Shown: positions 1-60,021, counted from the whole stretch's first letter. The stretch is DNA of 60,021 bases, filler included, from 9 parts of 9 records of this genome joined end to end with filler, not necessarily neighbours in it; one strand, 5' to 3'. Program-made: numbers and translations. The notes: a model not told the origin generated them from the sequence alone.

Positions 1-1002
1 GAGCCCTAAGGGCTCGACCCGGGTGTCAAAATTTCAGAATTCAAATTTGAAACCGCTGATTCAAATTCCCGCTACTCAGTCGCCGAACCACCGACCACTC
101 AACCGCTTTGCCTTGCATTTGTCAAATTTTGCATTTGTTGGAAGCCTGTATTGATTGTTATCCAGAATCCAGCGGCCTTCAAATCCAGTTCTGTCGTTCC
201 AAATTCCCAAATACTCCTCGAGTTTGCCGAACGCCAAATCGGAGCCCTGCCTTGTATTCGCATTTCACTTAGGTATCAGGCTTGCCGCATTTTTACTGTT
301 TAGTGTGTGATAGAGCATCACCAAATTTTGCATTTATTTCCGCAAAGATTGAGGTCTCCTGCGTTTAACATTTTTGGCAGACTCCAATACGTGTGGATGT
401 GGCCACAATGACTAACATGAAGAAAAAACAGCAAGCCACCGCGAACGCAGTGAAGGGGGCGAAGCGCTCTGGGTTTGGGATCAGGTCCCGTCTTGAATAA
501 GTTGTCGAACTGTTAATAAACCAATTCCTGCATGTTTGGGAGTTGTGCAATGTTCGTGCAGTTTAGAAATATTTTTGTATTATGGCGTTCCCCAGCAGTC
601 GAGACTAAAGATTCCAATGCTCCAATGCAAAATACAGCGCGAATTTTGTTAAGTGACGAGCATGTGGAATTCAGTTGTTGTTCAATCAAATGTACTCTTA
701 CAAATGCACTCTTAAGACACGTTCCGAGTGTGATTCCCGCGGAAATTATATGTGCGTCGCGTCGGGGAAGAGCGGATACAAGAACTTTGGTGTAGAACTA
801 TGGCAAAGTCACAAGCGACATGTTTTGATAGAAGACTTCAAAAAGTCAGAACTCCTGCACATTGTTCTGTAAGCATGTAGTTCTGCTTTGGAATCCACAG
901 TTGCTTTATGCCGTTATTGCAATTTGAGTTTGTTCTATTTCGGAAAAAAAAACAAAATCCAGCAATACTACACGACAAATTTCAAAACCGACTGAGAGCT
1001 GC

Positions 1003-1842
1003 ATGCAGTCCAAAATGTTAAGTCTAAGTCTCAGCATAATTCTATTGTGTTTAACTCCCATTGCACAAATAGGAGAGAGTAACACTAGGGCACATCTACT
1101 GGCGCATAACTATGTAGAGATCCTCGAATCGCCTGAGAATCCGCGTGGGCTCTGTCTGGAAGCTTGCCTGGATATTGACGACTTTAATCAAGAGTTTTCT
1201 GGTGAGCTGCGCGCTGCCAAGTCATTTGTTAAAGGCTTGGAAATGATGGTGGTCTCACAAATCATTCCGGGTACAGATTTTCCAGTCGATTCACTTGTAA
1301 GTATCAGAGCTGTAATGCCTCCATTTGGAATCGCCGGTCTCGATTCTGTGCAGATTCAACATCACTACGAATTGATGTTTCGCGCCCTGCAGGAAACCTT
1401 GCAATATCCCATGTTTGTTGGCCGGAAACCGGTAGACGCGACATTAGTCATGGTTGCACGTTTTGACACTAACTGGACCGGCAACAACGATCTAATTCAC
1501 TTACATGCAAGTGAACGCGATCCAATTCCAGATTTACGAGAGTTATTTCAGCGGATTGAATTTCCAGAGGAATGCCGGCAAAATGGTGTTGAAGGCCACG
1601 TAATGGTGCGTGGCTTGCTGAATGAGGAAGGCGAATTCGATGAGTATGTTTATCAATGGGAAAAAAGTTATCTGCTGGCTGCCGACGACTATGATGAGGA
1701 CGAAACCAGAGAGTATCTGGAAGAATTTTTTGAGGCGACGGAAGATGCGATGGATGGAGCTGCATTTGTTGTGCCGGCGCTGTGGAACTGCGAGCCGATA
1801 AAATGTTGGATATCGATCCCGGTGTTCTTTAAATTAGAGTAA
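1003..1842 (+). CDS. Secreted protein with C-terminal TonB (energy transducer) domain
   Basis: N-terminal hydrophobic signal; C-terminal TonB_C pattern IEFPEECRQNGVEGHVMVRGLLNEEG...PIKCWISIPVFFKL. Confidence 0.7.
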   Translation: MQSKMLSLSLSIILLCLTPIAQIGESNTRAHLLAHNYVEILESPENPRGLCLEACLDIDDFNQEFSGELRAAKSFVKGLEMMVVSQIIPGTDFPVDSLVSIRAVMPPFGIAGLDSVQIQHHYELMFRALQETLQYPMFVGRKPVDATLVMVARFDTNWTGNNDLIHLHASERDPIPDLRELFQRIEFPEECRQNGVEGHVMVRGLLNEEGEFDEYVYQWEKSYLLAADDYDEDETREYLEEFFEATEDAMDGAAFVVPALWNCEPIKCWISIPVFFKLE

Positions 1843-1844
1843 CA

Positions 1845-2402
1845 ATGCGAAATCGAATCGGCTTGTTGTTCTGCATTTACTTAACATTACTGTGTAGTGA
1901 TGTTATACTCAGTGCTTTTTCAAATTCGCAGGAATGCTGGCAGATACCCGTGGCGGAAGCCCCATCATCGGTAGACTATTACGGGGGCGAGCACAGTGGA
2001 CCTCCCGACTGTTTTGAAGGGCCTTTTCCAATTGGCGGCCTGCAAGATTTGCAGGATCGTCTGGCGTATCCGCAAGAGCCCAACGCTGAAATACGCCAGA
2101 AGAGGATCTCGGTTGTTCTAAGAGTTTTGGTCAGTTCTACAGGGACAGTCGATTCAGTACGATATATAACCGATTCAAGTAAAATTCGCGGAACAGATTC
2201 GAGCGCAGCTTACATGCCAAAGTATGTAGAGGCAGCCAAAAAAGTAGTGTTGCAGACAGAGTTTCGCGGCGCAGATGATTGCGGAACACCGGTCGATTGC
2301 TGGATTTCACTTCCAGTCAATTTTAGAAAAAGGGCCGCGATTCAGTTGGGGCGGCTTGAAGCCAAAATTTTTCGTGGTCCGCTGGTGGATTCTCCGCCTT
2401 GA
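1845..2402 (+). CDS. TonB C-terminal domain protein
   Basis: PFPIGGLQDLQDRLAYP...VVLRVLVSSTGTVDSV...PVDCWISLPVNF; starts 2 nt after the previous stop. Confidence 0.7.
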   Translation: MRNRIGLLFCIYLTLLCSDVILSAFSNSQECWQIPVAEAPSSVDYYGGEHSGPPDCFEGPFPIGGLQDLQDRLAYPQEPNAEIRQKRISVVLRVLVSSTGTVDSVRYITDSSKIRGTDSSAAYMPKYVEAAKKVVLQTEFRGADDCGTPVDCWISLPVNFRKRAAIQLGRLEAKIFRGPLVDSPP

Positions 2403-2467
2403 AGCCACGAAAAAAATTGGCGCTCACAGATCGTTTTGCAGAGCGCCTCATAATTTTACCTTGAAAG

Positions 2468-2794
2468 CTACTTTGAAGCGACTTTCTCATCTTCTTTGGC
2501 AGCTTCTTTGGATGGCGCGGCCAACAGTTTCAAATTTTCATTGATAGCGCTGTCGATTTTCTTGCGAATCAGGCGGCCCATGAAACTGAGTTCCAGGTCC
2601 AGGTCGAGTTTGTTATCATCTACAATCAATTCACCGCTGGCGAAGCGCGACTCAATGCGCAGCTTATTGCCTTTCCATTCCATAACATTAAACAGGCTGC
2701 GGACTTCCTTGCGGTTTACGAACATCTTATCGATCGTCTCACGCATTTCGTTTGCATCTTTTTCGGTTGCGATATTACGCTGTATTCTAGCCAT
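2468..2794 (-). CDS. Polyhydroxyalkanoic acid system (PHA_gran_rgn)-like small protein
   Basis: ATG at 2794 after GAAGG; WKGNKLRIES-x-GELIVDDNKLDLDLELSFMGRLIRKKID resembles this family. Confidence 0.55.
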   Translation of the reverse strand: MARIQRNIATEKDANEMRETIDKMFVNRKEVRSLFNVMEWKGNKLRIESRFASGELIVDDNKLDLDLELSFMGRLIRKKIDSAINENLKLLAAPSKEAAKEDEKVASK

Positions 2795-2984
2795 CCTTCT
2801 CTCCAAAATTTGATTCTTGCATGCCTTACGCAGCAGGCAGGTGGAAGTTACTCTTTGTCCGGCGTTTGATCAAGAACCAGCATTTCCGTAATTTGCGAAT
2901 CTATTCTGTTGTGCCGCAGCCAAATCTGAGCTCCTGCACATCAGGTCCATCTGAATGTCGTACCAATGCTGAAGTGATTTTCGC

Positions 2985-4238
2985 ATGAATATTCACGAAT
3001 ACCAGGCCAAGGAACTGCTCCGCAGCTTTGATGTACCGGTTCCTTACGGTGTTATGGTTTCCACGCCGGAAGATGCCGGTGGACGTACCTTTGAGGATTT
3101 TGTCGCAAAAGGCACAGAAGTTGTTGTGCTGAAATCACAGATCCATGCTGGTGGACGTGGCAAAGGTCACTTCATCAACACCGAAAGTGGTGAAGCCATC
3201 GAGATGGACGGCAAACCGCTGCGCGGCGTTAATGTCATCCACAGTGGCAATATTGCAGACAAAGTCTACCAATACGCCAAGGCGATGCACAATAACACGC
3301 TCGTCACGATCCAGACCGGCGATGCCGGTAAAGTCGTTAGCCGCTTCCTGATCGAAGAAGGCCTGGACATTGCTAAAGAATTCTACCTTAGCATCCTGCT
3401 CGACCGCGCTACTTCGCGTAACATCGTCATGGCGTCCACCGAAGGTGGCGTTGAGATTGAGACGGTTGCCGAGGAATCACCAGAGAAAATTCTGAAAGAA
3501 ACGATTGATCCTGCAATCGGCTGGCAAGGGTACCAGGCTCGTCGCCTGGCGTTTAACCTGGGCCTGAGCGGCGCAGCGTTCAAGAGTTTTGTCAAATTTA
3601 TTGGCAAGCTGGTTCACGCCTACGAGTCACTCGACTGCACAATGCTTGAAATCAACCCCTTGGTTCTGACGGGCGATGACAAAATCATTGCACTCGACGC
3701 CAAAGTTGACATCGACGACAACGCAATGTACCGTCATCCAAATGTTGCTGAACTGCGCGACCTGGCTGAAGAAGATCCACTTGAAATCGAAGCCTCAAAG
3801 TACGACCTCAACTATATCAAGCTGGACGGTAACGTTGGTTGTATGGTTAACGGTGCCGGACTGGCCATGGGCACGATGGACATTATCAAACTCGCCGGTG
3901 GTGAACCTGCCAACTTCCTGGACGTAGGTGGTGGAGCAAATGTGGAGCGTATCTCGAATGCGTTCCGCCTGATGCTCAGCGATCCAAATGTTCAGGTTGT
4001 GCTGATCAACATCTTCGGCGGTATCGTCCGCTGTGATCGCGTCGCCAACGGTATCATCGAAGCCATGAAAGTTGTAGACGTCAACCTGCCGCTGATCGTC
4101 CGTCTGGACGGTACCAACGCAGTTGAAGCTCGTGAGATTCTCGAGAAATCAGACCTCGAATTCTCCGTAGCCACGACGCTCAAAGAAGCCGCTGAGAAAG
4201 TCACTGAGGCCGTCTCCTCGGTGGCAGCAGTAGCCTAA
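2985..4238 (+). CDS. sucC: Succinate-CoA ligase beta subunit
   Basis: MNIHEYQAKELL, KSQIHAGGRGKG, EINPL, GCMVNGAGLAMGTMDIIK, PANFLDVGGGA, NIFGGIVRCD motifs. Confidence 0.98.
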   Translation: MNIHEYQAKELLRSFDVPVPYGVMVSTPEDAGGRTFEDFVAKGTEVVVLKSQIHAGGRGKGHFINTESGEAIEMDGKPLRGVNVIHSGNIADKVYQYAKAMHNNTLVTIQTGDAGKVVSRFLIEEGLDIAKEFYLSILLDRATSRNIVMASTEGGVEIETVAEESPEKILKETIDPAIGWQGYQARRLAFNLGLSGAAFKSFVKFIGKLVHAYESLDCTMLEINPLVLTGDDKIIALDAKVDIDDNAMYRHPNVAELRDLAEEDPLEIEASKYDLNYIKLDGNVGCMVNGAGLAMGTMDIIKLAGGEPANFLDVGGGANVERISNAFRLMLSDPNVQVVLINIFGGIVRCDRVANGIIEAMKVVDVNLPLIVRLDGTNAVEAREILEKSDLEFSVATTLKEAAEKVTEAVSSVAAVA

Positions 4239-4276
4239 ATCAGGTGCTGCGCGCCAAAGTGCGCATAGAAAACTCT

Positions 4277-4326
4277 AAACGGGATGTTGTGATGTGTGCC
4301 TATTCGGCCGCTCCGGCATCCCGTTT
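4277..4326 (+). terminator. Inverted repeat after sucC, possible terminator
   Basis: AAACGGGATG...CATCCCGTTT 10-bp stem with a 30-nt loop, about 40 nt after the sucC stop. Confidence 0.4.
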
Positions 4327-4462
4327 GTGGTTCCGGGCTGTGCGGCAGGGCAAATGCCGCTGCCCCCGCACACTCATTTTATAGCGTGCTCGTCCACAGG
4401 CCTGTGGCACGCGTGCCTCCGGCGCACATCAACTCTGCAATTGGCTGAAAAGCAAAAAGCGT

Positions 4463-5782
4463 ATGCTAAGATTCGATTGGTCCCACATGTCCAGATTCGC
4501 GGGACGTGCAGTGCAGCTATTCTGCATTGTACTCCTCGCCTGTATTTGCCTGCAGTCGGCAGCCGAGGCGCGCACCTTCCGCGAAACCGAATTGCTCTCC
4601 GGCGCTGAGCCTCTGTTTGATTACGGCATGGACACAACGGATAACTGGTGGGCCATCACGCAGCCGTTTTCCAACCAGTACCGACTAATTGTCAACGGTG
4701 AGGAAACCGAAACTTTTGACCGCGTCTCCAAGCCCGTGTTTTCGCACGACGGTTTGTTTTGGCAGACCTTTGCCGTGCAGCAGAACGTTCTGACGTTTGT
4801 CTCGAACATGGGCGACACCTGGCTGGATTATACCTCGGCTGAGCCGGCTGAATTCTCATTGGATTCGCGCTGTGTGGCCTTCACTGCATTTGACAATGAC
4901 CAGGGCTGGGCAGTTCGCTACACAATTGAGGAAACGGAGGACGGTTTCTACGATCTCCAGGAGCTGAAACGTTTCCCGGTACTTAACAAAATTAGTCGGC
5001 TGTTCCTGGCTCCCAAAGGTGAGCATGTAGCCTACGTTGGCCGGCGTGGGGATGGACAGGTCGTGGCAATTGACGATCGTGAATTGGCGGTTTATGACAA
5101 CATTGAGCCTTTTGGTTTTTTGACTGACGGCTCGTTTCTGTATGCTGCGCGCCTCGGTGACTTGTGGCGTTTATATCGCGATGAGAATCCAATTACGGCC
5201 AGTTTTAACTCAATTAGCAATGGCGTGTTTAACCAAAATCACGACATGTTTGCCTTTGTAGCTGTTGGTGCGGTTGTTTCCTATGCCGTACTACTTCCAG
5301 GTGTTGACGGCGAGCTTGAGTTTGGCGAGCAGCAGGAGTCGATAACTTCGCTCGCGATTCATCCTACATTGCCGCTTGTGGCGTATAAAGTTGTTAACTT
5401 TGGCGCGCCCAGTGTTAAATACGGCAGCGCCGGTTATTCTGCTACGATTGATACAGGTGAGCTTACCTTCAGCCACGACGGTGAGGACCTTTTCTATTTA
5501 GAGTGTGATATTGTTAATTGTTTTATTAATGTTAACGGCAAGCGCTACGACCTCTCCACGACGATTGATACACGCGAGCGTCTGGTTACGGCTCCCGGCT
5601 CAGAGACTTTTAGTTTTACAACATCGGTAACATTGGTGGTGCGCAGTTTTGACGGCAAAGATGTTAACGCCGGAATGATGGTTGACGTAATGGGGCAGGC
5701 GCGCTACAACTGGCGTCAGAACCGCTACGAGGGCCTTGGCGTCATCAACGATCGTCTGTATTTGCTGCACTGTGGTTTGTGA
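4463..5782 (+). CDS. Secreted beta-propeller (TolB/WD40-like) hypothetical protein
   Basis: Signal peptide ending in AEA; repeated FSxDG-type blade motifs (FSHDG twice, FSLDS, LTDG). Confidence 0.6.
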   Translation: MLRFDWSHMSRFAGRAVQLFCIVLLACICLQSAAEARTFRETELLSGAEPLFDYGMDTTDNWWAITQPFSNQYRLIVNGEETETFDRVSKPVFSHDGLFWQTFAVQQNVLTFVSNMGDTWLDYTSAEPAEFSLDSRCVAFTAFDNDQGWAVRYTIEETEDGFYDLQELKRFPVLNKISRLFLAPKGEHVAYVGRRGDGQVVAIDDRELAVYDNIEPFGFLTDGSFLYAARLGDLWRLYRDENPITASFNSISNGVFNQNHDMFAFVAVGAVVSYAVLLPGVDGELEFGEQQESITSLAIHPTLPLVAYKVVNFGAPSVKYGSAGYSATIDTGELTFSHDGEDLFYLECDIVNCFINVNGKRYDLSTTIDTRERLVTAPGSETFSFTTSVTLVVRSFDGKDVNAGMMVDVMGQARYNWRQNRYEGLGVINDRLYLLHCGL

Positions 5783-6088
5783 TATCTGCGCTTGCTTAAG
5801 TGTAACTGTTAAAGTTATTTGTGATGTAATTGTCTTGATTGCAGCGCCCTGCTTGCCTGGCGGCCGGGCTTGCTTTTTGAGTTTCTTGTTAGCTGTAGAG
5901 TGATCAGTTGTCAGCCCCAGATTCTTCAGTTTTTGTCCTGAAGGCTATGCGTCGCGCAGCCAGTGAGCTTCGGAGTCACCCGAGGTCGTGATTCACAAAT
6001 GCATAGATTAATGCCTTGCGTTTTGAAGATCTAGGTGAGTCTTACAAGCTTCGGCGGCTTATCCTACAAATGTCCTACACGCTGTTAG

Positions 6089-6188
6089 NNNNNNNNNNNN
6101 NNNNNNNNNNNNNNNNNNNNNNNNNNNNNNNNTTAATTAATTAANNNNNNNNNNNNNNNNNNNNNNNNNNNNNNNNNNNNNNNNNNNN
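6089..6188. other. Artificial contig linker
   Basis: N44-TTAATTAATTAA-N44; stop codons in all six frames. Confidence 0.99.
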
Positions 6189-6189
6189 A

Positions 6190-6441
6190 AGCAGTTACAC
6201 AAATCTATTTACAGTCTCTGGAGAATTTAACATCCTGTATGCTTTGCCGAATTCAATGGACGTGCGTTTAACCTTGCACGACCTATACGGACGTGAAATA
6301 GCTGAATTGGTGAATGGACATCGTCCATACGGGAGCCACGAACTAAGTGTCACAACGGCAGAAATTTCCCTCGGTGTCATTTTTGTTCACCTCGAAACAC
6401 CGCAGGGTATCGTAACCGCTCGAACGCTGTTGACTCGTTAA
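6190..6441 (+). CDS. 3' fragment of a protein with a T9SS-type C-terminal sorting domain (truncated by contig edge)
   Basis: Frame open from contig start; ILYALPNSMDVRLTLHDLYGREIAELVNG...GVIFVHLETPQG...LLTR is a typical CTD pattern. Confidence 0.7.
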   Translation, partial: SSYTNLFTVSGEFNILYALPNSMDVRLTLHDLYGREIAELVNGHRPYGSHELSVTTAEISLGVIFVHLETPQGIVTARTLLTR

Positions 6442-6470
6442 TGTGAAGCTCAGCAAATGATTGCGATTAA

Positions 6471-6929
6471 TTGTCTAAACGCATTCTATTTCCATCAAGC
6501 AGAGGTACTTGTCCCTTGAGTTTCAGTCATATATCCCTGAATGTGTCGGACTTGGAAGAAACGACCGAGTTCTGGTTATGCACTCTGAATCCCTTGGGAT
6601 TCGTAAAAGCAGATGGTGAAGACGGTGAGTACCAGCGGATCAGCAATGGACGTGACACTGTCGTGACATTCGGTTCCGTTGATCATGAGTTTCGTGGTAT
6701 TCCTGCAAATCAGAAAACTGTGGGCCTTTATCACATAGCGTTTCTGGCGAATTCTAAACAGCAGGTGGATGCATTGGCCAGGCATATCACGGCACTGGGT
6801 GTTCCACTAATCGAACCTGGTGTTGATTACATGGAGTATCGTGGAGGGTATTATTCGTTTGCGTTTCACGATCCAGATAGTTTTGAGATCGAGATCGTGT
6901 TCCACGGGACGCAGTATTTCGATCCGTGA
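6471..6929 (+). CDS. VOC/glyoxalase family protein
   Basis: FSHISLNVSDLE, GLYHIAFLA, YYSFAFHDPDSFEIEIV; true start may be slightly downstream. Confidence 0.88.
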   Translation: MSKRILFPSSRGTCPLSFSHISLNVSDLEETTEFWLCTLNPLGFVKADGEDGEYQRISNGRDTVVTFGSVDHEFRGIPANQKTVGLYHIAFLANSKQQVDALARHITALGVPLIEPGVDYMEYRGGYYSFAFHDPDSFEIEIVFHGTQYFDP

Positions 6930-7049
6930 ATTCCGTAGCCTTCATATGGTAGTAGTGGAGTTGAACACCCGTTCCATTATGGAGCGGGCGTTGTTTAGAT
7001 TGATAGTCGAGAGAGCAGGTTCAAGTATGTTAAATTATGCGCCATCTGG

Positions 7050-7901
7050 CTATAGTGCCTTGAGTTGTTTTACGATGTCATCTACTGTGTGAATAGCAGT
7101 GTTTAGAGCCAACTTGTCTGCCAGTGAAGGACTGAATTCTAGTACCTCATTTTTCGAAACTTTGTGCCAAATTGGCAAAACCACTTTGTGGCCGTTCATT
7201 TCTCGTGCGACCATTCCGTTCAATTCATATTCAGGCCAGTTTTTGTTAATGAAGTACTGCGAAATAATGACAATGCCGTACCGCGACTTAGACAAGCCAT
7301 TGTCAATCATTTTTCTTAAGCTGTCACCAACTTTCAATTCAAATTCGTCGTACCATACTTTGAAGTTCTCATTAATAAGTGTCGTTGCCAGTTCTCGAAC
7401 AAAGTCATCTTTATCTTCCGAAGCATGGGAAATGAAGAAGTCGAATTCTTTATCAGAAACCTCATCTGCTTTTTCGTTTTCAGGCGATGAAAAGGTTCTA
7501 CTAACTAGAAAGTCTAACTGCTCTTTATGTGTCTCTATGTCGATTTGAAGACTCTTCTGAAATTCCAATTGCTGTTGTCGGGACTTTTTCAGTTCCGCTT
7601 GCTCAGCTTGTCGAAGGCTGTCTTTTTTTCTGCCGAGTTCAGTTGTCTTTTCTGCAATCTTCTTCTGAAGGTCTGCGGTCTTTTGCTTTGTGCTTAATAT
7701 CTCTTTCTGTAATCCTTGAATTTGTCGCTGTTTATTTTGGATCGTGCTTGCAGTAGTCGATTGCGTAATGGAACGATTTATTCCATCTATCTTTTTGCTT
7801 TTTTCAAATTCCTTCTTACTCTCTTCTGCAATTTTCTTTTGAAAGTCTGCCAGTTCTCGTTCCAACCGATTGACTTGGTTTTGTAAGTATTGTGGGTTCA
7901 T
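7050..7901 (-). CDS. Coiled-coil plus TIR domain protein (TirS/TcpC/AbTir-like), predicted NADase
   Basis: ATG at 7901 with GGAGG RBS; Q/K/E-rich coiled coil, then DFFISHASEDK, VWYDEF, GDSL, WPEYEL (catalytic Glu position), LPIWHKV. Confidence 0.93.
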   Translation of the reverse strand: MNPQYLQNQVNRLERELADFQKKIAEESKKEFEKSKKIDGINRSITQSTTASTIQNKQRQIQGLQKEILSTKQKTADLQKKIAEKTTELGRKKDSLRQAEQAELKKSRQQQLEFQKSLQIDIETHKEQLDFLVSRTFSSPENEKADEVSDKEFDFFISHASEDKDDFVRELATTLINENFKVWYDEFELKVGDSLRKMIDNGLSKSRYGIVIISQYFINKNWPEYELNGMVAREMNGHKVVLPIWHKVSKNEVLEFSPSLADKLALNTAIHTVDDIVKQLKAL

Positions 7902-7996
7902 GTATCCTCCATAAGCTGTTCTCAAATATTTAACTGGTAATTCTTACCAGACTAAAAATGGTGCCGCTAGATTATTTGTTTTCTAACATAACCGAG

Positions 7997-8164
7997 TCAT
8001 TGTGTTCGATTTGAAGCACTCACAAGAGCTGCCATACCAACGACAATGAGAGCAAAGGCTGCTACTCCAATAAGCAGGTCAGCGTTTTTGCCTGTTGCCT
8101 CAATACAGTAATCGTCTTTGCGAATTTTGACATTCGCACTTTGAATTTTAATCATTTTTTTCAT
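7997..8164 (-). CDS. Small single-TM membrane protein, 55 aa (below ORF-track cutoff)
   Basis: Translated by hand: MKKMIKIQSANVKIRKDDYCIEATGKNADLLIGVAAFALIVVGMAALVSASNRTQ; GAGGG RBS; co-oriented with both neighbours. Confidence 0.7.
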   Translation of the reverse strand: MKKMIKIQSANVKIRKDDYCIEATGKNADLLIGVAAFALIVVGMAALVSASNRTQ

Positions 8165-8192
8165 AATCCCTCATTGTTGAATACTGAGTATA

Positions 8193-8222
8193 AGGTGCCT
8201 CCATTGAATGTCGGAGGCACCT
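8193..8222 (-). terminator. Perfect 10-bp hairpin between the two small genes (weak terminator or processing site)
   Basis: AGGTGCCTCC-10 nt-GGAGGCACCT; poor U-tract. Confidence 0.5.
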
Positions 8223-8249
8223 GTTATAGAATAATTGCAGCCAGAGATG

Positions 8250-8426
8250 TCACTTTTCCTTGCGAACACCCTTGAATGGGGCTTCGTCCGAAGTCTTGAC
8301 ATCAATGAATTGCCCTGTCGTGGTATCCCGCTTGACCCAATGGCCCGTCTTGGGATTTCGAACCTGGGAACGCTGTTTGACGGCCCCTTTACGAGAGCCG
8401 TCACCTGTTGGTTTGTTTGTAGCCAT
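8250..8426 (-). CDS. Small basic hypothetical protein, 58 aa
   Basis: MATNKPTGDGSRKGAVKQRSQVRNPKTGHWVKRDTTTGQFIDVKTSDEAPFKGVRKEK; internal duplicated R[ND]xxTG[HQ][WF] motif. Confidence 0.8.
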   Translation of the reverse strand: MATNKPTGDGSRKGAVKQRSQVRNPKTGHWVKRDTTTGQFIDVKTSDEAPFKGVRKEK

Positions 8427-8479
8427 AATTTGATATCTTGCTTTGTTCATATTTTGCGGTTGATCCGCCTACCTTATTA

Positions 8480-8539
8480 TATGCTGAGAAGAGCCAGGTT
8501 TTTACCATCGGTGGTCAAAAAAAGAGTATTGTTAGCATA
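8480..8539. promoter_or_regulatory. Dyad-symmetric divergent control region
   Basis: TATGCTGA (8480-8487)/TTAGCATA (8532-8539) and TTTTTACCA-TCGG-TGGTCAAAA share the centre 8509.5. Confidence 0.5.
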
Positions 8540-8553
8540 GGAACTATTGAGAC

Positions 8554-9168
8554 ATGGCGGTAGAAACTAAAATAATCGCTGGAACGCGTCTACTGGATGT
8601 GTTGCGGACACAGGACTGGGATACCATACTAAAGAAGGCTCATGCCCACGCCAAAACTAGATTATTCTTCAAGTACAAGGTCAAATCGGTGGATATGCAG
8701 AATAAATGGGCGGATGTATTCGTTGATTTGGCTCTAGAGCAGGTGTATGAAGAGACTCGTAAGTGGAATGAAGCCAGGTATCCGACTTTTTTGGAGTTTT
8801 TTCTTGGTGCGATAAACAGTATTATCTGGAATAACATCAAGAGCGTGTATTCAGATACGCCGTTGAGAGGTAAAAATGAGGAACCAATGCCGGAAGAAGA
8901 TTTTGATAGTGGATATGACTTGGGCGGCGCTATTTCTGATGCAGACTTAGAGCAACGGATTAGGAGCGAATTAGAACAACTTGGTGCGGATGATGACGTT
9001 ATGTTGGTGTTTCAGGCTATCGTGGAAGGGAATATCAAGCGTAGAGAGATTGCCAAGGATTTGGGATTGGAAATGGATGTAGCTAGTCCCATCTTACGGC
9101 GGTGGGCCAGAGTAAGAGACAAAGCTCTCGCAAATCTTGATCTAGTTTCCCATGAGGACCAGCAATGA
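8554..9168 (+). CDS. Divergent ECF/sigma-70-like factor
   Basis: Region-2-like DWDTILKKAHAHA...ADVFVDLALEQVY...RKWN...FLEFFLGAINSIIWN; acidic linker; region-4 HTH KRREIAKDLGLEMDVASPILRR. Confidence 0.7.
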   Translation: MAVETKIIAGTRLLDVLRTQDWDTILKKAHAHAKTRLFFKYKVKSVDMQNKWADVFVDLALEQVYEETRKWNEARYPTFLEFFLGAINSIIWNNIKSVYSDTPLRGKNEEPMPEEDFDSGYDLGGAISDADLEQRIRSELEQLGADDDVMLVFQAIVEGNIKRREIAKDLGLEMDVASPILRRWARVRDKALANLDLVSHEDQQ

Positions 9169-9578
9169 AGAATGAAAGCTTGATGTCCAAAATTGCCCGA
9201 GCTGCTGAAGAACAGATTAAAGAGGATGTGGAAGCGGCGAACCAGATACTTCGAGATACAGGTTCTGATCCAGATGAAATCGTAGCCAACGGGAAGAAAC
9301 TGATCAAGAGGCTCGAATTGCAAGCCAAGGCAAGAATCAACCGAGAGCGAGCACAGCAACACCGAGAGGAAGTTGAGTTAGGTGTCAGAAATTACGTATT
9401 AAATTTGATGAGTAAATCGATTGAAGAGCTTCTGGAAGTCATGCGGAGGGATAGGTTGGCTGTTGGATACCGAAGCCTCATCAATGCTCCAGATAAGCGG
9501 CAAATTATTGAAGCGTTGAGTGAGCGAGAGCGGATCAGACTGAACGAACAATACCAACAAGATAATCCCGAAAATTGA
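9165..9578 (+). CDS. All-helical hypothetical protein, candidate anti-sigma and peptidase substrate
   Basis: ATGA overlap with the sigma gene and TGATG overlap with the peptidase gene; no HTH or TM evident; function inferred from position only. Confidence 0.65.
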   Translation: MKNESLMSKIARAAEEQIKEDVEAANQILRDTGSDPDEIVANGKKLIKRLELQAKARINRERAQQHREEVELGVRNYVLNLMSKSIEELLEVMRRDRLAVGYRSLINAPDKRQIIEALSERERIRLNEQYQQDNPEN

Positions 9579-10381
9579 TGATAAATGTAGGAGCTTTGGC
9601 GGCCAGAAGAGTTCTTGAGGAGCATGGAATAGATGATCCCACAAATTTTCCGCTTGAAGACTTAGTCGAAGGTCTGGGGGCTCTTCTACAGTTTGTTCCC
9701 ATGAATAACTGTGATGGTCGGATAGTCTTCGGAGATCAGGGATGCCTGATATCAATAAACTCAGGAATTGAGTTTGAAGGGCGTCGACGTTTTACTCTTG
9801 CCCATGAATTAGGGCACTTTGTGATGCATCGGGCGTTGTTCGAACATCACAATGATACCGAAAGTACGATGAGTTGGTTCGATTCACGAGTCAATCAATT
9901 GCAAAGGGGAAGGCAGGAGCAGGAGGCAAATGAGTTTGCCTCAGAATTGTTAATGCCTGAGAGGTTGTTTAAGGGAGAGTGTTCAAAAGAGAAGTTTTCG
10001 CCAGACATAATTAGAAGGCTGTCGGAAAAGTTTCAGACGAGTAAAACATCAGCTGCCTTTCGTTATGTTGAGCATGGCAATCATCCAATCTGTATCCTTC
10101 ATTGCCACAATGGTAGAGTGAAGTACTATAAAAAATCTCGCGACTTTCTTCCCTATCCTGGTGGAATCGTCCGATTAGCCACGCCTGAATTGTCCGTTGC
10201 CGCTGAATTCTTTAGAGACGGGATCTGGTACACAGGCGATCAAGCGAAACAGTCTATCCAAAAGTCAACATGGTTTGAGTTGTCTGAAGGCGAAAACGAA
10301 GACCGGTATGACTATTACGAATACTGCATCATTACTCCGAAATACGACACGGTGTTAAGTGTTGTTTGGGATGAGTCGTAA
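9578..10381 (+). CDS. ImmA/IrrE family Zn metallo-endopeptidase (M78-like)
   Basis: RRRFTLAHELGHFVMH (HExxH) and EQEANEFASELLMP; HTH-like IIRRLSEKFQTSKTSAAFR; further C-terminal domain. Confidence 0.93.
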   Translation: MINVGALAARRVLEEHGIDDPTNFPLEDLVEGLGALLQFVPMNNCDGRIVFGDQGCLISINSGIEFEGRRRFTLAHELGHFVMHRALFEHHNDTESTMSWFDSRVNQLQRGRQEQEANEFASELLMPERLFKGECSKEKFSPDIIRRLSEKFQTSKTSAAFRYVEHGNHPICILHCHNGRVKYYKKSRDFLPYPGGIVRLATPELSVAAEFFRDGIWYTGDQAKQSIQKSTWFELSEGENEDRYDYYEYCIITPKYDTVLSVVWDES

Positions 10382-10457
10382 CGGTCGGAAATAGGGTACT
10401 GTGATGGTATAGAATTCCCTTCTGAGCCAGCATTGGGGAGTTTTGGCCGCTCCTTTA

Positions 10458-10805
10458 CTATTTTTTGTTTTTCTCATCCTGTATGATCAGTTCTTGTATC
10501 GAATCTGCCTTATGATTATTTGCTATGTCGTTTTCCAGGTTGAATTCTGAAATGAGGTTCTCTAGCGAATCGGTTTTGAGTTCTAATGTAGACACTTGTT
10601 CGTCTAATGATTTCGTAATCTCGTTCAAAGCAAGTACATTGTTTGCCAAGGCAGTGCCGGCTAGGCTTAACACGATCGCAATTCCAATGCCGTACTTAAA
10701 CTTCACTTCCAGACTGTGTAACTGTTCCGCAAAATCAAGGTTGTCTTGTAATTCCGAATAGACAATATCCCTTAGTTCACTTTTCTCATTGTCACTGAGT
10801 GCCAT
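10458..10805 (-). CDS. Hypothetical protein, single TM plus coiled coil
   Basis: TM YGIGIAIVLSLAGTALA followed by a heptad-rich tail. Confidence 0.6.
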   Translation of the reverse strand: MALSDNEKSELRDIVYSELQDNLDFAEQLHSLEVKFKYGIGIAIVLSLAGTALANNVLALNEITKSLDEQVSTLELKTDSLENLISEFNLENDIANNHKADSIQELIIQDEKNKK

Positions 10806-10944
10806 GTCAATCTTCCAGTTAATTGATCATTCAGTTCGCTATTCTTTGGAGTGCCGAATAGAAACTCAAAAATTGATTCATTGATTCAGTCGCAAAAAGA
10901 ATCATGGTTTTTCTTCAAGTGTTCTGACAACACTACTACAATGA

Positions 10945-10971
10945 CAAGTGGGGTCCATTAACCCCCACTTG
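10945..10971 (-). terminator. Hairpin downstream of 10996-11658
   Basis: CAAGTGGGG...CCCCACTTG 9-bp stem. Confidence 0.45.
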
Positions 10972-10995
10972 CGACATTAAAGTTTGATTGATTCG

Positions 10996-11658
10996 TCACT
11001 TCGTCACTTTAGAGGCTACGCAGCTTGCTAAAGAGCCAAAGTCCAATATTGTTGACACGAAAGGGATTGTCGGTATTAACTCTTTCCGTCTGTGCTTTGG
11101 TTTGCCCCTGTTGTCGTTTTTAATCCTTTTGTTCTGCTGTTTGATATTCTTATTGTACTGTTTAATTAGCGACGAAAATTTGTTTTTAACCGCATTTGCA
11201 AATGCGATTGTGGAGTTGTACCTCTGTCCACTTACTGTGGATCTTAACGCCTCGTAAATGAGGCTTGCGATAATCGCATTGTCGATCAAATTATTAATTT
11301 GCCCCTCAGCGTAGCACGCAAGCGTTGCCGTTGCGTAGTTGGCAATGATGCCGTCGCGAGAGTTACTAAGACCGTGTAGGTATTGGATTAGAGCTTTCTT
11401 TGTATTGTTATTTGGATTTTGAACCTTCGAGAATATTTCTCCTTCCTGATAGAGGTGAGTTAAACAATGTCTGAAGGGAGTTGATTCGCCATTGGTTGCA
11501 AACGAGGAAAAGACTTCTATCTCACGCTCCAAAGTGACTTCTGGTTCTTCAAGAGTTATTTGTAATGGAGAAATGGGTGAGTTATTTGCCATAGATGGAG
11601 TTACATGAACGGCAAGTGATAACCCGAAAGTCAAAATCAGTTGTAGAAATTTTCGCAT
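10996..11658 (-). CDS. Secreted hypothetical protein
   Basis: Signal peptide MRKFLQLILTFGLSLAVHVTPSMA; AAGGAAGG RBS upstream; basic C-terminal segment. Confidence 0.7.
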   Translation of the reverse strand: MRKFLQLILTFGLSLAVHVTPSMANNSPISPLQITLEEPEVTLEREIEVFSSFATNGESTPFRHCLTHLYQEGEIFSKVQNPNNNTKKALIQYLHGLSNSRDGIIANYATATLACYAEGQINNLIDNAIIASLIYEALRSTVSGQRYNSTIAFANAVKNKFSSLIKQYNKNIKQQNKRIKNDNRGKPKHRRKELIPTIPFVSTILDFGSLASCVASKVTK

Positions 11659-12058
11659 AGAAACCTTCCTTGTATATGTTTAGAGCTAGGCCGCAAGGAA
11701 TCACCGAAATTCCCTTGATCGGGGAACCTCATGTATTTTTCAGCAGGTTTATTGACCTTAAAAAAGCAATCTTAATATAAAGCGAGTATGTCAAACGCAA
11801 ATTGTAATTGATTCTACCGAGGAAGGTATTTTAACTAAATGGTAACATATTTTAGTGAATTAGTAACATATTTGTAGGTCTTACTGCAAAGAGCGAGTCT
11901 TTGGAAGTACTACCAATAATTGCCTGAAGGTGATTAGGGGCAACTACCGGTAAAGATAGTAGATGATTCTTGCAGCGGAGTAGCATGTTTACTCGTAGAG
12001 CGAGTCTAACAGCGAAGAATCGATAAATTGTGCAATTTAATGATCTTGGCCCACCGCC

Positions 12059-12376
12059 CTAATCGTTGATGAGAATGTTCGACTGAGTATTGTCTAAGGG
12101 TACCACAACGTTTTCCTTCACTTCCAACTTCGATTTAAGCTCCATAATTGGCGACAATTTGAAGGTTCGATTCATCAAATCATCGAGTGTTGGCTTTTCC
12201 AGAAATATCAAGTCCCAGAAACCCTTTAAGTTGTCGTGGTCTTGCGAATCAAGTACCAATTCAGGGAGGTGTTCGACAAAATGGCGTGCATACTTTATAA
12301 CGGTATCAATATCCACCTCTTTGTATTCCTTTACCGTTCGGTCAGCTTCCATGACGTCTATATTGCCCCATCTCAC
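12059..12376 (-). pseudogene. Probable C-terminal remnant of a large serine recombinase
   Basis: VDIDTVIKYARHFVEHLPELVL...FWDLIFLEKPTLDDL...KLSPIMEL...VVPLDNTQSN resembles LSR C-terminal tails from memory; in-frame TAG upstream near the contig end. Confidence 0.4.
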
Positions 12377-12392
12377 GAAAATGACCGCCTAA

Positions 12393-12492
12393 NNNNNNNN
12401 NNNNNNNNNNNNNNNNNNNNNNNNNNNNNNNNNNNNTTAATTAATTAANNNNNNNNNNNNNNNNNNNNNNNNNNNNNNNNNNNNNNNNNNNN
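12393..12492. other. Artificial contig linker
   Basis: N44-TTAATTAATTAA-N44. Confidence 0.99.
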
Positions 12493-12729
12493 GGTGCGCC
12501 CAAAATTTACGACCTTCCCGTTAAACGGCTCTCACCGCCCGCTTAAGCCACATTACAGACCAATCTTAGAGTCCAAACCCAATCAGCTTAACACCCAACA
12601 AATTTTTTACGCACCGCCTTCTCTCAAATCCCCCCATCAGCCAGAATCTTAAACCAAAACACAAGAGACTCTCAGACCAGCACCCGCGTGCCTTCACACG
12701 CAGGTGCAAACCCCAAATACTTCATCAGC

Positions 12730-14715
12730 TCAGCGCACAAGCCCAAAACGCACAGTCTCAAGCTCGCCGGACCTAAACTCTATCCGCAAAACATACAGCC
12801 CCACAGCCAAACCATCAGTGTCAATCCGCAAAGACTCGCCCGCAGAACGAAAATGCGCCACCCGGCGCCCCAGCTGATCGTGCACATGCACCTGCGCGCC
12901 GGTCAGATTCGGATGCTCAATATTTAACATTTCCGTGCTGGGATTTGGGAAAACGCGCAACTGAAGACTCCCGTCTTCCTGACCTTCAACAGAACTGACA
13001 ACTGCCCCGACGCGGCTCGTAACTGTATTGCTGAGCAGCACCTCGGCTGCCGGCAGCGGCTGGTCAGGAACGGCAGCATATTCGAACTCAACCCGCACAT
13101 GGTTTTCCAGGTAATATCCATCGGGTAAGTCCGCGCGAAGCTGCGCAGATAAACGCAGGAAAGCCATGCCGCCCTGTCCGGCGGCATGTGCCGCTGCCAG
13201 GTTAACATTCTCAAACACAAACTCGGTCGCGCCGTCATCAGTCTGCTCAAACGTATACGGATGGCTGGCGGCCAACGGCGCCCAACTTCCATCAATAAAT
13301 CCTGCGTGGAACGGCACCGTAATGCGCATGGAACGTACCGGGCGCGCATCAAAGTTGTTAATATGCAGCATAAACTCCACTTCTTCATCGGCTTCCACGT
13401 TGCCACTCTGCGCGGCGTCGCGCTCACGCTTGAGGCGCGCGAGTCGTACCTGCTCCAGGTCTCCGACAATTGTTTGGCAGTATACGTCAGAGCCAATTTC
13501 GACTCCTCCGTTTGCCGTTATTGTCGCTTCGGCACACAGTTGATCACCCTGTAACAGCGGATCATTTGTTAACTGCATGTCAACAATAATTATCTTGCGT
13601 GCGCCGGGCTCCAGTTCAGCCAAATCCCAGACAGCAGAATTCGGTCCGCTGCTACTTGCCACAGGCCGCGTATTCTGCAAGCGCAGAACTTCATCAAAGT
13701 TAAAGTTTAACTGTCCGGAAAGCGGCCCGTTGGTCGGGTTGGTGACAAAAAGGCGATATTGCTGTAGCTTGCCCGGTCGCGCCGCATCCGCACCTACCAA
13801 AACAGCCGCCTGCCTACCTGGGGCGTCGACTCTGCGCAATGGAACATCTATGATGTCCGGCGCATCATCCCCAAACTCATATTCCACAGTACCCGCGCCG
13901 CAACTCAGCATCCAATCATTTGAGACCTCGGCAACCGTCAGTGACACACTATTTTCTCTGGTACTCAAATAACCGAAACCGTCTTGATTAAAACTTACCG
14001 TATTCTCAGGACTGCCATTTACATCGAGTGTCAGTGGCGTCACAGGTTTTTCACCTGCATCATAGCGGCAGTTAAGATTTTCGTCTTCAAACGCTCGAAT
14101 ACTGACAGCTCCACCGGAAAACTCAGTAATTTCATATTCAACGACTTTTACCTGAATTCCAATGCGCCGGGGGCTAAACCTTCCGACCAATTTAACAAAT
14201 TCAATACGCTCCAAACTCCAGTCATCGATATCTATTTCCGTTGGCGCTTCAAACTCATCGGCACCATAACATTCGCTATTTTCCCAGTACACCGAGAAGT
14301 TGGGATTTAGAAACGGAGCTTCTTCTTCGGCAAGGTAATTGTTTATCAGGCCCATCCACAGCCTGTTAAGGCATTGCCCATTTGTGCGCTCCACTTCCTC
14401 CACACCTTGACCGTTCACGGCAGGAGCACCAGACACATAGTCGATTTCAACTTCCTGATTCCACATCCGCACATCCATCAACAGCGTACGTGACGCACCT
14501 CCACCTTGTGAATCAAAGGTTTTCGGCAGCATTAACAGCTCGGCGGTGAAAACATCTCCACGTGCTACCCGATCCTGCATGATATTAAAACTGTCATCAA
14601 CACTCTCAACTTCACATTTTGCCGTTATCACTACGGCGCGCATTGCCCACAAGTCCTGTGAACTCCACACGGCGGTACAAACAACCAGCGCAATCGCCAG
14701 TGTTAATTGTCGCAT
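12730..14715 (-). CDS. T9SS type A sorting domain secreted protein (paralog 1)
   Basis: Signal peptide; FEDENLNCRYDAGE motif; DUF11-like Ig domains; CTD VFPNP...DQLGR...GLYVLRI. Confidence 0.85.
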   Translation of the reverse strand: MRQLTLAIALVVCTAVWSSQDLWAMRAVVITAKCEVESVDDSFNIMQDRVARGDVFTAELLMLPKTFDSQGGGASRTLLMDVRMWNQEVEIDYVSGAPAVNGQGVEEVERTNGQCLNRLWMGLINNYLAEEEAPFLNPNFSVYWENSECYGADEFEAPTEIDIDDWSLERIEFVKLVGRFSPRRIGIQVKVVEYEITEFSGGAVSIRAFEDENLNCRYDAGEKPVTPLTLDVNGSPENTVSFNQDGFGYLSTRENSVSLTVAEVSNDWMLSCGAGTVEYEFGDDAPDIIDVPLRRVDAPGRQAAVLVGADAARPGKLQQYRLFVTNPTNGPLSGQLNFNFDEVLRLQNTRPVASSSGPNSAVWDLAELEPGARKIIIVDMQLTNDPLLQGDQLCAEATITANGGVEIGSDVYCQTIVGDLEQVRLARLKRERDAAQSGNVEADEEVEFMLHINNFDARPVRSMRITVPFHAGFIDGSWAPLAASHPYTFEQTDDGATEFVFENVNLAAAHAAGQGGMAFLRLSAQLRADLPDGYYLENHVRVEFEYAAVPDQPLPAAEVLLSNTVTSRVGAVVSSVEGQEDGSLQLRVFPNPSTEMLNIEHPNLTGAQVHVHDQLGRRVAHFRSAGESLRIDTDGLAVGLYVLRIEFRSGELETVRFGLVR

Positions 14716-14857
14716 ACTATGTCCTTTTTCAAAAAATACTGAGTTGCCATCCAGGTGATCCTATATTGGAGGCTGGCGGCATGGTACAATTCGTGTAAAA
14801 TTTTCGGGCACTATTGCAGAAGTGTTAACAGTTGGATCACATGCTATTAACGATCTG

Positions 14858-14902
14858 CTTGAGCGCTTCGCCGTCATACTTCCGGCTTACTGTTTACTTT
14901 TG
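14858..14902. repeat. Conserved upstream motif, copy 1 (copy 2 at 17413-17469)
   Basis: Identical CTTGAGCGCTTCGCCG at 14858 and 17413, each followed by CCGGCTT[AG]CTGTTT. Confidence 0.75.
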
Positions 14903-15270
14903 CTGGTACATGATCCCAAAACTGCACGTCTCTGAGCCTGGCGCAAACTTTAGAGCCATCAAACCGACAGCCTGGCTCCAAGCTATGATCCGCGAACCCT
15001 CAATCTGCAAAAACAACAAATACTACACAAATGCAGACTCCCGCACCAACAACAAACAAAATAATCATACAGCCTGAGCCCCAAGCCAATCGCATTGTAA
15101 ATCAGCACGGAACGGATCAGCGCAGACGGGGGCTCAAAGCGTTCAAGCCACGTAGTACTCAATCGCCCAGCACAAAAACAGCCCACACCACATGTAGTAC
15201 AATACAGCAGTGCGGGCCAAAAAAATTCAGCCAATGCCACTAAATCATCAGCTCAAAATAAGCCAACAGC

Positions 15271-17253
15271 TCAGCGTACAACACCAAACCGCACAGTCTC
15301 AAGACCACCAGACTTAAACTCAATCCGTAGAACATAAAGACCTACAGCAAACGCATCGGTGTCAATCCGCAATGACGCACCCGCAGAATGAAAATGCGCC
15401 ACACGGCGCCCCAGCTGATCATGCACATGCACAATCGCTCCACCTAAATTCGGATGCTCAATGTTTAATCTCTCGCTGCTGGGATTGGGGAAGACCCGCA
15501 ACGCAACCTTGGCTGCATCCTGACTGTCCACGGAACTGACAACCGCGCCAACCCGGCTCGTAACAACATTGCTTAACAACCTTGTTGCTGACGGCAATTC
15601 CTGCCCCGGCTCCGCCTCGTATTCAAATACGACCTGCACATAGTTTTCGATGTAACGGCCGGAATTTAACCCCTGACGCATCTGGCCCGCCAAATGCATA
15701 AAAGCCGAACCACCCACAGCACCGTCTCCGGCCGGATCAAGATTGACACCCTCAAATACATACTCGATGCTGCCGTCAGCCAACTGCAAACTTCTGTATG
15801 CGTGGCTCGCAATTTCGGGTTTTAAAACACCACCTACGAAATCGTTATTATACGGAACCAATACACGCAGAGATTTCACGCTGCGTGACTCGCGATTGTT
15901 AACATGCAGAACAAAGGCAACATCTTCGCCGGCTTCGACTGTACTTTCCTGGGTATCGCGTTCGCGTTTAAGTCGCGAAAGCAGAATTTGATCCAAATGC
16001 CCAACGATTGTCTGGCAGAACTCGATTGTTTCGATTTCCTCACCACTTTCGGAAACAAGTGTGGCCCGGGCGCACAAGTCATCACCCTGCAACAAAGGGT
16101 CGTTTGTTAAGTGCATATCAACAAGAAATATCGTGCGCGCACCGGGTGCCAGGCTTTCAAGATCCCATACTATCGAGCTTCCACCCGTATTATCGGCCGC
16201 TGGTTTGGCGCCGTTAAGACTCAGAACATTGTCGTACTCAAATCTTAACTGCCCGTTTAACTCTGCGGTCGTTGGGTTGGAAACAAATACTCGGTACTGC
16301 ATCACAGTTCCAGGCCGCGTCGCGTCGGCACCAATCAATACTGCTTTTAGCGCTTCCTGGCTCTGAACTCTTTCCAATGGAATATTAATTACTTCAGTAG
16401 CGCCTTCGGTAAACTCATACTCTATGCTGCTCTGGCCACAACTAAGCTTCCAGTCCTTTGTATGCGCAGCAAGGCTCAGGGCAACCTTGTCTTTTCTGGT
16501 CTGCAGATAACCTATTCCGTCTGCATCAACAGATACAGTCACATTTGGATCATCGTTTACCTCCAGGGCAAGCGGTGTCACAGTTTCCTCACCTGGATCA
16601 TAACGACAGTTGAGGTTTCGGTCTTCAAAGGCTCGAACGTTAACTACCCCGCCCTGGAATTCAGTCACCTCGTACTCAAGCACAGTCGCCGTAAATCCAA
16701 TTTCATCCGGCTGAAACAGGCCTACACGAGTTGAAAAATCAATTGTCTGCATCTCCCAGTCATCAATATCCAGGTCCTGCGGCTGCTCAAATTCATCGTC
16801 ACCATAACACTCATTGTTACCCCAATCAATAATAAAAGTTGGAAGAGCGAATGGAGCGGACTCATTGGTAGAAACAATATTGACAAGTGCCATCCATAAC
16901 TCATTGCGGCATTGTCCATTTGCACGTTCGCGCTCGTTGACACCTTGTCCACTTATACTGGGTGAACCGGCCGCAAAGTCAATTTCTACGTTCTGATTCC
17001 ACATGCGCACATCAAACAGCATTGTTGGGCGCACGCTTGTACTAAACGGCATAAATGATTGCGGAAGAGTCCAAATTTCAACATCAAACTCATCACCAAT
17101 CATTACTTGACCGCGCATGAGATTTCTGTCGTCAACCACACTGACTACTTCACATTTTGCGCTGATAACAACCGCACGTGCCGCCAGCATTTTCTGTGGA
17201 ATAAACATCACGACACAAGCGGCCAGGACCAGAGTTAACATTAATTGTCGCAT
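15271..17253 (-). CDS. T9SS type A sorting domain secreted protein (paralog 2)
   Basis: Collinear with 12730-14715 (DVRMWNQ, TNDPLLQGD, LKRERD, near-identical CTD). Confidence 0.85.
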   Translation of the reverse strand: MRQLMLTLVLAACVVMFIPQKMLAARAVVISAKCEVVSVVDDRNLMRGQVMIGDEFDVEIWTLPQSFMPFSTSVRPTMLFDVRMWNQNVEIDFAAGSPSISGQGVNERERANGQCRNELWMALVNIVSTNESAPFALPTFIIDWGNNECYGDDEFEQPQDLDIDDWEMQTIDFSTRVGLFQPDEIGFTATVLEYEVTEFQGGVVNVRAFEDRNLNCRYDPGEETVTPLALEVNDDPNVTVSVDADGIGYLQTRKDKVALSLAAHTKDWKLSCGQSSIEYEFTEGATEVINIPLERVQSQEALKAVLIGADATRPGTVMQYRVFVSNPTTAELNGQLRFEYDNVLSLNGAKPAADNTGGSSIVWDLESLAPGARTIFLVDMHLTNDPLLQGDDLCARATLVSESGEEIETIEFCQTIVGHLDQILLSRLKRERDTQESTVEAGEDVAFVLHVNNRESRSVKSLRVLVPYNNDFVGGVLKPEIASHAYRSLQLADGSIEYVFEGVNLDPAGDGAVGGSAFMHLAGQMRQGLNSGRYIENYVQVVFEYEAEPGQELPSATRLLSNVVTSRVGAVVSSVDSQDAAKVALRVFPNPSSERLNIEHPNLGGAIVHVHDQLGRRVAHFHSAGASLRIDTDAFAVGLYVLRIEFKSGGLETVRFGVVR

Positions 17254-17674
17254 TTCATCTCCTATCTATCGGAATCAACTGTGCCCGTCAGGTGACCCTC
17301 TGTTCTAGACTGGTGGTACAAGCGTTTTCAATATCATATTTACGGTATCAAATTTTTGTTACGCACAGGCAAGGCTGCAATGGCAAAAACATGGCTGGGC
17401 GTTAAATACATACTTGAGCGCTTCGCCGGCCATTCTGGCATACTACTCCCGGCTTGCTGTTTCTTTTTGTTAGTTCTTGAGTCGGAAGACTTCAAGTCTT
17501 TGAGACTTCAGGCCACAAGATAGAAAATCTCCAACTGTTGAGCTTCTGTTTGAATCCAGGCGGAAACAATTAAGCAAACACTCCACATGTGCGGCACTCA
17601 CTTCGCAAGGCACTAAACAGATGCAGCACCCAGACCCAAACACAAACAAAACAATCAAAAAGCCTGAGACCCGA

Positions 17675-17774
17675 NNNNNNNNNNNNNNNNNNNNNNNNNN
17701 NNNNNNNNNNNNNNNNNNTTAATTAATTAANNNNNNNNNNNNNNNNNNNNNNNNNNNNNNNNNNNNNNNNNNNN
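17675..17774. other. Artificial contig linker
   Basis: N44-TTAATTAATTAA-N44. Confidence 0.99.
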
Positions 17775-17775
17775 A

Positions 17776-18468
17776 GCGACTGGTGAATTCTGCAAGTTTC
17801 TATTTAGCGATGACAAACTAATGCCAGAATGTTTGACCCAACTCGTTAATTTAATTAAAACACCAGGGTGCAGTATTGCACTTGGTGCAATATTGATAGG
17901 AAAAAATGAAAATACCTCTAACAAATGTTATTCGCAAGCGGACTATAAAATTTTCAATCAATTGCAATACATTAATGAGTTAATTAGAGGGACCCTCCCC
18001 GTTAGTCCATGCGCTGTTCTAATGAAAACAGCCAGTGCTAGAAAGAATTTAAAGTTGGATTTTCCAACAAGAAAAAAGCAAAGATACGCTGAACATGGAG
18101 CCGGCCCAGATGTAATTTTGATACTGGAGGAGTTACAAAATGGAAATGCAACTGTTACCGAGCGACCGGTGGGCTTTTTTCGTGCCCACGAGGGCTCGTT
18201 TTCAATTGGCGAGTTAAAGTCGGAAATTGTAGATAGCTATACTAGCGCGATAGCTTGGTTTTTAAGTGTCAATTATGGGGAAAAATATAGAATTAGGTAT
18301 GTAGCCGTAGAGTGGATAAGATATATAAAAAAAACAAAAAAGTGGGTTTCTCCATTCAGGTTTAGCAAAGACTATGAAGGAAAAGGTACATGTACAGAGC
18401 TTATTGCAATGATCCTGTGGGCGTTGAAATGGATTGTATTCAAAAAAATCAGTTTGAGCGAGTTGTGA
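17776..18468 (+). CDS. Glycosyltransferase family 2, 5'-truncated
   Basis: Frame open from contig start: ATGEFCKFLFSDDKLMPECL; later GPD and FRAH motifs. Confidence 0.75.
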   Translation, partial: ATGEFCKFLFSDDKLMPECLTQLVNLIKTPGCSIALGAILIGKNENTSNKCYSQADYKIFNQLQYINELIRGTLPVSPCAVLMKTASARKNLKLDFPTRKKQRYAEHGAGPDVILILEELQNGNATVTERPVGFFRAHEGSFSIGELKSEIVDSYTSAIAWFLSVNYGEKYRIRYVAVEWIRYIKKTKKWVSPFRFSKDYEGKGTCTELIAMILWALKWIVFKKISLSEL

Positions 18469-18624
18469 TAAAAAGTCCTTTAATTAAGTGCCCTGTGCCG
18501 AAAAAGGAGAAGGTCTACAGGATTATAATAGATAAAATAATACTTGGTGGTTAAATTAAAAAAGTCAAATAAAAAACAACTCAATTTATATGAATATTAA
18601 TAAAAGACAAATATTGACAGTGAA

Positions 18625-19344
18625 ATGAAAGTAACTCTGATTGAACTTCCTAATGCAGGTCTTGGTAACGTATTGTTTGCGGCGATGAAGGAATTAAATA
18701 ATATAAATGATCAAAAAGTTTGTTTCTGTGGGCTTAGTAGGTTTCATATCGGACCGTATTTGAGAAACGAGAAAAATAAAAGATCGTATTATCGATATTT
18801 TAAAAGAAGTATCGCCTTTGACTATACCTTGCTTTGCATTGCATGGGTTTTTAAAAAGCTGAAGATGTTATCGAAATTTTTCATAGAAATTAGAAATGCA
18901 AAATTCCCGTATCCAGAGGACTTAGTTAGAGTAATGGAGGTGGCAGACAGAGAACAGAAGTTCGAAGAGTATTTCAAGAATAATTTATTAAAAGAAAAGT
19001 ATATAAAGTATTGGAATGAGATTGAAACTGCAAGTCTCTGTATACATGTACGTAGGGGGGACTTCAAAGTGGCGAATATGGCTAAAGACATGCAATACTA
19101 TGAGGAGGTATTCGAGAGAGCTGGGGTGCAGCAAGAGTCAGAAGGTATAATATTTACCGACGAAGTCGATGATTTGGTGGTCAGGATGCTCGATAGATTC
19201 CCGAATTTAGTACTTTTTAGGGGAGATGAAATTGAATCGTTTCTCGCTTTAGGTAAAACGAAAAAGCTAATAGTTACTGCGGGTTCTTCATTTGGAATTA
19301 TGTCTTGGATACTAAATAAAAAAATCGCATTAATTTACCAGTAA
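18625..19344 (+). CDS. Alpha-1,2-fucosyltransferase-like (GT11)
   Basis: GLGNVLF, CIHVRRGDF, IFTD and SSFG motifs of GT11. Confidence 0.8.
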   Translation: MKVTLIELPNAGLGNVLFAAMKELNNINDQKVCFCGLSRFHIGPYLRNEKNKRSYYRYFKRSIAFDYTLLCIAWVFKKLKMLSKFFIEIRNAKFPYPEDLVRVMEVADREQKFEEYFKNNLLKEKYIKYWNEIETASLCIHVRRGDFKVANMAKDMQYYEEVFERAGVQQESEGIIFTDEVDDLVVRMLDRFPNLVLFRGDEIESFLALGKTKKLIVTAGSSFGIMSWILNKKIALIYQ

Positions 19345-19684
19345 ATCAGAGGGTTTGCTTTTTTTTACGATCTAATTATAAAAAGCTATTCGGTGTCTCG
19401 TTGTTTCAATTGCGCTAAATTGCAGCGACTGAGGTGGAATGAATGAAATCAAGGATAAATAAACCCCGATGAATTTAAAAATAATTAAAATAAATTATGC
19501 GCTAAAGTATTGAAAAGTATGGTTAAAATCATAATTTATATTCAACTAGTGAAAAATTACAAACAAAAATACATTTTCGCTTGTGCTAAAATTTTTAGAA
19601 TAACTGAAGAAATTTTATAGTTTTTATTAATTTTTATATTCTTTGGTGTCGAATAACGCTGTCGATTTAATACGGAGTGTACTT

Positions 19685-20740
19685 GTGAAGGTGGTGTGTA
19701 TCGCTGTAATTCCCAGCCCGTTTTATATTGATCAAATGAGAAAGATATATAAAAACATCGATTGGTGTTACTTAAAAAAATCGAATGAACGGAGTAGTTG
19801 GGGGCTTGAAAAAGAATATCGAAATCATTGTAATAAACTTTCTGTGCTATATCAAGTTGCAGTTGGTGGCTATGATATAATAATTTTTAATACTTATTCA
19901 AGTTGGTATGTTTTGTTAGTGTTTCTGATAACGAAATTTCTAAACAAGAAGACTGAGTTGCATTTCGGTATATTTGAGGAGATTAGATATAACCGTGGCG
20001 ACAGATTGATTAAAAGAAAGTTCAAGATTTGGTATGTAAGAAAGTTTATCCAATCGATGCATCAAATTCTGCCCTGCGGGGAAGTTGCGCTTAAGTCCAT
20101 TCGTAGTCTGCTCAATCCAAATACTCGAGTGAGAGTTACACCGTACGCATTTAAACGCGATCGTATTGTCGAGCAAGTTAGATCAAGTAAGTTAAGTTCT
20201 AAGTTTGTAATCCTGTTTTCTGGAGCGATAAATAGACGAAGAAATCTAGAAGAACTAGTGGAGGCAATTAGTTTGTGTGAATCTGAAGTTCAATCGAGGT
20301 TGTGCTTATTCATATCGTCGCCTCATACGCAAGAGTTTATGGATTGCAAGGCTAATCTACACAGCAAAAAGTATATGTTCGATATTCACTTTGACCAGAT
20401 TAGAGGGTCTTGGGAAAATATCCTTGAAATATATAATAATGTTGATGTTACGGTAGTGCCTAATCGTTACAGTAGTTGGAATATGACAGTGCAGGAGTCT
20501 CTGGCATACGGAGTGCCTGTTGTCGGTACGACAGAAACTGCGGCCGTGAGGGAGTGGATCATTCCAAGCCATAATGGATTTACATATAAATCTGGAGATG
20601 TTGATTCTCTTTCAATAATTTTAAAAAATCTGATTCTTGATGGTGATATGTACAATTTAATTAGAGAAAACTGCGTTCGCGATAAAGACAAATATTTTGT
20701 CGAAACAATAGATGAAATGTATAAAAACAGATCTTTTTAG
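19685..20740 (+). CDS. Glycosyltransferase family 4
   Basis: ILFSGAINRRRNL; VVPNRYSSWNMTVQESLAYGVPVVGT; NGF...GDVDSL; probable GTG start. Confidence 0.88.
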   Translation: MKVVCIAVIPSPFYIDQMRKIYKNIDWCYLKKSNERSSWGLEKEYRNHCNKLSVLYQVAVGGYDIIIFNTYSSWYVLLVFLITKFLNKKTELHFGIFEEIRYNRGDRLIKRKFKIWYVRKFIQSMHQILPCGEVALKSIRSLLNPNTRVRVTPYAFKRDRIVEQVRSSKLSSKFVILFSGAINRRRNLEELVEAISLCESEVQSRLCLFISSPHTQEFMDCKANLHSKKYMFDIHFDQIRGSWENILEIYNNVDVTVVPNRYSSWNMTVQESLAYGVPVVGTTETAAVREWIIPSHNGFTYKSGDVDSLSIILKNLILDGDMYNLIRENCVRDKDKYFVETIDEMYKNRSF

Positions 20741-20750
20741 AGATTATTCA

Positions 20751-21533
20751 ATGAAGATAAGTGTGGTGACAATAAGTTTTAATCAGGCAAAATATTTGAA
20801 GCAATGTGTTGAGTCTGTTATGTCGCAAAGTTATAGTAATTTCGAATATATTATAGTTGATCCTGGCTCGACCGATGGTAGTCAAGAATATATTGAAAGT
20901 TTAAATGATTCAAGGGTGACCAAAATATTTAAGGCTGATTGTGGGCCTGCTGACGGACTTAATAACGGACTATCTGTTTGTTCAGGCGATATATTTTACT
21001 ATCTGAATTCAGATGATGTAGTAAATCTGGATTGTTTTGAAAGAATAGTATCGAAGTTTAATGCCGACGATGTGGATGTATTGTTGGGTTGCGCGCAGCG
21101 AATTAGCGCCCGTGGGATAGTAGAGGATATTCTTTATCCAACAGATGGATGGAGTCTTGGAAAGTATGTGCAAGGTAGTGCCGTTGCGATTCAACAGGCT
21201 ACTTTTTTTTCGCTAAATTTTATTAGAAGACATGGCATAACGTTTAACTGCAATAACCAATCTAATTGGGATTCGGAGTTTCTTGTCGATGTTATGATTT
21301 CCGGGGGAAGGCTGAAGTTCGAATCAGCCATTCTGGCATCATTTAGAGTGTATCCAGAGTCTATATCAGGATCTAAAAGAGACATTCTTGAATATTGCAA
21401 TAATAATAAAAGAATTAGGGCGCGAGTGCTAAATCACTTTTACAAAACACGAAAGATTGGTGATTTGTTAAGATTTTATTTATTTGGCTTTTGGGTTTCT
21501 ATCGCTCGTTCGTTTAAATTGCGAATGCAGTAA
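20751..21533 (+). CDS. Glycosyltransferase family 2
   Basis: MKISVVTISFNQ, IIVDPGSTDGS, YLNSDD. Confidence 0.92.
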   Translation: MKISVVTISFNQAKYLKQCVESVMSQSYSNFEYIIVDPGSTDGSQEYIESLNDSRVTKIFKADCGPADGLNNGLSVCSGDIFYYLNSDDVVNLDCFERIVSKFNADDVDVLLGCAQRISARGIVEDILYPTDGWSLGKYVQGSAVAIQQATFFSLNFIRRHGITFNCNNQSNWDSEFLVDVMISGGRLKFESAILASFRVYPESISGSKRDILEYCNNNKRIRARVLNHFYKTRKIGDLLRFYLFGFWVSIARSFKLRMQ

Positions 21534-21539
21534 ATTGTG

Positions 21540-22808
21540 ATGGATAAACAAGGGTTCATCGTTAAAGTTGTGCCGTATGCAATCGGACTCTGTCTTTTTC
21601 AAGCATCTATAGCCATTGCAATTGGGCCGTTTCACGCAAATTTGTATCAGTTGCTTTCTTTAGTTAGTGCCTTAGTGTTTTGTTTCCATAAAAAAATTCT
21701 AGGTTTGATTGTTGCCGGTTTAGCTATTATTATATTTCAGTTAATTGTAGTATATTTTATTGAATCTTCTATATTTTTGAAAGATGGTTATTTCGGTCGA
21801 ATTGTTTCATATTTTGTGTATATAGTGCCGACGGTAGTCTTAAGTATGCTTTTGTATGTAAATTATTTTTCCGCTTATGCTTTCATTCGAGGGGTTTTTC
21901 ATTCTGCTTTTATTATGATAGCACTAGGAATATTGCAGTGGATTGTATACAGCACTCTTGGTGTGGATTTGTTTCCTTATGATATTTTTTATGGTGGAGA
22001 GGGTCGTTCGGCGTACATAGTGTTAGAGGGGGTAAATCAAAATCTTCGTTTAACCGCCTTGTCGGGTGAACCAAAAACCTATGGCATGTTTTTGGCATTG
22101 TTGTTTTCTTTATTTTTGTTTTGGAATTTCGATTTAAAGAAAAGAACAGTTTATGTCCTTCTGGTTTCGTGTTTATTGTTAATTGTCGGGACGGCCTCTA
22201 CCAGTGCATTTGTCTGCGTTGCTATTGCGCTCGTTTTTTATTTTATTGTTCCGTCAAAGAAAACTGCAGTTATTTGGGCAATAGTTTCTGTTGCTGTTTT
22301 CTATTTGATTTTCTTCTTAATGATTTTTGGGTTTTTAGAATATTCTGTTTCCGAGGTTGATTATAATAATCTTGGAAAGGGTTTTTTATATGATAGACTT
22401 ATAAATAGGATAAATGGTGTTGAGGATTATGATTTTTTATCTTTAAATGTACTAAAGTCTAATCCACTTTTTTTATTGTATGGTGGAGTTTTCCCGTTTT
22501 TTCACTTGGTTAATTTAGATTTTGGATCTCTTCCTTGGTGGATGAATGAAAACACTATCTTTGTTCCAAAAGCAGGTTTTTTGACAATTGTGTCAATTTT
22601 TGGACTTCCTCTTTCATTTATTCTTGGTTACTTTTATTTGTCTTTTTTATATAAAAAGTCAGTTTACTTTACCGAGCGAGAGTTTATTTTCCTTTGCTTG
22701 GTGCTACCGCTGATGTTTTTTTTAAGGGCTTATCTCCTTATTCCATCTATTTTGTTGGTTTTTTCTTTGATTAGTATAAGAGCTAATAATTGGAAAAGAA
22801 TTTCTTGA
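21540..22808 (+). CDS. O-antigen polymerase/ligase (Wzy-like) membrane protein
   Basis: Many TM segments; RLTALSGEPK periplasmic motif; last gene of the GT cluster. Confidence 0.7.
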   Translation: MDKQGFIVKVVPYAIGLCLFQASIAIAIGPFHANLYQLLSLVSALVFCFHKKILGLIVAGLAIIIFQLIVVYFIESSIFLKDGYFGRIVSYFVYIVPTVVLSMLLYVNYFSAYAFIRGVFHSAFIMIALGILQWIVYSTLGVDLFPYDIFYGGEGRSAYIVLEGVNQNLRLTALSGEPKTYGMFLALLFSLFLFWNFDLKKRTVYVLLVSCLLLIVGTASTSAFVCVAIALVFYFIVPSKKTAVIWAIVSVAVFYLIFFLMIFGFLEYSVSEVDYNNLGKGFLYDRLINRINGVEDYDFLSLNVLKSNPLFLLYGGVFPFFHLVNLDFGSLPWWMNENTIFVPKAGFLTIVSIFGLPLSFILGYFYLSFLYKKSVYFTEREFIFLCLVLPLMFFLRAYLLIPSILLVFSLISIRANNWKRIS

Positions 22809-22877
22809 TTTTTAGATTGCTTCTGTGAGGTTATTGGTTATTGTCTGTAAGTTTTAATTTTAATTAACTCTACTGTA

Positions 22878-22907
22878 CCTTTTCCTTTTCCTTTTCCTTT
22901 TCCTTTT
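22878..22907 (+). repeat. (CCTTTT)5 simple sequence repeat at contig end
   Basis: Five perfect hexamers running into the linker. Confidence 0.95.
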
Positions 22908-23007
22908 NNNNNNNNNNNNNNNNNNNNNNNNNNNNNNNNNNNNNNNNNNNNTTAATTAATTAANNNNNNNNNNNNNNNNNNNNNNNNNNNNNNNNNNNNN
23001 NNNNNNN
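22908..23007. other. Artificial contig linker
   Basis: N44-TTAATTAATTAA-N44. Confidence 0.99.
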
Positions 23008-23843
23008 TTTACATCCGGCTTAGGTCTTCTCGCTTTAGATTCTTTGTAGGTCTTCGGTTTTATTTTTTGCTCCACATTAAAACGAAACAACCCGCGATCG
23101 TCCGGTAATTTTTTATTGTAGGGTGTGAAAATCCCGCCTTCTGCTGATGAAAAACCGCTGCCATCACCTGCGGCTGAGATAAAATTTTGATAACTATCGC
23201 ATTCACCACCTAACATTTTAAAGATTTCAAAAGATCGAATTTGAACGTACTTTTCTTGTGCGCTTGAAATGGCATTCACTATCAATCTTTGATCGCCCAT
23301 ACTGAATCCAGAGTTAGCGAGTGCTCCCATTTTATCTCCAGTTTGCAAACTTGGCTCATAATAACCACGCACTGCTTTTACTACAACAAAACTTCCATCA
23401 GACAACGTTTTTACCGCAGTTTGAGGAATCTGTTGCAAAACATACTTTTCAAATTCCTTTAACTTTGGTTTTAAGTGTTCGTGCTTTTCGCTATCAGAAT
23501 TCCTAAATTTCAGAACCTCATCCAACTCCCATAAGGCAAAATGTGTAGCTAAATCTGCAACCAGTCCGTTTGACTTTCTTGCAAATTGATCTTTATTAAG
23601 AATTAATAAATCTGGATTTTTAACTACCTCACGCTCTACATATTTATAATTGGGTAAGGTGTCGTTAATCCACGGAATAGAATCAGTAAATTCAAATAGA
23701 TGAAAGAGCTCCGGTTTCAGAATTTCTCTTCGTCGAGAAATGTTGTAAAAGAAAGCCTTTTGTTCTCCAGAAAGGTCGTCCCAATTATCTTGCCCGAAAG
23801 CAAAAGAAGTTGATAAAACCAAGAAAAGAAAAAAGTGCTTCAT
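23008..23843 (-). CDS. Secreted hypothetical protein, 3'-truncated
   Basis: Signal peptide MKHFFLFLVLSTSFAFG-Q; frame open to contig end. Confidence 0.75.
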
Positions 23844-23879
23844 ATACTCGTTTACAAATCGCCGTGAATTTCGTTCAAA

Positions 23880-26111
23880 TTAGCTCAATTTTTGACCTAA
23901 GGCATTATCGTAAATATCTTTCAATTCATTTACAAAGCCATACTGTTCATCATCAACGCAAACTTTACCTTTGGTAACATGCCCCAATAATGTATAAGGG
24001 ACATTTCCTTCAAACATAAAGTCAATGAATTCATCTTCTTGATCTTCGTTAACTCCAACAACAATTCTAGATTGCGCTTCTCCAAACAAAAATGCATCCT
24101 CACGAACTTCTGAATCAGTAACGATATCAAAACCTAAATTATTCGGCATTGCCATCTCCATTAAGGCAATAAACAATCCACCGTCAGCACAATCATGCGC
24201 TGCATTTACCAATTGCTTATCAATCAAACCTTTCATGGCCTCTTGCAATGCATGTTCCTTTTCAAGATCAAAGTAAGGAGCAGGAGATTCATTGATACCA
24301 TGATAACTTACCAAGTATTCTGAAGAAGAGATATCATCATGCGATTCACCTAAAATGAAAATCAAATCGCCTTTAGACTTGAAATCTAAAGAAGTAATTT
24401 TTGATTTATCTGGCACTACTCCAATCATTCCAATTGTTGGGGTTGGAAAAACTGGTTCTTCTTTCCCATCCATTACGGTTTGATTATAAAATGAAACGTT
24501 ACCACCAGTTACTGGAGTTTCAAATTTTAAGCAAGCTGCAGACATCCCTTTAATGGCTCCAACAAATTGCCAATAACATTCAGGATTGTAAGGATTACCA
24601 AAATTCAAGCAATTCGTTACAGCAGAAGGTATCCCACCAGAAACAACAATATTTCTTGCTGCCTCAGAAACTGCTATTTGTGTCCCTATTTCAGGGTCAG
24701 CATTGACATATCTTGAATTACAATCTACGGTCATGGCCAATGCTCTATTCGTATCCTTAATATTTGCAATTCCTGCATCACAAGGTCGATTAGTCGTCAT
24801 GGTTCTTGTACCAACCATTGAATCATATTGTTCATAAACCCAACGCTTTGAAGCGATATTTGGATTGCTCAATAATGAAACGGCCACCTCAACTAAATTA
24901 TCCGGTTGTTCAACATCATTGATATTGAATTTTTTAAACTCTTGATAATATGCCGGTTCTTTGTATTCTCTTTCGTAAACTGGAGCACCACCACCAAGCA
25001 CTAATGACTCGGCCGGCACAGAAGCTACCTTTTCACCATGCATAAAGTAATTGATGGTTCCACCTTCAGTCACCACTCCAATTTCAACGGCATGTAAATC
25101 CCACTTCTCAAAAATATCCTCAACTATTTTCTCTTTACCTTTTTCAATCACCACTAACATTCTTTCTTGAGATTCTGACAATAGAATTTCCCAATCTTTC
25201 ATGTCTTTTTGGCGAGTTGGCACTTTAGATAAATCAATATCCATACCCACACCACCAGCGGCACTCATTTCACATGATGAACAGGTGATACCTGCTGCAC
25301 CCATATCTTGCATCCCTACTACAGCATCAGTTTTACCCAATTCAAGTGTTGCCTCAAGTAATAATTTTTCTTGGAAAGGATCACCTACTTGCACTGAAGG
25401 CAAGTCATCTGCAGATTCTTCAGTAATATCTTTAGAAGCAAAAGCTGCACCTGCAATTCCATCTTTTCCGGTTGCTGAACCAACTATGTAAACTGGGTTT
25501 CCTGGTCCAGAAGCTGTTGCTGAAATCATCTTTCCTTCAAGAATACCTGCTGAAAAGGCATTAACCAGTGGATTGGTATTGTAGCATTTATCAAAAAACA
25601 CTTCTCCTCCAATGATTGGAACGCCAAATGAGTTTCCGTAATCACCAATTCCTTTCACCACACCTTTCACCATCCATTTGGTTTTATCTTTATCTATTTC
25701 TCCAAATCGCAATGAATTCAACAGTGCAATTGGTCTCGCACCCATTGTGAAGATATCTCTATTAATTCCACCAACTCCAGTAGCTGCACCTTGATACGGT
25801 TCAATTGCTGAAGGGTGATTATGAGACTCGATCTTAAATACGCAACCCATTCCTTCTCCAATATCAACCAAACCAGCATTTTCTTCACCAGCTTTCACCA
25901 ACATGTGTGGTCCGTCTTTAGGTAAGGTTTTTAACCACTTAATTGAATTCTTATACGAACAGTGCTCAGACCACATGACTGAATAAACTGATGTTTCGGT
26001 AAAATTAGGCGTACGTCCTAAAATTTCTTTGATTAGTTCAAATTCTTCAGGTAACAATCCTAGTTCTACTGCCTGTTCAACTGTTGCTAATTCTTGCGTT
26101 TTATTTTCCAT
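23880..26111 (-). CDS. purL: Phosphoribosylformylglycinamidine synthase subunit PurL
   Basis: MWSEHCSYK, ESHNHPSAIEPYQGAATGVGG, DMGAAG, LSESQERML, GGNVSFYN. Confidence 0.98.
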   Translation of the reverse strand: MENKTQELATVEQAVELGLLPEEFELIKEILGRTPNFTETSVYSVMWSEHCSYKNSIKWLKTLPKDGPHMLVKAGEENAGLVDIGEGMGCVFKIESHNHPSAIEPYQGAATGVGGINRDIFTMGARPIALLNSLRFGEIDKDKTKWMVKGVVKGIGDYGNSFGVPIIGGEVFFDKCYNTNPLVNAFSAGILEGKMISATASGPGNPVYIVGSATGKDGIAGAAFASKDITEESADDLPSVQVGDPFQEKLLLEATLELGKTDAVVGMQDMGAAGITCSSCEMSAAGGVGMDIDLSKVPTRQKDMKDWEILLSESQERMLVVIEKGKEKIVEDIFEKWDLHAVEIGVVTEGGTINYFMHGEKVASVPAESLVLGGGAPVYEREYKEPAYYQEFKKFNINDVEQPDNLVEVAVSLLSNPNIASKRWVYEQYDSMVGTRTMTTNRPCDAGIANIKDTNRALAMTVDCNSRYVNADPEIGTQIAVSEAARNIVVSGGIPSAVTNCLNFGNPYNPECYWQFVGAIKGMSAACLKFETPVTGGNVSFYNQTVMDGKEEPVFPTPTIGMIGVVPDKSKITSLDFKSKGDLIFILGESHDDISSSEYLVSYHGINESPAPYFDLEKEHALQEAMKGLIDKQLVNAAHDCADGGLFIALMEMAMPNNLGFDIVTDSEVREDAFLFGEAQSRIVVGVNEDQEDEFIDFMFEGNVPYTLLGHVTKGKVCVDDEQYGFVNELKDIYDNALGQKLS

Positions 26112-26166
26112 TGATCGATAAAAAGATATGTTCCTTTGCTTAAGCTTTGGACATTAAATAAAAGCA

Positions 26167-26174
26167 CAAATTTA
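26167..26174 (-). promoter_or_regulatory. Bacteroidota -7 promoter element for purL
   Basis: TAAATTTG on the minus strand matches TAnnTTTG. Confidence 0.5.
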
Positions 26175-26271
26175 CATAATTCAGGAAGTGCAATGGAGAT
26201 TTGACACTAACAATTATCCCTTTTTTTCAACAATTTGCAATCGGTAAAATTCAAAGTATGTTTTTATACCT

Positions 26272-27759
26272 TTGAGGCAAATGTCATGGGCAGTACTTGT
26301 CATATTACTTTTCGGCTTCAGCTATCTGATTTTTAACTCAGCTAACAGGATAGGCCTATCCCCTAAAACCTTGCTGATTGGTTGGTTTTTGAAGCTGGTC
26401 TATGCCACTACTTTTCTGTTGATATTCACCTATTATTATTCATCAGGGAGTTTATATGGAGATGTTGCTAACTTCATGAATGATTCTAAAATCCTCGCAG
26501 ACTATGGAAGATCTGACCTCGGAGGTTACTTAGAACTTTTGCTTGGATTCAATTCAAATGATTTAACACTCTTGCAAAATGAACTGGCCGAAACACGCAT
26601 TTGGAGTTACGGAGACAACGGAGACTTCATCAACGATAACCGACTCATTATTCGAATTAATTCGGTTATTCATTTCTTTTCCTTTGGCAATGCATGGGTA
26701 CATCTTTTGGTTTTCGCTTTCATCTCCTACGCGGGCATCATTCTGTTATTTCAAACCTTTAAAAAATTTGTTCATAAACCTCAAGTATTATTTTTTGGAC
26801 TTATCATCTTTCCTACGATTGGATTTTGGGGAAGCGGCATCACCAAAGAATGCATCATGATTTTTGCCTTTGGATTGTTCTGTTGGGGGTTATCCAAATT
26901 GCTTCAAAAAATCAATAATAAATGGACGAGGCTCGCAGCCATTGTAGGCATAGCCATGCTCCTTTTTAATAAACCGCATTTGGGAATTTGCGTCTTGGTG
27001 TTTCTGCCTTTTTTGATCTGGTTCATCAGAGCAGGTTTTTCCCGACAAAAATTAATTTTGACGCTCGTGGTTGTTCTTGGACTGGGTTTTAGCTTGACCT
27101 TTGCTCCTGATAAGATCAACCCGGTGAACAAAATTTCGAATAAACTTCAAGACTTTAAAAATGTAGGGACAGGCGGCGTGTTTTTTATCACTGACAGCTC
27201 GTTTTGCGCTTTCGATTATCAAGATTTAGATAAGTTTAATTATAACGCAAACACGCAAGAAATTCAGGCTATTAAGCCAGTAAACGGGGAGTATAAATTA
27301 TTTGGTAAAACTGAATTTTATCCTTTCACAATTCCGGTGAGCTCTAAAAAATATGACGTTTATTTGGTGCAACCGCCATCTAACAGTATTGTTGAAGTGC
27401 CTTCTATTAATAACTCTACGAAACAATTAATAAAAAACATCCCGCTAGCAATTCTCAACACAAGTATCCGCCCTTTTCCAACAGACCCTGGAAGCGGTTT
27501 AAAGTACCTTTTAATTATTGAGAATATTTTATTTCTTGTTTTAGCAATTTACCTATTAAAAAACCATGACAAATCAAACAATAACGAGAAAAAATCTTGG
27601 ATTACTTTTTTGATATTGACAGGGTTTTTCATGCTGCTATTAATAGGATTAACGACCCCAATTTTAGGAGCCATAGCGAGATACAAAACAGTTAGTTTTC
27701 TATTGTTTATTATATCATTTTCAATGCTTCTGCCACCACTTAAATTTTTAAAAAAATGA
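26272..27759 (+). CDS. Polytopic membrane protein, possibly GT-C fold
   Basis: Multiple TMs; YGD loop and WGSGITKE motif. Confidence 0.6.
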   Translation: MRQMSWAVLVILLFGFSYLIFNSANRIGLSPKTLLIGWFLKLVYATTFLLIFTYYYSSGSLYGDVANFMNDSKILADYGRSDLGGYLELLLGFNSNDLTLLQNELAETRIWSYGDNGDFINDNRLIIRINSVIHFFSFGNAWVHLLVFAFISYAGIILLFQTFKKFVHKPQVLFFGLIIFPTIGFWGSGITKECIMIFAFGLFCWGLSKLLQKINNKWTRLAAIVGIAMLLFNKPHLGICVLVFLPFLIWFIRAGFSRQKLILTLVVVLGLGFSLTFAPDKINPVNKISNKLQDFKNVGTGGVFFITDSSFCAFDYQDLDKFNYNANTQEIQAIKPVNGEYKLFGKTEFYPFTIPVSSKKYDVYLVQPPSNSIVEVPSINNSTKQLIKNIPLAILNTSIRPFPTDPGSGLKYLLIIENILFLVLAIYLLKNHDKSNNNEKKSWITFLILTGFFMLLLIGLTTPILGAIARYKTVSFLLFIISFSMLLPPLKFLKK

Positions 27760-29387
27760 AATACCTTTTTGCCTCTCTGATTTTCTTAAGTTTCTACTCA
27801 TGTTACCAGAGTCAAACAGCAGATTTAATTTTACATAACGGAATGATTTACAGCTGTGATGAAGAGTTTACAGTTTACGAAGCTATGGCTATTAAAGATG
27901 GTAAAATTGTTCAATTGGGTCCAGAACGTGAAATTTTAAATGGATATGATTGTGACAATATAATTGACCTAAAAATGGCGCCGGTATATCCGGGATTTCA
28001 TGATGCGCATTGTCATTTTGAAGGATACGCAAAAACTCTCAATGAAGTTGATTTAAATGGTGCAAAATCTTTTGACGAAGTGGTAGCTCGAATTGTAGTT
28101 TTTGAAGAAAACAATCAATTCAGCTGGATTAAAGGTCGCGGCTGGGACCAAACACTATGGGAAAACAAGGAATTCCCAAACAACGACACATTAAATATCC
28201 TGTTCCCCGATAAACCTGTTGCCGTTAGAAGGGTAGATGGACATGCTGCTTTGGTTAATCAAAAAGCATTAGATATTGCAGGTATCACTCCAGAAACTAT
28301 GATTCCAGGCGGCCATATTGAAGTAATTGATGGTAAATGTACTGGCTTACTATTAGATAACGCTTACGACTCGGTTGCCATTCACATCCCAGATTTAGAT
28401 GAGGAATTGCGTTTAGAATTGATGCAAGAGGCCGAACGGGATTTATTCGAAGTGGGCTTGACCTCTATTAATGATGCCGGAATCGAAAGTAAAGATCGAA
28501 ATCAATTTATCAAATGGTATTCTAATGGAGATTTAAAGATTAAAGATTATTGTATGCTTTTTCCGGATGAGGATAATATGAAATTCGCCTCTGACTCTGG
28601 GAACTACAGAACAGGAAATCTTCATATCAAATCTTTTAAAGTGGTTTCAGACGGCGCTTTAGGATCAAGAGGAGCTTGTTTAATTTCACCTTATGCAGAT
28701 CATGACCATCACCATGGCTTTTTATTGAAATCTATCCAAGAATTTGAAGAAATTGCAGATTTAGCAGCCTCAATTGATTACCAGGTAAACACGCATTGCA
28801 TTGGAGACTCCGCCAATAGAGCGATTCTAAAAATTTACGAAAAATATATCGGTGCAAAATCAGATCATAGGTGGAAAATTGAACATGCGCAAGTCTTGGC
28901 TCCAGAAGATTTTGATTATTTCGAGCAATATGGTATTATTCCAAGTGTTCAACCTACTCATTGTACATCTGACATGCGTTGGGCCGAAGATCGACTTGGC
29001 AAAGAACGCGTTAAGTTCGCTTATGCTTATCAGCAACTTTTAGATAAAGCAGGACTAGTTGCTCTAGGAACTGACTTTCCAATTGAACGAATCTCTCCTC
29101 TCGAAACTTTCTACGCGGCGGTTAGCAGAATGAATAGAGAAGGTTTTCCAGAAGGCGGTTTTCAAAACGAGAACGCATTAAGCAGAGAAGATGCATTAAG
29201 AGGAATGACCATTTGGCCGGCATACTCGAATTTTGAAAATGCCAATAAGGGGTCTTTAGAGGCTGGAAAAGATGCTGATTTCGTAATTCTAACAAGAGAC
29301 ATTATGACTTGCACTTTTGAAGATATTCTCAAAACCTATGTTGAACGAACCTATTTAAATGGAGAGTTGGTTTATAGCGCAGAATAA
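27756..29387 (+). CDS. Amidohydrolase family 3 (YtcJ-like) lipoprotein
   Basis: PGFHDAHCH, DGALGSRGA, HCIGD, KIEHAQ, GTDFP, GKDADF. Confidence 0.93.
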   Translation: MKYLFASLIFLSFYSCYQSQTADLILHNGMIYSCDEEFTVYEAMAIKDGKIVQLGPEREILNGYDCDNIIDLKMAPVYPGFHDAHCHFEGYAKTLNEVDLNGAKSFDEVVARIVVFEENNQFSWIKGRGWDQTLWENKEFPNNDTLNILFPDKPVAVRRVDGHAALVNQKALDIAGITPETMIPGGHIEVIDGKCTGLLLDNAYDSVAIHIPDLDEELRLELMQEAERDLFEVGLTSINDAGIESKDRNQFIKWYSNGDLKIKDYCMLFPDEDNMKFASDSGNYRTGNLHIKSFKVVSDGALGSRGACLISPYADHDHHHGFLLKSIQEFEEIADLAASIDYQVNTHCIGDSANRAILKIYEKYIGAKSDHRWKIEHAQVLAPEDFDYFEQYGIIPSVQPTHCTSDMRWAEDRLGKERVKFAYAYQQLLDKAGLVALGTDFPIERISPLETFYAAVSRMNREGFPEGGFQNENALSREDALRGMTIWPAYSNFENANKGSLEAGKDADFVILTRDIMTCTFEDILKTYVERTYLNGELVYSAE

Positions 29388-29463
29388 TTTAATCATTAGC
29401 GGCTCTAAAAGATTAACAAATTAATAGTCCGCAGGAAAGCTCTATATAAATTGCAAAACATAA

Positions 29464-29490
29464 AATGGCCCCACCAAAGGTGAGGCCATT
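29464..29490 (-). terminator. Intrinsic terminator, possibly bidirectional
   Basis: AATGGCC-CCACC-AAA-GGTGA-GGCCATT with A/T-rich flanks, between convergent genes. Confidence 0.7.
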
Positions 29491-29519
29491 TATTTGTTAA
29501 CCAAAACAAAGAAAACCAA

Positions 29520-29600
29520 GAGGGAACCACCCCTCAATTCATTGAAAACTCTTTTGTTATATTCCGATAGCAGACCGGAATCAAACGAGTCCTCAATGAA
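29520..29600 (-). ncRNA. Candidate structured RNA or 3'UTR-derived sRNA
   Basis: Long hairpin 29538-29600 (TTCATTGA/TCAATGAA, ACTC/GAGT, TTTG/CAAA, ATTCCG/CGGAAT) plus GAGGG/CCCTC hairpin. Confidence 0.4.
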
Positions 29601-29618
29601 GGTCTTATCTTTAATATC

Positions 29619-29705
29619 TTAGAAAGAAGGACAAGAGATTGTTCTAAATCTTTGTGGCTTCTTTTTACAGTTAAAGTTTAATCCCATAGAAAGTTCATGC
29701 GAACC
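29619..29705 (-). CDS. C-terminal fragment of a PorP/SprF family T9SS membrane protein
   Basis: Translated by hand: GSHELSMGLNFNCKKKPQRFRTISCPSF*; GSHE motif and terminal CPxF are typical of the family. Confidence 0.7.
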   Translation of the reverse strand, partial: GSHELSMGLNFNCKKKPQRFRTISCPSF

Positions 29706-29706
29706 A

Positions 29707-29806
29707 NNNNNNNNNNNNNNNNNNNNNNNNNNNNNNNNNNNNNNNNNNNNTTAATTAATTAANNNNNNNNNNNNNNNNNNNNNNNNNNNNNNNNNNNNNN
29801 NNNNNN
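29707..29806. other. Artificial contig linker
   Basis: N44-TTAATTAATTAA-N44. Confidence 0.99.
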
Positions 29807-29877
29807 GTTGTTGGTGTTTGGTTGTTGGTGTTTGGTGTTTGGTGTTTGGTTGTTAGTGTTTGGTTATTGGTTGTTGA
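29807..29877 (+). repeat. Degenerate heptamer tandem repeat (TTGGTGT/TTGGTTG)
   Basis: About ten 7-nt units at contig start, just 3' of the four-helix-bundle gene. Confidence 0.9.
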
Positions 29878-29898
29878 TGCAATAAACATTGGAACCGG

Positions 29899-30267
29899 TT
29901 AACTTGATCTCTGTTTCTTGATCAGGTAATTAATATAGCCATTCAATAATTTAATACAAGTTTCATAATGACCGAGTAATGCGTTAAATTGATTCTCATC
30001 AATATAGCCTTCATCCAAAGCAACAGTAAGATGATCAAGGGTCTCTGTTAATGAGCCTTTTGCAATTCTAGTAAATTGAATGGATTCTTTAGGATGAAAA
30101 CGTCCATAACCTTCCGCAATATTTGCTGTTACCGAGCTAACTGATCTCATTAATTGCGAAGTCAAAATGAATCTTTCATCATCAGGAAATGACTTAGCAA
30201 CCAATCTAACTGAAGACCTGAATTTTCGACATTCTTGCCAAACTTCTAAATTTCTAAAATCTCCCAT
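29899..30267 (-). CDS. Four helix bundle protein (23S rRNA IVS-protein/Avd-like family)
   Basis: FRNLEVWQ, FPDDERFILTSQLMRSVSSVTANIAEGYGR, IAKGSLTET. Confidence 0.95.
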   Translation of the reverse strand: MGDFRNLEVWQECRKFRSSVRLVAKSFPDDERFILTSQLMRSVSSVTANIAEGYGRFHPKESIQFTRIAKGSLTETLDHLTVALDEGYIDENQFNALLGHYETCIKLLNGYINYLIKKQRSS

Positions 30268-30372
30268 TCTTAGTTTAATGTTTAATCCTTTGTTATTTAG
30301 CCCAACGACCAAATCAAATTTTAAAAATTTGAAAACCAAAAGCGAAGCGAACCAATTTCCAAAAAATTATAA

Positions 30373-31080
30373 TTATCCCTCAAAAGTAATGGAAAACCAC
30401 CAAACTCGACTCTTAAGACTTTCTAAAGGTGCAGAATAAAAGGTGTTGTCTTGAATTAAAATGTTGTTAATACCTCTTGACGTTTTTATTTCAAGTCCAA
30501 ATTTAAAATAGGGCAAATAAAAATCGAAACCTCCTCCAACATGATATTGAAATTCATGCTTTTTCAATTTAACGATAGGGTCTTGTAAATTTGGATCTAC
30601 ATCCGCTTGAGAAGCTAAATCAATACTGTATCCTACTCCACCTAGCGCATAAGCCGAAAAATTGTTGATGCGTTTCGTACTTCCTTTTATGAAAAGCGGG
30701 AAATTTAAATTGGTTTGTTCAACACGAGTGGTACTTATTTCTCGGCGACCATTTTTAAAAGAAGTGTATTCAAAAGCTGTTTCATGAAAAGACAAACTCG
30801 GTAAAAATCTAAAATGAAAAGTCTCATGGGTATTGTAGGAGACTAAAGGTATATGAATGGCCATTCCTGGCTGGCTAATGATGTTAATATGTGTGATGGA
30901 GTCATAAGCCAAAGGATTAGGTTTGATACTTACATTGTAGTTGGAGGAATTAACTCCGAGCATTGTCCCAAAATGCCAATTTTTATAATGAAATGAGGGG
31001 ATATTTTTTCCATACCGTTTCATTTGCGAAAAACCGTGCATACTGACAATTATTAAAACTAAAATGATAACTGCTCTCAC
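30373..31080 (-). CDS. porT: PorT family T9SS outer-membrane protein (paralog 2)
   Basis: WHFG, FRFLPSLSF, KRINNF, GFDFYLPYFKFGLEIK, SITFEG; probable GTG start. Confidence 0.8.
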   Translation of the reverse strand: MRAVIILVLIIVSMHGFSQMKRYGKNIPSFHYKNWHFGTMLGVNSSNYNVSIKPNPLAYDSITHINIISQPGMAIHIPLVSYNTHETFHFRFLPSLSFHETAFEYTSFKNGRREISTTRVEQTNLNFPLFIKGSTKRINNFSAYALGGVGYSIDLASQADVDPNLQDPIVKLKKHEFQYHVGGGFDFYLPYFKFGLEIKTSRGINNILIQDNTFYSAPLESLKSRVWWFSITFEG

Positions 31081-31114
31081 GTTTATCAAACGCAGAAAAA
31101 TTAAGCTTATTTTG

Positions 31115-31825
31115 CTAACCTTCAAAAGTGATTGAAAACCACCACACTTTAGATTTTAGTGATGACAGAGGCGCCATAAAGAAAGAATTGTCTTGTATAG
31201 AGACATTTTTAATCCCATTTGATATTTTCAACTCAAAACCTAGTTTAAAGTAAGGCAACCAAAAATCAAAACCGCCTCCTACTTGATACTGAAAATCGTG
31301 CTGCTGAATTTTCACTATCGGGTCTCCCAAAGATTGGTCAACGTCTTTCTGTGTCGCTAAATCCAGACTGTATTGAAAACCTCCAATTGCGTAGGCCGCA
31401 AAATTATTAATTCGTTTTGAACGCAATTTCATCAACAAAGGAAAATCTAAATAAGTTGATTCTAATCTGTTATCTCTTGATTTTAGCTCTCCCTTATCGT
31501 AATAACCGTACGTAAACAACCGCTCTTGAAATGAAAGAGAAGGAATGAATCTCAAGTGAAAAATTTCATGAATATCCCATGAACCGATAATTCCTAGATT
31601 AAAACCCGGTTGCTTTCTTATATCGATATAAGCGATAGAATCTGCAAAGGCAGTATCTGCATTAATTTCGTATCTAAAATCACTGGTATTTGCACCTAAG
31701 GCGAACCCAAAATGCAGGTGTTTATAATCGAAGCTAGGGTAGTTTTTTCCATAACGTTTCTGCTGTCCATAAACGATTACAGAACTCATCAGAACAATAC
31801 TCAATATGATTTGTCTAGCTGTCAT
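31115..31825 (-). CDS. porT: PorT family T9SS outer-membrane protein (paralog 1)
   Basis: LHFGFALGAN, PGFNLGII, LRFIPSLSF, ESTYLDFPLLMK, SITFEG; downstream of ubiE as is usual in Bacteroidota. Confidence 0.87.
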   Translation of the reverse strand: MTARQIILSIVLMSSVIVYGQQKRYGKNYPSFDYKHLHFGFALGANTSDFRYEINADTAFADSIAYIDIRKQPGFNLGIIGSWDIHEIFHLRFIPSLSFQERLFTYGYYDKGELKSRDNRLESTYLDFPLLMKLRSKRINNFAAYAIGGFQYSLDLATQKDVDQSLGDPIVKIQQHDFQYQVGGGFDFWLPYFKLGFELKISNGIKNVSIQDNSFFMAPLSSLKSKVWWFSITFEG

Positions 31826-31898
31826 ATAATAAACCAGGAGGTTTTACTATCTGTTTAAACTCCTAGTATAAACGGATTTTAACACCCTAAGTTACTAT

Positions 31899-32627
31899 TT
31901 ATTTTTCCCCGTGATAAATGGTCGCAATTCCGCCGGAAACAGTTTTTGCTTTTATGTTTTTATATCCCACCTTTTCCATGATACTAATAAAATCTTGGCC
32001 TTCAGGAAAAGCAGCAACTGACTCAGGTAAATAGCTGTACGCCGCCGAGTCTTTAGAGATAGACTTACCAACTTTAGGTATGATGTATTTGGAATAAAAG
32101 TTAAACGACTGCTTAACAGGAAATTTTTTCGGTTTAGAAAACTCCAAGATAATTCCAGGAGCCCCAGGTTTAAGAACTCTCAGCATTTCACTCAAGCCCT
32201 TTTCTAGATTTTCAAAATTTCTAACGCCAAAGCCAACAGTAAAACCGTCAAAATAATCATTTTCAAATGGTAAATTTTCTGAATCACCTTGAATCATTTC
32301 AATGGTATTATCAAGTCCCTTCTTCTTCATTTTCTTTCTACCAACTTCAAGCATCCCTTCAGATAGGTCAAGTCCAACAATTTTAGTTGGTTTGGTTTTC
32401 ATTGCAGAAATGGCAAAATCCCCTGTACCCGTTGCGATATCCAAAATAATTTTAGGATTGTATTTTTTTAAAATCTTAACTGCTTTCTTCCTCCAGATTT
32501 TATCTATCCCCATTGATAAGAAATGATTTAAAAAATCATATCTCTTTGAAATATTATCGAACATTTCAGCAACCTCTTCTTTTTTAGACGAAGTTTCTTT
32601 ATTGTATGGTTTTACTTTGGTTCCCAA
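31899..32627 (-). CDS. ubiE: Demethylmenaquinone methyltransferase UbiE/MenG
   Basis: [45 protein letters not shown]. Confidence 0.96.
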
Positions 32628-33622
32628 TTCGTTTGTTTTAAGATGTTTGTTGCCTCTTTAAGCAATCTTTCTTTATCAACAGATACAACCCCAACATGTT
32701 CGCAAACTAATCCTCCTGCTAAGTTGGCAACTGTAGCCAATTCTTTGGCTGACATGCCTACTAGCAAACAAAGCGTAGCAACACTAATTACTGTATCACC
32801 GGCACCTGAGACATCTGTAATATTCCTATCAAAAGCTGGAACAAAATGATTTTCATTATTATCATCTATAAAAACCCCATGCTCTGAAAGTGTTATGAAG
32901 GTTTTTGCTGGTGCTAATTTTTGCTTCAATACGTCAACCGCCTCTAGAAAAGTACTTTTCTTACCCATGTCAACAGTAACTGCCGTACCTTCAGTTAGTT
33001 CTTTCAAATTTGGCTTGAACAACGAAACGTTTTTGTAACAAAAGAAATTGTCTTTCTTAGGATCTACAGTTGTTAATATGCCATTTTCGTTTGCAAACTG
33101 GATTGTTTTTTCAATCAGACCTTCTGTCAGCACACCTTTATTATAATCTTGGAAGATTATAGCCTCTGCTCCTTCTTTCAAACAGAAGTCCTTAATTTTT
33201 TCTAATAAAGCAAATTCAGCAGAACTGGAAATTGGTTCAATTTTTTCATGATCAATTCTAATGAGCTGCTCATCATTTCCAATAACCCTAGTCTTAACGG
33301 TTGTAATTCGCTCATCAAATGGAATTATTCCTGCATCTTTTAATTGCGCCTCATTGATCAATTTCATGAACAAATCGGCATGATTATCTTTTCCAATAAC
33401 CGTACAAATAATTGGATCTGCTCCTAATGCTTTTAAATTCAAGGCTACATTTGCTGCACCACCTAATCTACTCGTTTTCTTTTCAAAATCAACAACAGGA
33501 ACTGGAGCTTCAGGAGACATTCTTTCAACCTTTCCTTCGATATAGGTGTCTATCATCACATCTCCAAGAACAATTACTTTTTTCCCTTCGAATGAACTAA
33601 ATATTTGCTCAGCTTTCGTCAT
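32612..33622 (-). CDS. rfaE1: D-glycero-beta-D-manno-heptose-7-phosphate kinase (HldE/RfaE domain I)
   Basis: [38 protein letters not shown]. Confidence 0.92.
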
Positions 33623-34815
33623 TAAGCCAACTTTTCAAGGGCTAACTTGATTCTTTCAATTGCTTGAGTTAATACATCTTCTGATGCTGCGTAAGATAAT
33701 CTAATGCAGTTAGGAGCACCGAATGCTTCACCTGTAACCAACGCTACCAAAGCTTCATCTATAAGGTAAAGTGATAGATCAGTTGCTGAATTTATCTTAT
33801 GATTTTTATATGATTTACCAAAGAAATAGGTAATGTCTGGAAAGACGTAAAAGGCTCCTTCAGGCACATTTAACTTTACTCCTTCGATCTCACCTAATTT
33901 ATCTAAAACAAGATCACGTCTTTTATGAAAAGCGTCTACCATGAATTTTATTTCAGATGGATCTGCCTCAACAGCAGCTTTCGCTGCTCGCTGACTAATT
34001 GAACTTGTTCCTGACGTAAATTGCCCTTGAATTTTTGAGCATGCCTTTGCAATTTCAAGAGGAGCACCGATATATCCAATTCTCCAGCCGGTCATGGCAA
34101 AAGCTTTCGAAACACCATTAACAGTCACGGTTTGGTCATATACTTTGTCAAAAGATGCTAAACTGATATTTTTTCCTACAAAATTAATATGCTCATATAT
34201 CTCATCTGAGATTACATAAAAATCAGATTTTGTTGCAATCACATCTGCTAATGCTGATAATTCTTCTTCAGAATAAGCAGACCCAGTGGGATTACATGGA
34301 TTACTGAAAATCATCAATTTTGATTTCTCATTCATTGAAGCTTTCAATTGCTCAGGAGTAATTTTGAAATCATTATCAATTGATGTTTCAATGATCACAG
34401 GCTCTCCACCGAATAACCTAACTTGTTCTACATAAGTCACCCAATATGGAGCTGGAATAATTACCTCATCTCCTGGATTCACCAAAGACATAACTATATT
34501 GATGATACTTTGCTTGGCTCCGGTTGAAACTACAATTTGATCTGCCGTATAAGTGAGACCGTTGTCGCGTTCAAATTTCTTTGCAATTGATTCTCTCAAG
34601 TCTTGATAACCAGGAACCGGCATATATTTCGAAAAATCTTGATCAATTCCTTCTTTCGCAGCCTTTTTGACAAAGTCAGGTGTATTAAAATCTGGTTCTC
34701 CCAAACTTAGAGAAATGATATCCTTACCTGCCGCCTTTAATTCGCGACTTTTTGAAGCCATTGCAATCGTTGCAGATTCGGCTAAATTCTTAACTCTATC
34801 AGATAAATTAGGCAT
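33622..34815 (-). CDS. aspC: PLP-dependent aspartate aminotransferase (class I/II)
   Basis: LSLGEPDF, GAKQ, PCNPTG, DEIY, SKAFAMTGWRIG. Confidence 0.9.
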   Translation of the reverse strand: MPNLSDRVKNLAESATIAMASKSRELKAAGKDIISLSLGEPDFNTPDFVKKAAKEGIDQDFSKYMPVPGYQDLRESIAKKFERDNGLTYTADQIVVSTGAKQSIINIVMSLVNPGDEVIIPAPYWVTYVEQVRLFGGEPVIIETSIDNDFKITPEQLKASMNEKSKLMIFSNPCNPTGSAYSEEELSALADVIATKSDFYVISDEIYEHINFVGKNISLASFDKVYDQTVTVNGVSKAFAMTGWRIGYIGAPLEIAKACSKIQGQFTSGTSSISQRAAKAAVEADPSEIKFMVDAFHKRRDLVLDKLGEIEGVKLNVPEGAFYVFPDITYFFGKSYKNHKINSATDLSLYLIDEALVALVTGEAFGAPNCIRLSYAASEDVLTQAIERIKLALEKLA

Positions 34816-34861
34816 GAAATAATTATTTTATTGCAAAGCTATTAAAAAATGATTCTCTGCA

Positions 34862-35323
34862 TTAAGAAATAAGGTCCAAATCAGTCATTGTCATACCACT
34901 TTTCTGATAAGGATAGGCATTGAAGGTTCCTGTTGCTATGGCAACTTTTTCACCACTGACCTCATTAATTATTTCTCCTTGGGCTATAATGATCCTTTTT
35001 CCAGCTGAGATAATCTTTCCAATTCCAATCAAGACATCCCCTTTTCTTGCCGGTTGTAAATAGTTGATTTTAAATTCAACCGTTGAGACCAAATTCCCGT
35101 GCTCTGAAGAAACGTAGAGTGCCGCAAGCCCTAAGATCCCATCCATATACGCTGACAACACTCCTCCATGTGCAGTAGTTGGTGTAGCCAAATGTTTATC
35201 TGAAATAATGAGCTTATATCTGATTTCATCTTCTTCAAACTTAACTAGGTCGATACCAATTAATTGACCAAATTTATTTGTTTGACTATATATTTTAATG
35301 AGCTGATCGCGAAAATTGTCCAT
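34862..35323 (-). CDS. PaaI family thioesterase
   Basis: HGGVLSAYMD, STVEFKINYL hotdog motifs. Confidence 0.9.
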   Translation of the reverse strand: MDNFRDQLIKIYSQTNKFGQLIGIDLVKFEEDEIRYKLIISDKHLATPTTAHGGVLSAYMDGILGLAALYVSSEHGNLVSTVEFKINYLQPARKGDVLIGIGKIISAGKRIIIAQGEIINEVSGEKVAIATGTFNAYPYQKSGMTMTDLDLIS

Positions 35324-35401
35324 GTGAATTCAAATATGATTCAAAGTTAGAATTTAAGTTCTTTATTCTCTAAATAAGGATTTCTAAATTGTAAAGTTTT
35401 A

Positions 35402-35409
35402 TATATTTG
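35402..35409 (+). promoter_or_regulatory. Bacteroidota -7 promoter element for the tRNA
   Basis: TATATTTG about 30 nt upstream of the tRNA. Confidence 0.55.
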
Positions 35410-35440
35410 TACCATTACCAACAGCAATTAATAATTGTTT

Positions 35441-35474
35441 GCGAGAGTAGCTCAGTTGGTAGAGCGTCAGCCTT
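35441..35474 (+). tRNA. tRNA 5' half, probably tRNA-Gly(TCC), truncated by contig end
   Basis: GCGAGAG-TAGCTCAGTTGGTAGAGC-G-TCAGC-CTT: acceptor 5' strand, D-arm and anticodon stem; the anticodon itself is cut off. Confidence 0.85.
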
Positions 35475-35574
35475 NNNNNNNNNNNNNNNNNNNNNNNNNN
35501 NNNNNNNNNNNNNNNNNNTTAATTAATTAANNNNNNNNNNNNNNNNNNNNNNNNNNNNNNNNNNNNNNNNNNNN
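35475..35574. other. Artificial contig linker
   Basis: N44-TTAATTAATTAA-N44. Confidence 0.99.
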
Positions 35575-35575
35575 A

Positions 35576-36208
35576 GTTGAACATGTTCAACTAATTGAAA
35601 AAGGTCTTATGGGAGCAGTATTTTTCTACCAAGCAACAAACGTATATTTTGGATCTGGCAAAATGGAAGTCGATAACTCAACTGCAGTGGATGCTTCAGC
35701 CGGTAAGTACTACACCACAATGGAACACCATTGGGATGAAGCCTTCGGATATTTTGGAGCCCCTATTGATTTTATTTCGAATACTGACAACCTAAGGTTT
35801 TGGGCTAAATATTCAAACAGCAGAAACGAAGAGTTGAATTGTAATGCGGTAATGATGAACGCCTTTTTAAAAGGAAGAACTGCAATCATTAATAATGATT
35901 ACGATACAAGAGATGAGCAAATTGCCGTTATCTCCGAGATGTGGGAAAAAATATCTGCCGCACAAGCCGTTGCGTATTTACAAGGCGCCAAAGATAATTT
36001 TGGATCTGATAATGCTAAATTCTTGCACGAATTATCAGAGGCTTACGCATTCATTCATTCTTTAAAATATGCTCCTAGTGGCGCAAAAATTACTCCTGCA
36101 CAAGTTGATGCAATCTTATCAACTCACATAGGGGCAGATTTTTGGGCGGTTACAACGATTGACCTAACGAATGCAATCAACGAAATTAATACCATTTACA
36201 ATTTCTAA
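35576..36208 (+). CDS. DUF4856-like protein, 5'-truncated
   Basis: Frame open from contig start; QLIEKGLMGA, YTTMEHHWDEAFGYFG, HELSEAYAF. Confidence 0.8.
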   Translation, partial: VEHVQLIEKGLMGAVFFYQATNVYFGSGKMEVDNSTAVDASAGKYYTTMEHHWDEAFGYFGAPIDFISNTDNLRFWAKYSNSRNEELNCNAVMMNAFLKGRTAIINNDYDTRDEQIAVISEMWEKISAAQAVAYLQGAKDNFGSDNAKFLHELSEAYAFIHSLKYAPSGAKITPAQVDAILSTHIGADFWAVTTIDLTNAINEINTIYNF

Positions 36209-36210
36209 AA

Positions 36211-37278
36211 ATGAAAATTCAGTATTCCATATTAGTTCTATTTCTAGCCCTAATTAGTTGCAAGAAAGATAAAGACAAAGTTGAATTTGATCGAGGGGCT
36301 ATGCTCAGCAACCTTTCTTCCAACGTTATTTTGCCGGCATTGTCTAATACAGAATCTGAATTTAATACTTTACACACTAAAGTCGAGACTTTTACATCAA
36401 ACCCAACAGAGGAGAACCTTTCCTCTGTTCGGTCTGGTTATGTTATGGCTTACAAAGCTTTTCAAACTTGCAAAATGTTTGACTTTGGACCTATGGCTGA
36501 TTATGGTATCACTGCGGCTACCAATACTTATCCAACCGACACGAGTAAAATTTTATCCAATATAAACTCTGGAACTTATAACCTTTCATCAGCAGAGAAT
36601 ATCACAGCCATAGGTTTACCAGCAATAGATTATTTGCTTTATAAAGCTTCATCAACTGAAATCATTCAAGACTTCACAAGTCATTCTTTGGCAAGTAATA
36701 GACAGGATTATTTATTAGATCTTTCTTTGAAGATGAAAACGGAATTCTCGACAATGACAGATCAATGGCAAAATTACTTGAACACTTTTAATGCTGCTGA
36801 CGGAAACGATATTGGAGGTTCCACGAGCATTTTATTCAACGCTTTTGTGATGGACATTGAATTATTGAAAAATGCCAAAGTTGGAATTCCGGCAGGTTTC
36901 CAAACCAGCGGTCAAACGCTTCCAACTTATGTTGAAGGATATTATTCTGGAATCTCTATCGATCTTGCCATTGAAAACTGCAATGCACTTCAAAACCTAT
37001 TCAACGGAGCAAACGGAATTTCATTTGATGATTACATTCGAGACGTTGAATCAGAAGACATTGAAGTTTCCCTATCTGATAACATTAACAATCAGTTTGA
37101 AACAATCAAAACCAAATTAACTGCCATTCAAAACCCACTATCAGATAAAGTCAATTCAAATCCTAATGCTGTAAGTGCAGCTTGGAACGAAATTAAAAAA
37201 CTGGTCACCTACGTTAAAACAGACATGTCCTCAATATTAGGACTGCTGATAACGTTCCAAGACAATGATGGAGATTAA
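36211..37278 (+). CDS. Imelysin (M75-like) family lipoprotein
   Basis: Lipobox LISC; GLPAIDYLL, KNAKVGIPAG, C-terminal DNDGD. Confidence 0.88.
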   Translation: MKIQYSILVLFLALISCKKDKDKVEFDRGAMLSNLSSNVILPALSNTESEFNTLHTKVETFTSNPTEENLSSVRSGYVMAYKAFQTCKMFDFGPMADYGITAATNTYPTDTSKILSNINSGTYNLSSAENITAIGLPAIDYLLYKASSTEIIQDFTSHSLASNRQDYLLDLSLKMKTEFSTMTDQWQNYLNTFNAADGNDIGGSTSILFNAFVMDIELLKNAKVGIPAGFQTSGQTLPTYVEGYYSGISIDLAIENCNALQNLFNGANGISFDDYIRDVESEDIEVSLSDNINNQFETIKTKLTAIQNPLSDKVNSNPNAVSAAWNEIKKLVTYVKTDMSSILGLLITFQDNDGD

Positions 37279-38635
37279 TCTCAATAGATTATCAAACACT
37301 TTATTCTCTCAACTGAGTGCTGCACCTATTGCTGTTTATAGAATAGGTTTTGGACTTCTCATGTTCATTTCTACCATTCGTTTCATTAGTAACGGTTGGG
37401 TAGAAAGTCAGTATTTAACTCCTACCTTTCACTTTAGATTTGAATTATTTGAACGGTTACCATACCCTTCTGAAATCGGTATTTGGTGTCTTTTTATCGC
37501 AATGCTCATTTCGGCCCTACTTATTACAGTTGGTTTATTTTATCGTTTTGCAACAATTCTTTTTTTTCTGTCTTTTACCTATGTTGAAATTCTCGACAAA
37601 ACCAATTATCTGAACCATTACTATTTCGTAAGCCTAGTTGCTTTTTTGCTCATTTTAATTCCTGCAAATCGATACTTTTCTTTAGACGCAAGGTTGGGAA
37701 TAACAAAACCTTCTTCAACATGCTCTTTATGGGAGATTAGAATCCTTCAATTTCAAATAGCTATCGTTTACTTTTACGCTGGCTTGGCAAAGTTAAACTA
37801 TGATTGGTTAATCCAAGCTCAACCTTTAAAATACTGGTTACATACAGCCAATCATTGGGCAATTTGGGGAGATTTATTAAAACAAAATTGGGTTGCTTAT
37901 CTATTCAGTTGGTTTGGTGCTTTCTATGACCTGTTTATTGTCATTTTCTTATTAATTCCTAAAACCAGACTCTTTGCTTATTTTTTCGTAATAGTATTTC
38001 ATATAGTTACTTGGATCTTATTTCCAATCGGTGTGTTTCCCTGGGTCATGATTGTGGCCACCCTCATTTTTTTTAATCCTTCTTTTCATGAAAAAATCCT
38101 TAATACGATTAGATCGATTTTTTTCCTTAAATCAATAAAAACAGAAGAAAGAGCTGGCAAAAAGAATAAATTAATCTTGCCTCTATTGGCATGTTACATG
38201 AGTTTTCAAATTCTTTTTCCCTTGAGATTTTTAATTTATGAAGGTCCAATATTCTGGACCGAAAGTGGATATAGGTTCAGTTGGAGAGTGATGCTCATGG
38301 AAAAAACTGGGTACGCAACTTTCTATATAATTGAGAATAATGTCGAGTTTGAAGTAAATAATGCAGACTTCTTAACTCCTAATCAAGAAAAGATGATGAG
38401 CACGCAGCCAGACATGATTCTACAGTATACACATTTTCTATCAAAAACCTTTAGCGATAGCTCATTCGCAAAATTTGGACATCAATTCCAATTTAATCAA
38501 CCAGAAGTGCACGCAGAAGTTTTTGTTACATTAAATTCGCGCCCGCATCAGCTATATGTGAATAAAAATCTTGATTTGACAACTATAAAATTATCAGATA
38601 AAAGAAATTGGCTTGAACCGTTTAAAGATGAATAA
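37265..38635 (+). CDS. HTTM domain / vitamin K-dependent gamma-carboxylase-like membrane protein
   Basis: YRIGFG, YLNHYY, VYFYAGLAKL..DW, FH....F.IGVFP, GYRFSWRVMLMEK, QPDMILQY. Confidence 0.9.
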   Translation: MMEINLNRLSNTLFSQLSAAPIAVYRIGFGLLMFISTIRFISNGWVESQYLTPTFHFRFELFERLPYPSEIGIWCLFIAMLISALLITVGLFYRFATILFFLSFTYVEILDKTNYLNHYYFVSLVAFLLILIPANRYFSLDARLGITKPSSTCSLWEIRILQFQIAIVYFYAGLAKLNYDWLIQAQPLKYWLHTANHWAIWGDLLKQNWVAYLFSWFGAFYDLFIVIFLLIPKTRLFAYFFVIVFHIVTWILFPIGVFPWVMIVATLIFFNPSFHEKILNTIRSIFFLKSIKTEERAGKKNKLILPLLACYMSFQILFPLRFLIYEGPIFWTESGYRFSWRVMLMEKTGYATFYIIENNVEFEVNNADFLTPNQEKMMSTQPDMILQYTHFLSKTFSDSSFAKFGHQFQFNQPEVHAEVFVTLNSRPHQLYVNKNLDLTTIKLSDKRNWLEPFKDE

Positions 38636-41030
38636 ATTAATTTTCATATTAACTTTTTTGGTTCAACTCCAATTATACGGTCAGTGTAATTTGTATGGCA
38701 CGCTCTATTCAAATACTGATAAAACCACTGTGCCTTATGCGAAAATAGTACTTAACGGAGAAGAAACCCAATTTACCCTTTCAGATGAATTTGGAAGATT
38801 CTATTTTGAAAATCTCTCTTGTCAATCATATCTATTGTCTGTCTCATCAATTGGGTTTGATAAATTATCAGAAGAAATTGAAATAACTGGAGACGAAACT
38901 GAATTAACAATTGAATTGATAGACACCATGCATCTTAAGGCTGTAACAGTATTTGCCAATTCTGATTTTGAATCACGTGGAATGAGAACAGTTGAAGAAA
39001 TGATACTGACTCATGGAAAGAAAACCCAGTTAATAGATATTTCGAAAATGGTTGCCAATCAATCGAGCAACAACGCACGAGAGCTATATGCATCAGTACC
39101 AGGTTTAAATATTTGGGAAAGTGATGCTGGGGGCCTTCAACTCGGAATAGGTGCAAGAGGCCTGAGTCCAAACCGTACTGCACATTTCAACACAAGACAA
39201 AATGGTTATGATATCTCTGCAGATGCTCTTGGTTACCCTGAAACTTACTACACTCCGCCTTCTGAAGCAATACAAGAAATTCAATTAATTCGAGGAGCTG
39301 CCTCACTTCAATTCGGCCCACAATTTGGAGGGATGTTAAATTTTCAATTAATTGAACCGTCTAAAAAAGCGTTTCAATATCAGGGACAACACTCCTATGG
39401 AGGATATAACATGATAAACTCTTTTAATTCCGTATCAGGAACTTTAAAGAAAAAATTCTCATACCTCGCTTACTACAAATACAAAAAAGGAAATGGATGG
39501 CGCGACAATTCTAAATTTAACCAACACAACGCATTTGCCCAGTTAAAATACAAATTCAATGAAAATCTGTCTTTGCTCACAGAATTTACTTTCATGTCTT
39601 ATCTTGCACAACAAGCAGGAGGATTGACAGACGCTATGTTCAATCAAAATCCTCGTCAATCAATCAGAAGCAGAAACTGGTTCAAAGTTATCTGGAATTT
39701 AATGGCGGCAAATTTACATTGGGACATTAGCAGAAGTTCAAAACTGGATCTAAAAGTCTATAAAGTTATAGCGAGCCGAGAAGCACTAGGAAATCTAGAT
39801 AAAATTACGCGTCTTGATGATTTTCTTAATAGAGATTTGATCTCTGGTCAATTCGATAACCTTGGAGCTGAATTAAGATTCTTAAAACACTACCCAATTG
39901 GCAAAAAATTAAAAGGTAGTCTCGTAGCTGGAGTTAGATATTATCAAGGGCAAACAACTTCAAAACAAGGATTAGCAGATGCTGAAACTGGACCTAACTT
40001 CAGTTTTATTAATCCAGATAATTTAGAGGGTTCTAGTTATATTTTCCCTTCAAACAATTATTCAATTTTTGGTGAAAACATGTTGAGACTATCAAAAAAA
40101 CTGTGGGTTTCAGCAGGATTAAGGTATGAATACATAGAAACTGAAGCTCAAGGCACTTACCGCGAAATGGTTTTTCATCCATTAACGAATGAATTATTAT
40201 TTGACTCCACTTACAGTGAAACTAAAAAATCCAAGCGAAGTATCTTTTTAGGTGGTTTAGGCATTACGTATCGATTATCGGATAAATCAGAAATCTACTC
40301 CAATATCGCTCAAAACTACCGAGGAATTAATTTTTCGGATATTAGAATTAACAACCCCAATCAACAGGTGGACGAGAACATTCAAGATGAAAAAGGCTTC
40401 AACGCTGACCTAGGAATTAGAGGAAACAAAAAGAACTTCCAATTCGATCTTAGCGGATTCTTCCTCTATTACGATAATAAAATTGGAGTCATCAATAAAA
40501 AACTTAACGATTTTGAATTTGTTAGATATAGAACCAATATCGGTACAGCATACAGTACTGGACTTGAACTATTTGCTGAATATCAATTTAAGAAATCAGA
40601 CAGCTCAAAAATATACTCCTCTGCCTTTATTAATGGATCTTACGTTTATGCAAAATACGGCAAAACTGATGAGTCTGCTTATGAAGGAAACGATATAGAG
40701 CTGGTTCCTCCATTTACAATTAAAGCTGGATACAAATTGTTTGTAAAAAAATGGACATTCTCATATTTGGTGAGTTATGTGCAACAACACTATACAGATG
40801 GTACCAATGCAGAGTTTGACCCTAATGCAGTTGCCGGAATAATACCATCTTATTATGTAATGGATTTCGGAACGAAACTAGAACTAAACAAGTATTTAAC
40901 TTTTAAAGGAGGGGTAAACAATCTAACAAATAATCAATACTTTACTAGAAGAGCTTCTGCTTATCCGGGACCTGGAATCATCCCATCAGATGGCATAAAT
41001 TTTTATGTCACCCTTCAGCTTACTTTATAA
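38628..41030 (+). CDS. TonB-dependent receptor, FecA-like
   Basis: N-terminal carboxypeptidase-regulatory-like domain; plug RGLSPNR, YPETYYTP, RGAASLQFGPQFGG; C-terminal NNLTN..YFTRR. Confidence 0.93.
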   Translation: MNKLIFILTFLVQLQLYGQCNLYGTLYSNTDKTTVPYAKIVLNGEETQFTLSDEFGRFYFENLSCQSYLLSVSSIGFDKLSEEIEITGDETELTIELIDTMHLKAVTVFANSDFESRGMRTVEEMILTHGKKTQLIDISKMVANQSSNNARELYASVPGLNIWESDAGGLQLGIGARGLSPNRTAHFNTRQNGYDISADALGYPETYYTPPSEAIQEIQLIRGAASLQFGPQFGGMLNFQLIEPSKKAFQYQGQHSYGGYNMINSFNSVSGTLKKKFSYLAYYKYKKGNGWRDNSKFNQHNAFAQLKYKFNENLSLLTEFTFMSYLAQQAGGLTDAMFNQNPRQSIRSRNWFKVIWNLMAANLHWDISRSSKLDLKVYKVIASREALGNLDKITRLDDFLNRDLISGQFDNLGAELRFLKHYPIGKKLKGSLVAGVRYYQGQTTSKQGLADAETGPNFSFINPDNLEGSSYIFPSNNYSIFGENMLRLSKKLWVSAGLRYEYIETEAQGTYREMVFHPLTNELLFDSTYSETKKSKRSIFLGGLGITYRLSDKSEIYSNIAQNYRGINFSDIRINNPNQQVDENIQDEKGFNADLGIRGNKKNFQFDLSGFFLYYDNKIGVINKKLNDFEFVRYRTNIGTAYSTGLELFAEYQFKKSDSSKIYSSAFINGSYVYAKYGKTDESAYEGNDIELVPPFTIKAGYKLFVKKWTFSYLVSYVQQHYTDGTNAEFDPNAVAGIIPSYYVMDFGTKLELNKYLTFKGGVNNLTNNQYFTRRASAYPGPGIIPSDGINFYVTLQLTL

Positions 41031-42225
41031 ATTTAAAAGAGAAATCATACGCTTTAGAGTTTAAGATATATGCTCCTTTTTTAAGATTTTCAACATGGAT
41101 TTTCCCGTTAAGGTTGACATTGCTAAAATCTAGAACGATCTTACCGCTTAAATCATAAACCTTAAAGTCATTCACGCCATTTGGAAAATCTTCAAGTACA
41201 ATTATTTGATCTGTATCATTATAAAATGCAGTTGGCACTAAAACTTTCTCATCAATTCCATTAAAGGAGCTTTGCACCTCTATCTCCATATAAACAGGTA
41301 AATGATCAGACATATCATGCAAATCCTGAATAATATTTGATGGTAAAGTCGTGTTTACTGGCGCATCAGTTAAAGCTGAATTAAAATGATTTCCATCCTG
41401 CCCATACGCCCAATACGTTCCATCAATATATTTTGCCTGAGCTCCCCAATTCAATAAATCTGGTGAAATAAAAATAAAATCAAATCGATCATCCATTCCT
41501 CCAGTTGCACCGTTATCCAATGACACGGTTCTGGTAGATTGAGTGTGAACATCCGCATAACCCCAGTCATTATGCCATGCGCCTGGTGTATTGATTGGAT
41601 CCTTTAACTCCACTCCTGCTCCATTTAACACAGTGTTCCAGGCGGGTTCAGAACTAGTATAAAGATTAAAATCACCTCCAAGTACCACATTCTCAATAGT
41701 TGAACGTGTCGCCATATAATTTTTCAAATCTTCGGCCATATCATTTCTTTGAGTTGAATCTGATTGTCCAGCCTTTAAATGACACATGTACATGTAAAAA
41801 AAAGTAGTATCAGTTGTTGTAGCAAGGTCTGAGCTCTTATAATAGAGTACGTATTCATTAATATCTCTTAAATCAGTTGAAATTATATTTTGCTCATACA
41901 TTTCAAGTTTAGTAGTATTGAAATAAAGCATGTTTTCTGTATCTGTTCCAGGAGTATAATTAGACTTTTCATAATAGGTTATTCCGTTTTGATTTAGAGC
42001 ATCATTTAATACAGCATTTGCACCAGATGAACTTGTCAATTCACAAACCATCAAAACATCCGGCAATTCATGCTGAACAATATTTTTTAAGAGCGTTATC
42101 CTGCCCGCATTTTCAAAAGGAAACTTCAACAGATTGTAAGCCATAACACTAATAGTGTCAGTTGATTGGGCCTGAACACCACTCAAAGTAATGCCCAGTA
42201 ATAATAATAATGTCAGTCTTTTCAT
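41020..42225 (-). CDS. Endonuclease/exonuclease/phosphatase family protein with T9SS CTD
   Basis: YNLL, HLKAG, GDFN, DRFDFI, SDHLPV; CTD YDLSGK...GAYIL. Confidence 0.9.
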   Translation of the reverse strand: MKRLTLLLLLGITLSGVQAQSTDTISVMAYNLLKFPFENAGRITLLKNIVQHELPDVLMVCELTSSSGANAVLNDALNQNGITYYEKSNYTPGTDTENMLYFNTTKLEMYEQNIISTDLRDINEYVLYYKSSDLATTTDTTFFYMYMCHLKAGQSDSTQRNDMAEDLKNYMATRSTIENVVLGGDFNLYTSSEPAWNTVLNGAGVELKDPINTPGAWHNDWGYADVHTQSTRTVSLDNGATGGMDDRFDFIFISPDLLNWGAQAKYIDGTYWAYGQDGNHFNSALTDAPVNTTLPSNIIQDLHDMSDHLPVYMEIEVQSSFNGIDEKVLVPTAFYNDTDQIIVLEDFPNGVNDFKVYDLSGKIVLDFSNVNLNGKIHVENLKKGAYILNSKAYDFSFKFIK

Positions 42226-42339
42226 TAGTATAAATATACCTAAAGCCACACTATTCTGTGCTTTTTCACGTTTAGATATTATTAACAATCCTTAAGAAAG
42301 AATATTTAGAAGAAATTCTCCTAATTAAAGAATTGACAC

Positions 42340-42347
42340 TAAATTTG
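42340..42347 (+). promoter_or_regulatory. Bacteroidota -7 promoter element
   Basis: TAAATTTG 35 nt upstream of 42383. Confidence 0.5.
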
Positions 42348-42382
42348 CAAACCTTATCTTAAACTAGGATGCAAGCCAAAAA

Positions 42383-43255
42383 ATGAAAAGCAAAAGCGTA
42401 TATCTAATATTGATTGTAATTACACTTTTTTCATGCAAAAAAACAGATTTAACACCGGCTTGGTTAATCATTGATGAAATACAACTTCAGACAGATGAAG
42501 GAACTGAAGGACCAAATTCACATGCCATTACAGACGCATGGATTTATTTAGATAACGTTCCGTTTGGTGTTTATTCGCTACCTGCAAGAATTCCTGTTCT
42601 AGAAGAAGGCAATCATGAATTACTAATTTATGCAGGAATTAAAGAAAATGGTATTTCAGCTACTCGGGTAAGATATCCGTTCTATACACGATATGAAACG
42701 AATGTAAATTTTGTCAAAAACCAAGAAATAGAAATATTTCCAGTTGTTTCATATAGACCTAATGTTCAATTTGCTCTTAAGGAGGATTTTGAGGATGTGG
42801 GTATAGACTTTCAAAAAGATCCAGTTTCAGATACCAACATTGTGATAATTACAAGTTCAATGTATCCTGAAATTGTGAAATATGGTAATAACTGTGGTAG
42901 AATTGAACTAAATGAAATTGATTCGATTTACAAGGGTTTTACTACTACCAACATGAATTTGCCTAAAATTGATGAAGTCTATTTAGAAATAGACTATATG
43001 AATTCAAACTCAATAGCAACGAATATAATCGCCAAAAACGCCGGAGGACAGGCTGAACATCCGCCTGTGTTTATCTTGAATGCACAAGATAAGGACAACA
43101 TGGTTTGGAAAAAAATATATATAAATCTAACTGAAGATGTCAGTTCTGAAATCAACGCAACCAGCTACGAACTTTATTTATTGGCTTTACTTGACCCAGA
43201 ACAATCATATGGTGTAATCTATTTGGACAACATAAAAGTCCTGAGAATCGAGTGA
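42383..43255 (+). CDS. Hypothetical lipoprotein
   Basis: Lipobox LFSC; ITDAW...GIKENGIS.TR..YPFY. Confidence 0.75.
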   Translation: MKSKSVYLILIVITLFSCKKTDLTPAWLIIDEIQLQTDEGTEGPNSHAITDAWIYLDNVPFGVYSLPARIPVLEEGNHELLIYAGIKENGISATRVRYPFYTRYETNVNFVKNQEIEIFPVVSYRPNVQFALKEDFEDVGIDFQKDPVSDTNIVIITSSMYPEIVKYGNNCGRIELNEIDSIYKGFTTTNMNLPKIDEVYLEIDYMNSNSIATNIIAKNAGGQAEHPPVFILNAQDKDNMVWKKIYINLTEDVSSEINATSYELYLLALLDPEQSYGVIYLDNIKVLRIE

Positions 43256-44646
43256 AGACAAAATTAAAAACCATATTACTTCTTTCTTTTGATTTATTCA
43301 CAGCGGCAACTGCTTGGTTACTCTTTTATATATATAGAATTACCGAAATTGAACAAGCTGAACTCTCTTTTAAAGGTAATTTCTTTTTAGGATTAATTGT
43401 TTTACCTGTTTTGTGGATTTTTCTTTACACTATTCAAGGTACTTATCATAACGTGCTTAGATTGTATAGAATAAAGTCTCTTAAATTGACTTTTTTTGGT
43501 TCACTGATAGGATGCTTATTAATATTCTTTGTTTTTCTTCTGAACGATTTTGTGAATAACTACACACAACTCTACACCCTCTTTTTTCTTTTTTTAGGAC
43601 TTCATTTTTCTCTAACTATCATTCCAAGAATGATTTATACAACTTGGCATGTAAAGAGAATTCATGCAGGTAAATTTGGGTTCAATACGATCATTATTGG
43701 TGGAAATGATAAAGCAGTAAATATTTTGGATGAGATTAAAAAACTTAAGCAAAATCCTGGATATAAATTTATCGGCTATGTGAATATTAACGGAAACGAT
43801 TTTAAACTTGATGATAAATTACCATATTTAGGAAAAATTGATCGAATTAGTGAGATCGTCTCCACGAATTCTATTGATGAAGTTATTATTGCTCTAGAAA
43901 GTTCTGAACATGAAAAATTAAAAGATATCCTGGCGAATCTTGCCAGTTGTAATGTAAAAATTGGTGTGATTCCAGATGCATATGATCTTTTAGCTGGTCA
44001 AGTTCAGATGAATAGCATTTTCGGTGCTCTCCTACTGAACATCACCCCTACTACTATGCCAGATTGGCAATTCTCTACGAAACGAATTCTGGACATTTTT
44101 TTATCCTTGATCGCAATTTTATTGCTCACACCTGTTTATTTATTTTTAGCAATTCTGGTGAAGACATCATCAAAAGGTCCGGTTTTTTTCTCCCAAGAAA
44201 GAGTCGGTATTCACGGTAAACCATTTAGAATATTCAAATTCCGTACAATGTATGTTAATGCAGAAAAAGACGGTCCTCAACTATCCAGTTCGAACGATTC
44301 GAGAATCACTAAAATTGGTAAATTTCTGAGAAAAACAAGGTTAGATGAATTTCCACAATTCTGGAATGTTTTAAAAGGTGATATGTCACTTGTAGGCCCA
44401 AGACCCGAACGACAATTCTACATCGATCAAATTGCCGAAAAAGACCCGCAATATCTTTATCTACATAAAGTTAGACCAGGAATAACATCTTGGGGACAAG
44501 TAAAGTTTGGTTATGCTGAAAATGTTGAGCAAATGGTAGAACGAATGAAATATGATTTACTGTATATAAGAAATATGTCCCTGGCTCTTGATTTAAAAAT
44601 CATGTTCTATACAATCGCCATAATATTCAAAGGAACCGGTAAGTGA
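43252..44646 (+). CDS. Polyprenyl-phosphate glycosylphosphotransferase (WcaJ/WbaP-like)
   Basis: Four N-terminal TMs; KRILD, KFRTM, RLDEFPQFWNVLKGDMSLVGPRPE, PGITSWGQV. Confidence 0.95.
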   Translation: MKTKLKTILLLSFDLFTAATAWLLFYIYRITEIEQAELSFKGNFFLGLIVLPVLWIFLYTIQGTYHNVLRLYRIKSLKLTFFGSLIGCLLIFFVFLLNDFVNNYTQLYTLFFLFLGLHFSLTIIPRMIYTTWHVKRIHAGKFGFNTIIIGGNDKAVNILDEIKKLKQNPGYKFIGYVNINGNDFKLDDKLPYLGKIDRISEIVSTNSIDEVIIALESSEHEKLKDILANLASCNVKIGVIPDAYDLLAGQVQMNSIFGALLLNITPTTMPDWQFSTKRILDIFLSLIAILLLTPVYLFLAILVKTSSKGPVFFSQERVGIHGKPFRIFKFRTMYVNAEKDGPQLSSSNDSRITKIGKFLRKTRLDEFPQFWNVLKGDMSLVGPRPERQFYIDQIAEKDPQYLYLHKVRPGITSWGQVKFGYAENVEQMVERMKYDLLYIRNMSLALDLKIMFYTIAIIFKGTGK

Positions 44647-44991
44647 TTAATTTAGCATTTGACGATCCCATGTTATTATTAGACGATCACATTCTTTAAT
44701 AAATTGATCATATTGAAATAATCCTTTAGAGTCAAACCCTTCCTCTTTCAATACACTAAAATATATTTTTTGAATCAATTCTAAAATATTCGAATTAATA
44801 AGAATCTTCGAGGCTTTCGGGTCTGCATTAAAATTTTGATAAACTTCTTCAATTCCTTTTATTCTTCTTTCTTCAAATTGAGTTAGATTCTTTTTTGACT
44901 TTAATTCTATAAAAGCAGGTAATAGTACTCTACTCATTCTAACAAATCTTTGCATAAGATAGACAGCAATTATTCTTTCCGAAATCTTCAT
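44647..44991 (-). CDS. Hypothetical protein
   Basis: 114-aa ATG ORF convergent with the sugar transferase. Confidence 0.6.
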   Translation of the reverse strand: MKISERIIAVYLMQRFVRMSRVLLPAFIELKSKKNLTQFEERRIKGIEEVYQNFNADPKASKILINSNILELIQKIYFSVLKEEGFDSKGLFQYDQFIKECDRLIITWDRQMLN

Positions 44992-45095
44992 CCTATTAAT
45001 AAAACGACTTTTTTACAGAATAGTTGTTTTCAGTTTTAGCTTTTCAACTCTACTCAACAAAAATTAGTGCAAAAAAATACCCCTATTACATTTGT

Positions 45096-45195
45096 NNNNN
45101 NNNNNNNNNNNNNNNNNNNNNNNNNNNNNNNNNNNNNNNTTAATTAATTAANNNNNNNNNNNNNNNNNNNNNNNNNNNNNNNNNNNNNNNNNNNN
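45096..45195. other. Artificial contig linker
   Basis: N44-TTAATTAATTAA-N44. Confidence 0.99.
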
Positions 45196-45348
45196 GCGGA
45201 TCTTTAGAGGTTGCGCAGCAATCCTGTGAAGATTCGCTTTTTTACAAGTCTCACAATAGATAAATTGTTTTAAAGGAAGGTTGATATTGTCGGTTTTGTG
45301 CGTTTTAAGATGTACCGATTCTTCAGCGATTAGTATTAAACGATTCAA

Positions 45349-45765
45349 TCATTGTTCCAAAACTGTTATTGGTAAATCAGTAGTACCTGCGTAAAATACT
45401 ATAATTTCAACAGGTGTATTTCTTTTATTTATTCCAAAGTGTATTTTATTAACGAGTTCTACAATAACATCACCTGGTTTTAAATGTAGCACGTTGTTGC
45501 TCTTATCAATAACCGTTAGTTCACCTTTTATTATAATACCCGTGTTAATAACAGGATGGTAGTGTTTTTTAAGTTTTGTTTTAGCTGGTATAGTAATTTT
45601 TAATACCGTAACCTTCGGGGTCCCTTGGGGATATTTAGGTAAAGGATCCCCATTCCAACTGGTGGTAGTTTCGATAAGTTTAACAACACTAATGGTCTGT
45701 TTTTTCTGTGTAGCGCATGAGACTAATAAGATTACAAGACCAATAAGAAAGATTTTGTTTTTCAT
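45349..45765 (-). CDS. Cupin domain lipoprotein
   Basis: Lipobox LVSC; SWNGDPLPKYP, HYHP, GEL, E...HFG. Confidence 0.88.
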   Translation of the reverse strand: MKNKIFLIGLVILLVSCATQKKQTISVVKLIETTTSWNGDPLPKYPQGTPKVTVLKITIPAKTKLKKHYHPVINTGIIIKGELTVIDKSNNVLHLKPGDVIVELVNKIHFGINKRNTPVEIIVFYAGTTDLPITVLEQ

Positions 45766-46062
45766 TTAGTTTTCATTTTTTAGATTAAAAACAGGTACTT
45801 TATTATTCAGATGTATTATAGATTTATGTTTTAAAGTATTTGCAGATTTGTTTTTGCTATAATAAAAACCATAGTTTTAATTCTATTTTAAGATGTTTTT
45901 GTACTAATAACAGTGTTAAATGTTAAAAAAAATTGTATTTCATCGAAATAAATAGCATTTAAACGTAAATATTAAAATATTATACGATATTTGAATTGTT
46001 GTAAAGGATACCTCAAATCTATCATAATTTTAATTTATAAGTTAGTAATTAAACCCAAATCT

Positions 46063-46097
46063 ACCAGATCTTAACCTACTTAAGTTCTGGTTTTTTT
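46063..46097 (+). terminator. Intrinsic terminator with no plus-strand CDS upstream
   Basis: ACCAGA-T-CTTAA-CCTAC-TTAAG-T-TCTGGT running into T7. Confidence 0.7.
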
Positions 46098-46358
46098 ATA
46101 CAATCGTTTTACTGTTTAGTTTTTATGGCTTTGTTATCCAAATTGTATAGCTTGTAAATACGATATGCCAAAACCTGTTACACTACAAACATGATTCAAT
46201 TACGAAACCTTAAATTTTACAGACATTATGATTAATAATAATTAGGTTTTGGGTACTACTATCTAGGCAGTTCGTATTAGTTATATTTTGAGAGTATTAG
46301 TGTTTTGTTTGGTGACAATAGAATAAGTCCCCTACTATTGTAAAATGAAAATCTATTT

Positions 46359-47156
46359 TTAATTAATATTTTCAATTGTTGCGAGTTGTCCTTTTTTTAT
46401 AATGTCGTTAATTCCATCCCATAACGCAATTCGCTTTTTCAATGCCTCTTTAGCTACTGATAGGGTTTCATTCCATTTGTGATCGTTTTCTCCACAAAGT
46501 TCAGATACCATCTTTAGAGATAAAGGTCCATGTTCATCCCCGTCTAATTCAATATGTCGTTTTAAATAATATTTTAATTTGCTATACGATTTATCTTCAG
46601 ATTCTCCAGATTTTAAAATTTCAATAAACATGTCGGGGATAACATCCTCTCTTCCAAAGGTGAATGCAGAAGCAACAAGATGTGGTTTATTGGTCTCAAT
46701 AATAGAGAACGTGAATTTTACGAAGTCAGCAATTCTCTTATCAATATTGATTTGGTTTAATGCATTATTTATCGTACAGTTATTATCATTGATAAGTTTT
46801 ATGAATTTATCAATTTCTGTAGTACTTGCATTAGCTTGATCCATTGCATCTAAGTACATTTCAAAATGACTTTTAGGCTCTCCTAACTCATTAATATCGC
46901 TCTCTTCACCATGTACAATTTCATTTATAAATCTTGATAATGTTGGATGTTTTGAAGGTGTCCATGGTGTTTTGACAGTTGTTAATTCCGTTTGAAGAAA
47001 TTTTAATAAAGACATAAAGTCCCATACAGCAAACACGTGGTTCTCCATAAATACTTTAATGTCATCGATAGTTTCTAAATTATCATAAAGTATATGCTGT
47101 TTTAATTGTCTTCTGAGATCAGAAATTTCATTTTCTATGTGTGTTATCTTATTCAT
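46359..47156 (-). CDS. DUF3050 family protein (heme-oxygenase-like fold)
   Basis: [50 protein letters not shown]. Confidence 0.88.
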
Positions 47157-47341
47157 GGACTTTTTTGTAGCAAGTTAAAAAAGATAAAAATAAATGAAAG
47201 CAAAATTCTAAAAATATTACCTAAATGTTGTGATTTAAGTATGTAAAGTTGCTATAGTTAACCAGAAGGTTCATGGTACTATGGAGTAACGTATTACAAT
47301 GTATAGTGCATGTTTAAGATATAGATGTGTTCTAAATATAT

Positions 47342-50300
47342 TTACCTTATTAGAGCAAAGTGACCTTTAAGTGATATTATTTGTCCATTAATTACTACAG
47401 AGCCGTTGTACCAATAATCAGTAGATGGTAGGTTAATACCGTTTAGTGTGCCGTCCCAACCACGGCTATCTTTATTTAGCATGGCTATAATTTTTCCAAA
47501 TCGATCAAAAATATTTAGTTCTAAATACCCTAATTGATTGGCACCTTTAATTTGCCAAAAATCATTGTTACCGTCATTATTCGGAGTGAAAAATTTTGGA
47601 ACATTAAATACAAAGACCTCAATACTTAAAGTGTCACAACCATTAATATCTATGACTTGCAGCGTATGCGGTCCAGCGGCGATATTACTAAATGTTGAAC
47701 TGTCTTGTAGGTTGCCATTATCTAATGTATAGATATAGTCTCCATTGCCCTCTACGGTAACACTAATGGTGTTTAGAGGAGAAAAATTAGATATGCTAAT
47801 GCTTGTTATTGTAGCTGAAGAAGAACTTATAACCTCAAAATAGTGTTCTGAAGTACATCCGGTTTCAGAAGTTATTGTTACCCAATAGTTTCCTGTTTCG
47901 TTGATGTTAATTACAGAAGTAGTGGCTCCTGTAGACCATAAATAGGTATTATTATCAGTAGCTTGTTGTGCATTTATAAAAAGTGGTCCATTATTATCAC
48001 AAAGCGCTATTACAGGAGGTAAATTTAACACAGGGTATGGCTGCAGAATAACATTAAAATTTGCAATTGTATAACAGCCTGTTGCGTTATTTTCAATGCG
48101 TGCATAAATTAATTCATCATGGTAGCTATTATAGATTAGAGGGATTCTATCATAAGCATTTTGTGCATTTTCTAGAGTGGTATAATAGCTCACGGAAAAG
48201 AGAGACGGATCTTCATCTTGTAATAGTAGGTCATTTTGGGTTTCTAAAAGTATAGTCTCTATACCGTCATTATTAGTATCACAGATTTCAATATTTGGGG
48301 TTGACTGTACTATTGGATTAGGGTTTACTACAAGCACAAAAGGATAAATAACATAACAATCTGTATTTACATTTGAGACTCTAACATATAGATTGTCTGC
48401 TGCTGTAGCAGGATTATAAGGCTCAGTGATGTCATTATTTTGTGCAATTGCATCGTCTAAATTTAAGTAATACGTATAGCTTTTATTAAACGTGTTCTCT
48501 GTGACTAGAGTATTTATAGGGCTTAAATCGATGTTTTGTGCTTCACTCTCGCAGATCTCATACTTTATAAAATCATTAATTACTGGTGGGGGGTTAACCA
48601 CAAGATCTAAAGGGAAAGAGAAAAAACATCCAGAAATTGTATTTTGTACTTTAACATAAATGGTCTGAGGATTGCTGAGGTTATTATAGTTTTCTAGAGC
48701 AGTTATACTGTTGGTGTTGTCTGTTAAATCTGTTTCAGTTTCAAAGTAGCTTACCTCAATATTTAAGGTTCTTATATTAAATATAAGATCTTCAGTAGTT
48801 GTAAGGTCAAATGTATTTAATCCATCATAATCGTTGTCACATACCTCTAGTGATTGTATTTGATTAATATCTGCAACCAAATACACCTCTATCAAAAAGC
48901 TTGTAATAGGTTGACATAAACCACCATTATCTACACGTGCAAAAATTTCTTGTGGGTTTGAGGTATTTGTAAAATTGTTAGGTAACGTATTAGTATTGGT
49001 TAATGCGTCGTTATAAGAGCCGTAAAACGAAAAGTTAAGATTATCTGCAATACCTAGACTCATTTCTACGGCTTTTTCAGAAAGGTCAAAGGTTTCAAAA
49101 CCATCATTAGTAATATCGTCACACAGAAACATATCACTAGGCTCGTTATATGTTGGGTTGGAAGACACTATAAGCTCAAATTCTGCAATAGTATAACAGT
49201 TAGGGTCATTTAGGTGCTCTACCCTTACGCTTATAGTTTGTGGATTGTCTATATTTTGATAGTTGTTGTTTTTATCTATAATATTAGTAGAATTAAGGGC
49301 ATCTTCAGTCGTTTCAAAATAAAGCACATTTAAGCCTTCAATATCTCCGGTAATATCTATGTCTTTATTAGCCAGAATAAAATCTCCTATACCATCGCTA
49401 TTATCCTCGCAATATATATAAGGTGATATAGGTTGTAATTGAGGTTCTGTATTTATATATATAGAATGCGGAACAATAGTAAAACAATTGGTGTCTGTAT
49501 TTGTAACACGTATGTATATGGTAGTGCTTTCAGTAATAAAGTTAGATGGATTTGTAATAGCATTTGAGCCGCTCGTAGCATTATTTTCTGTAGCATAAAA
49601 ACTAATGGTACTGTCCATAAGACTAGCTAGTAAATTTTGTGTTTCAGTTATTAAATTTACATTATAACTACCGTCCAAGTCGTCATCGCAAATAATAGTG
49701 TCTTCAATAGTATTTGTTTGTGGTGCAGGTAATACATTATAAGAAAATTGATTTACAGAATAGCATCTGGTATTGGTATTAGTAATGCGTGTATATAAGA
49801 GTTGAGGGTTGTTTATATTGGTAAAAATATTAGGTAGACTATTACTATTCACCGTGGCGTCTTCTTCCGTAAGATAATAGCGTACAGAAAAACCAGGTGT
49901 GCCGTTTACGACTAAATTTGTAAAAGTTTGAGTTAAATCTAAGCTTGTAAATGTCGAGGGATTTTCACTGCAGATAGCAATAGTGCCAATTGAGGAAAAT
50001 TCAGTTATGGGCTCAAGATTCATTTCTACTTCTGCAAAAATTGGAGTAGTACAGTTTTCTGCATTTATACTGGCATAGAGAATAAGTTCCGCTGTGCTTA
50101 TTATCTGAGTAATGGTTGGATCTAAAACATTGGTCTCATTATCTCTGTCAATTTCAGTAACATAATAAGAAATAGATGTCGGTATTGTTACGTTAGAAAA
50201 AAGGAAACCAGTTACCGCATCTAATTCATAGGTTTCAGTACCATCATTATCTGTATCACAAACTGAGTAGGGTTCGTTGTTGAGATTAGTTTTAACATAA

Positions 50301-51856
50301 TTATGAAAAAGATCAATAGCTCCAATACTAAAGCATCCGGTTGTGGTACTCTCAAACCTTACATAGACCCTTTGTGAGTTTATTGTACTATTGCTAAAGC
50401 TTGTTGTATTTGCAATTGGGTTTATATTGGCTGTAGCGTCTGCTAGGGTCTCAAAAAATAGAATGGTAATATCTGATACATCTGTAATAAAATCGCTAAC
50501 AGCACCATTTAAATTAAATTCAGAAATTCCAGTATCATCAGTAGCACACGCATTAAGTAAGGTGGTGGATTGTAGTAATATTGGAGGGTCAGTGAGTGTT
50601 ACACTAAAATTATCTGTGGTGCTACAACCGTTAAGTGTATTTGTTATTCTTACATAAATTAATTCTTCTACTATGGCGGTAGTATAATCAAAGTCAGAAA
50701 TTGGAGATTCGCCACTTACGGCATCAGCTTCACTAGTATGGAAACTTACCTCCAGATTGCTTTGCGAACTTATTATTTCTAACAAAGAGGTATTGAGGTT
50801 CCAATCACCATTAGTACATTCTGTTATATTAGAAGGAGAGGTGTAGGCGATATTAGCGTTGAGCAAAACTTCAACAGAATCTTCAATAATACAATCTAAA
50901 ACTGACGCTTTTAGGGTGTAAATACCAGATTGTACCGCTGTAAAGTTAGGCGCATTTGCTCCTGCAATAAGTGCGTCATTAAAAAACCACTGGTAAGTGG
51001 CTAATGTATTACCTGTAGCGCCATTAAGTATAATGCTATCGTCACAAACATTTAAATCATCGCCTAGATCAATAAAAGACGTTGGAGTTAAGGCCTCTAT
51101 AAAAAGCGCAGAATCTAATTCAGCATCATTAACATCTGCCACTATAAATTTTATAGTATAATTAGTGTTGGCAATCACATCGGTTTTGGCTTGTAGAACT
51201 TTTGTACGACCATTAAAATTTGTGCTCCCCATATTATAACCATCAAAATACTCAGGATATGAAGCCTCACAAAATCCTACAATTTCGTTGTGGATAGTAT
51301 TAGTGTTAGCGTTTATGTCGGTGTTAGGTACTACGGCAATATTGGTAAATGGATCTGTAGAGCCAGTAGGTTTAATTAAAATAGCATAGGCATCTGAGAA
51401 TGAGCAGGGGTTCTCTAAGTAATACTCTTCTGAGGCTATGATGTAATTAAATAGTATTTCGTCACTTTGTGCTGTAAATTCAAAGGTGATTTCTGTGGCA
51501 TTGTAAGTGTTCTCTATACCCAGAACGGCTTCTACTGTAGGGCTTCCTGTCCATGTTGTATCGCCCGAATTTAATAGGTTGCTCGTGGTAACATATTCAA
51601 CATTACCGCTAGTGATGACCATACCTTGATTAAAAGGGAAATTTGTATTCGTATTTTCAAAATACCCATAGCTATTAATATTGTTTAAAGAACCATCTTT
51701 ATTAGAAACAACGTTGTTGGCTACATTACAATTATTAAAAAATGTAGTGTTTATAAGCTCAGATGGGTTTGCACTTGGGGTAATTGTAATTTGCTGCGCA
51801 TAGCAGTTAATGCACAAAAAGAGGCTATAACCTAGAATAGTAAAATAATATTTCAT
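47342..51856 (-). CDS. Large T9SS type B sorting domain protein (choice-of-anchor L-like N-terminus, tandem Ig-like repeats)
   Basis: FNYIIASEEY, FNGRT, DSALFI; repeated CDxDxDG..F.L...SF[YF]...DA units; CTD PKFFTPNNDG.ND...IFDRFGK...WDG...DYWY...GHFAL.R. Confidence 0.92.
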   Translation of the reverse strand: MKYYFTILGYSLFLCINCYAQQITITPSANPSELINTTFFNNCNVANNVVSNKDGSLNNINSYGYFENTNTNFPFNQGMVITSGNVEYVTTSNLLNSGDTTWTGSPTVEAVLGIENTYNATEITFEFTAQSDEILFNYIIASEEYYLENPCSFSDAYAILIKPTGSTDPFTNIAVVPNTDINANTNTIHNEIVGFCEASYPEYFDGYNMGSTNFNGRTKVLQAKTDVIANTNYTIKFIVADVNDAELDSALFIEALTPTSFIDLGDDLNVCDDSIILNGATGNTLATYQWFFNDALIAGANAPNFTAVQSGIYTLKASVLDCIIEDSVEVLLNANIAYTSPSNITECTNGDWNLNTSLLEIISSQSNLEVSFHTSEADAVSGESPISDFDYTTAIVEELIYVRITNTLNGCSTTDNFSVTLTDPPILLQSTTLLNACATDDTGISEFNLNGAVSDFITDVSDITILFFETLADATANINPIANTTSFSNSTINSQRVYVRFESTTTGCFSIGAIDLFHNYVKTNLNNEPYSVCDTDNDGTETYELDAVTGFLFSNVTIPTSISYYVTEIDRDNETNVLDPTITQIISTAELILYASINAENCTTPIFAEVEMNLEPITEFSSIGTIAICSENPSTFTSLDLTQTFTNLVVNGTPGFSVRYYLTEEDATVNSNSLPNIFTNINNPQLLYTRITNTNTRCYSVNQFSYNVLPAPQTNTIEDTIICDDDLDGSYNVNLITETQNLLASLMDSTISFYATENNATSGSNAITNPSNFITESTTIYIRVTNTDTNCFTIVPHSIYINTEPQLQPISPYIYCEDNSDGIGDFILANKDIDITGDIEGLNVLYFETTEDALNSTNIIDKNNNYQNIDNPQTISVRVEHLNDPNCYTIAEFELIVSSNPTYNEPSDMFLCDDITNDGFETFDLSEKAVEMSLGIADNLNFSFYGSYNDALTNTNTLPNNFTNTSNPQEIFARVDNGGLCQPITSFLIEVYLVADINQIQSLEVCDNDYDGLNTFDLTTTEDLIFNIRTLNIEVSYFETETDLTDNTNSITALENYNNLSNPQTIYVKVQNTISGCFFSFPLDLVVNPPPVINDFIKYEICESEAQNIDLSPINTLVTENTFNKSYTYYLNLDDAIAQNNDITEPYNPATAADNLYVRVSNVNTDCYVIYPFVLVVNPNPIVQSTPNIEICDTNNDGIETILLETQNDLLLQDEDPSLFSVSYYTTLENAQNAYDRIPLIYNSYHDELIYARIENNATGCYTIANFNVILQPYPVLNLPPVIALCDNNGPLFINAQQATDNNTYLWSTGATTSVININETGNYWVTITSETGCTSEHYFEVISSSSATITSISISNFSPLNTISVTVEGNGDYIYTLDNGNLQDSSTFSNIAAGPHTLQVIDINGCDTLSIEVFVFNVPKFFTPNNDGNNDFWQIKGANQLGYLELNIFDRFGKIIAMLNKDSRGWDGTLNGINLPSTDYWYNGSVVINGQIISLKGHFALIR

Positions 51857-52223
51857 GTGCAAAATTTACTAGCGTACAATACGTGCTATTTAGATTGGGC
51901 CTAAAATTAGATTAAATTTTTTATTTTACTAAAAAATCCATATAACTTGCTTATAATTTCTTTTAATAGCATTCTAAAGGGTAATATGGCTCTATTTTTT
52001 TGTTAACAGACAACATTAAGAAAGTACAGGTTTGGTGAAAAGCTTTTGTTGATGCAGCAAAGCAATCACACAATAGATTACAAAACTAAATGCGGTTAAT
52101 GTAAAAACCGGTATTTGTTGAGTTTATAATAAATGCTTGTAGGTTAGACACTTAGTATCTATTAAGAAGAAGCAAAGCTCTAGTTCTTTGTGCTGTGTAA
52201 TTGATTTTGATCTAGAAGATTGT

Positions 52224-52811
52224 TTACAGTCTAAAGACCATTTGTAAAACATATTGAAAGTGGTTATTAGCATAGTTATCGCCTTTGTCGCTGTGGTTTA
52301 AAGCAAATTTACCAATAACTGCACCTTTAAGGCCAATAGATTTATTTGTTGTAAGCCATAACTTAAAGCCTCCACCAAAATTTCCAGATATGTTGCCGTT
52401 ATCTAAATGAAAATACCCTAAACCAGCTCTGGCATAAAAGTCTAGCCATTCGGTATTCGGAAAAATGTATTCCCCAAAATCGTAATTAATAGAAGTATCT
52501 AGAGCATAATAGGTAAGGCTATTTGTTGTTGTACCTGCGGCATCAAGAGCTGCTCCTTCTTTATACCCATTAAGGCTTGCCATTATTTCAATAGAAAATA
52601 AGCGCGACCATTGCGTTTCAGCAGAAATAGATATAGGATTTCTCAATGCCCAATCCTCCATATTTTCTACAGGAGATTTGGTGCCTTGAGAATTTACAGC
52701 GTTAATCCCTATACTCAACAACCATTCCCCATCTTTAATAGAGCGATTAGATTGTGCACAAATTACACTTGTCATTACTAATAGTAGCAGGAGTATCGCA
52801 TGGTTTTTCAT
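52224..52811 (-). CDS. Outer-membrane beta-barrel protein (OmpA-type barrel only)
   Basis: Signal peptide; amphipathic strands; ends FQYVLQMVFRL. Confidence 0.7.
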   Translation of the reverse strand: MKNHAILLLLLVMTSVICAQSNRSIKDGEWLLSIGINAVNSQGTKSPVENMEDWALRNPISISAETQWSRLFSIEIMASLNGYKEGAALDAAGTTTNSLTYYALDTSINYDFGEYIFPNTEWLDFYARAGLGYFHLDNGNISGNFGGGFKLWLTTNKSIGLKGAVIGKFALNHSDKGDNYANNHFQYVLQMVFRL

Positions 52812-52888
52812 AATACATCAATATAATTAGGTTTGTGTTGCCTAAAAATACTAATTTTGTTTAGTAAACTGTATAAATTTTACCTTGC

Positions 52889-54046
52889 ATGTCTTATAAT
52901 AGAAACAAAATAGCCTCTAACAGACGGAATATCATACTTATTCTGTTTTTTATTTCATTTCAAATCGTAAAAAGCCAAGAGTACTCTGCACTATCGTTTT
53001 CTGCTGGAACTAATATAATTGATAATAGTAATGGTATTGATGCCCCTTGGGATGCTGATAGATTTGAGTTTAAAAAACCTGTTTTCGCCGAAATAGAATA
53101 TAGATCTAATAACTGGTCTATTTCATTGATGGCTACGAGTAATCAATTTAAATTGCAACGATTAAATGAGGCGGGTGATGGTTTTGTAAATAACTATTAT
53201 GACTTTTTTGCTTTAGATATCACCAATAAATTTTATCTAGATCAATATATTTTAGACAATGAAGCAATTGATCTTTATGCGGGTATTGGTTTAGGGGCTC
53301 ATAAAGTAGCAGAAGGCAAGGCCATAACTGCAAATTTGAGTTTAGGCGCTAACTATTGGGTAACAGACCAATTTGGTATTGTTTTCCAGGCGTTTGCTAA
53401 AAAAGGTTTTGATGATGAGGTTTTGTATGTTGGCAATTATTACCAGTATAATTTAGGATTAAGTTACCGTATAGCCTCTAAAAAGAAGAAAGCGAACTTG
53501 GAGAAAGAAAAAGAGCCAATTGAGGAAAAGCCTTTAGATAAAGCTAAAAAAGAAGTGCTTAATGTGCCAACAATAGTAAATGGGGTTGTAGTAGAAAAAG
53601 GAGGGCCAGAAGATGCTATTAAACAAGACCAATCAAAAAAAGAAGACGAGGTGGTCAAAGAAAAACCACTAGCGGATGTTTTGGCTGAGAAATTAGAAGC
53701 AATTGGCTCTGTATACTTTGATCGTAATTCATCATACTATGACGGTATCGGTAAAGCAAAACTTAGCGATATCTATAATTTATTAAAATCTAACCCTTCG
53801 CTAAACCTAAGAATTGATAGTTATACGGATTCAAAAGGTACTGAAACGTATAACGAGTTTTTATCAGATAGACGTTTAAATCGTGTGAGAGATTATTTTA
53901 TTAGTTTGGGTATAAATCCCTCTCGTTTACAAGGTGTTTCAAATGGTGTTGATATTAATAGCCCATGTATAGTAGAAAATAGACCGTGCACCGAGCAAGA
54001 GTATGCGCAACAGCGTAGAGTAGCGTTTACGATAAAAAGCCAGTAA
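52889..54046 (+). CDS. OmpA family protein
   Basis: Barrel, K/E-rich linker, OmpA_C motifs VYFDRNSS, YTDSKG..YN..LS.RR, RRVAF. Confidence 0.9.
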   Translation: MSYNRNKIASNRRNIILILFFISFQIVKSQEYSALSFSAGTNIIDNSNGIDAPWDADRFEFKKPVFAEIEYRSNNWSISLMATSNQFKLQRLNEAGDGFVNNYYDFFALDITNKFYLDQYILDNEAIDLYAGIGLGAHKVAEGKAITANLSLGANYWVTDQFGIVFQAFAKKGFDDEVLYVGNYYQYNLGLSYRIASKKKKANLEKEKEPIEEKPLDKAKKEVLNVPTIVNGVVVEKGGPEDAIKQDQSKKEDEVVKEKPLADVLAEKLEAIGSVYFDRNSSYYDGIGKAKLSDIYNLLKSNPSLNLRIDSYTDSKGTETYNEFLSDRRLNRVRDYFISLGINPSRLQGVSNGVDINSPCIVENRPCTEQEYAQQRRVAFTIKSQ

Positions 54047-54103
54047 GATAGAGTTTATAACATTCTTAGAGTTACCTCCAGGTCTAGGTGCACGCCGCAG
54101 TAG

Positions 54104-54204
54104 GTTGTAACGAGTCGTCACATCGAGTGATTTTTTTACTGCGGAAGCTAGGAAAAAAATTGTATCGAGATGTCGCTACAACTTTACTGCATAAAGCCAC
54201 TCGA
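54104..54204. repeat. Long imperfect palindrome (REP/MITE-like)
   Basis: GTTGTAACGA/TCGCTACAAC, ACATC/GATGT, T7/A7 nested arms; TCGAGTG (54123) can also pair with CACTCGA (54198). Confidence 0.45.
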
Positions 54205-54277
54205 CAAAGGTCTATTTTTAAAAGACGCTGACCTCGTAATTAAAAGGTGCTGAACTTTTGTTTAGAAGTTGCTGAAC

Positions 54278-54377
54278 NNNNNNNNNNNNNNNNNNNNNNN
54301 NNNNNNNNNNNNNNNNNNNNNTTAATTAATTAANNNNNNNNNNNNNNNNNNNNNNNNNNNNNNNNNNNNNNNNNNNN
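54278..54377. other. Artificial contig linker
   Basis: N44-TTAATTAATTAA-N44. Confidence 0.99.
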
Positions 54378-54698
54378 TCGATCCATTAAAGGTCCAGATA
54401 TTTTATTCAGATAACGCTTAACTACCATTTCATTGTCTGAATTAGGGTCGTTGGGGTCATAAAAATTCCCTGAAGGTGATGGGTTCATAGAAGCAACGAG
54501 CATGAACCCTGCAGGATAATCGACTGACATTTTTGCACGTGAAATGGAGACTACACGATCTTCTAAAGGTTGACGCATGACTTCTAAAACTTGGCGCTTG
54601 TATTCTGGTAATTCATCTAAGAATAAGATGCCATTGTGAGCCAAAGATATTTCCCCAGGTTTAGGGTGTGATCCTCCCCCAACTAATGCAACATCAGT
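54378..54698 (-). pseudogene. comM: Internal/3' part of ComM (YifB, Mg-chelatase-like AAA+), 5' half missing
   Basis: [31 protein letters not shown]...RQPLE...ASMNP...ISGPLMDR; upstream frame is non-homologous, has no ATG and meets TGA at 54774-54776. Confidence 0.9.
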
Positions 54699-54834
54699 AA
54701 CATTATGTACAAAGGGGGTAAATAAAAGAGATGCTGTTATATTGAATAGACGAGAAATAATAGAGAGGTTATCTCATTAAAGTTTAGTATGTAAAATATA
54801 TCCCAGAATATCAATTTTACACTATTAGGTGTGC

Positions 54835-55800
54835 TTAATTACCTTCCAAAAGAGTGATTTCATCTCCAGTATTAGAGTCCATAAGAACAATCGAAGACGT
54901 TAAATAAACAGTTGACTTATTTAAGAGTACTTTTTCTAACTTAGACCAAACTATGTTGTCTTTCTGTTTATCTAAGCTTCCTGAAACATATATTTTTGAA
55001 TTACATGAGGGTTTTACAATCTCAATATTTGTGAAGTAAATATCACTTTTGTAGATGCCATCTATCTGGCTCCAAATTATATGACTGCCATTTTCCGGTA
55101 TTATGGTTCCAGAATGAAGTTCATCCGACTCATATTCATATGATGAAATTTCTTTTTTATTTTCTACATCAAACACTCTTAATTTAGAATATCTGTGAGT
55201 GGCAATTAGACTATCGTTGAGCCAAGCAGAGCTATATGAAACGGGACAATCAATAGTATCAAGTGCATCCCCAATTTCATTGTATATTATTGAGCTAGAA
55301 CTTAGATTTGAATTAAAAGCTATAAATTTGTCACCAGCTTTATTCCAGAGTGGATAAAAGTTTCCAGATGAGTTGACAAGGTTGGTCAGGCTGTCTCCAT
55401 CACTTTTTATTTTCCAAATTTTACCTTCATTGGAAAATATGATCCAATCTTTTAAACTCCATTTCGGATGAGAGTTTAATGTCCCAGTGTAAATTGTCTC
55501 TTCGTTTTCGGTATCAATATTTACCTTATTTAAGACATTAGTACCATCTCCTAGTCTCTTATAAAGCAAAATTTCATTGCTATAGAATGGACTGAATGTG
55601 GGAACACTATATGCTATATCTGTTGTTGTGTCATTTATATAACTGTAACCAAATCCTGCAACATTATTATCATAGAAAGATGGAATTTCCTCACAATCAA
55701 AATTTATTGATGGATCTTTTCTACACGAAAAAAAGAAGAGCACAGAAAAGAAGATAATCTTAAACTTCAAATATTCTAGATGATCAAAACCAAAGCTCAT
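54835..55800 (-). CDS. TolB-like beta-propeller lipoprotein
   Basis: Lipobox FFSC; PTFSP, PKWS, KIKSDGDSL, PLWN blade motifs. Confidence 0.7.
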   Translation of the reverse strand: MSFGFDHLEYLKFKIIFFSVLFFFSCRKDPSINFDCEEIPSFYDNNVAGFGYSYINDTTTDIAYSVPTFSPFYSNEILLYKRLGDGTNVLNKVNIDTENEETIYTGTLNSHPKWSLKDWIIFSNEGKIWKIKSDGDSLTNLVNSSGNFYPLWNKAGDKFIAFNSNLSSSSIIYNEIGDALDTIDCPVSYSSAWLNDSLIATHRYSKLRVFDVENKKEISSYEYESDELHSGTIIPENGSHIIWSQIDGIYKSDIYFTNIEIVKPSCNSKIYVSGSLDKQKDNIVWSKLEKVLLNKSTVYLTSSIVLMDSNTGDEITLLEGN

Positions 55801-55805
55801 TTCAT

Positions 55806-58800
55806 TTAATCCTTAATAAATTTCTTTGTGATTATACCATCACCATTTTCTAAAGCTATCAAATATGTTCCACTTGAGAGACTATTTATATCAATTTTTT
55901 GGTTATCAATTAAGCCTTCAAAAGTCAAGCTCCTAATTTTTCTTCCCATGAGATCATAAATTGTTATAATCCCGTCGGGATTTAGCTCGTTCAGAACTTT
56001 GATATTTATAAAGTCATTGGTAGGATTTGGGTAAACGACAAAATCATCGGAATGAATCTCATCGATCTTTGTGAGAGAAGTATTCTCAACGTGCAATGAG
56101 AAACCATAATCTACATCAAAAGGATGAATTGCTAAGTATTGGTTTATAGACTGTCCAGTTGAAAGACTATTTATTACATACCAAGTGTAAGTGGTAATTG
56201 AAACTGTTGCTGTATTTGAACCTAATGTTACACTTGGGGTAATTTGCATCCAGGGAACCCCGTTCACAGGGTTGGAGGCACTTACCCCTCTATAGGTCAT
56301 TGATTCCAACGTCCACCAATCCAATATTTCATGAGTTGAAGGTAATGTAACGGTGTAAGTTTGATTTATTTCATATCTAGCTGCAGTATAGGTGCCAGCG
56401 GCTATTCCGTTCACGTTATTTGAAAGTGTAATTGTTTGGCTTGGCAAATAAGTTACAGTTGAAGACGTGGGTGTACCTGAGTGTTTAACATAATATTTTG
56501 GGAATTCAACTTCAACTAATGCGGCGTGAGCGTCTAAAAGGCCCCAACCTGTTTCGTCATCATATCCACTAGTGTTCTTATCCACAGCCCCAAGTTGGAT
56601 AAAATGTTCTATATCTTCAGTGGCTAAATTATTAGGAGCTCCATTTGAGACATTATGAATACTATACATTAGCCCGGCTGTTCCAGCTACATGCGGTCCT
56701 GCAGAAGAAGACCCAGTGAAACAACTATAATCAGAAGAAGATATCGAACAATCTGGTCCCCATCCAAAATCTACAGAATTTGCAATTGGAGCAGAAACTA
56801 TTTCAGTCACACCCGGAGCAATGATATCCATTTCACCTCCGAAACTTGTTGACCATAACGGTAGTCCTATGTTACCAAACCAATTGTCTCCGTTTGTGAT
56901 GTCCTTGGCTTCTCCGTCGAAACCGCTCGCTCCAACACTGATTACGGACTCATCTGAAACGCACGCTGGAAAAAGAAGTTCATCATCACCTTCATTTCCC
57001 CTTGAGGCAACAATAATGCAGTGGTTTCTCCATGCAGTAAGGACTCCATTGGTTAGAGTAATATTATCTGTTGTTCCCCAACTATGATTTTGAATGTTTA
57101 GACCATATCCAAAGCCTGTTGCAGGATTGTTAGCAGCCCCTTCAACTATTGCCTCACTAGCTACTGTCATGGGAATAAAGTCCTCTCCTACCATTTGAGA
57201 TATTCCGGTTATTCCAAATGAAAATAGTTGAACACCGGTATTCCCTGTTCCGTCAACATCACCTCCAGCAATTCCGGCAATTCCTTTGTTGTTATTCCTT
57301 AAAGCACCTATAATTCCCGCACAGGCAGTACCGTGGCTGTTAGCATTACCATTGCTGTTTGCTGCACTAACATTATTAAAGAAATCCCAACCACCTTCAA
57401 TTTTTGAACCTGGAAAACTACCATCTCCAAAATCTTCATGTGTAAAGTCCACTGGAAAGTCGTATATACCTATTTTCGTATTGTTCTGACCTACTTCAAT
57501 ATCCCAAGCGGGGTCAACATTGATGTTAGCACTTCCGTAGCTTGAGTTACTTACTAAGCCTCCAGATTCATTGATTATATAGGTGTCGTTTGGAATGTTG
57601 TGTAAACTTCCAAGCCAGTTTTTTTCGGAATATCTGACATCAGGATACATTGTATTTAAACTATCAATTATTAATTCCAAACTATCGTTTGGATTAAATA
57701 CAATATTAAGTATCGCCCAGTGCTCTTTCATAGGAATTGTATCTCCAAGTCTCGTTATTGAGAGAGAGTCAGCTGAGGTCATTTTTCTAAAAATTTTATA
57801 TGTTTTTAGACGTGCACAATCAAAACCTAGTTTGTCTGTGATATCTGAAACCAATGCAGAATCAATAAAATCTTCCAAATCTCCGAATTCATGTTCCGAG
57901 TTATCAATTTTGTTTAAATTTATCTTAGTAGGCGCAAATTCTACGATTAACTCATTACCTAAAAAATAATTTGAATTAGTATCTTGGATAGCAGCTAAAA
58001 ATTTACTTGAAAAATCGAACTTAATTGCTGTTATCCTTCTAGATACGGATGAATTAGATAGTCCAGAAATGTATAGAGAAGAATTATATAAGTTCATATC
58101 ATAAGTTTCGTAATTAACGGAATCTGTTTCTATTTCCCTATATAGAGTTCGAACTCCAGAAGAATCATACCTTATAAGTCCTATTAGACTCTCGTTATTT
58201 CTGTAAATTGTGCTTGATAAATATATATTATCGTCTCCGTCAATTATAAGTTTGCTCGACTCAATTTCTTCTACGAATTCTATGTTTCCGTTTTCTCTTA
58301 TCCATTTTAAAGCGCCATCATGAGAATATTTCATGAGAATTGAATTTGATTGAGTAGCACTTATTTCTTTATTACCTGAAACGAAAATATTACCTGAGGC
58401 GTCAATTGAAATATCAGTACTAACATCGTTGTTTCCGCTATCGTAATCTAATGACCAAACCAATGACAGTGTCGAATCTAATTTGATTGTTTGAATGTCT
58501 TTGTCATTAACCGTTTTATAACCCGTAACATAAATGTTTTTATCCGAATCCATGCATGCTGCTGTTACCTCGGCAAAACTTGCATTGTAAGAGGTGCTTT
58601 CTTGTCCTAAAATGGCTCCGTTAGTTTTATTAAGCTGCAATGAAGTCATATTCCAGTTGGTGGGTGACGTTGCACAAACTCCTGTGACGTATACCTCTCC
58701 ATCATACAGTATTGTGGCACCAATGTCTGTTAAGTTAGTGTCGGCATAAGTTTTTTCCCAAATCAAGGAACCTCCATATTCGAGTTTTATTATGGAGAAA

Positions 58801-59327
58801 TCCATATAGCCATAGGAGTCTTCCGTAGAACCACAGATATAAGGATTATCATTTTCATCTAAAACAATAGCTGATGGAATATCCATACCTCCTTCTGGTC
58901 CATCGTAAGTGTAGGTCCAAATCTGGTTGCCGTTCGCGATATTATACTTAACAATAAAGAAATCATAGTCCGAGCCGGTGTTTTGTGTTGCTCCAAGTAC
59001 GTACAAATAATCACCGTTGCTGTCTTTAATTAGATCTATGCCGTAATCATCAGATCCGCTAGTTCCATTATGAGTTTTCGACCATACGGTGTCACCTTCA
59101 CTATCATATCTAATGGTTATCATATCCGAATAACCTCCAGACCCCAATGTATTCGAGGTGATTATCAAGTTTTCGGTATGAATGATACTCGCTGAATGAT
59201 TAATCGCATCTCCAGCGATAGGTGTATTGTTAATCCAATCTAAATTAGAATAAGTCAGTTGAGCTTGAGAAATGTTTGTTATTCCACATGTTATAGCAAT
59301 TAGGGTGATCAATAAGTTCGTTTTCAT
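55806..59327 (-). CDS. S8 (subtilisin-like) serine peptidase with N-terminal beta-propeller repeats and T9SS CTD
   Basis: Triad IGIYD, SHGTACAG, GSSSAGPHVAG; SBBP-like D..GN.YV.G repeats; CTD VYPNP...YDLMGR...GTY...KKFIK. Confidence 0.9.
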   Translation of the reverse strand: MKTNLLITLIAITCGITNISQAQLTYSNLDWINNTPIAGDAINHSASIIHTENLIITSNTLGSGGYSDMITIRYDSEGDTVWSKTHNGTSGSDDYGIDLIKDSNGDYLYVLGATQNTGSDYDFFIVKYNIANGNQIWTYTYDGPEGGMDIPSAIVLDENDNPYICGSTEDSYGYMDFSIIKLEYGGSLIWEKTYADTNLTDIGATILYDGEVYVTGVCATSPTNWNMTSLQLNKTNGAILGQESTSYNASFAEVTAACMDSDKNIYVTGYKTVNDKDIQTIKLDSTLSLVWSLDYDSGNNDVSTDISIDASGNIFVSGNKEISATQSNSILMKYSHDGALKWIRENGNIEFVEEIESSKLIIDGDDNIYLSSTIYRNNESLIGLIRYDSSGVRTLYREIETDSVNYETYDMNLYNSSLYISGLSNSSVSRRITAIKFDFSSKFLAAIQDTNSNYFLGNELIVEFAPTKINLNKIDNSEHEFGDLEDFIDSALVSDITDKLGFDCARLKTYKIFRKMTSADSLSITRLGDTIPMKEHWAILNIVFNPNDSLELIIDSLNTMYPDVRYSEKNWLGSLHNIPNDTYIINESGGLVSNSSYGSANINVDPAWDIEVGQNNTKIGIYDFPVDFTHEDFGDGSFPGSKIEGGWDFFNNVSAANSNGNANSHGTACAGIIGALRNNNKGIAGIAGGDVDGTGNTGVQLFSFGITGISQMVGEDFIPMTVASEAIVEGAANNPATGFGYGLNIQNHSWGTTDNITLTNGVLTAWRNHCIIVASRGNEGDDELLFPACVSDESVISVGASGFDGEAKDITNGDNWFGNIGLPLWSTSFGGEMDIIAPGVTEIVSAPIANSVDFGWGPDCSISSSDYSCFTGSSSAGPHVAGTAGLMYSIHNVSNGAPNNLATEDIEHFIQLGAVDKNTSGYDDETGWGLLDAHAALVEVEFPKYYVKHSGTPTSSTVTYLPSQTITLSNNVNGIAAGTYTAARYEINQTYTVTLPSTHEILDWWTLESMTYRGVSASNPVNGVPWMQITPSVTLGSNTATVSITTYTWYVINSLSTGQSINQYLAIHPFDVDYGFSLHVENTSLTKIDEIHSDDFVVYPNPTNDFINIKVLNELNPDGIITIYDLMGRKIRSLTFEGLIDNQKIDINSLSSGTYLIALENGDGIITKKFIKD

Positions 59328-59382
59328 ATTTTTGGTTATTTTATGGCTTGTATGTATTAAGGTAGAAACCCGTTTATTTGAA

Positions 59383-59390
59383 CAAATGTA
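59383..59390 (-). promoter_or_regulatory. Bacteroidota -7 promoter element for the S8 peptidase
   Basis: TACATTTG on the minus strand about 55 nt upstream of ATG 59327. Confidence 0.45.
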
Positions 59391-60021
59391 AAAATATGTA
59401 TAAAACATTGATAATCAAATTTTTAGGTATTTATACGGAATGTTAAAAAATTTAAGTAGGTATATAAACTTAGTTTGACCTGACTGTTGCAACCTCTTAA
59501 AATGTTTGTCTAAAAAACTCTTGATCAACTCGAATTCAATAATTAGTTTAGAACATTCCAAATATAAAATGCTAGAATGAGGCTTCCTTATTCCCTTGCC
59601 GCTTTAATATAAGTGTAAATAAAGAGGAAGAAACAACAGGAATTGAACAAAACTACAAATAGTCGATTGATAATTTTCCGTGGTTTACTTACGCATGGAA
59701 AAAGATAATTAAAGATGATGAGGTTAGAGAAATTCAATCTTCCTTTTAAATTTTTAGACGCTTAGTTTCAAATTTATTAGAGACGGTTACCGAAACAAAA
59801 GGATTGGTAGTATGAAAATACTTGAATTCGAAAACCTTACCCAGAAATCAAGACAAGAACTATTGGAGCTACTAAAAAGTGACTTCAAAATTGAGAGCGG
59901 ACTGATTAGATAGAAAAGGAGAACCCAGCCGATCTATTAGAGAGCGTGTAATTCAGTTGCCGCTGCAGCGATATCAGTAAAGATAGATCCTGATTTAACA
60001 TGATAATTCACTTCGACACCA

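Follow-up and report, generated by a model that had tools for sequence, protein, structure and literature searches.

The DNA analyzed here (the window, 60,021 nucleotides) consists of nine contigs joined by N44-TTAATTAATTAA-N44 linkers, and the region of interest comprises four genes on the + strand that abut or overlap. These encode a DUF4856 lipoprotein, an imelysin-like lipoprotein, a membrane enzyme of the HTTM family resembling the human vitamin-K-dependent carboxylase GGCX, and a TonB-dependent receptor. The following features were identified:

35475–35574 (no strand), assembly linker forming the boundary of the contig that holds the cluster; not biological sequence.
35576–36208 (+), 3′ part of a DUF4856 lipoprotein gene, cut by the contig end (ORF 35609–36208, frame open back to 35576), with the conserved MEHHWDEAFGYFG and H..LSEA motifs.
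36211–37278 (+), imelysin-like lipoprotein of the "DGD-tail" subfamily, 355 aa, lipobox Cys17.
37249–37275 (+), codons for the C-terminal tail ITFQDNDGD of the imelysin, a candidate metal-binding, docking or modification site.
37265–38635 (+), GGCX-like HTTM membrane enzyme, 456 aa, with nine predicted transmembrane helices and a small β-rich periplasmic domain.
37790–37792 (+), codon of Lys176, the counterpart of the human GGCX catalytic base Lys218.
38613–41030 (+), TonB-dependent outer-membrane receptor (CarboxypepD_reg, Plug, 22-strand-type barrel), 805 aa from the longest ORF.

The junctions between the genes are a 2-nt gap, a 14-nt overlap and a 23-nt overlap, which leaves no room for a small precursor gene. 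The observation of this gene cluster made in the preliminary description was confirmed, and every motif it listed is present in the translations: NYLNHYYF, VYFYAGLAKLNYDW and GYRFSW in the HTTM protein, the FQDNDGD end of the imelysin and MEHHWDEAFGYFG in the DUF4856 protein. As one linker ends at 35574, the DUF4856 gene is truncated and the promoter is missing from the window. A public contig 97% identical to the window (L001) carries the whole 378-aa DUF4856 lipoprotein gene (position 49–1185, 98% identical), with a lipobox Cys, and 48 nt upstream of it.

Pfam searches assigned all four proteins to families. The 3′ part of the DUF4856 gene matched DUF4856 with 131.3 bits (cut-off 22.3; E 5.4e-38), covering only profile positions 145–357 of 358. 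The residues H219, D222, E223 and E323 are invariant in 68 DUF4856 sequences. No solved relative of this protein was found by sequence or fold, and structural comparison returned only generic four-helix-bundle matches (Z at most 9.2). The second protein matched Peptidase_M75 (imelysin) over residues 41–322 with 100.6 bits (cut-off 23.5; E 1.5e-28) and PDB entry 3n8u with an E-value of 3.8e-07. The GxHxxE motif of imelysins (Xu et al., 2011, PMC3143127) was not recovered, as no histidine is found among the invariant or nearly invariant columns of 77 aligned sequences. The receptor matched the TonB receptor barrel (E 6.2e-34) with Plug and CarboxypepD_reg domains. It could not be assigned to a named siderophore, FecA or haem receptor equivalog, since the best NCBIfam hits, including siderophore and FecA models, were all below their cut-offs (for example TonB-siderophor, 110 bits against 223.5).

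The third protein matched the HTTM domain with 261 bits (cut-off 27.7; E 1.6e-77) and VKGC_lumenal_dom with 151.7 bits (cut-off 27.7; E 1.9e-44), and human GGCX by sequence with an E-value of 3.9e-37. An AF2 model (pLDDT 93.4) matched solved GGCX in Foldseek (E 3.6e-21, TMq 0.80–0.85). Structural superposition (VIA) placed model residues 2–456 on GGCX chain residues 42–508 with a Z-score of 33.2 and an rmsd of 3.1 Å over 437 residues, at about 25–26% identity; the next non-GGCX chain has a Z-score of 7.6. The predicted fold thus corresponds to the nine-helix transmembrane domain plus the first part of the lumenal domain of human GGCX.

We next compared residues with known roles in human GGCX (10.1101/2025.02.09.637231; PMC12647623) across 80 orthologues. 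The counterparts of N159, H160, K218, W223, D263, F286, H287, F299, W399 and M402 are invariant in 80 of 80 sequences. The catalytic base Lys218 and its relay Asp263, which deprotonate vitamin-K hydroquinone, correspond to K176 and D222, and K176 is also invariant in 87 of 87 sequences of a further alignment. Of the residues lining the naphthoquinone and CO2 pockets (H160, W223, F286, F294, F299, M401, and M402 in human), H118, W181, F245, F258, and M343 are invariant, F253 is kept in 77 of 80, and M401 is Val in 80 of 80. In the Glu pocket, N117 and H118, the counterparts of N159 and H160 that hydrogen-bond the substrate carboxylate, are invariant, but N158 is L, R436 is Q/M and L394 is G. 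Position 395 is Y in the window but F in 48, Y in 31 and M in 1 of the 80 sequences, so that the Y395 hydroxyl is not generally kept. In addition, K217 is changed to A and Y425 to N, and the C99–C450 disulfide is absent. The protein ends at human residue 508, so the rest of the lumenal bipartite propeptide clamp and the C-terminal domain (residues 603–758; PMC12647623) have no counterpart.

The arrangement of the cluster is far beyond chance. Order and strand are the same in all 80 closest loci (L001–L080) wherever the contig reaches: DUF4856 is present in 76 of 80, the imelysin in 80 of 80 and the receptor in 77 of 80, and all misses are at contig ends. No other flanking family occurs in more than 11 of the 80 loci. 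The imelysin stop overlaps the HTTM start in 54 of 80 loci. The cluster was found in 54 of 301 sampled Bacteroidota genomes, where 54 of the 75 strong HTTM places have an imelysin gene directly upstream on the same strand. Comparison by hand of the DUF4856 and HTTM positions showed that 36 of 41 DUF4856-bearing genomes have DUF4856 about 2 kb upstream of an HTTM gene.

Several lines of evidence link the cluster to iron. A Fur-box-like site, with at most 3 mismatches to ATTTAGAATNATTCTAAAT, precedes the operon in 67 of 73 relatives, against 15 of 323 control upstream regions. In L001 such a box lies between a TACATTTG element and the start codon; these are sequence matches only. In a published transcriptome of Riemerella anatipestifer, RAYM_09779–RAYM_09794 carry the same four annotations in the same order (TonB-dependent receptor, "vitamin K-dependent gamma-carboxylase," imelysin lipoprotein, hypothetical protein) and are induced by iron limitation and in a fur mutant (Guo et al., 2017, PMC5609570, Table 4). 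This evidence is a transcriptome table without functional study, and orthology to the genes described here rests on names and order. Literature searches for a described mechanism yielded only this paper.

The HTTM-linked imelysins form a separate subfamily, which is new here, whose most conserved feature is the C-terminal ...D-x-D-G-D tail. D353, G354, and D355, as well as the lipobox C17, are invariant in 77 of 77 sequences, and 79 of 80 ORFs in L001–L080 end in DGD. The tail is absent from 17 of 17 classical imelysins, which score much higher on Pfam M75 and lie next to a gene of about 460 aa ending ER[DE]xLxxFLxSL, called DHOR (di-haem oxidoreductase) by Pfam in locus L093. Such classical pairs lie beside or near the HTTM cluster in loci L093, L103, L107, and L110. 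In one genome (G174) the tail-type imelysin and a cluster-type HTTM are both present though unlinked. In three clusters (L081, L130, and L132), DUF4856, a DGD-tail imelysin and the receptor occur in the same order, but a membrane di-iron hydroxylase-family gene (FA_hydroxylase, PF04116) stands beside the cluster and no HTTM match was found in the genome. The DGD tail stays invariant in these clusters, and therefore has a function that does not need HTTM. Following the lipobox Cys, which is invariant in both lipoproteins, 56 of 77 imelysins and 19 of 68 DUF4856 proteins have at least two D/E at positions +2 to +6, as compared with a K-(D/E)-rich surface-export consensus reported for Bacteroidota lipoproteins (Lauber et al., 2016).

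The preliminary description had placed the cluster in iron uptake, noted that the HTTM protein can be aligned to GGCX including the catalytic lysine, expected a wide spread in Bacteroidota without a described mechanism, and proposed either menaquinone-dependent carboxylation of acidic partner proteins, at the imelysin DNDGD tail or an acidic region of the DUF4856 protein, to build a metal-capture site, or a quinone-linked metal reductase. This interpretation is partly supported. Co-occurrence across Bacteroidota and structural alignment to GGCX, both named beforehand as checks, came out in its favor, and the tail to which it pointed proved to mark the HTTM-linked subfamily. Carboxylation and reductase activity both remain hypothetical, however, and several observations argue against a canonical vitamin-K cycle and GGCX-style substrate docking. 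VKOR, the enzyme that recycles the epoxide made by each GGCX turnover, was found by Pfam in only 5 of the 54 cluster genomes, against 44 of the other 247, the docking regions and residues listed above are missing or changed, and the DGD tail persists in the three clusters whose genomes have no HTTM match. Its mention of a Leptospira enzyme as epoxidase-only was not encountered in the literature consulted, whereas MloH, the malonomycin carboxylase of Streptomyces and a bacterial GGCX orthologue, is described as an aspartyl carboxylase (PMC12647623).

What the analysis itself establishes is an operon-like unit conserved as a block in Bacteroidota, preceded in relatives by a Fur-box-like operator, with the same-named genes of R. 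anatipestifer induced by iron limitation and by loss of Fur, and encoding two lipoproteins, a TonB-dependent receptor, and an inner-membrane protein with the predicted fold of human GGCX and the counterparts of its residues that deprotonate vitamin-K hydroquinone (K218, D263), line the naphthoquinone and CO2 pockets (H160, W223, F286, F294, F299, M402) and hydrogen-bond the substrate carboxylate (N159, H160). The remainder is inference, including any enzymatic activity. In this view the receptor and the two lipoproteins capture and import iron at the outer membrane, with the imelysin carrying a surface-export-like K-(D/E) signal after its lipid-anchor Cys. The HTTM protein would have its active site on the periplasmic face, as GGCX faces the ER lumen, and would be an active menaquinol- and O2-dependent enzyme that modifies the co-encoded exported imelysin as it passes the inner membrane. 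The modification would most likely be carboxylation of acidic residues, with the ...I-T-[YF]-x-D-x-D-G-D tail as the prime candidate site, and would strengthen a metal-binding site. We consider it very likely that this is an iron-regulated uptake operon with a GGCX-type enzyme, catalytically competent as judged from sequence and predicted structure, as a fixed member. That the enzyme modifies a partner protein is tentative (probability about 0.35), and that the DGD tail is the site is unlikely on present evidence. The tight pairing with one imelysin subfamily and the MloH precedent for Asp rather than Glu chemistry are in favor of modification. On the other hand, the catalytic core is equally kept in 7 of 7 paralogous Bacteroidota HTTM proteins from unrelated contexts, and its conservation therefore does not tie the chemistry to iron.

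Other explanations were considered. The HTTM protein could be a redox partner, being to this imelysin what EfeB is to EfeO in EfeUOB, or what the di-haem oxidoreductase is to classical imelysins, and might use deprotonated menaquinol to reduce Fe(III) so that Fe(II) can go on to FeoB, the DGD tail being only a metal-binding or hand-off element. Every imelysin examined sits beside an oxidoreductase-type gene (DHOR-type, HTTM or, in three loci, FA_hydroxylase), the operon has no inner-membrane transporter and HTTM is its only inner-membrane protein, the quinol-handling residues are the best conserved, and the scarcity of VKOR fits chemistry that makes no epoxide. However, no GGCX-family member is known to pass electrons to a metal, and a plain reductase would not need the invariant CO2-stacking F299 and carboxylate-binding N159/H160, although these are also kept in paralogues. 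If the imelysin is surface-exposed, as inferred, it cannot meet an inner-membrane enzyme after export. We regard this reading as doubtful, though less so than the following two.

Alternatively, HTTM might carboxylate or oxygenate a low-molecular-weight compound, a membrane lipid or a quinone that then serves iron capture, as MloH acts on a natural-product intermediate. The missing propeptide clamp, needed for protein docking in GGCX, is consistent with this, as is the FA_hydroxylase of the variant clusters, which would act on the same pool, FA_hydroxylase-family enzymes acting on lipids. As no biosynthetic gene is conserved beside the four genes and the pairing is with an imelysin subfamily rather than any metabolite gene, this appears unlikely. 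Least likely is that HTTM is a general envelope or lipoprotein maturation factor, or an inactive scaffold, that merely travels with the operon. Paralogous HTTM genes do occur in unrelated contexts in the same phylum, for example beside ribF and serS, but 54 of 54 cluster-type genes lie directly after an imelysin gene, the same-named genes are co-regulated in R. anatipestifer, and active-site residues are invariant over sequences only 41–63% identical to the window's protein.

Among related systems, human GGCX differs from the HTTM protein in the regions and residues given above, and the present cluster contains no Gla-domain or propeptide substrate, lacks VKOR in most host genomes and sits in an apparent Fur-type iron operon. 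MloH, which we did not compare by sequence, belongs to a natural-product pathway and has no imelysin, receptor or iron context. Classical imelysin systems (imelysin with DHOR/DUF1111; EfeUOB) likewise pair an imelysin-fold lipoprotein or periplasmic protein with an oxidoreductase under iron control, but there the partner is a soluble haem protein rather than a quinol-dependent membrane enzyme. The HTTM-DCC1 and DUF5819 pair of Firmicutes (bioRxiv 10.64898/2026.08.19.745780) has another architecture and another partner, and no iron context. The fixed presence of a GGCX look-alike with its catalytic residues intact in a very probable iron-starvation gene cluster for outer-membrane iron uptake in many Bacteroidota gives the unknown bacterial role of this enzyme family a concrete, testable setting.

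The region holds four open reading frames on the + strand, separated by +2, -14 and -23 nt. Together with two flanking features, they are as follows:

35441-35474 (+), the 5' half of a tRNA gene, cut off by the end of the preceding contig
35609-36208 (+), the 3' part of a DUF4856 gene, with its frame open from 35576 (Pfam E 5.4e-38, profile positions 145-357 of 358)
36211-37278 (+), an imelysin (Peptidase_M75) gene (Pfam E 1.5e-28)
37265-38635 (+), an HTTM gene (Pfam HTTM, E 1.6e-77; VKGC lumenal domain, E 1.9e-44)
38613-41030 (+), a TonB-dependent receptor gene with CarboxypepD_reg, Plug and barrel domains
41020-42288 (-), a gene for a T9SS-sorted Exo_endo_phos (nuclease/phosphatase-fold) protein

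The four-gene arrangement given in the preliminary description is confirmed, and all the motifs that it listed are present in the translations. NCBIfam gives none of the four proteins a name above its cut-offs. The preliminary description could not take into account that the window (1-60021) consists of nine contigs joined by N44-TTAATTAATTAA-N44 linkers, one of which ends at 35574. As a consequence, the DUF4856 gene is incomplete, the promoter is not in the window, and the genes upstream of 35475 belong to another contig and say nothing about this cluster. Gene neighborhood across a linker means nothing, and as the first three pieces (1-17674) have a [G + C] content of 40-52% and the rest of about 29-39%, the record may mix organisms. 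A public MAG contig that is 97% identical (L001) carries the complete gene for the 378-aa DUF4856 protein with a lipoprotein signal, plus 48 nt upstream. The partial tRNA gene matches positions 1-33 of 71 of the Rfam tRNA model with an E-value of 0.0028, below the gathering score, and ARAGORN finds no tRNA in the window. The Exo_endo_phos gene converges on the receptor gene and overlaps its end by 11 nt; an ORF of matching size and position follows the receptor in one of the related loci (L005), but the family is not conserved across the 80 related loci described below. The spacing leaves no room for a small precursor-peptide gene inside the operon, and predicted internal promoters or terminators were not above shuffled expectation.

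By sequence, the HTTM protein matches only human GGCX among solved structures (E 3.9e-37), with query residues 10-453 aligned to residues 52-505 in full-length numbering. An AlphaFold2 model built on 87 orthologues has a mean pLDDT of 93.4 and shows nine long helices followed by a beta-rich domain. Using this model, Foldseek finds 16 GGCX chains (E 3.6e-21 to 1.7e-12), with a TM-score of 0.80-0.85 on the query for ranks 1-14, and nothing else better than E 0.09. Structural superposition with VIA-align gives a Z of 33.2 and an rmsd of 3.1 A over 437 residues, with model residues 2-456 on chain residues 42-508, whereas the best non-GGCX chain has a Z of 7.6.

We mapped the residues to which two structural studies assign roles in catalysis (10.1101/2025.02.09.637231; PMC12647623) by counting positions by hand in the sequence alignment with human GGCX; at every counted position the human letter agreed with the residue named in these studies. 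In the window's protein and 79 orthologues, the counterparts of N159, H160, K218 (Lys176 here), W223, D263, F286, H287, F299, W399, and M402 are invariant, and those of V210, A214, G259, F294, and W390 are nearly invariant. Changed positions are K217 (to A/S), N158 (to L), W157 (to Y), M401 (to V), L394 (to G), H404 (to M/I), R436 (to Q/M), Y425 (to N), and both cysteines of the C99-C450 pair. Y395 is Y in the window, but F in 48, Y in 31 and M in 1 of 80. The quinol-deprotonation site, the CO2 pocket and the carboxylate-binding pair N159/H160 are therefore intact, whereas the residues that hold the substrate backbone and the propeptide are not, and everything after residue 508, including the CTD (603-758; PMC12647623), is absent. 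Conservation of catalytic residues in bacterial orthologues has already been stated, from an alignment that includes the flavobacterium Kordia algicida (PMC12647623). Seven paralogous Bacteroidota HTTM proteins from unrelated gene contexts keep the same core, which is thus a family property; the cluster type differs from these paralogues at position 395 (Y/F against H/Q) and position 401 (V against M).

To determine the conservation of the cluster, genome contigs were scanned, which matched at least 600 stretches. Of these 600, 489 encode relatives, and the best 80 (L001-L080), at 45-97% identity, were kept. Most of these are assigned to Flavobacteriales (Crocinitomicaceae, Fluviicola, Brumimicrobium, Cryomorpha), Cytophagales, and Chitinophagales, which are aerobic lineages. 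In all 80 loci the order DUF4856, imelysin, HTTM, receptor is kept on one strand wherever the contig reaches, with DUF4856 in 76 of 80, imelysin in 80 of 80 and the receptor in 77 of 80; every miss lies at a contig end. No other flanking gene family is shared by more than 11 of the 80 loci, so the unit is these four genes and there is no fifth conserved member.

In an even sample of 301 genomes of the phylum, HTTM matched in 77 genomes, 72 of them over the cut-off. We took the 75 places with E <= 1.1e-54 (62 genomes) and left out the 29 weaker rows; 54 of the 75, in 54 genomes, have an imelysin gene directly upstream on the same strand. DUF4856 matched in 41 genomes, and in 36 of them it lies about 2 kb upstream of an HTTM gene, as judged by comparing the two lists of positions by hand. 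A profile built from the 80 loci also finds diverged DUF4856 genes in further clusters that Pfam missed (loci L087-L092). The 21 other strong HTTM places are paralogues in other contexts, one of which lies at a contig start. Among these contexts is a second clade of Bacteroidota HTTM proteins (L094:7989-9317, L095:7998-9311, L100:7506-8813), about 30-33% identical to the window's protein and with the same catalytic core. Its genes lie directly after ribF (FAD synthetase/riboflavin kinase) and, in L094 and L095, before serS, based on the ORF maps of all three loci and a Pfam search of the L094 neighbors only.

As the window lacks the promoter, regulation was assessed in the relatives. The 200 nt before DUF4856 hold a palindrome matching ATTTAGAATNATTCTAAAT with at most 3 mismatches in 67 of 73 loci, compared to 15 of 323 upstream regions of other long ORFs in the same loci. 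The consensus was written from the Fur boxes in Table 5 of PMC5609570 and from k-mers. In L001, such a putative box lies between a TACATTTG element and the start codon. Directly 3' of the Fur-box-like palindrome, an inverted repeat AATACC-N8-GGTATT(GT) is found in 48 of 73 loci (among L003-L080, for example L014, L025, and L031), but not in the window. It overlaps what looks like the -33 TTG of a Bacteroidota promoter; about 60 sites occur in the 1.14 Mb of these loci, 48 of them at this one position, and it could be the site of a second regulator. The cluster is annotated in databases and appears in one transcriptome table (PMC5609570), in which the four same-named genes of Riemerella anatipestifer (RAYM_09779-RAYM_09794) are up under iron limitation and in a fur mutant, although the equivalence of the genes listed there to this cluster rests on names and order. 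Literature searches found no other paper that joins these terms; in the literature searched, no mechanism for the cluster is in print and no paper mentions DUF4856.

The imelysins encoded before HTTM are only 28-57% identical to the window's protein, yet their most conserved segment is the extreme C-terminus, G-[VL]-L-I-T-[YF]-Q-D-N-D-G-D. The last three residues, D-G-D, are invariant in 77 of 77 aligned sequences, and 79 of 80 ORFs in L001-L080 end in DGD, the exception being a shortened ORF. In more distant, higher-GC clusters the tail reads IT[YF]SSGDGD. This subfamily has no conserved His, and so lacks the GxHxxE motif that defines classical imelysins (PMC3143127). The 17 classical imelysins that we examined in the same genomes (loci L093 and L101-L116) all lack the tail and sit next to a ~460-aa gene with a shared C-terminal motif, identified by Pfam in L093 as a di-haem oxidoreductase (DHOR). 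Such pairs often lie within a few kb of the HTTM cluster (L093:1420-5271, L103:7144-9814, L107:12653-15266, L110:7130-9795), so that two imelysin systems are physically grouped; L093 also has a CCP_MauG gene. In one of the sampled genomes (G174), the tail-type imelysin has moved behind such a pair, and a cluster-type HTTM stands alone elsewhere in the genome.

Three clusters (L081, L130, and L132) have DUF4856, tail-type imelysin and receptor but no HTTM, and HTTM was not found in those three genomes. A gene of the FA_hydroxylase family of membrane di-iron proteins lies beside them (Pfam PF04116 for L081, with homologues in the others). Six further homologues of that hydroxylase were not next to such a cluster within about 7 kb. 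In L081 (10866-14455), a second TonB-dependent receptor and a PepSY_TM membrane protein lie divergently next to the FA_hydroxylase gene.

Both lipoproteins have an invariant lipobox Cys. After that Cys, 56 of 77 imelysins have at least two D/E at +2..+6, typically K-(K/D)-D-x-(D/E), whereas only 19 of 68 DUF4856 proteins do; the pattern resembles the Bacteroidota surface-export signal reportedly described by Lauber et al. (2016). DUF4856 has invariant H219, D222, E223, and E323 in the motifs MEHHWDEAFGYFG and H..LSEA. The DUF4856 proteins (L001:49-1185; residues about 22-45 of the alignment) begin, after the lipobox, with a short Cys-bracketed module G-C-T-D-x-x-A-x-N-Y-...-D-D-G-S-C, which is modeled with lower confidence than the rest. 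The structural model of DUF4856 is otherwise confident (pLDDT 95) but has no specific solved relative: Foldseek found nothing at E <= 0.001, and a broad VIA search gave only generic four-helix bundles (Z <= 9.2) over residues 184-378. We considered whether DUF4856 could be a hidden imelysin, but in an hhalign comparison its profile matched that of the HTTM-linked imelysins only over the signal peptide and first helix (probability 82%), so that such a relationship is not shown, though not excluded.

Taken together, our analysis establishes an iron-regulated operon unit, as judged from relatives, a GGCX-type enzyme with an intact quinol/CO2 site, and the obligate pairing of this enzyme with one imelysin subfamily. 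What these proteins do is inferred from sequence and predicted structure. The receptor and lipoproteins would capture and import iron. The HTTM enzyme would face the periplasm as GGCX faces the ER lumen, use menaquinol and O2, and modify the exported imelysin in transit, most likely by carboxylating acidic residues, with the tail as the first candidate site. MloH, described as an aspartyl carboxylase (PMC12647623), is a precedent for Asp. The interpretation offered in the preliminary description is thus supported in part: the iron-uptake context and the active-site conservation are supported, while the proposed carboxylation of acidic partner proteins remains a hypothesis, with a sharper candidate site than before. 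We put modification of the imelysin at a probability of about 0.35, and consider the tail as its site unlikely on present evidence.

The invariant CO2-stacking Phe and the imelysin leader, which looks like a surface-export signal, count for carboxylation. Against it count the missing propeptide clamp, the retention of the tail without HTTM, and the rarity of VKOR, which is found in 5 of 54 cluster genomes against 44 of the other 247, so that its co-occurrence offers no support for a vitamin-K cycle. The main rival, which we also regard as unlikely but not far behind, is that HTTM is the redox partner of the imelysin, interchangeable with DHOR or the di-iron hydroxylase, in which case the tail would be only a metal-binding or docking element. 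In a more far-reaching and improbable version of the carboxylation model, the enzyme carboxylates Asp (or Glu) residues of the invariant ...D-x-D-G-D tail while the imelysin lipoprotein crosses the inner membrane. This would give a surface lipoprotein a malonate-type Fe(III)-chelating claw, in effect a protein-borne siderophore that hands iron to the TonB-dependent receptor. In the HTTM-less variants, the membrane di-iron hydroxylase would then install a different chelating group, such as a hydroxyl, on the same tail. If true, this would be the first protein substrate and physiological role for a bacterial vitamin-K-type carboxylase.

Imelysin-type iron systems with a redox or O2-dependent partner are already known; what differs here is that the partner is a GGCX-like enzyme and that the imelysin belongs to a distinct, tail-marked subfamily. 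The imelysin module appears with interchangeable O2- or redox-active partners: a di-haem oxidoreductase, a di-iron membrane hydroxylase, or a quinol-dependent GGCX-like enzyme. For the long-standing question of what bacterial orthologues of the vitamin-K-dependent carboxylase do, the cluster provides a testable setting, as one clade of them is a fixed and, as judged from relatives, iron-regulated member of a four-gene outer-membrane uptake operon present in about a sixth of sampled Bacteroidota, with an obligate neighbor, the distinct imelysin subfamily, that carries an invariant acidic C-terminal tail. This narrows the search to a few candidate substrates, a regulatory condition (iron starvation) and a clear mutant (Lys176), so that the question becomes directly testable by mass spectrometry and uptake assays. 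If carboxylation is confirmed, it would extend Gla-type metal-binding chemistry from animal blood clotting to bacterial iron acquisition.
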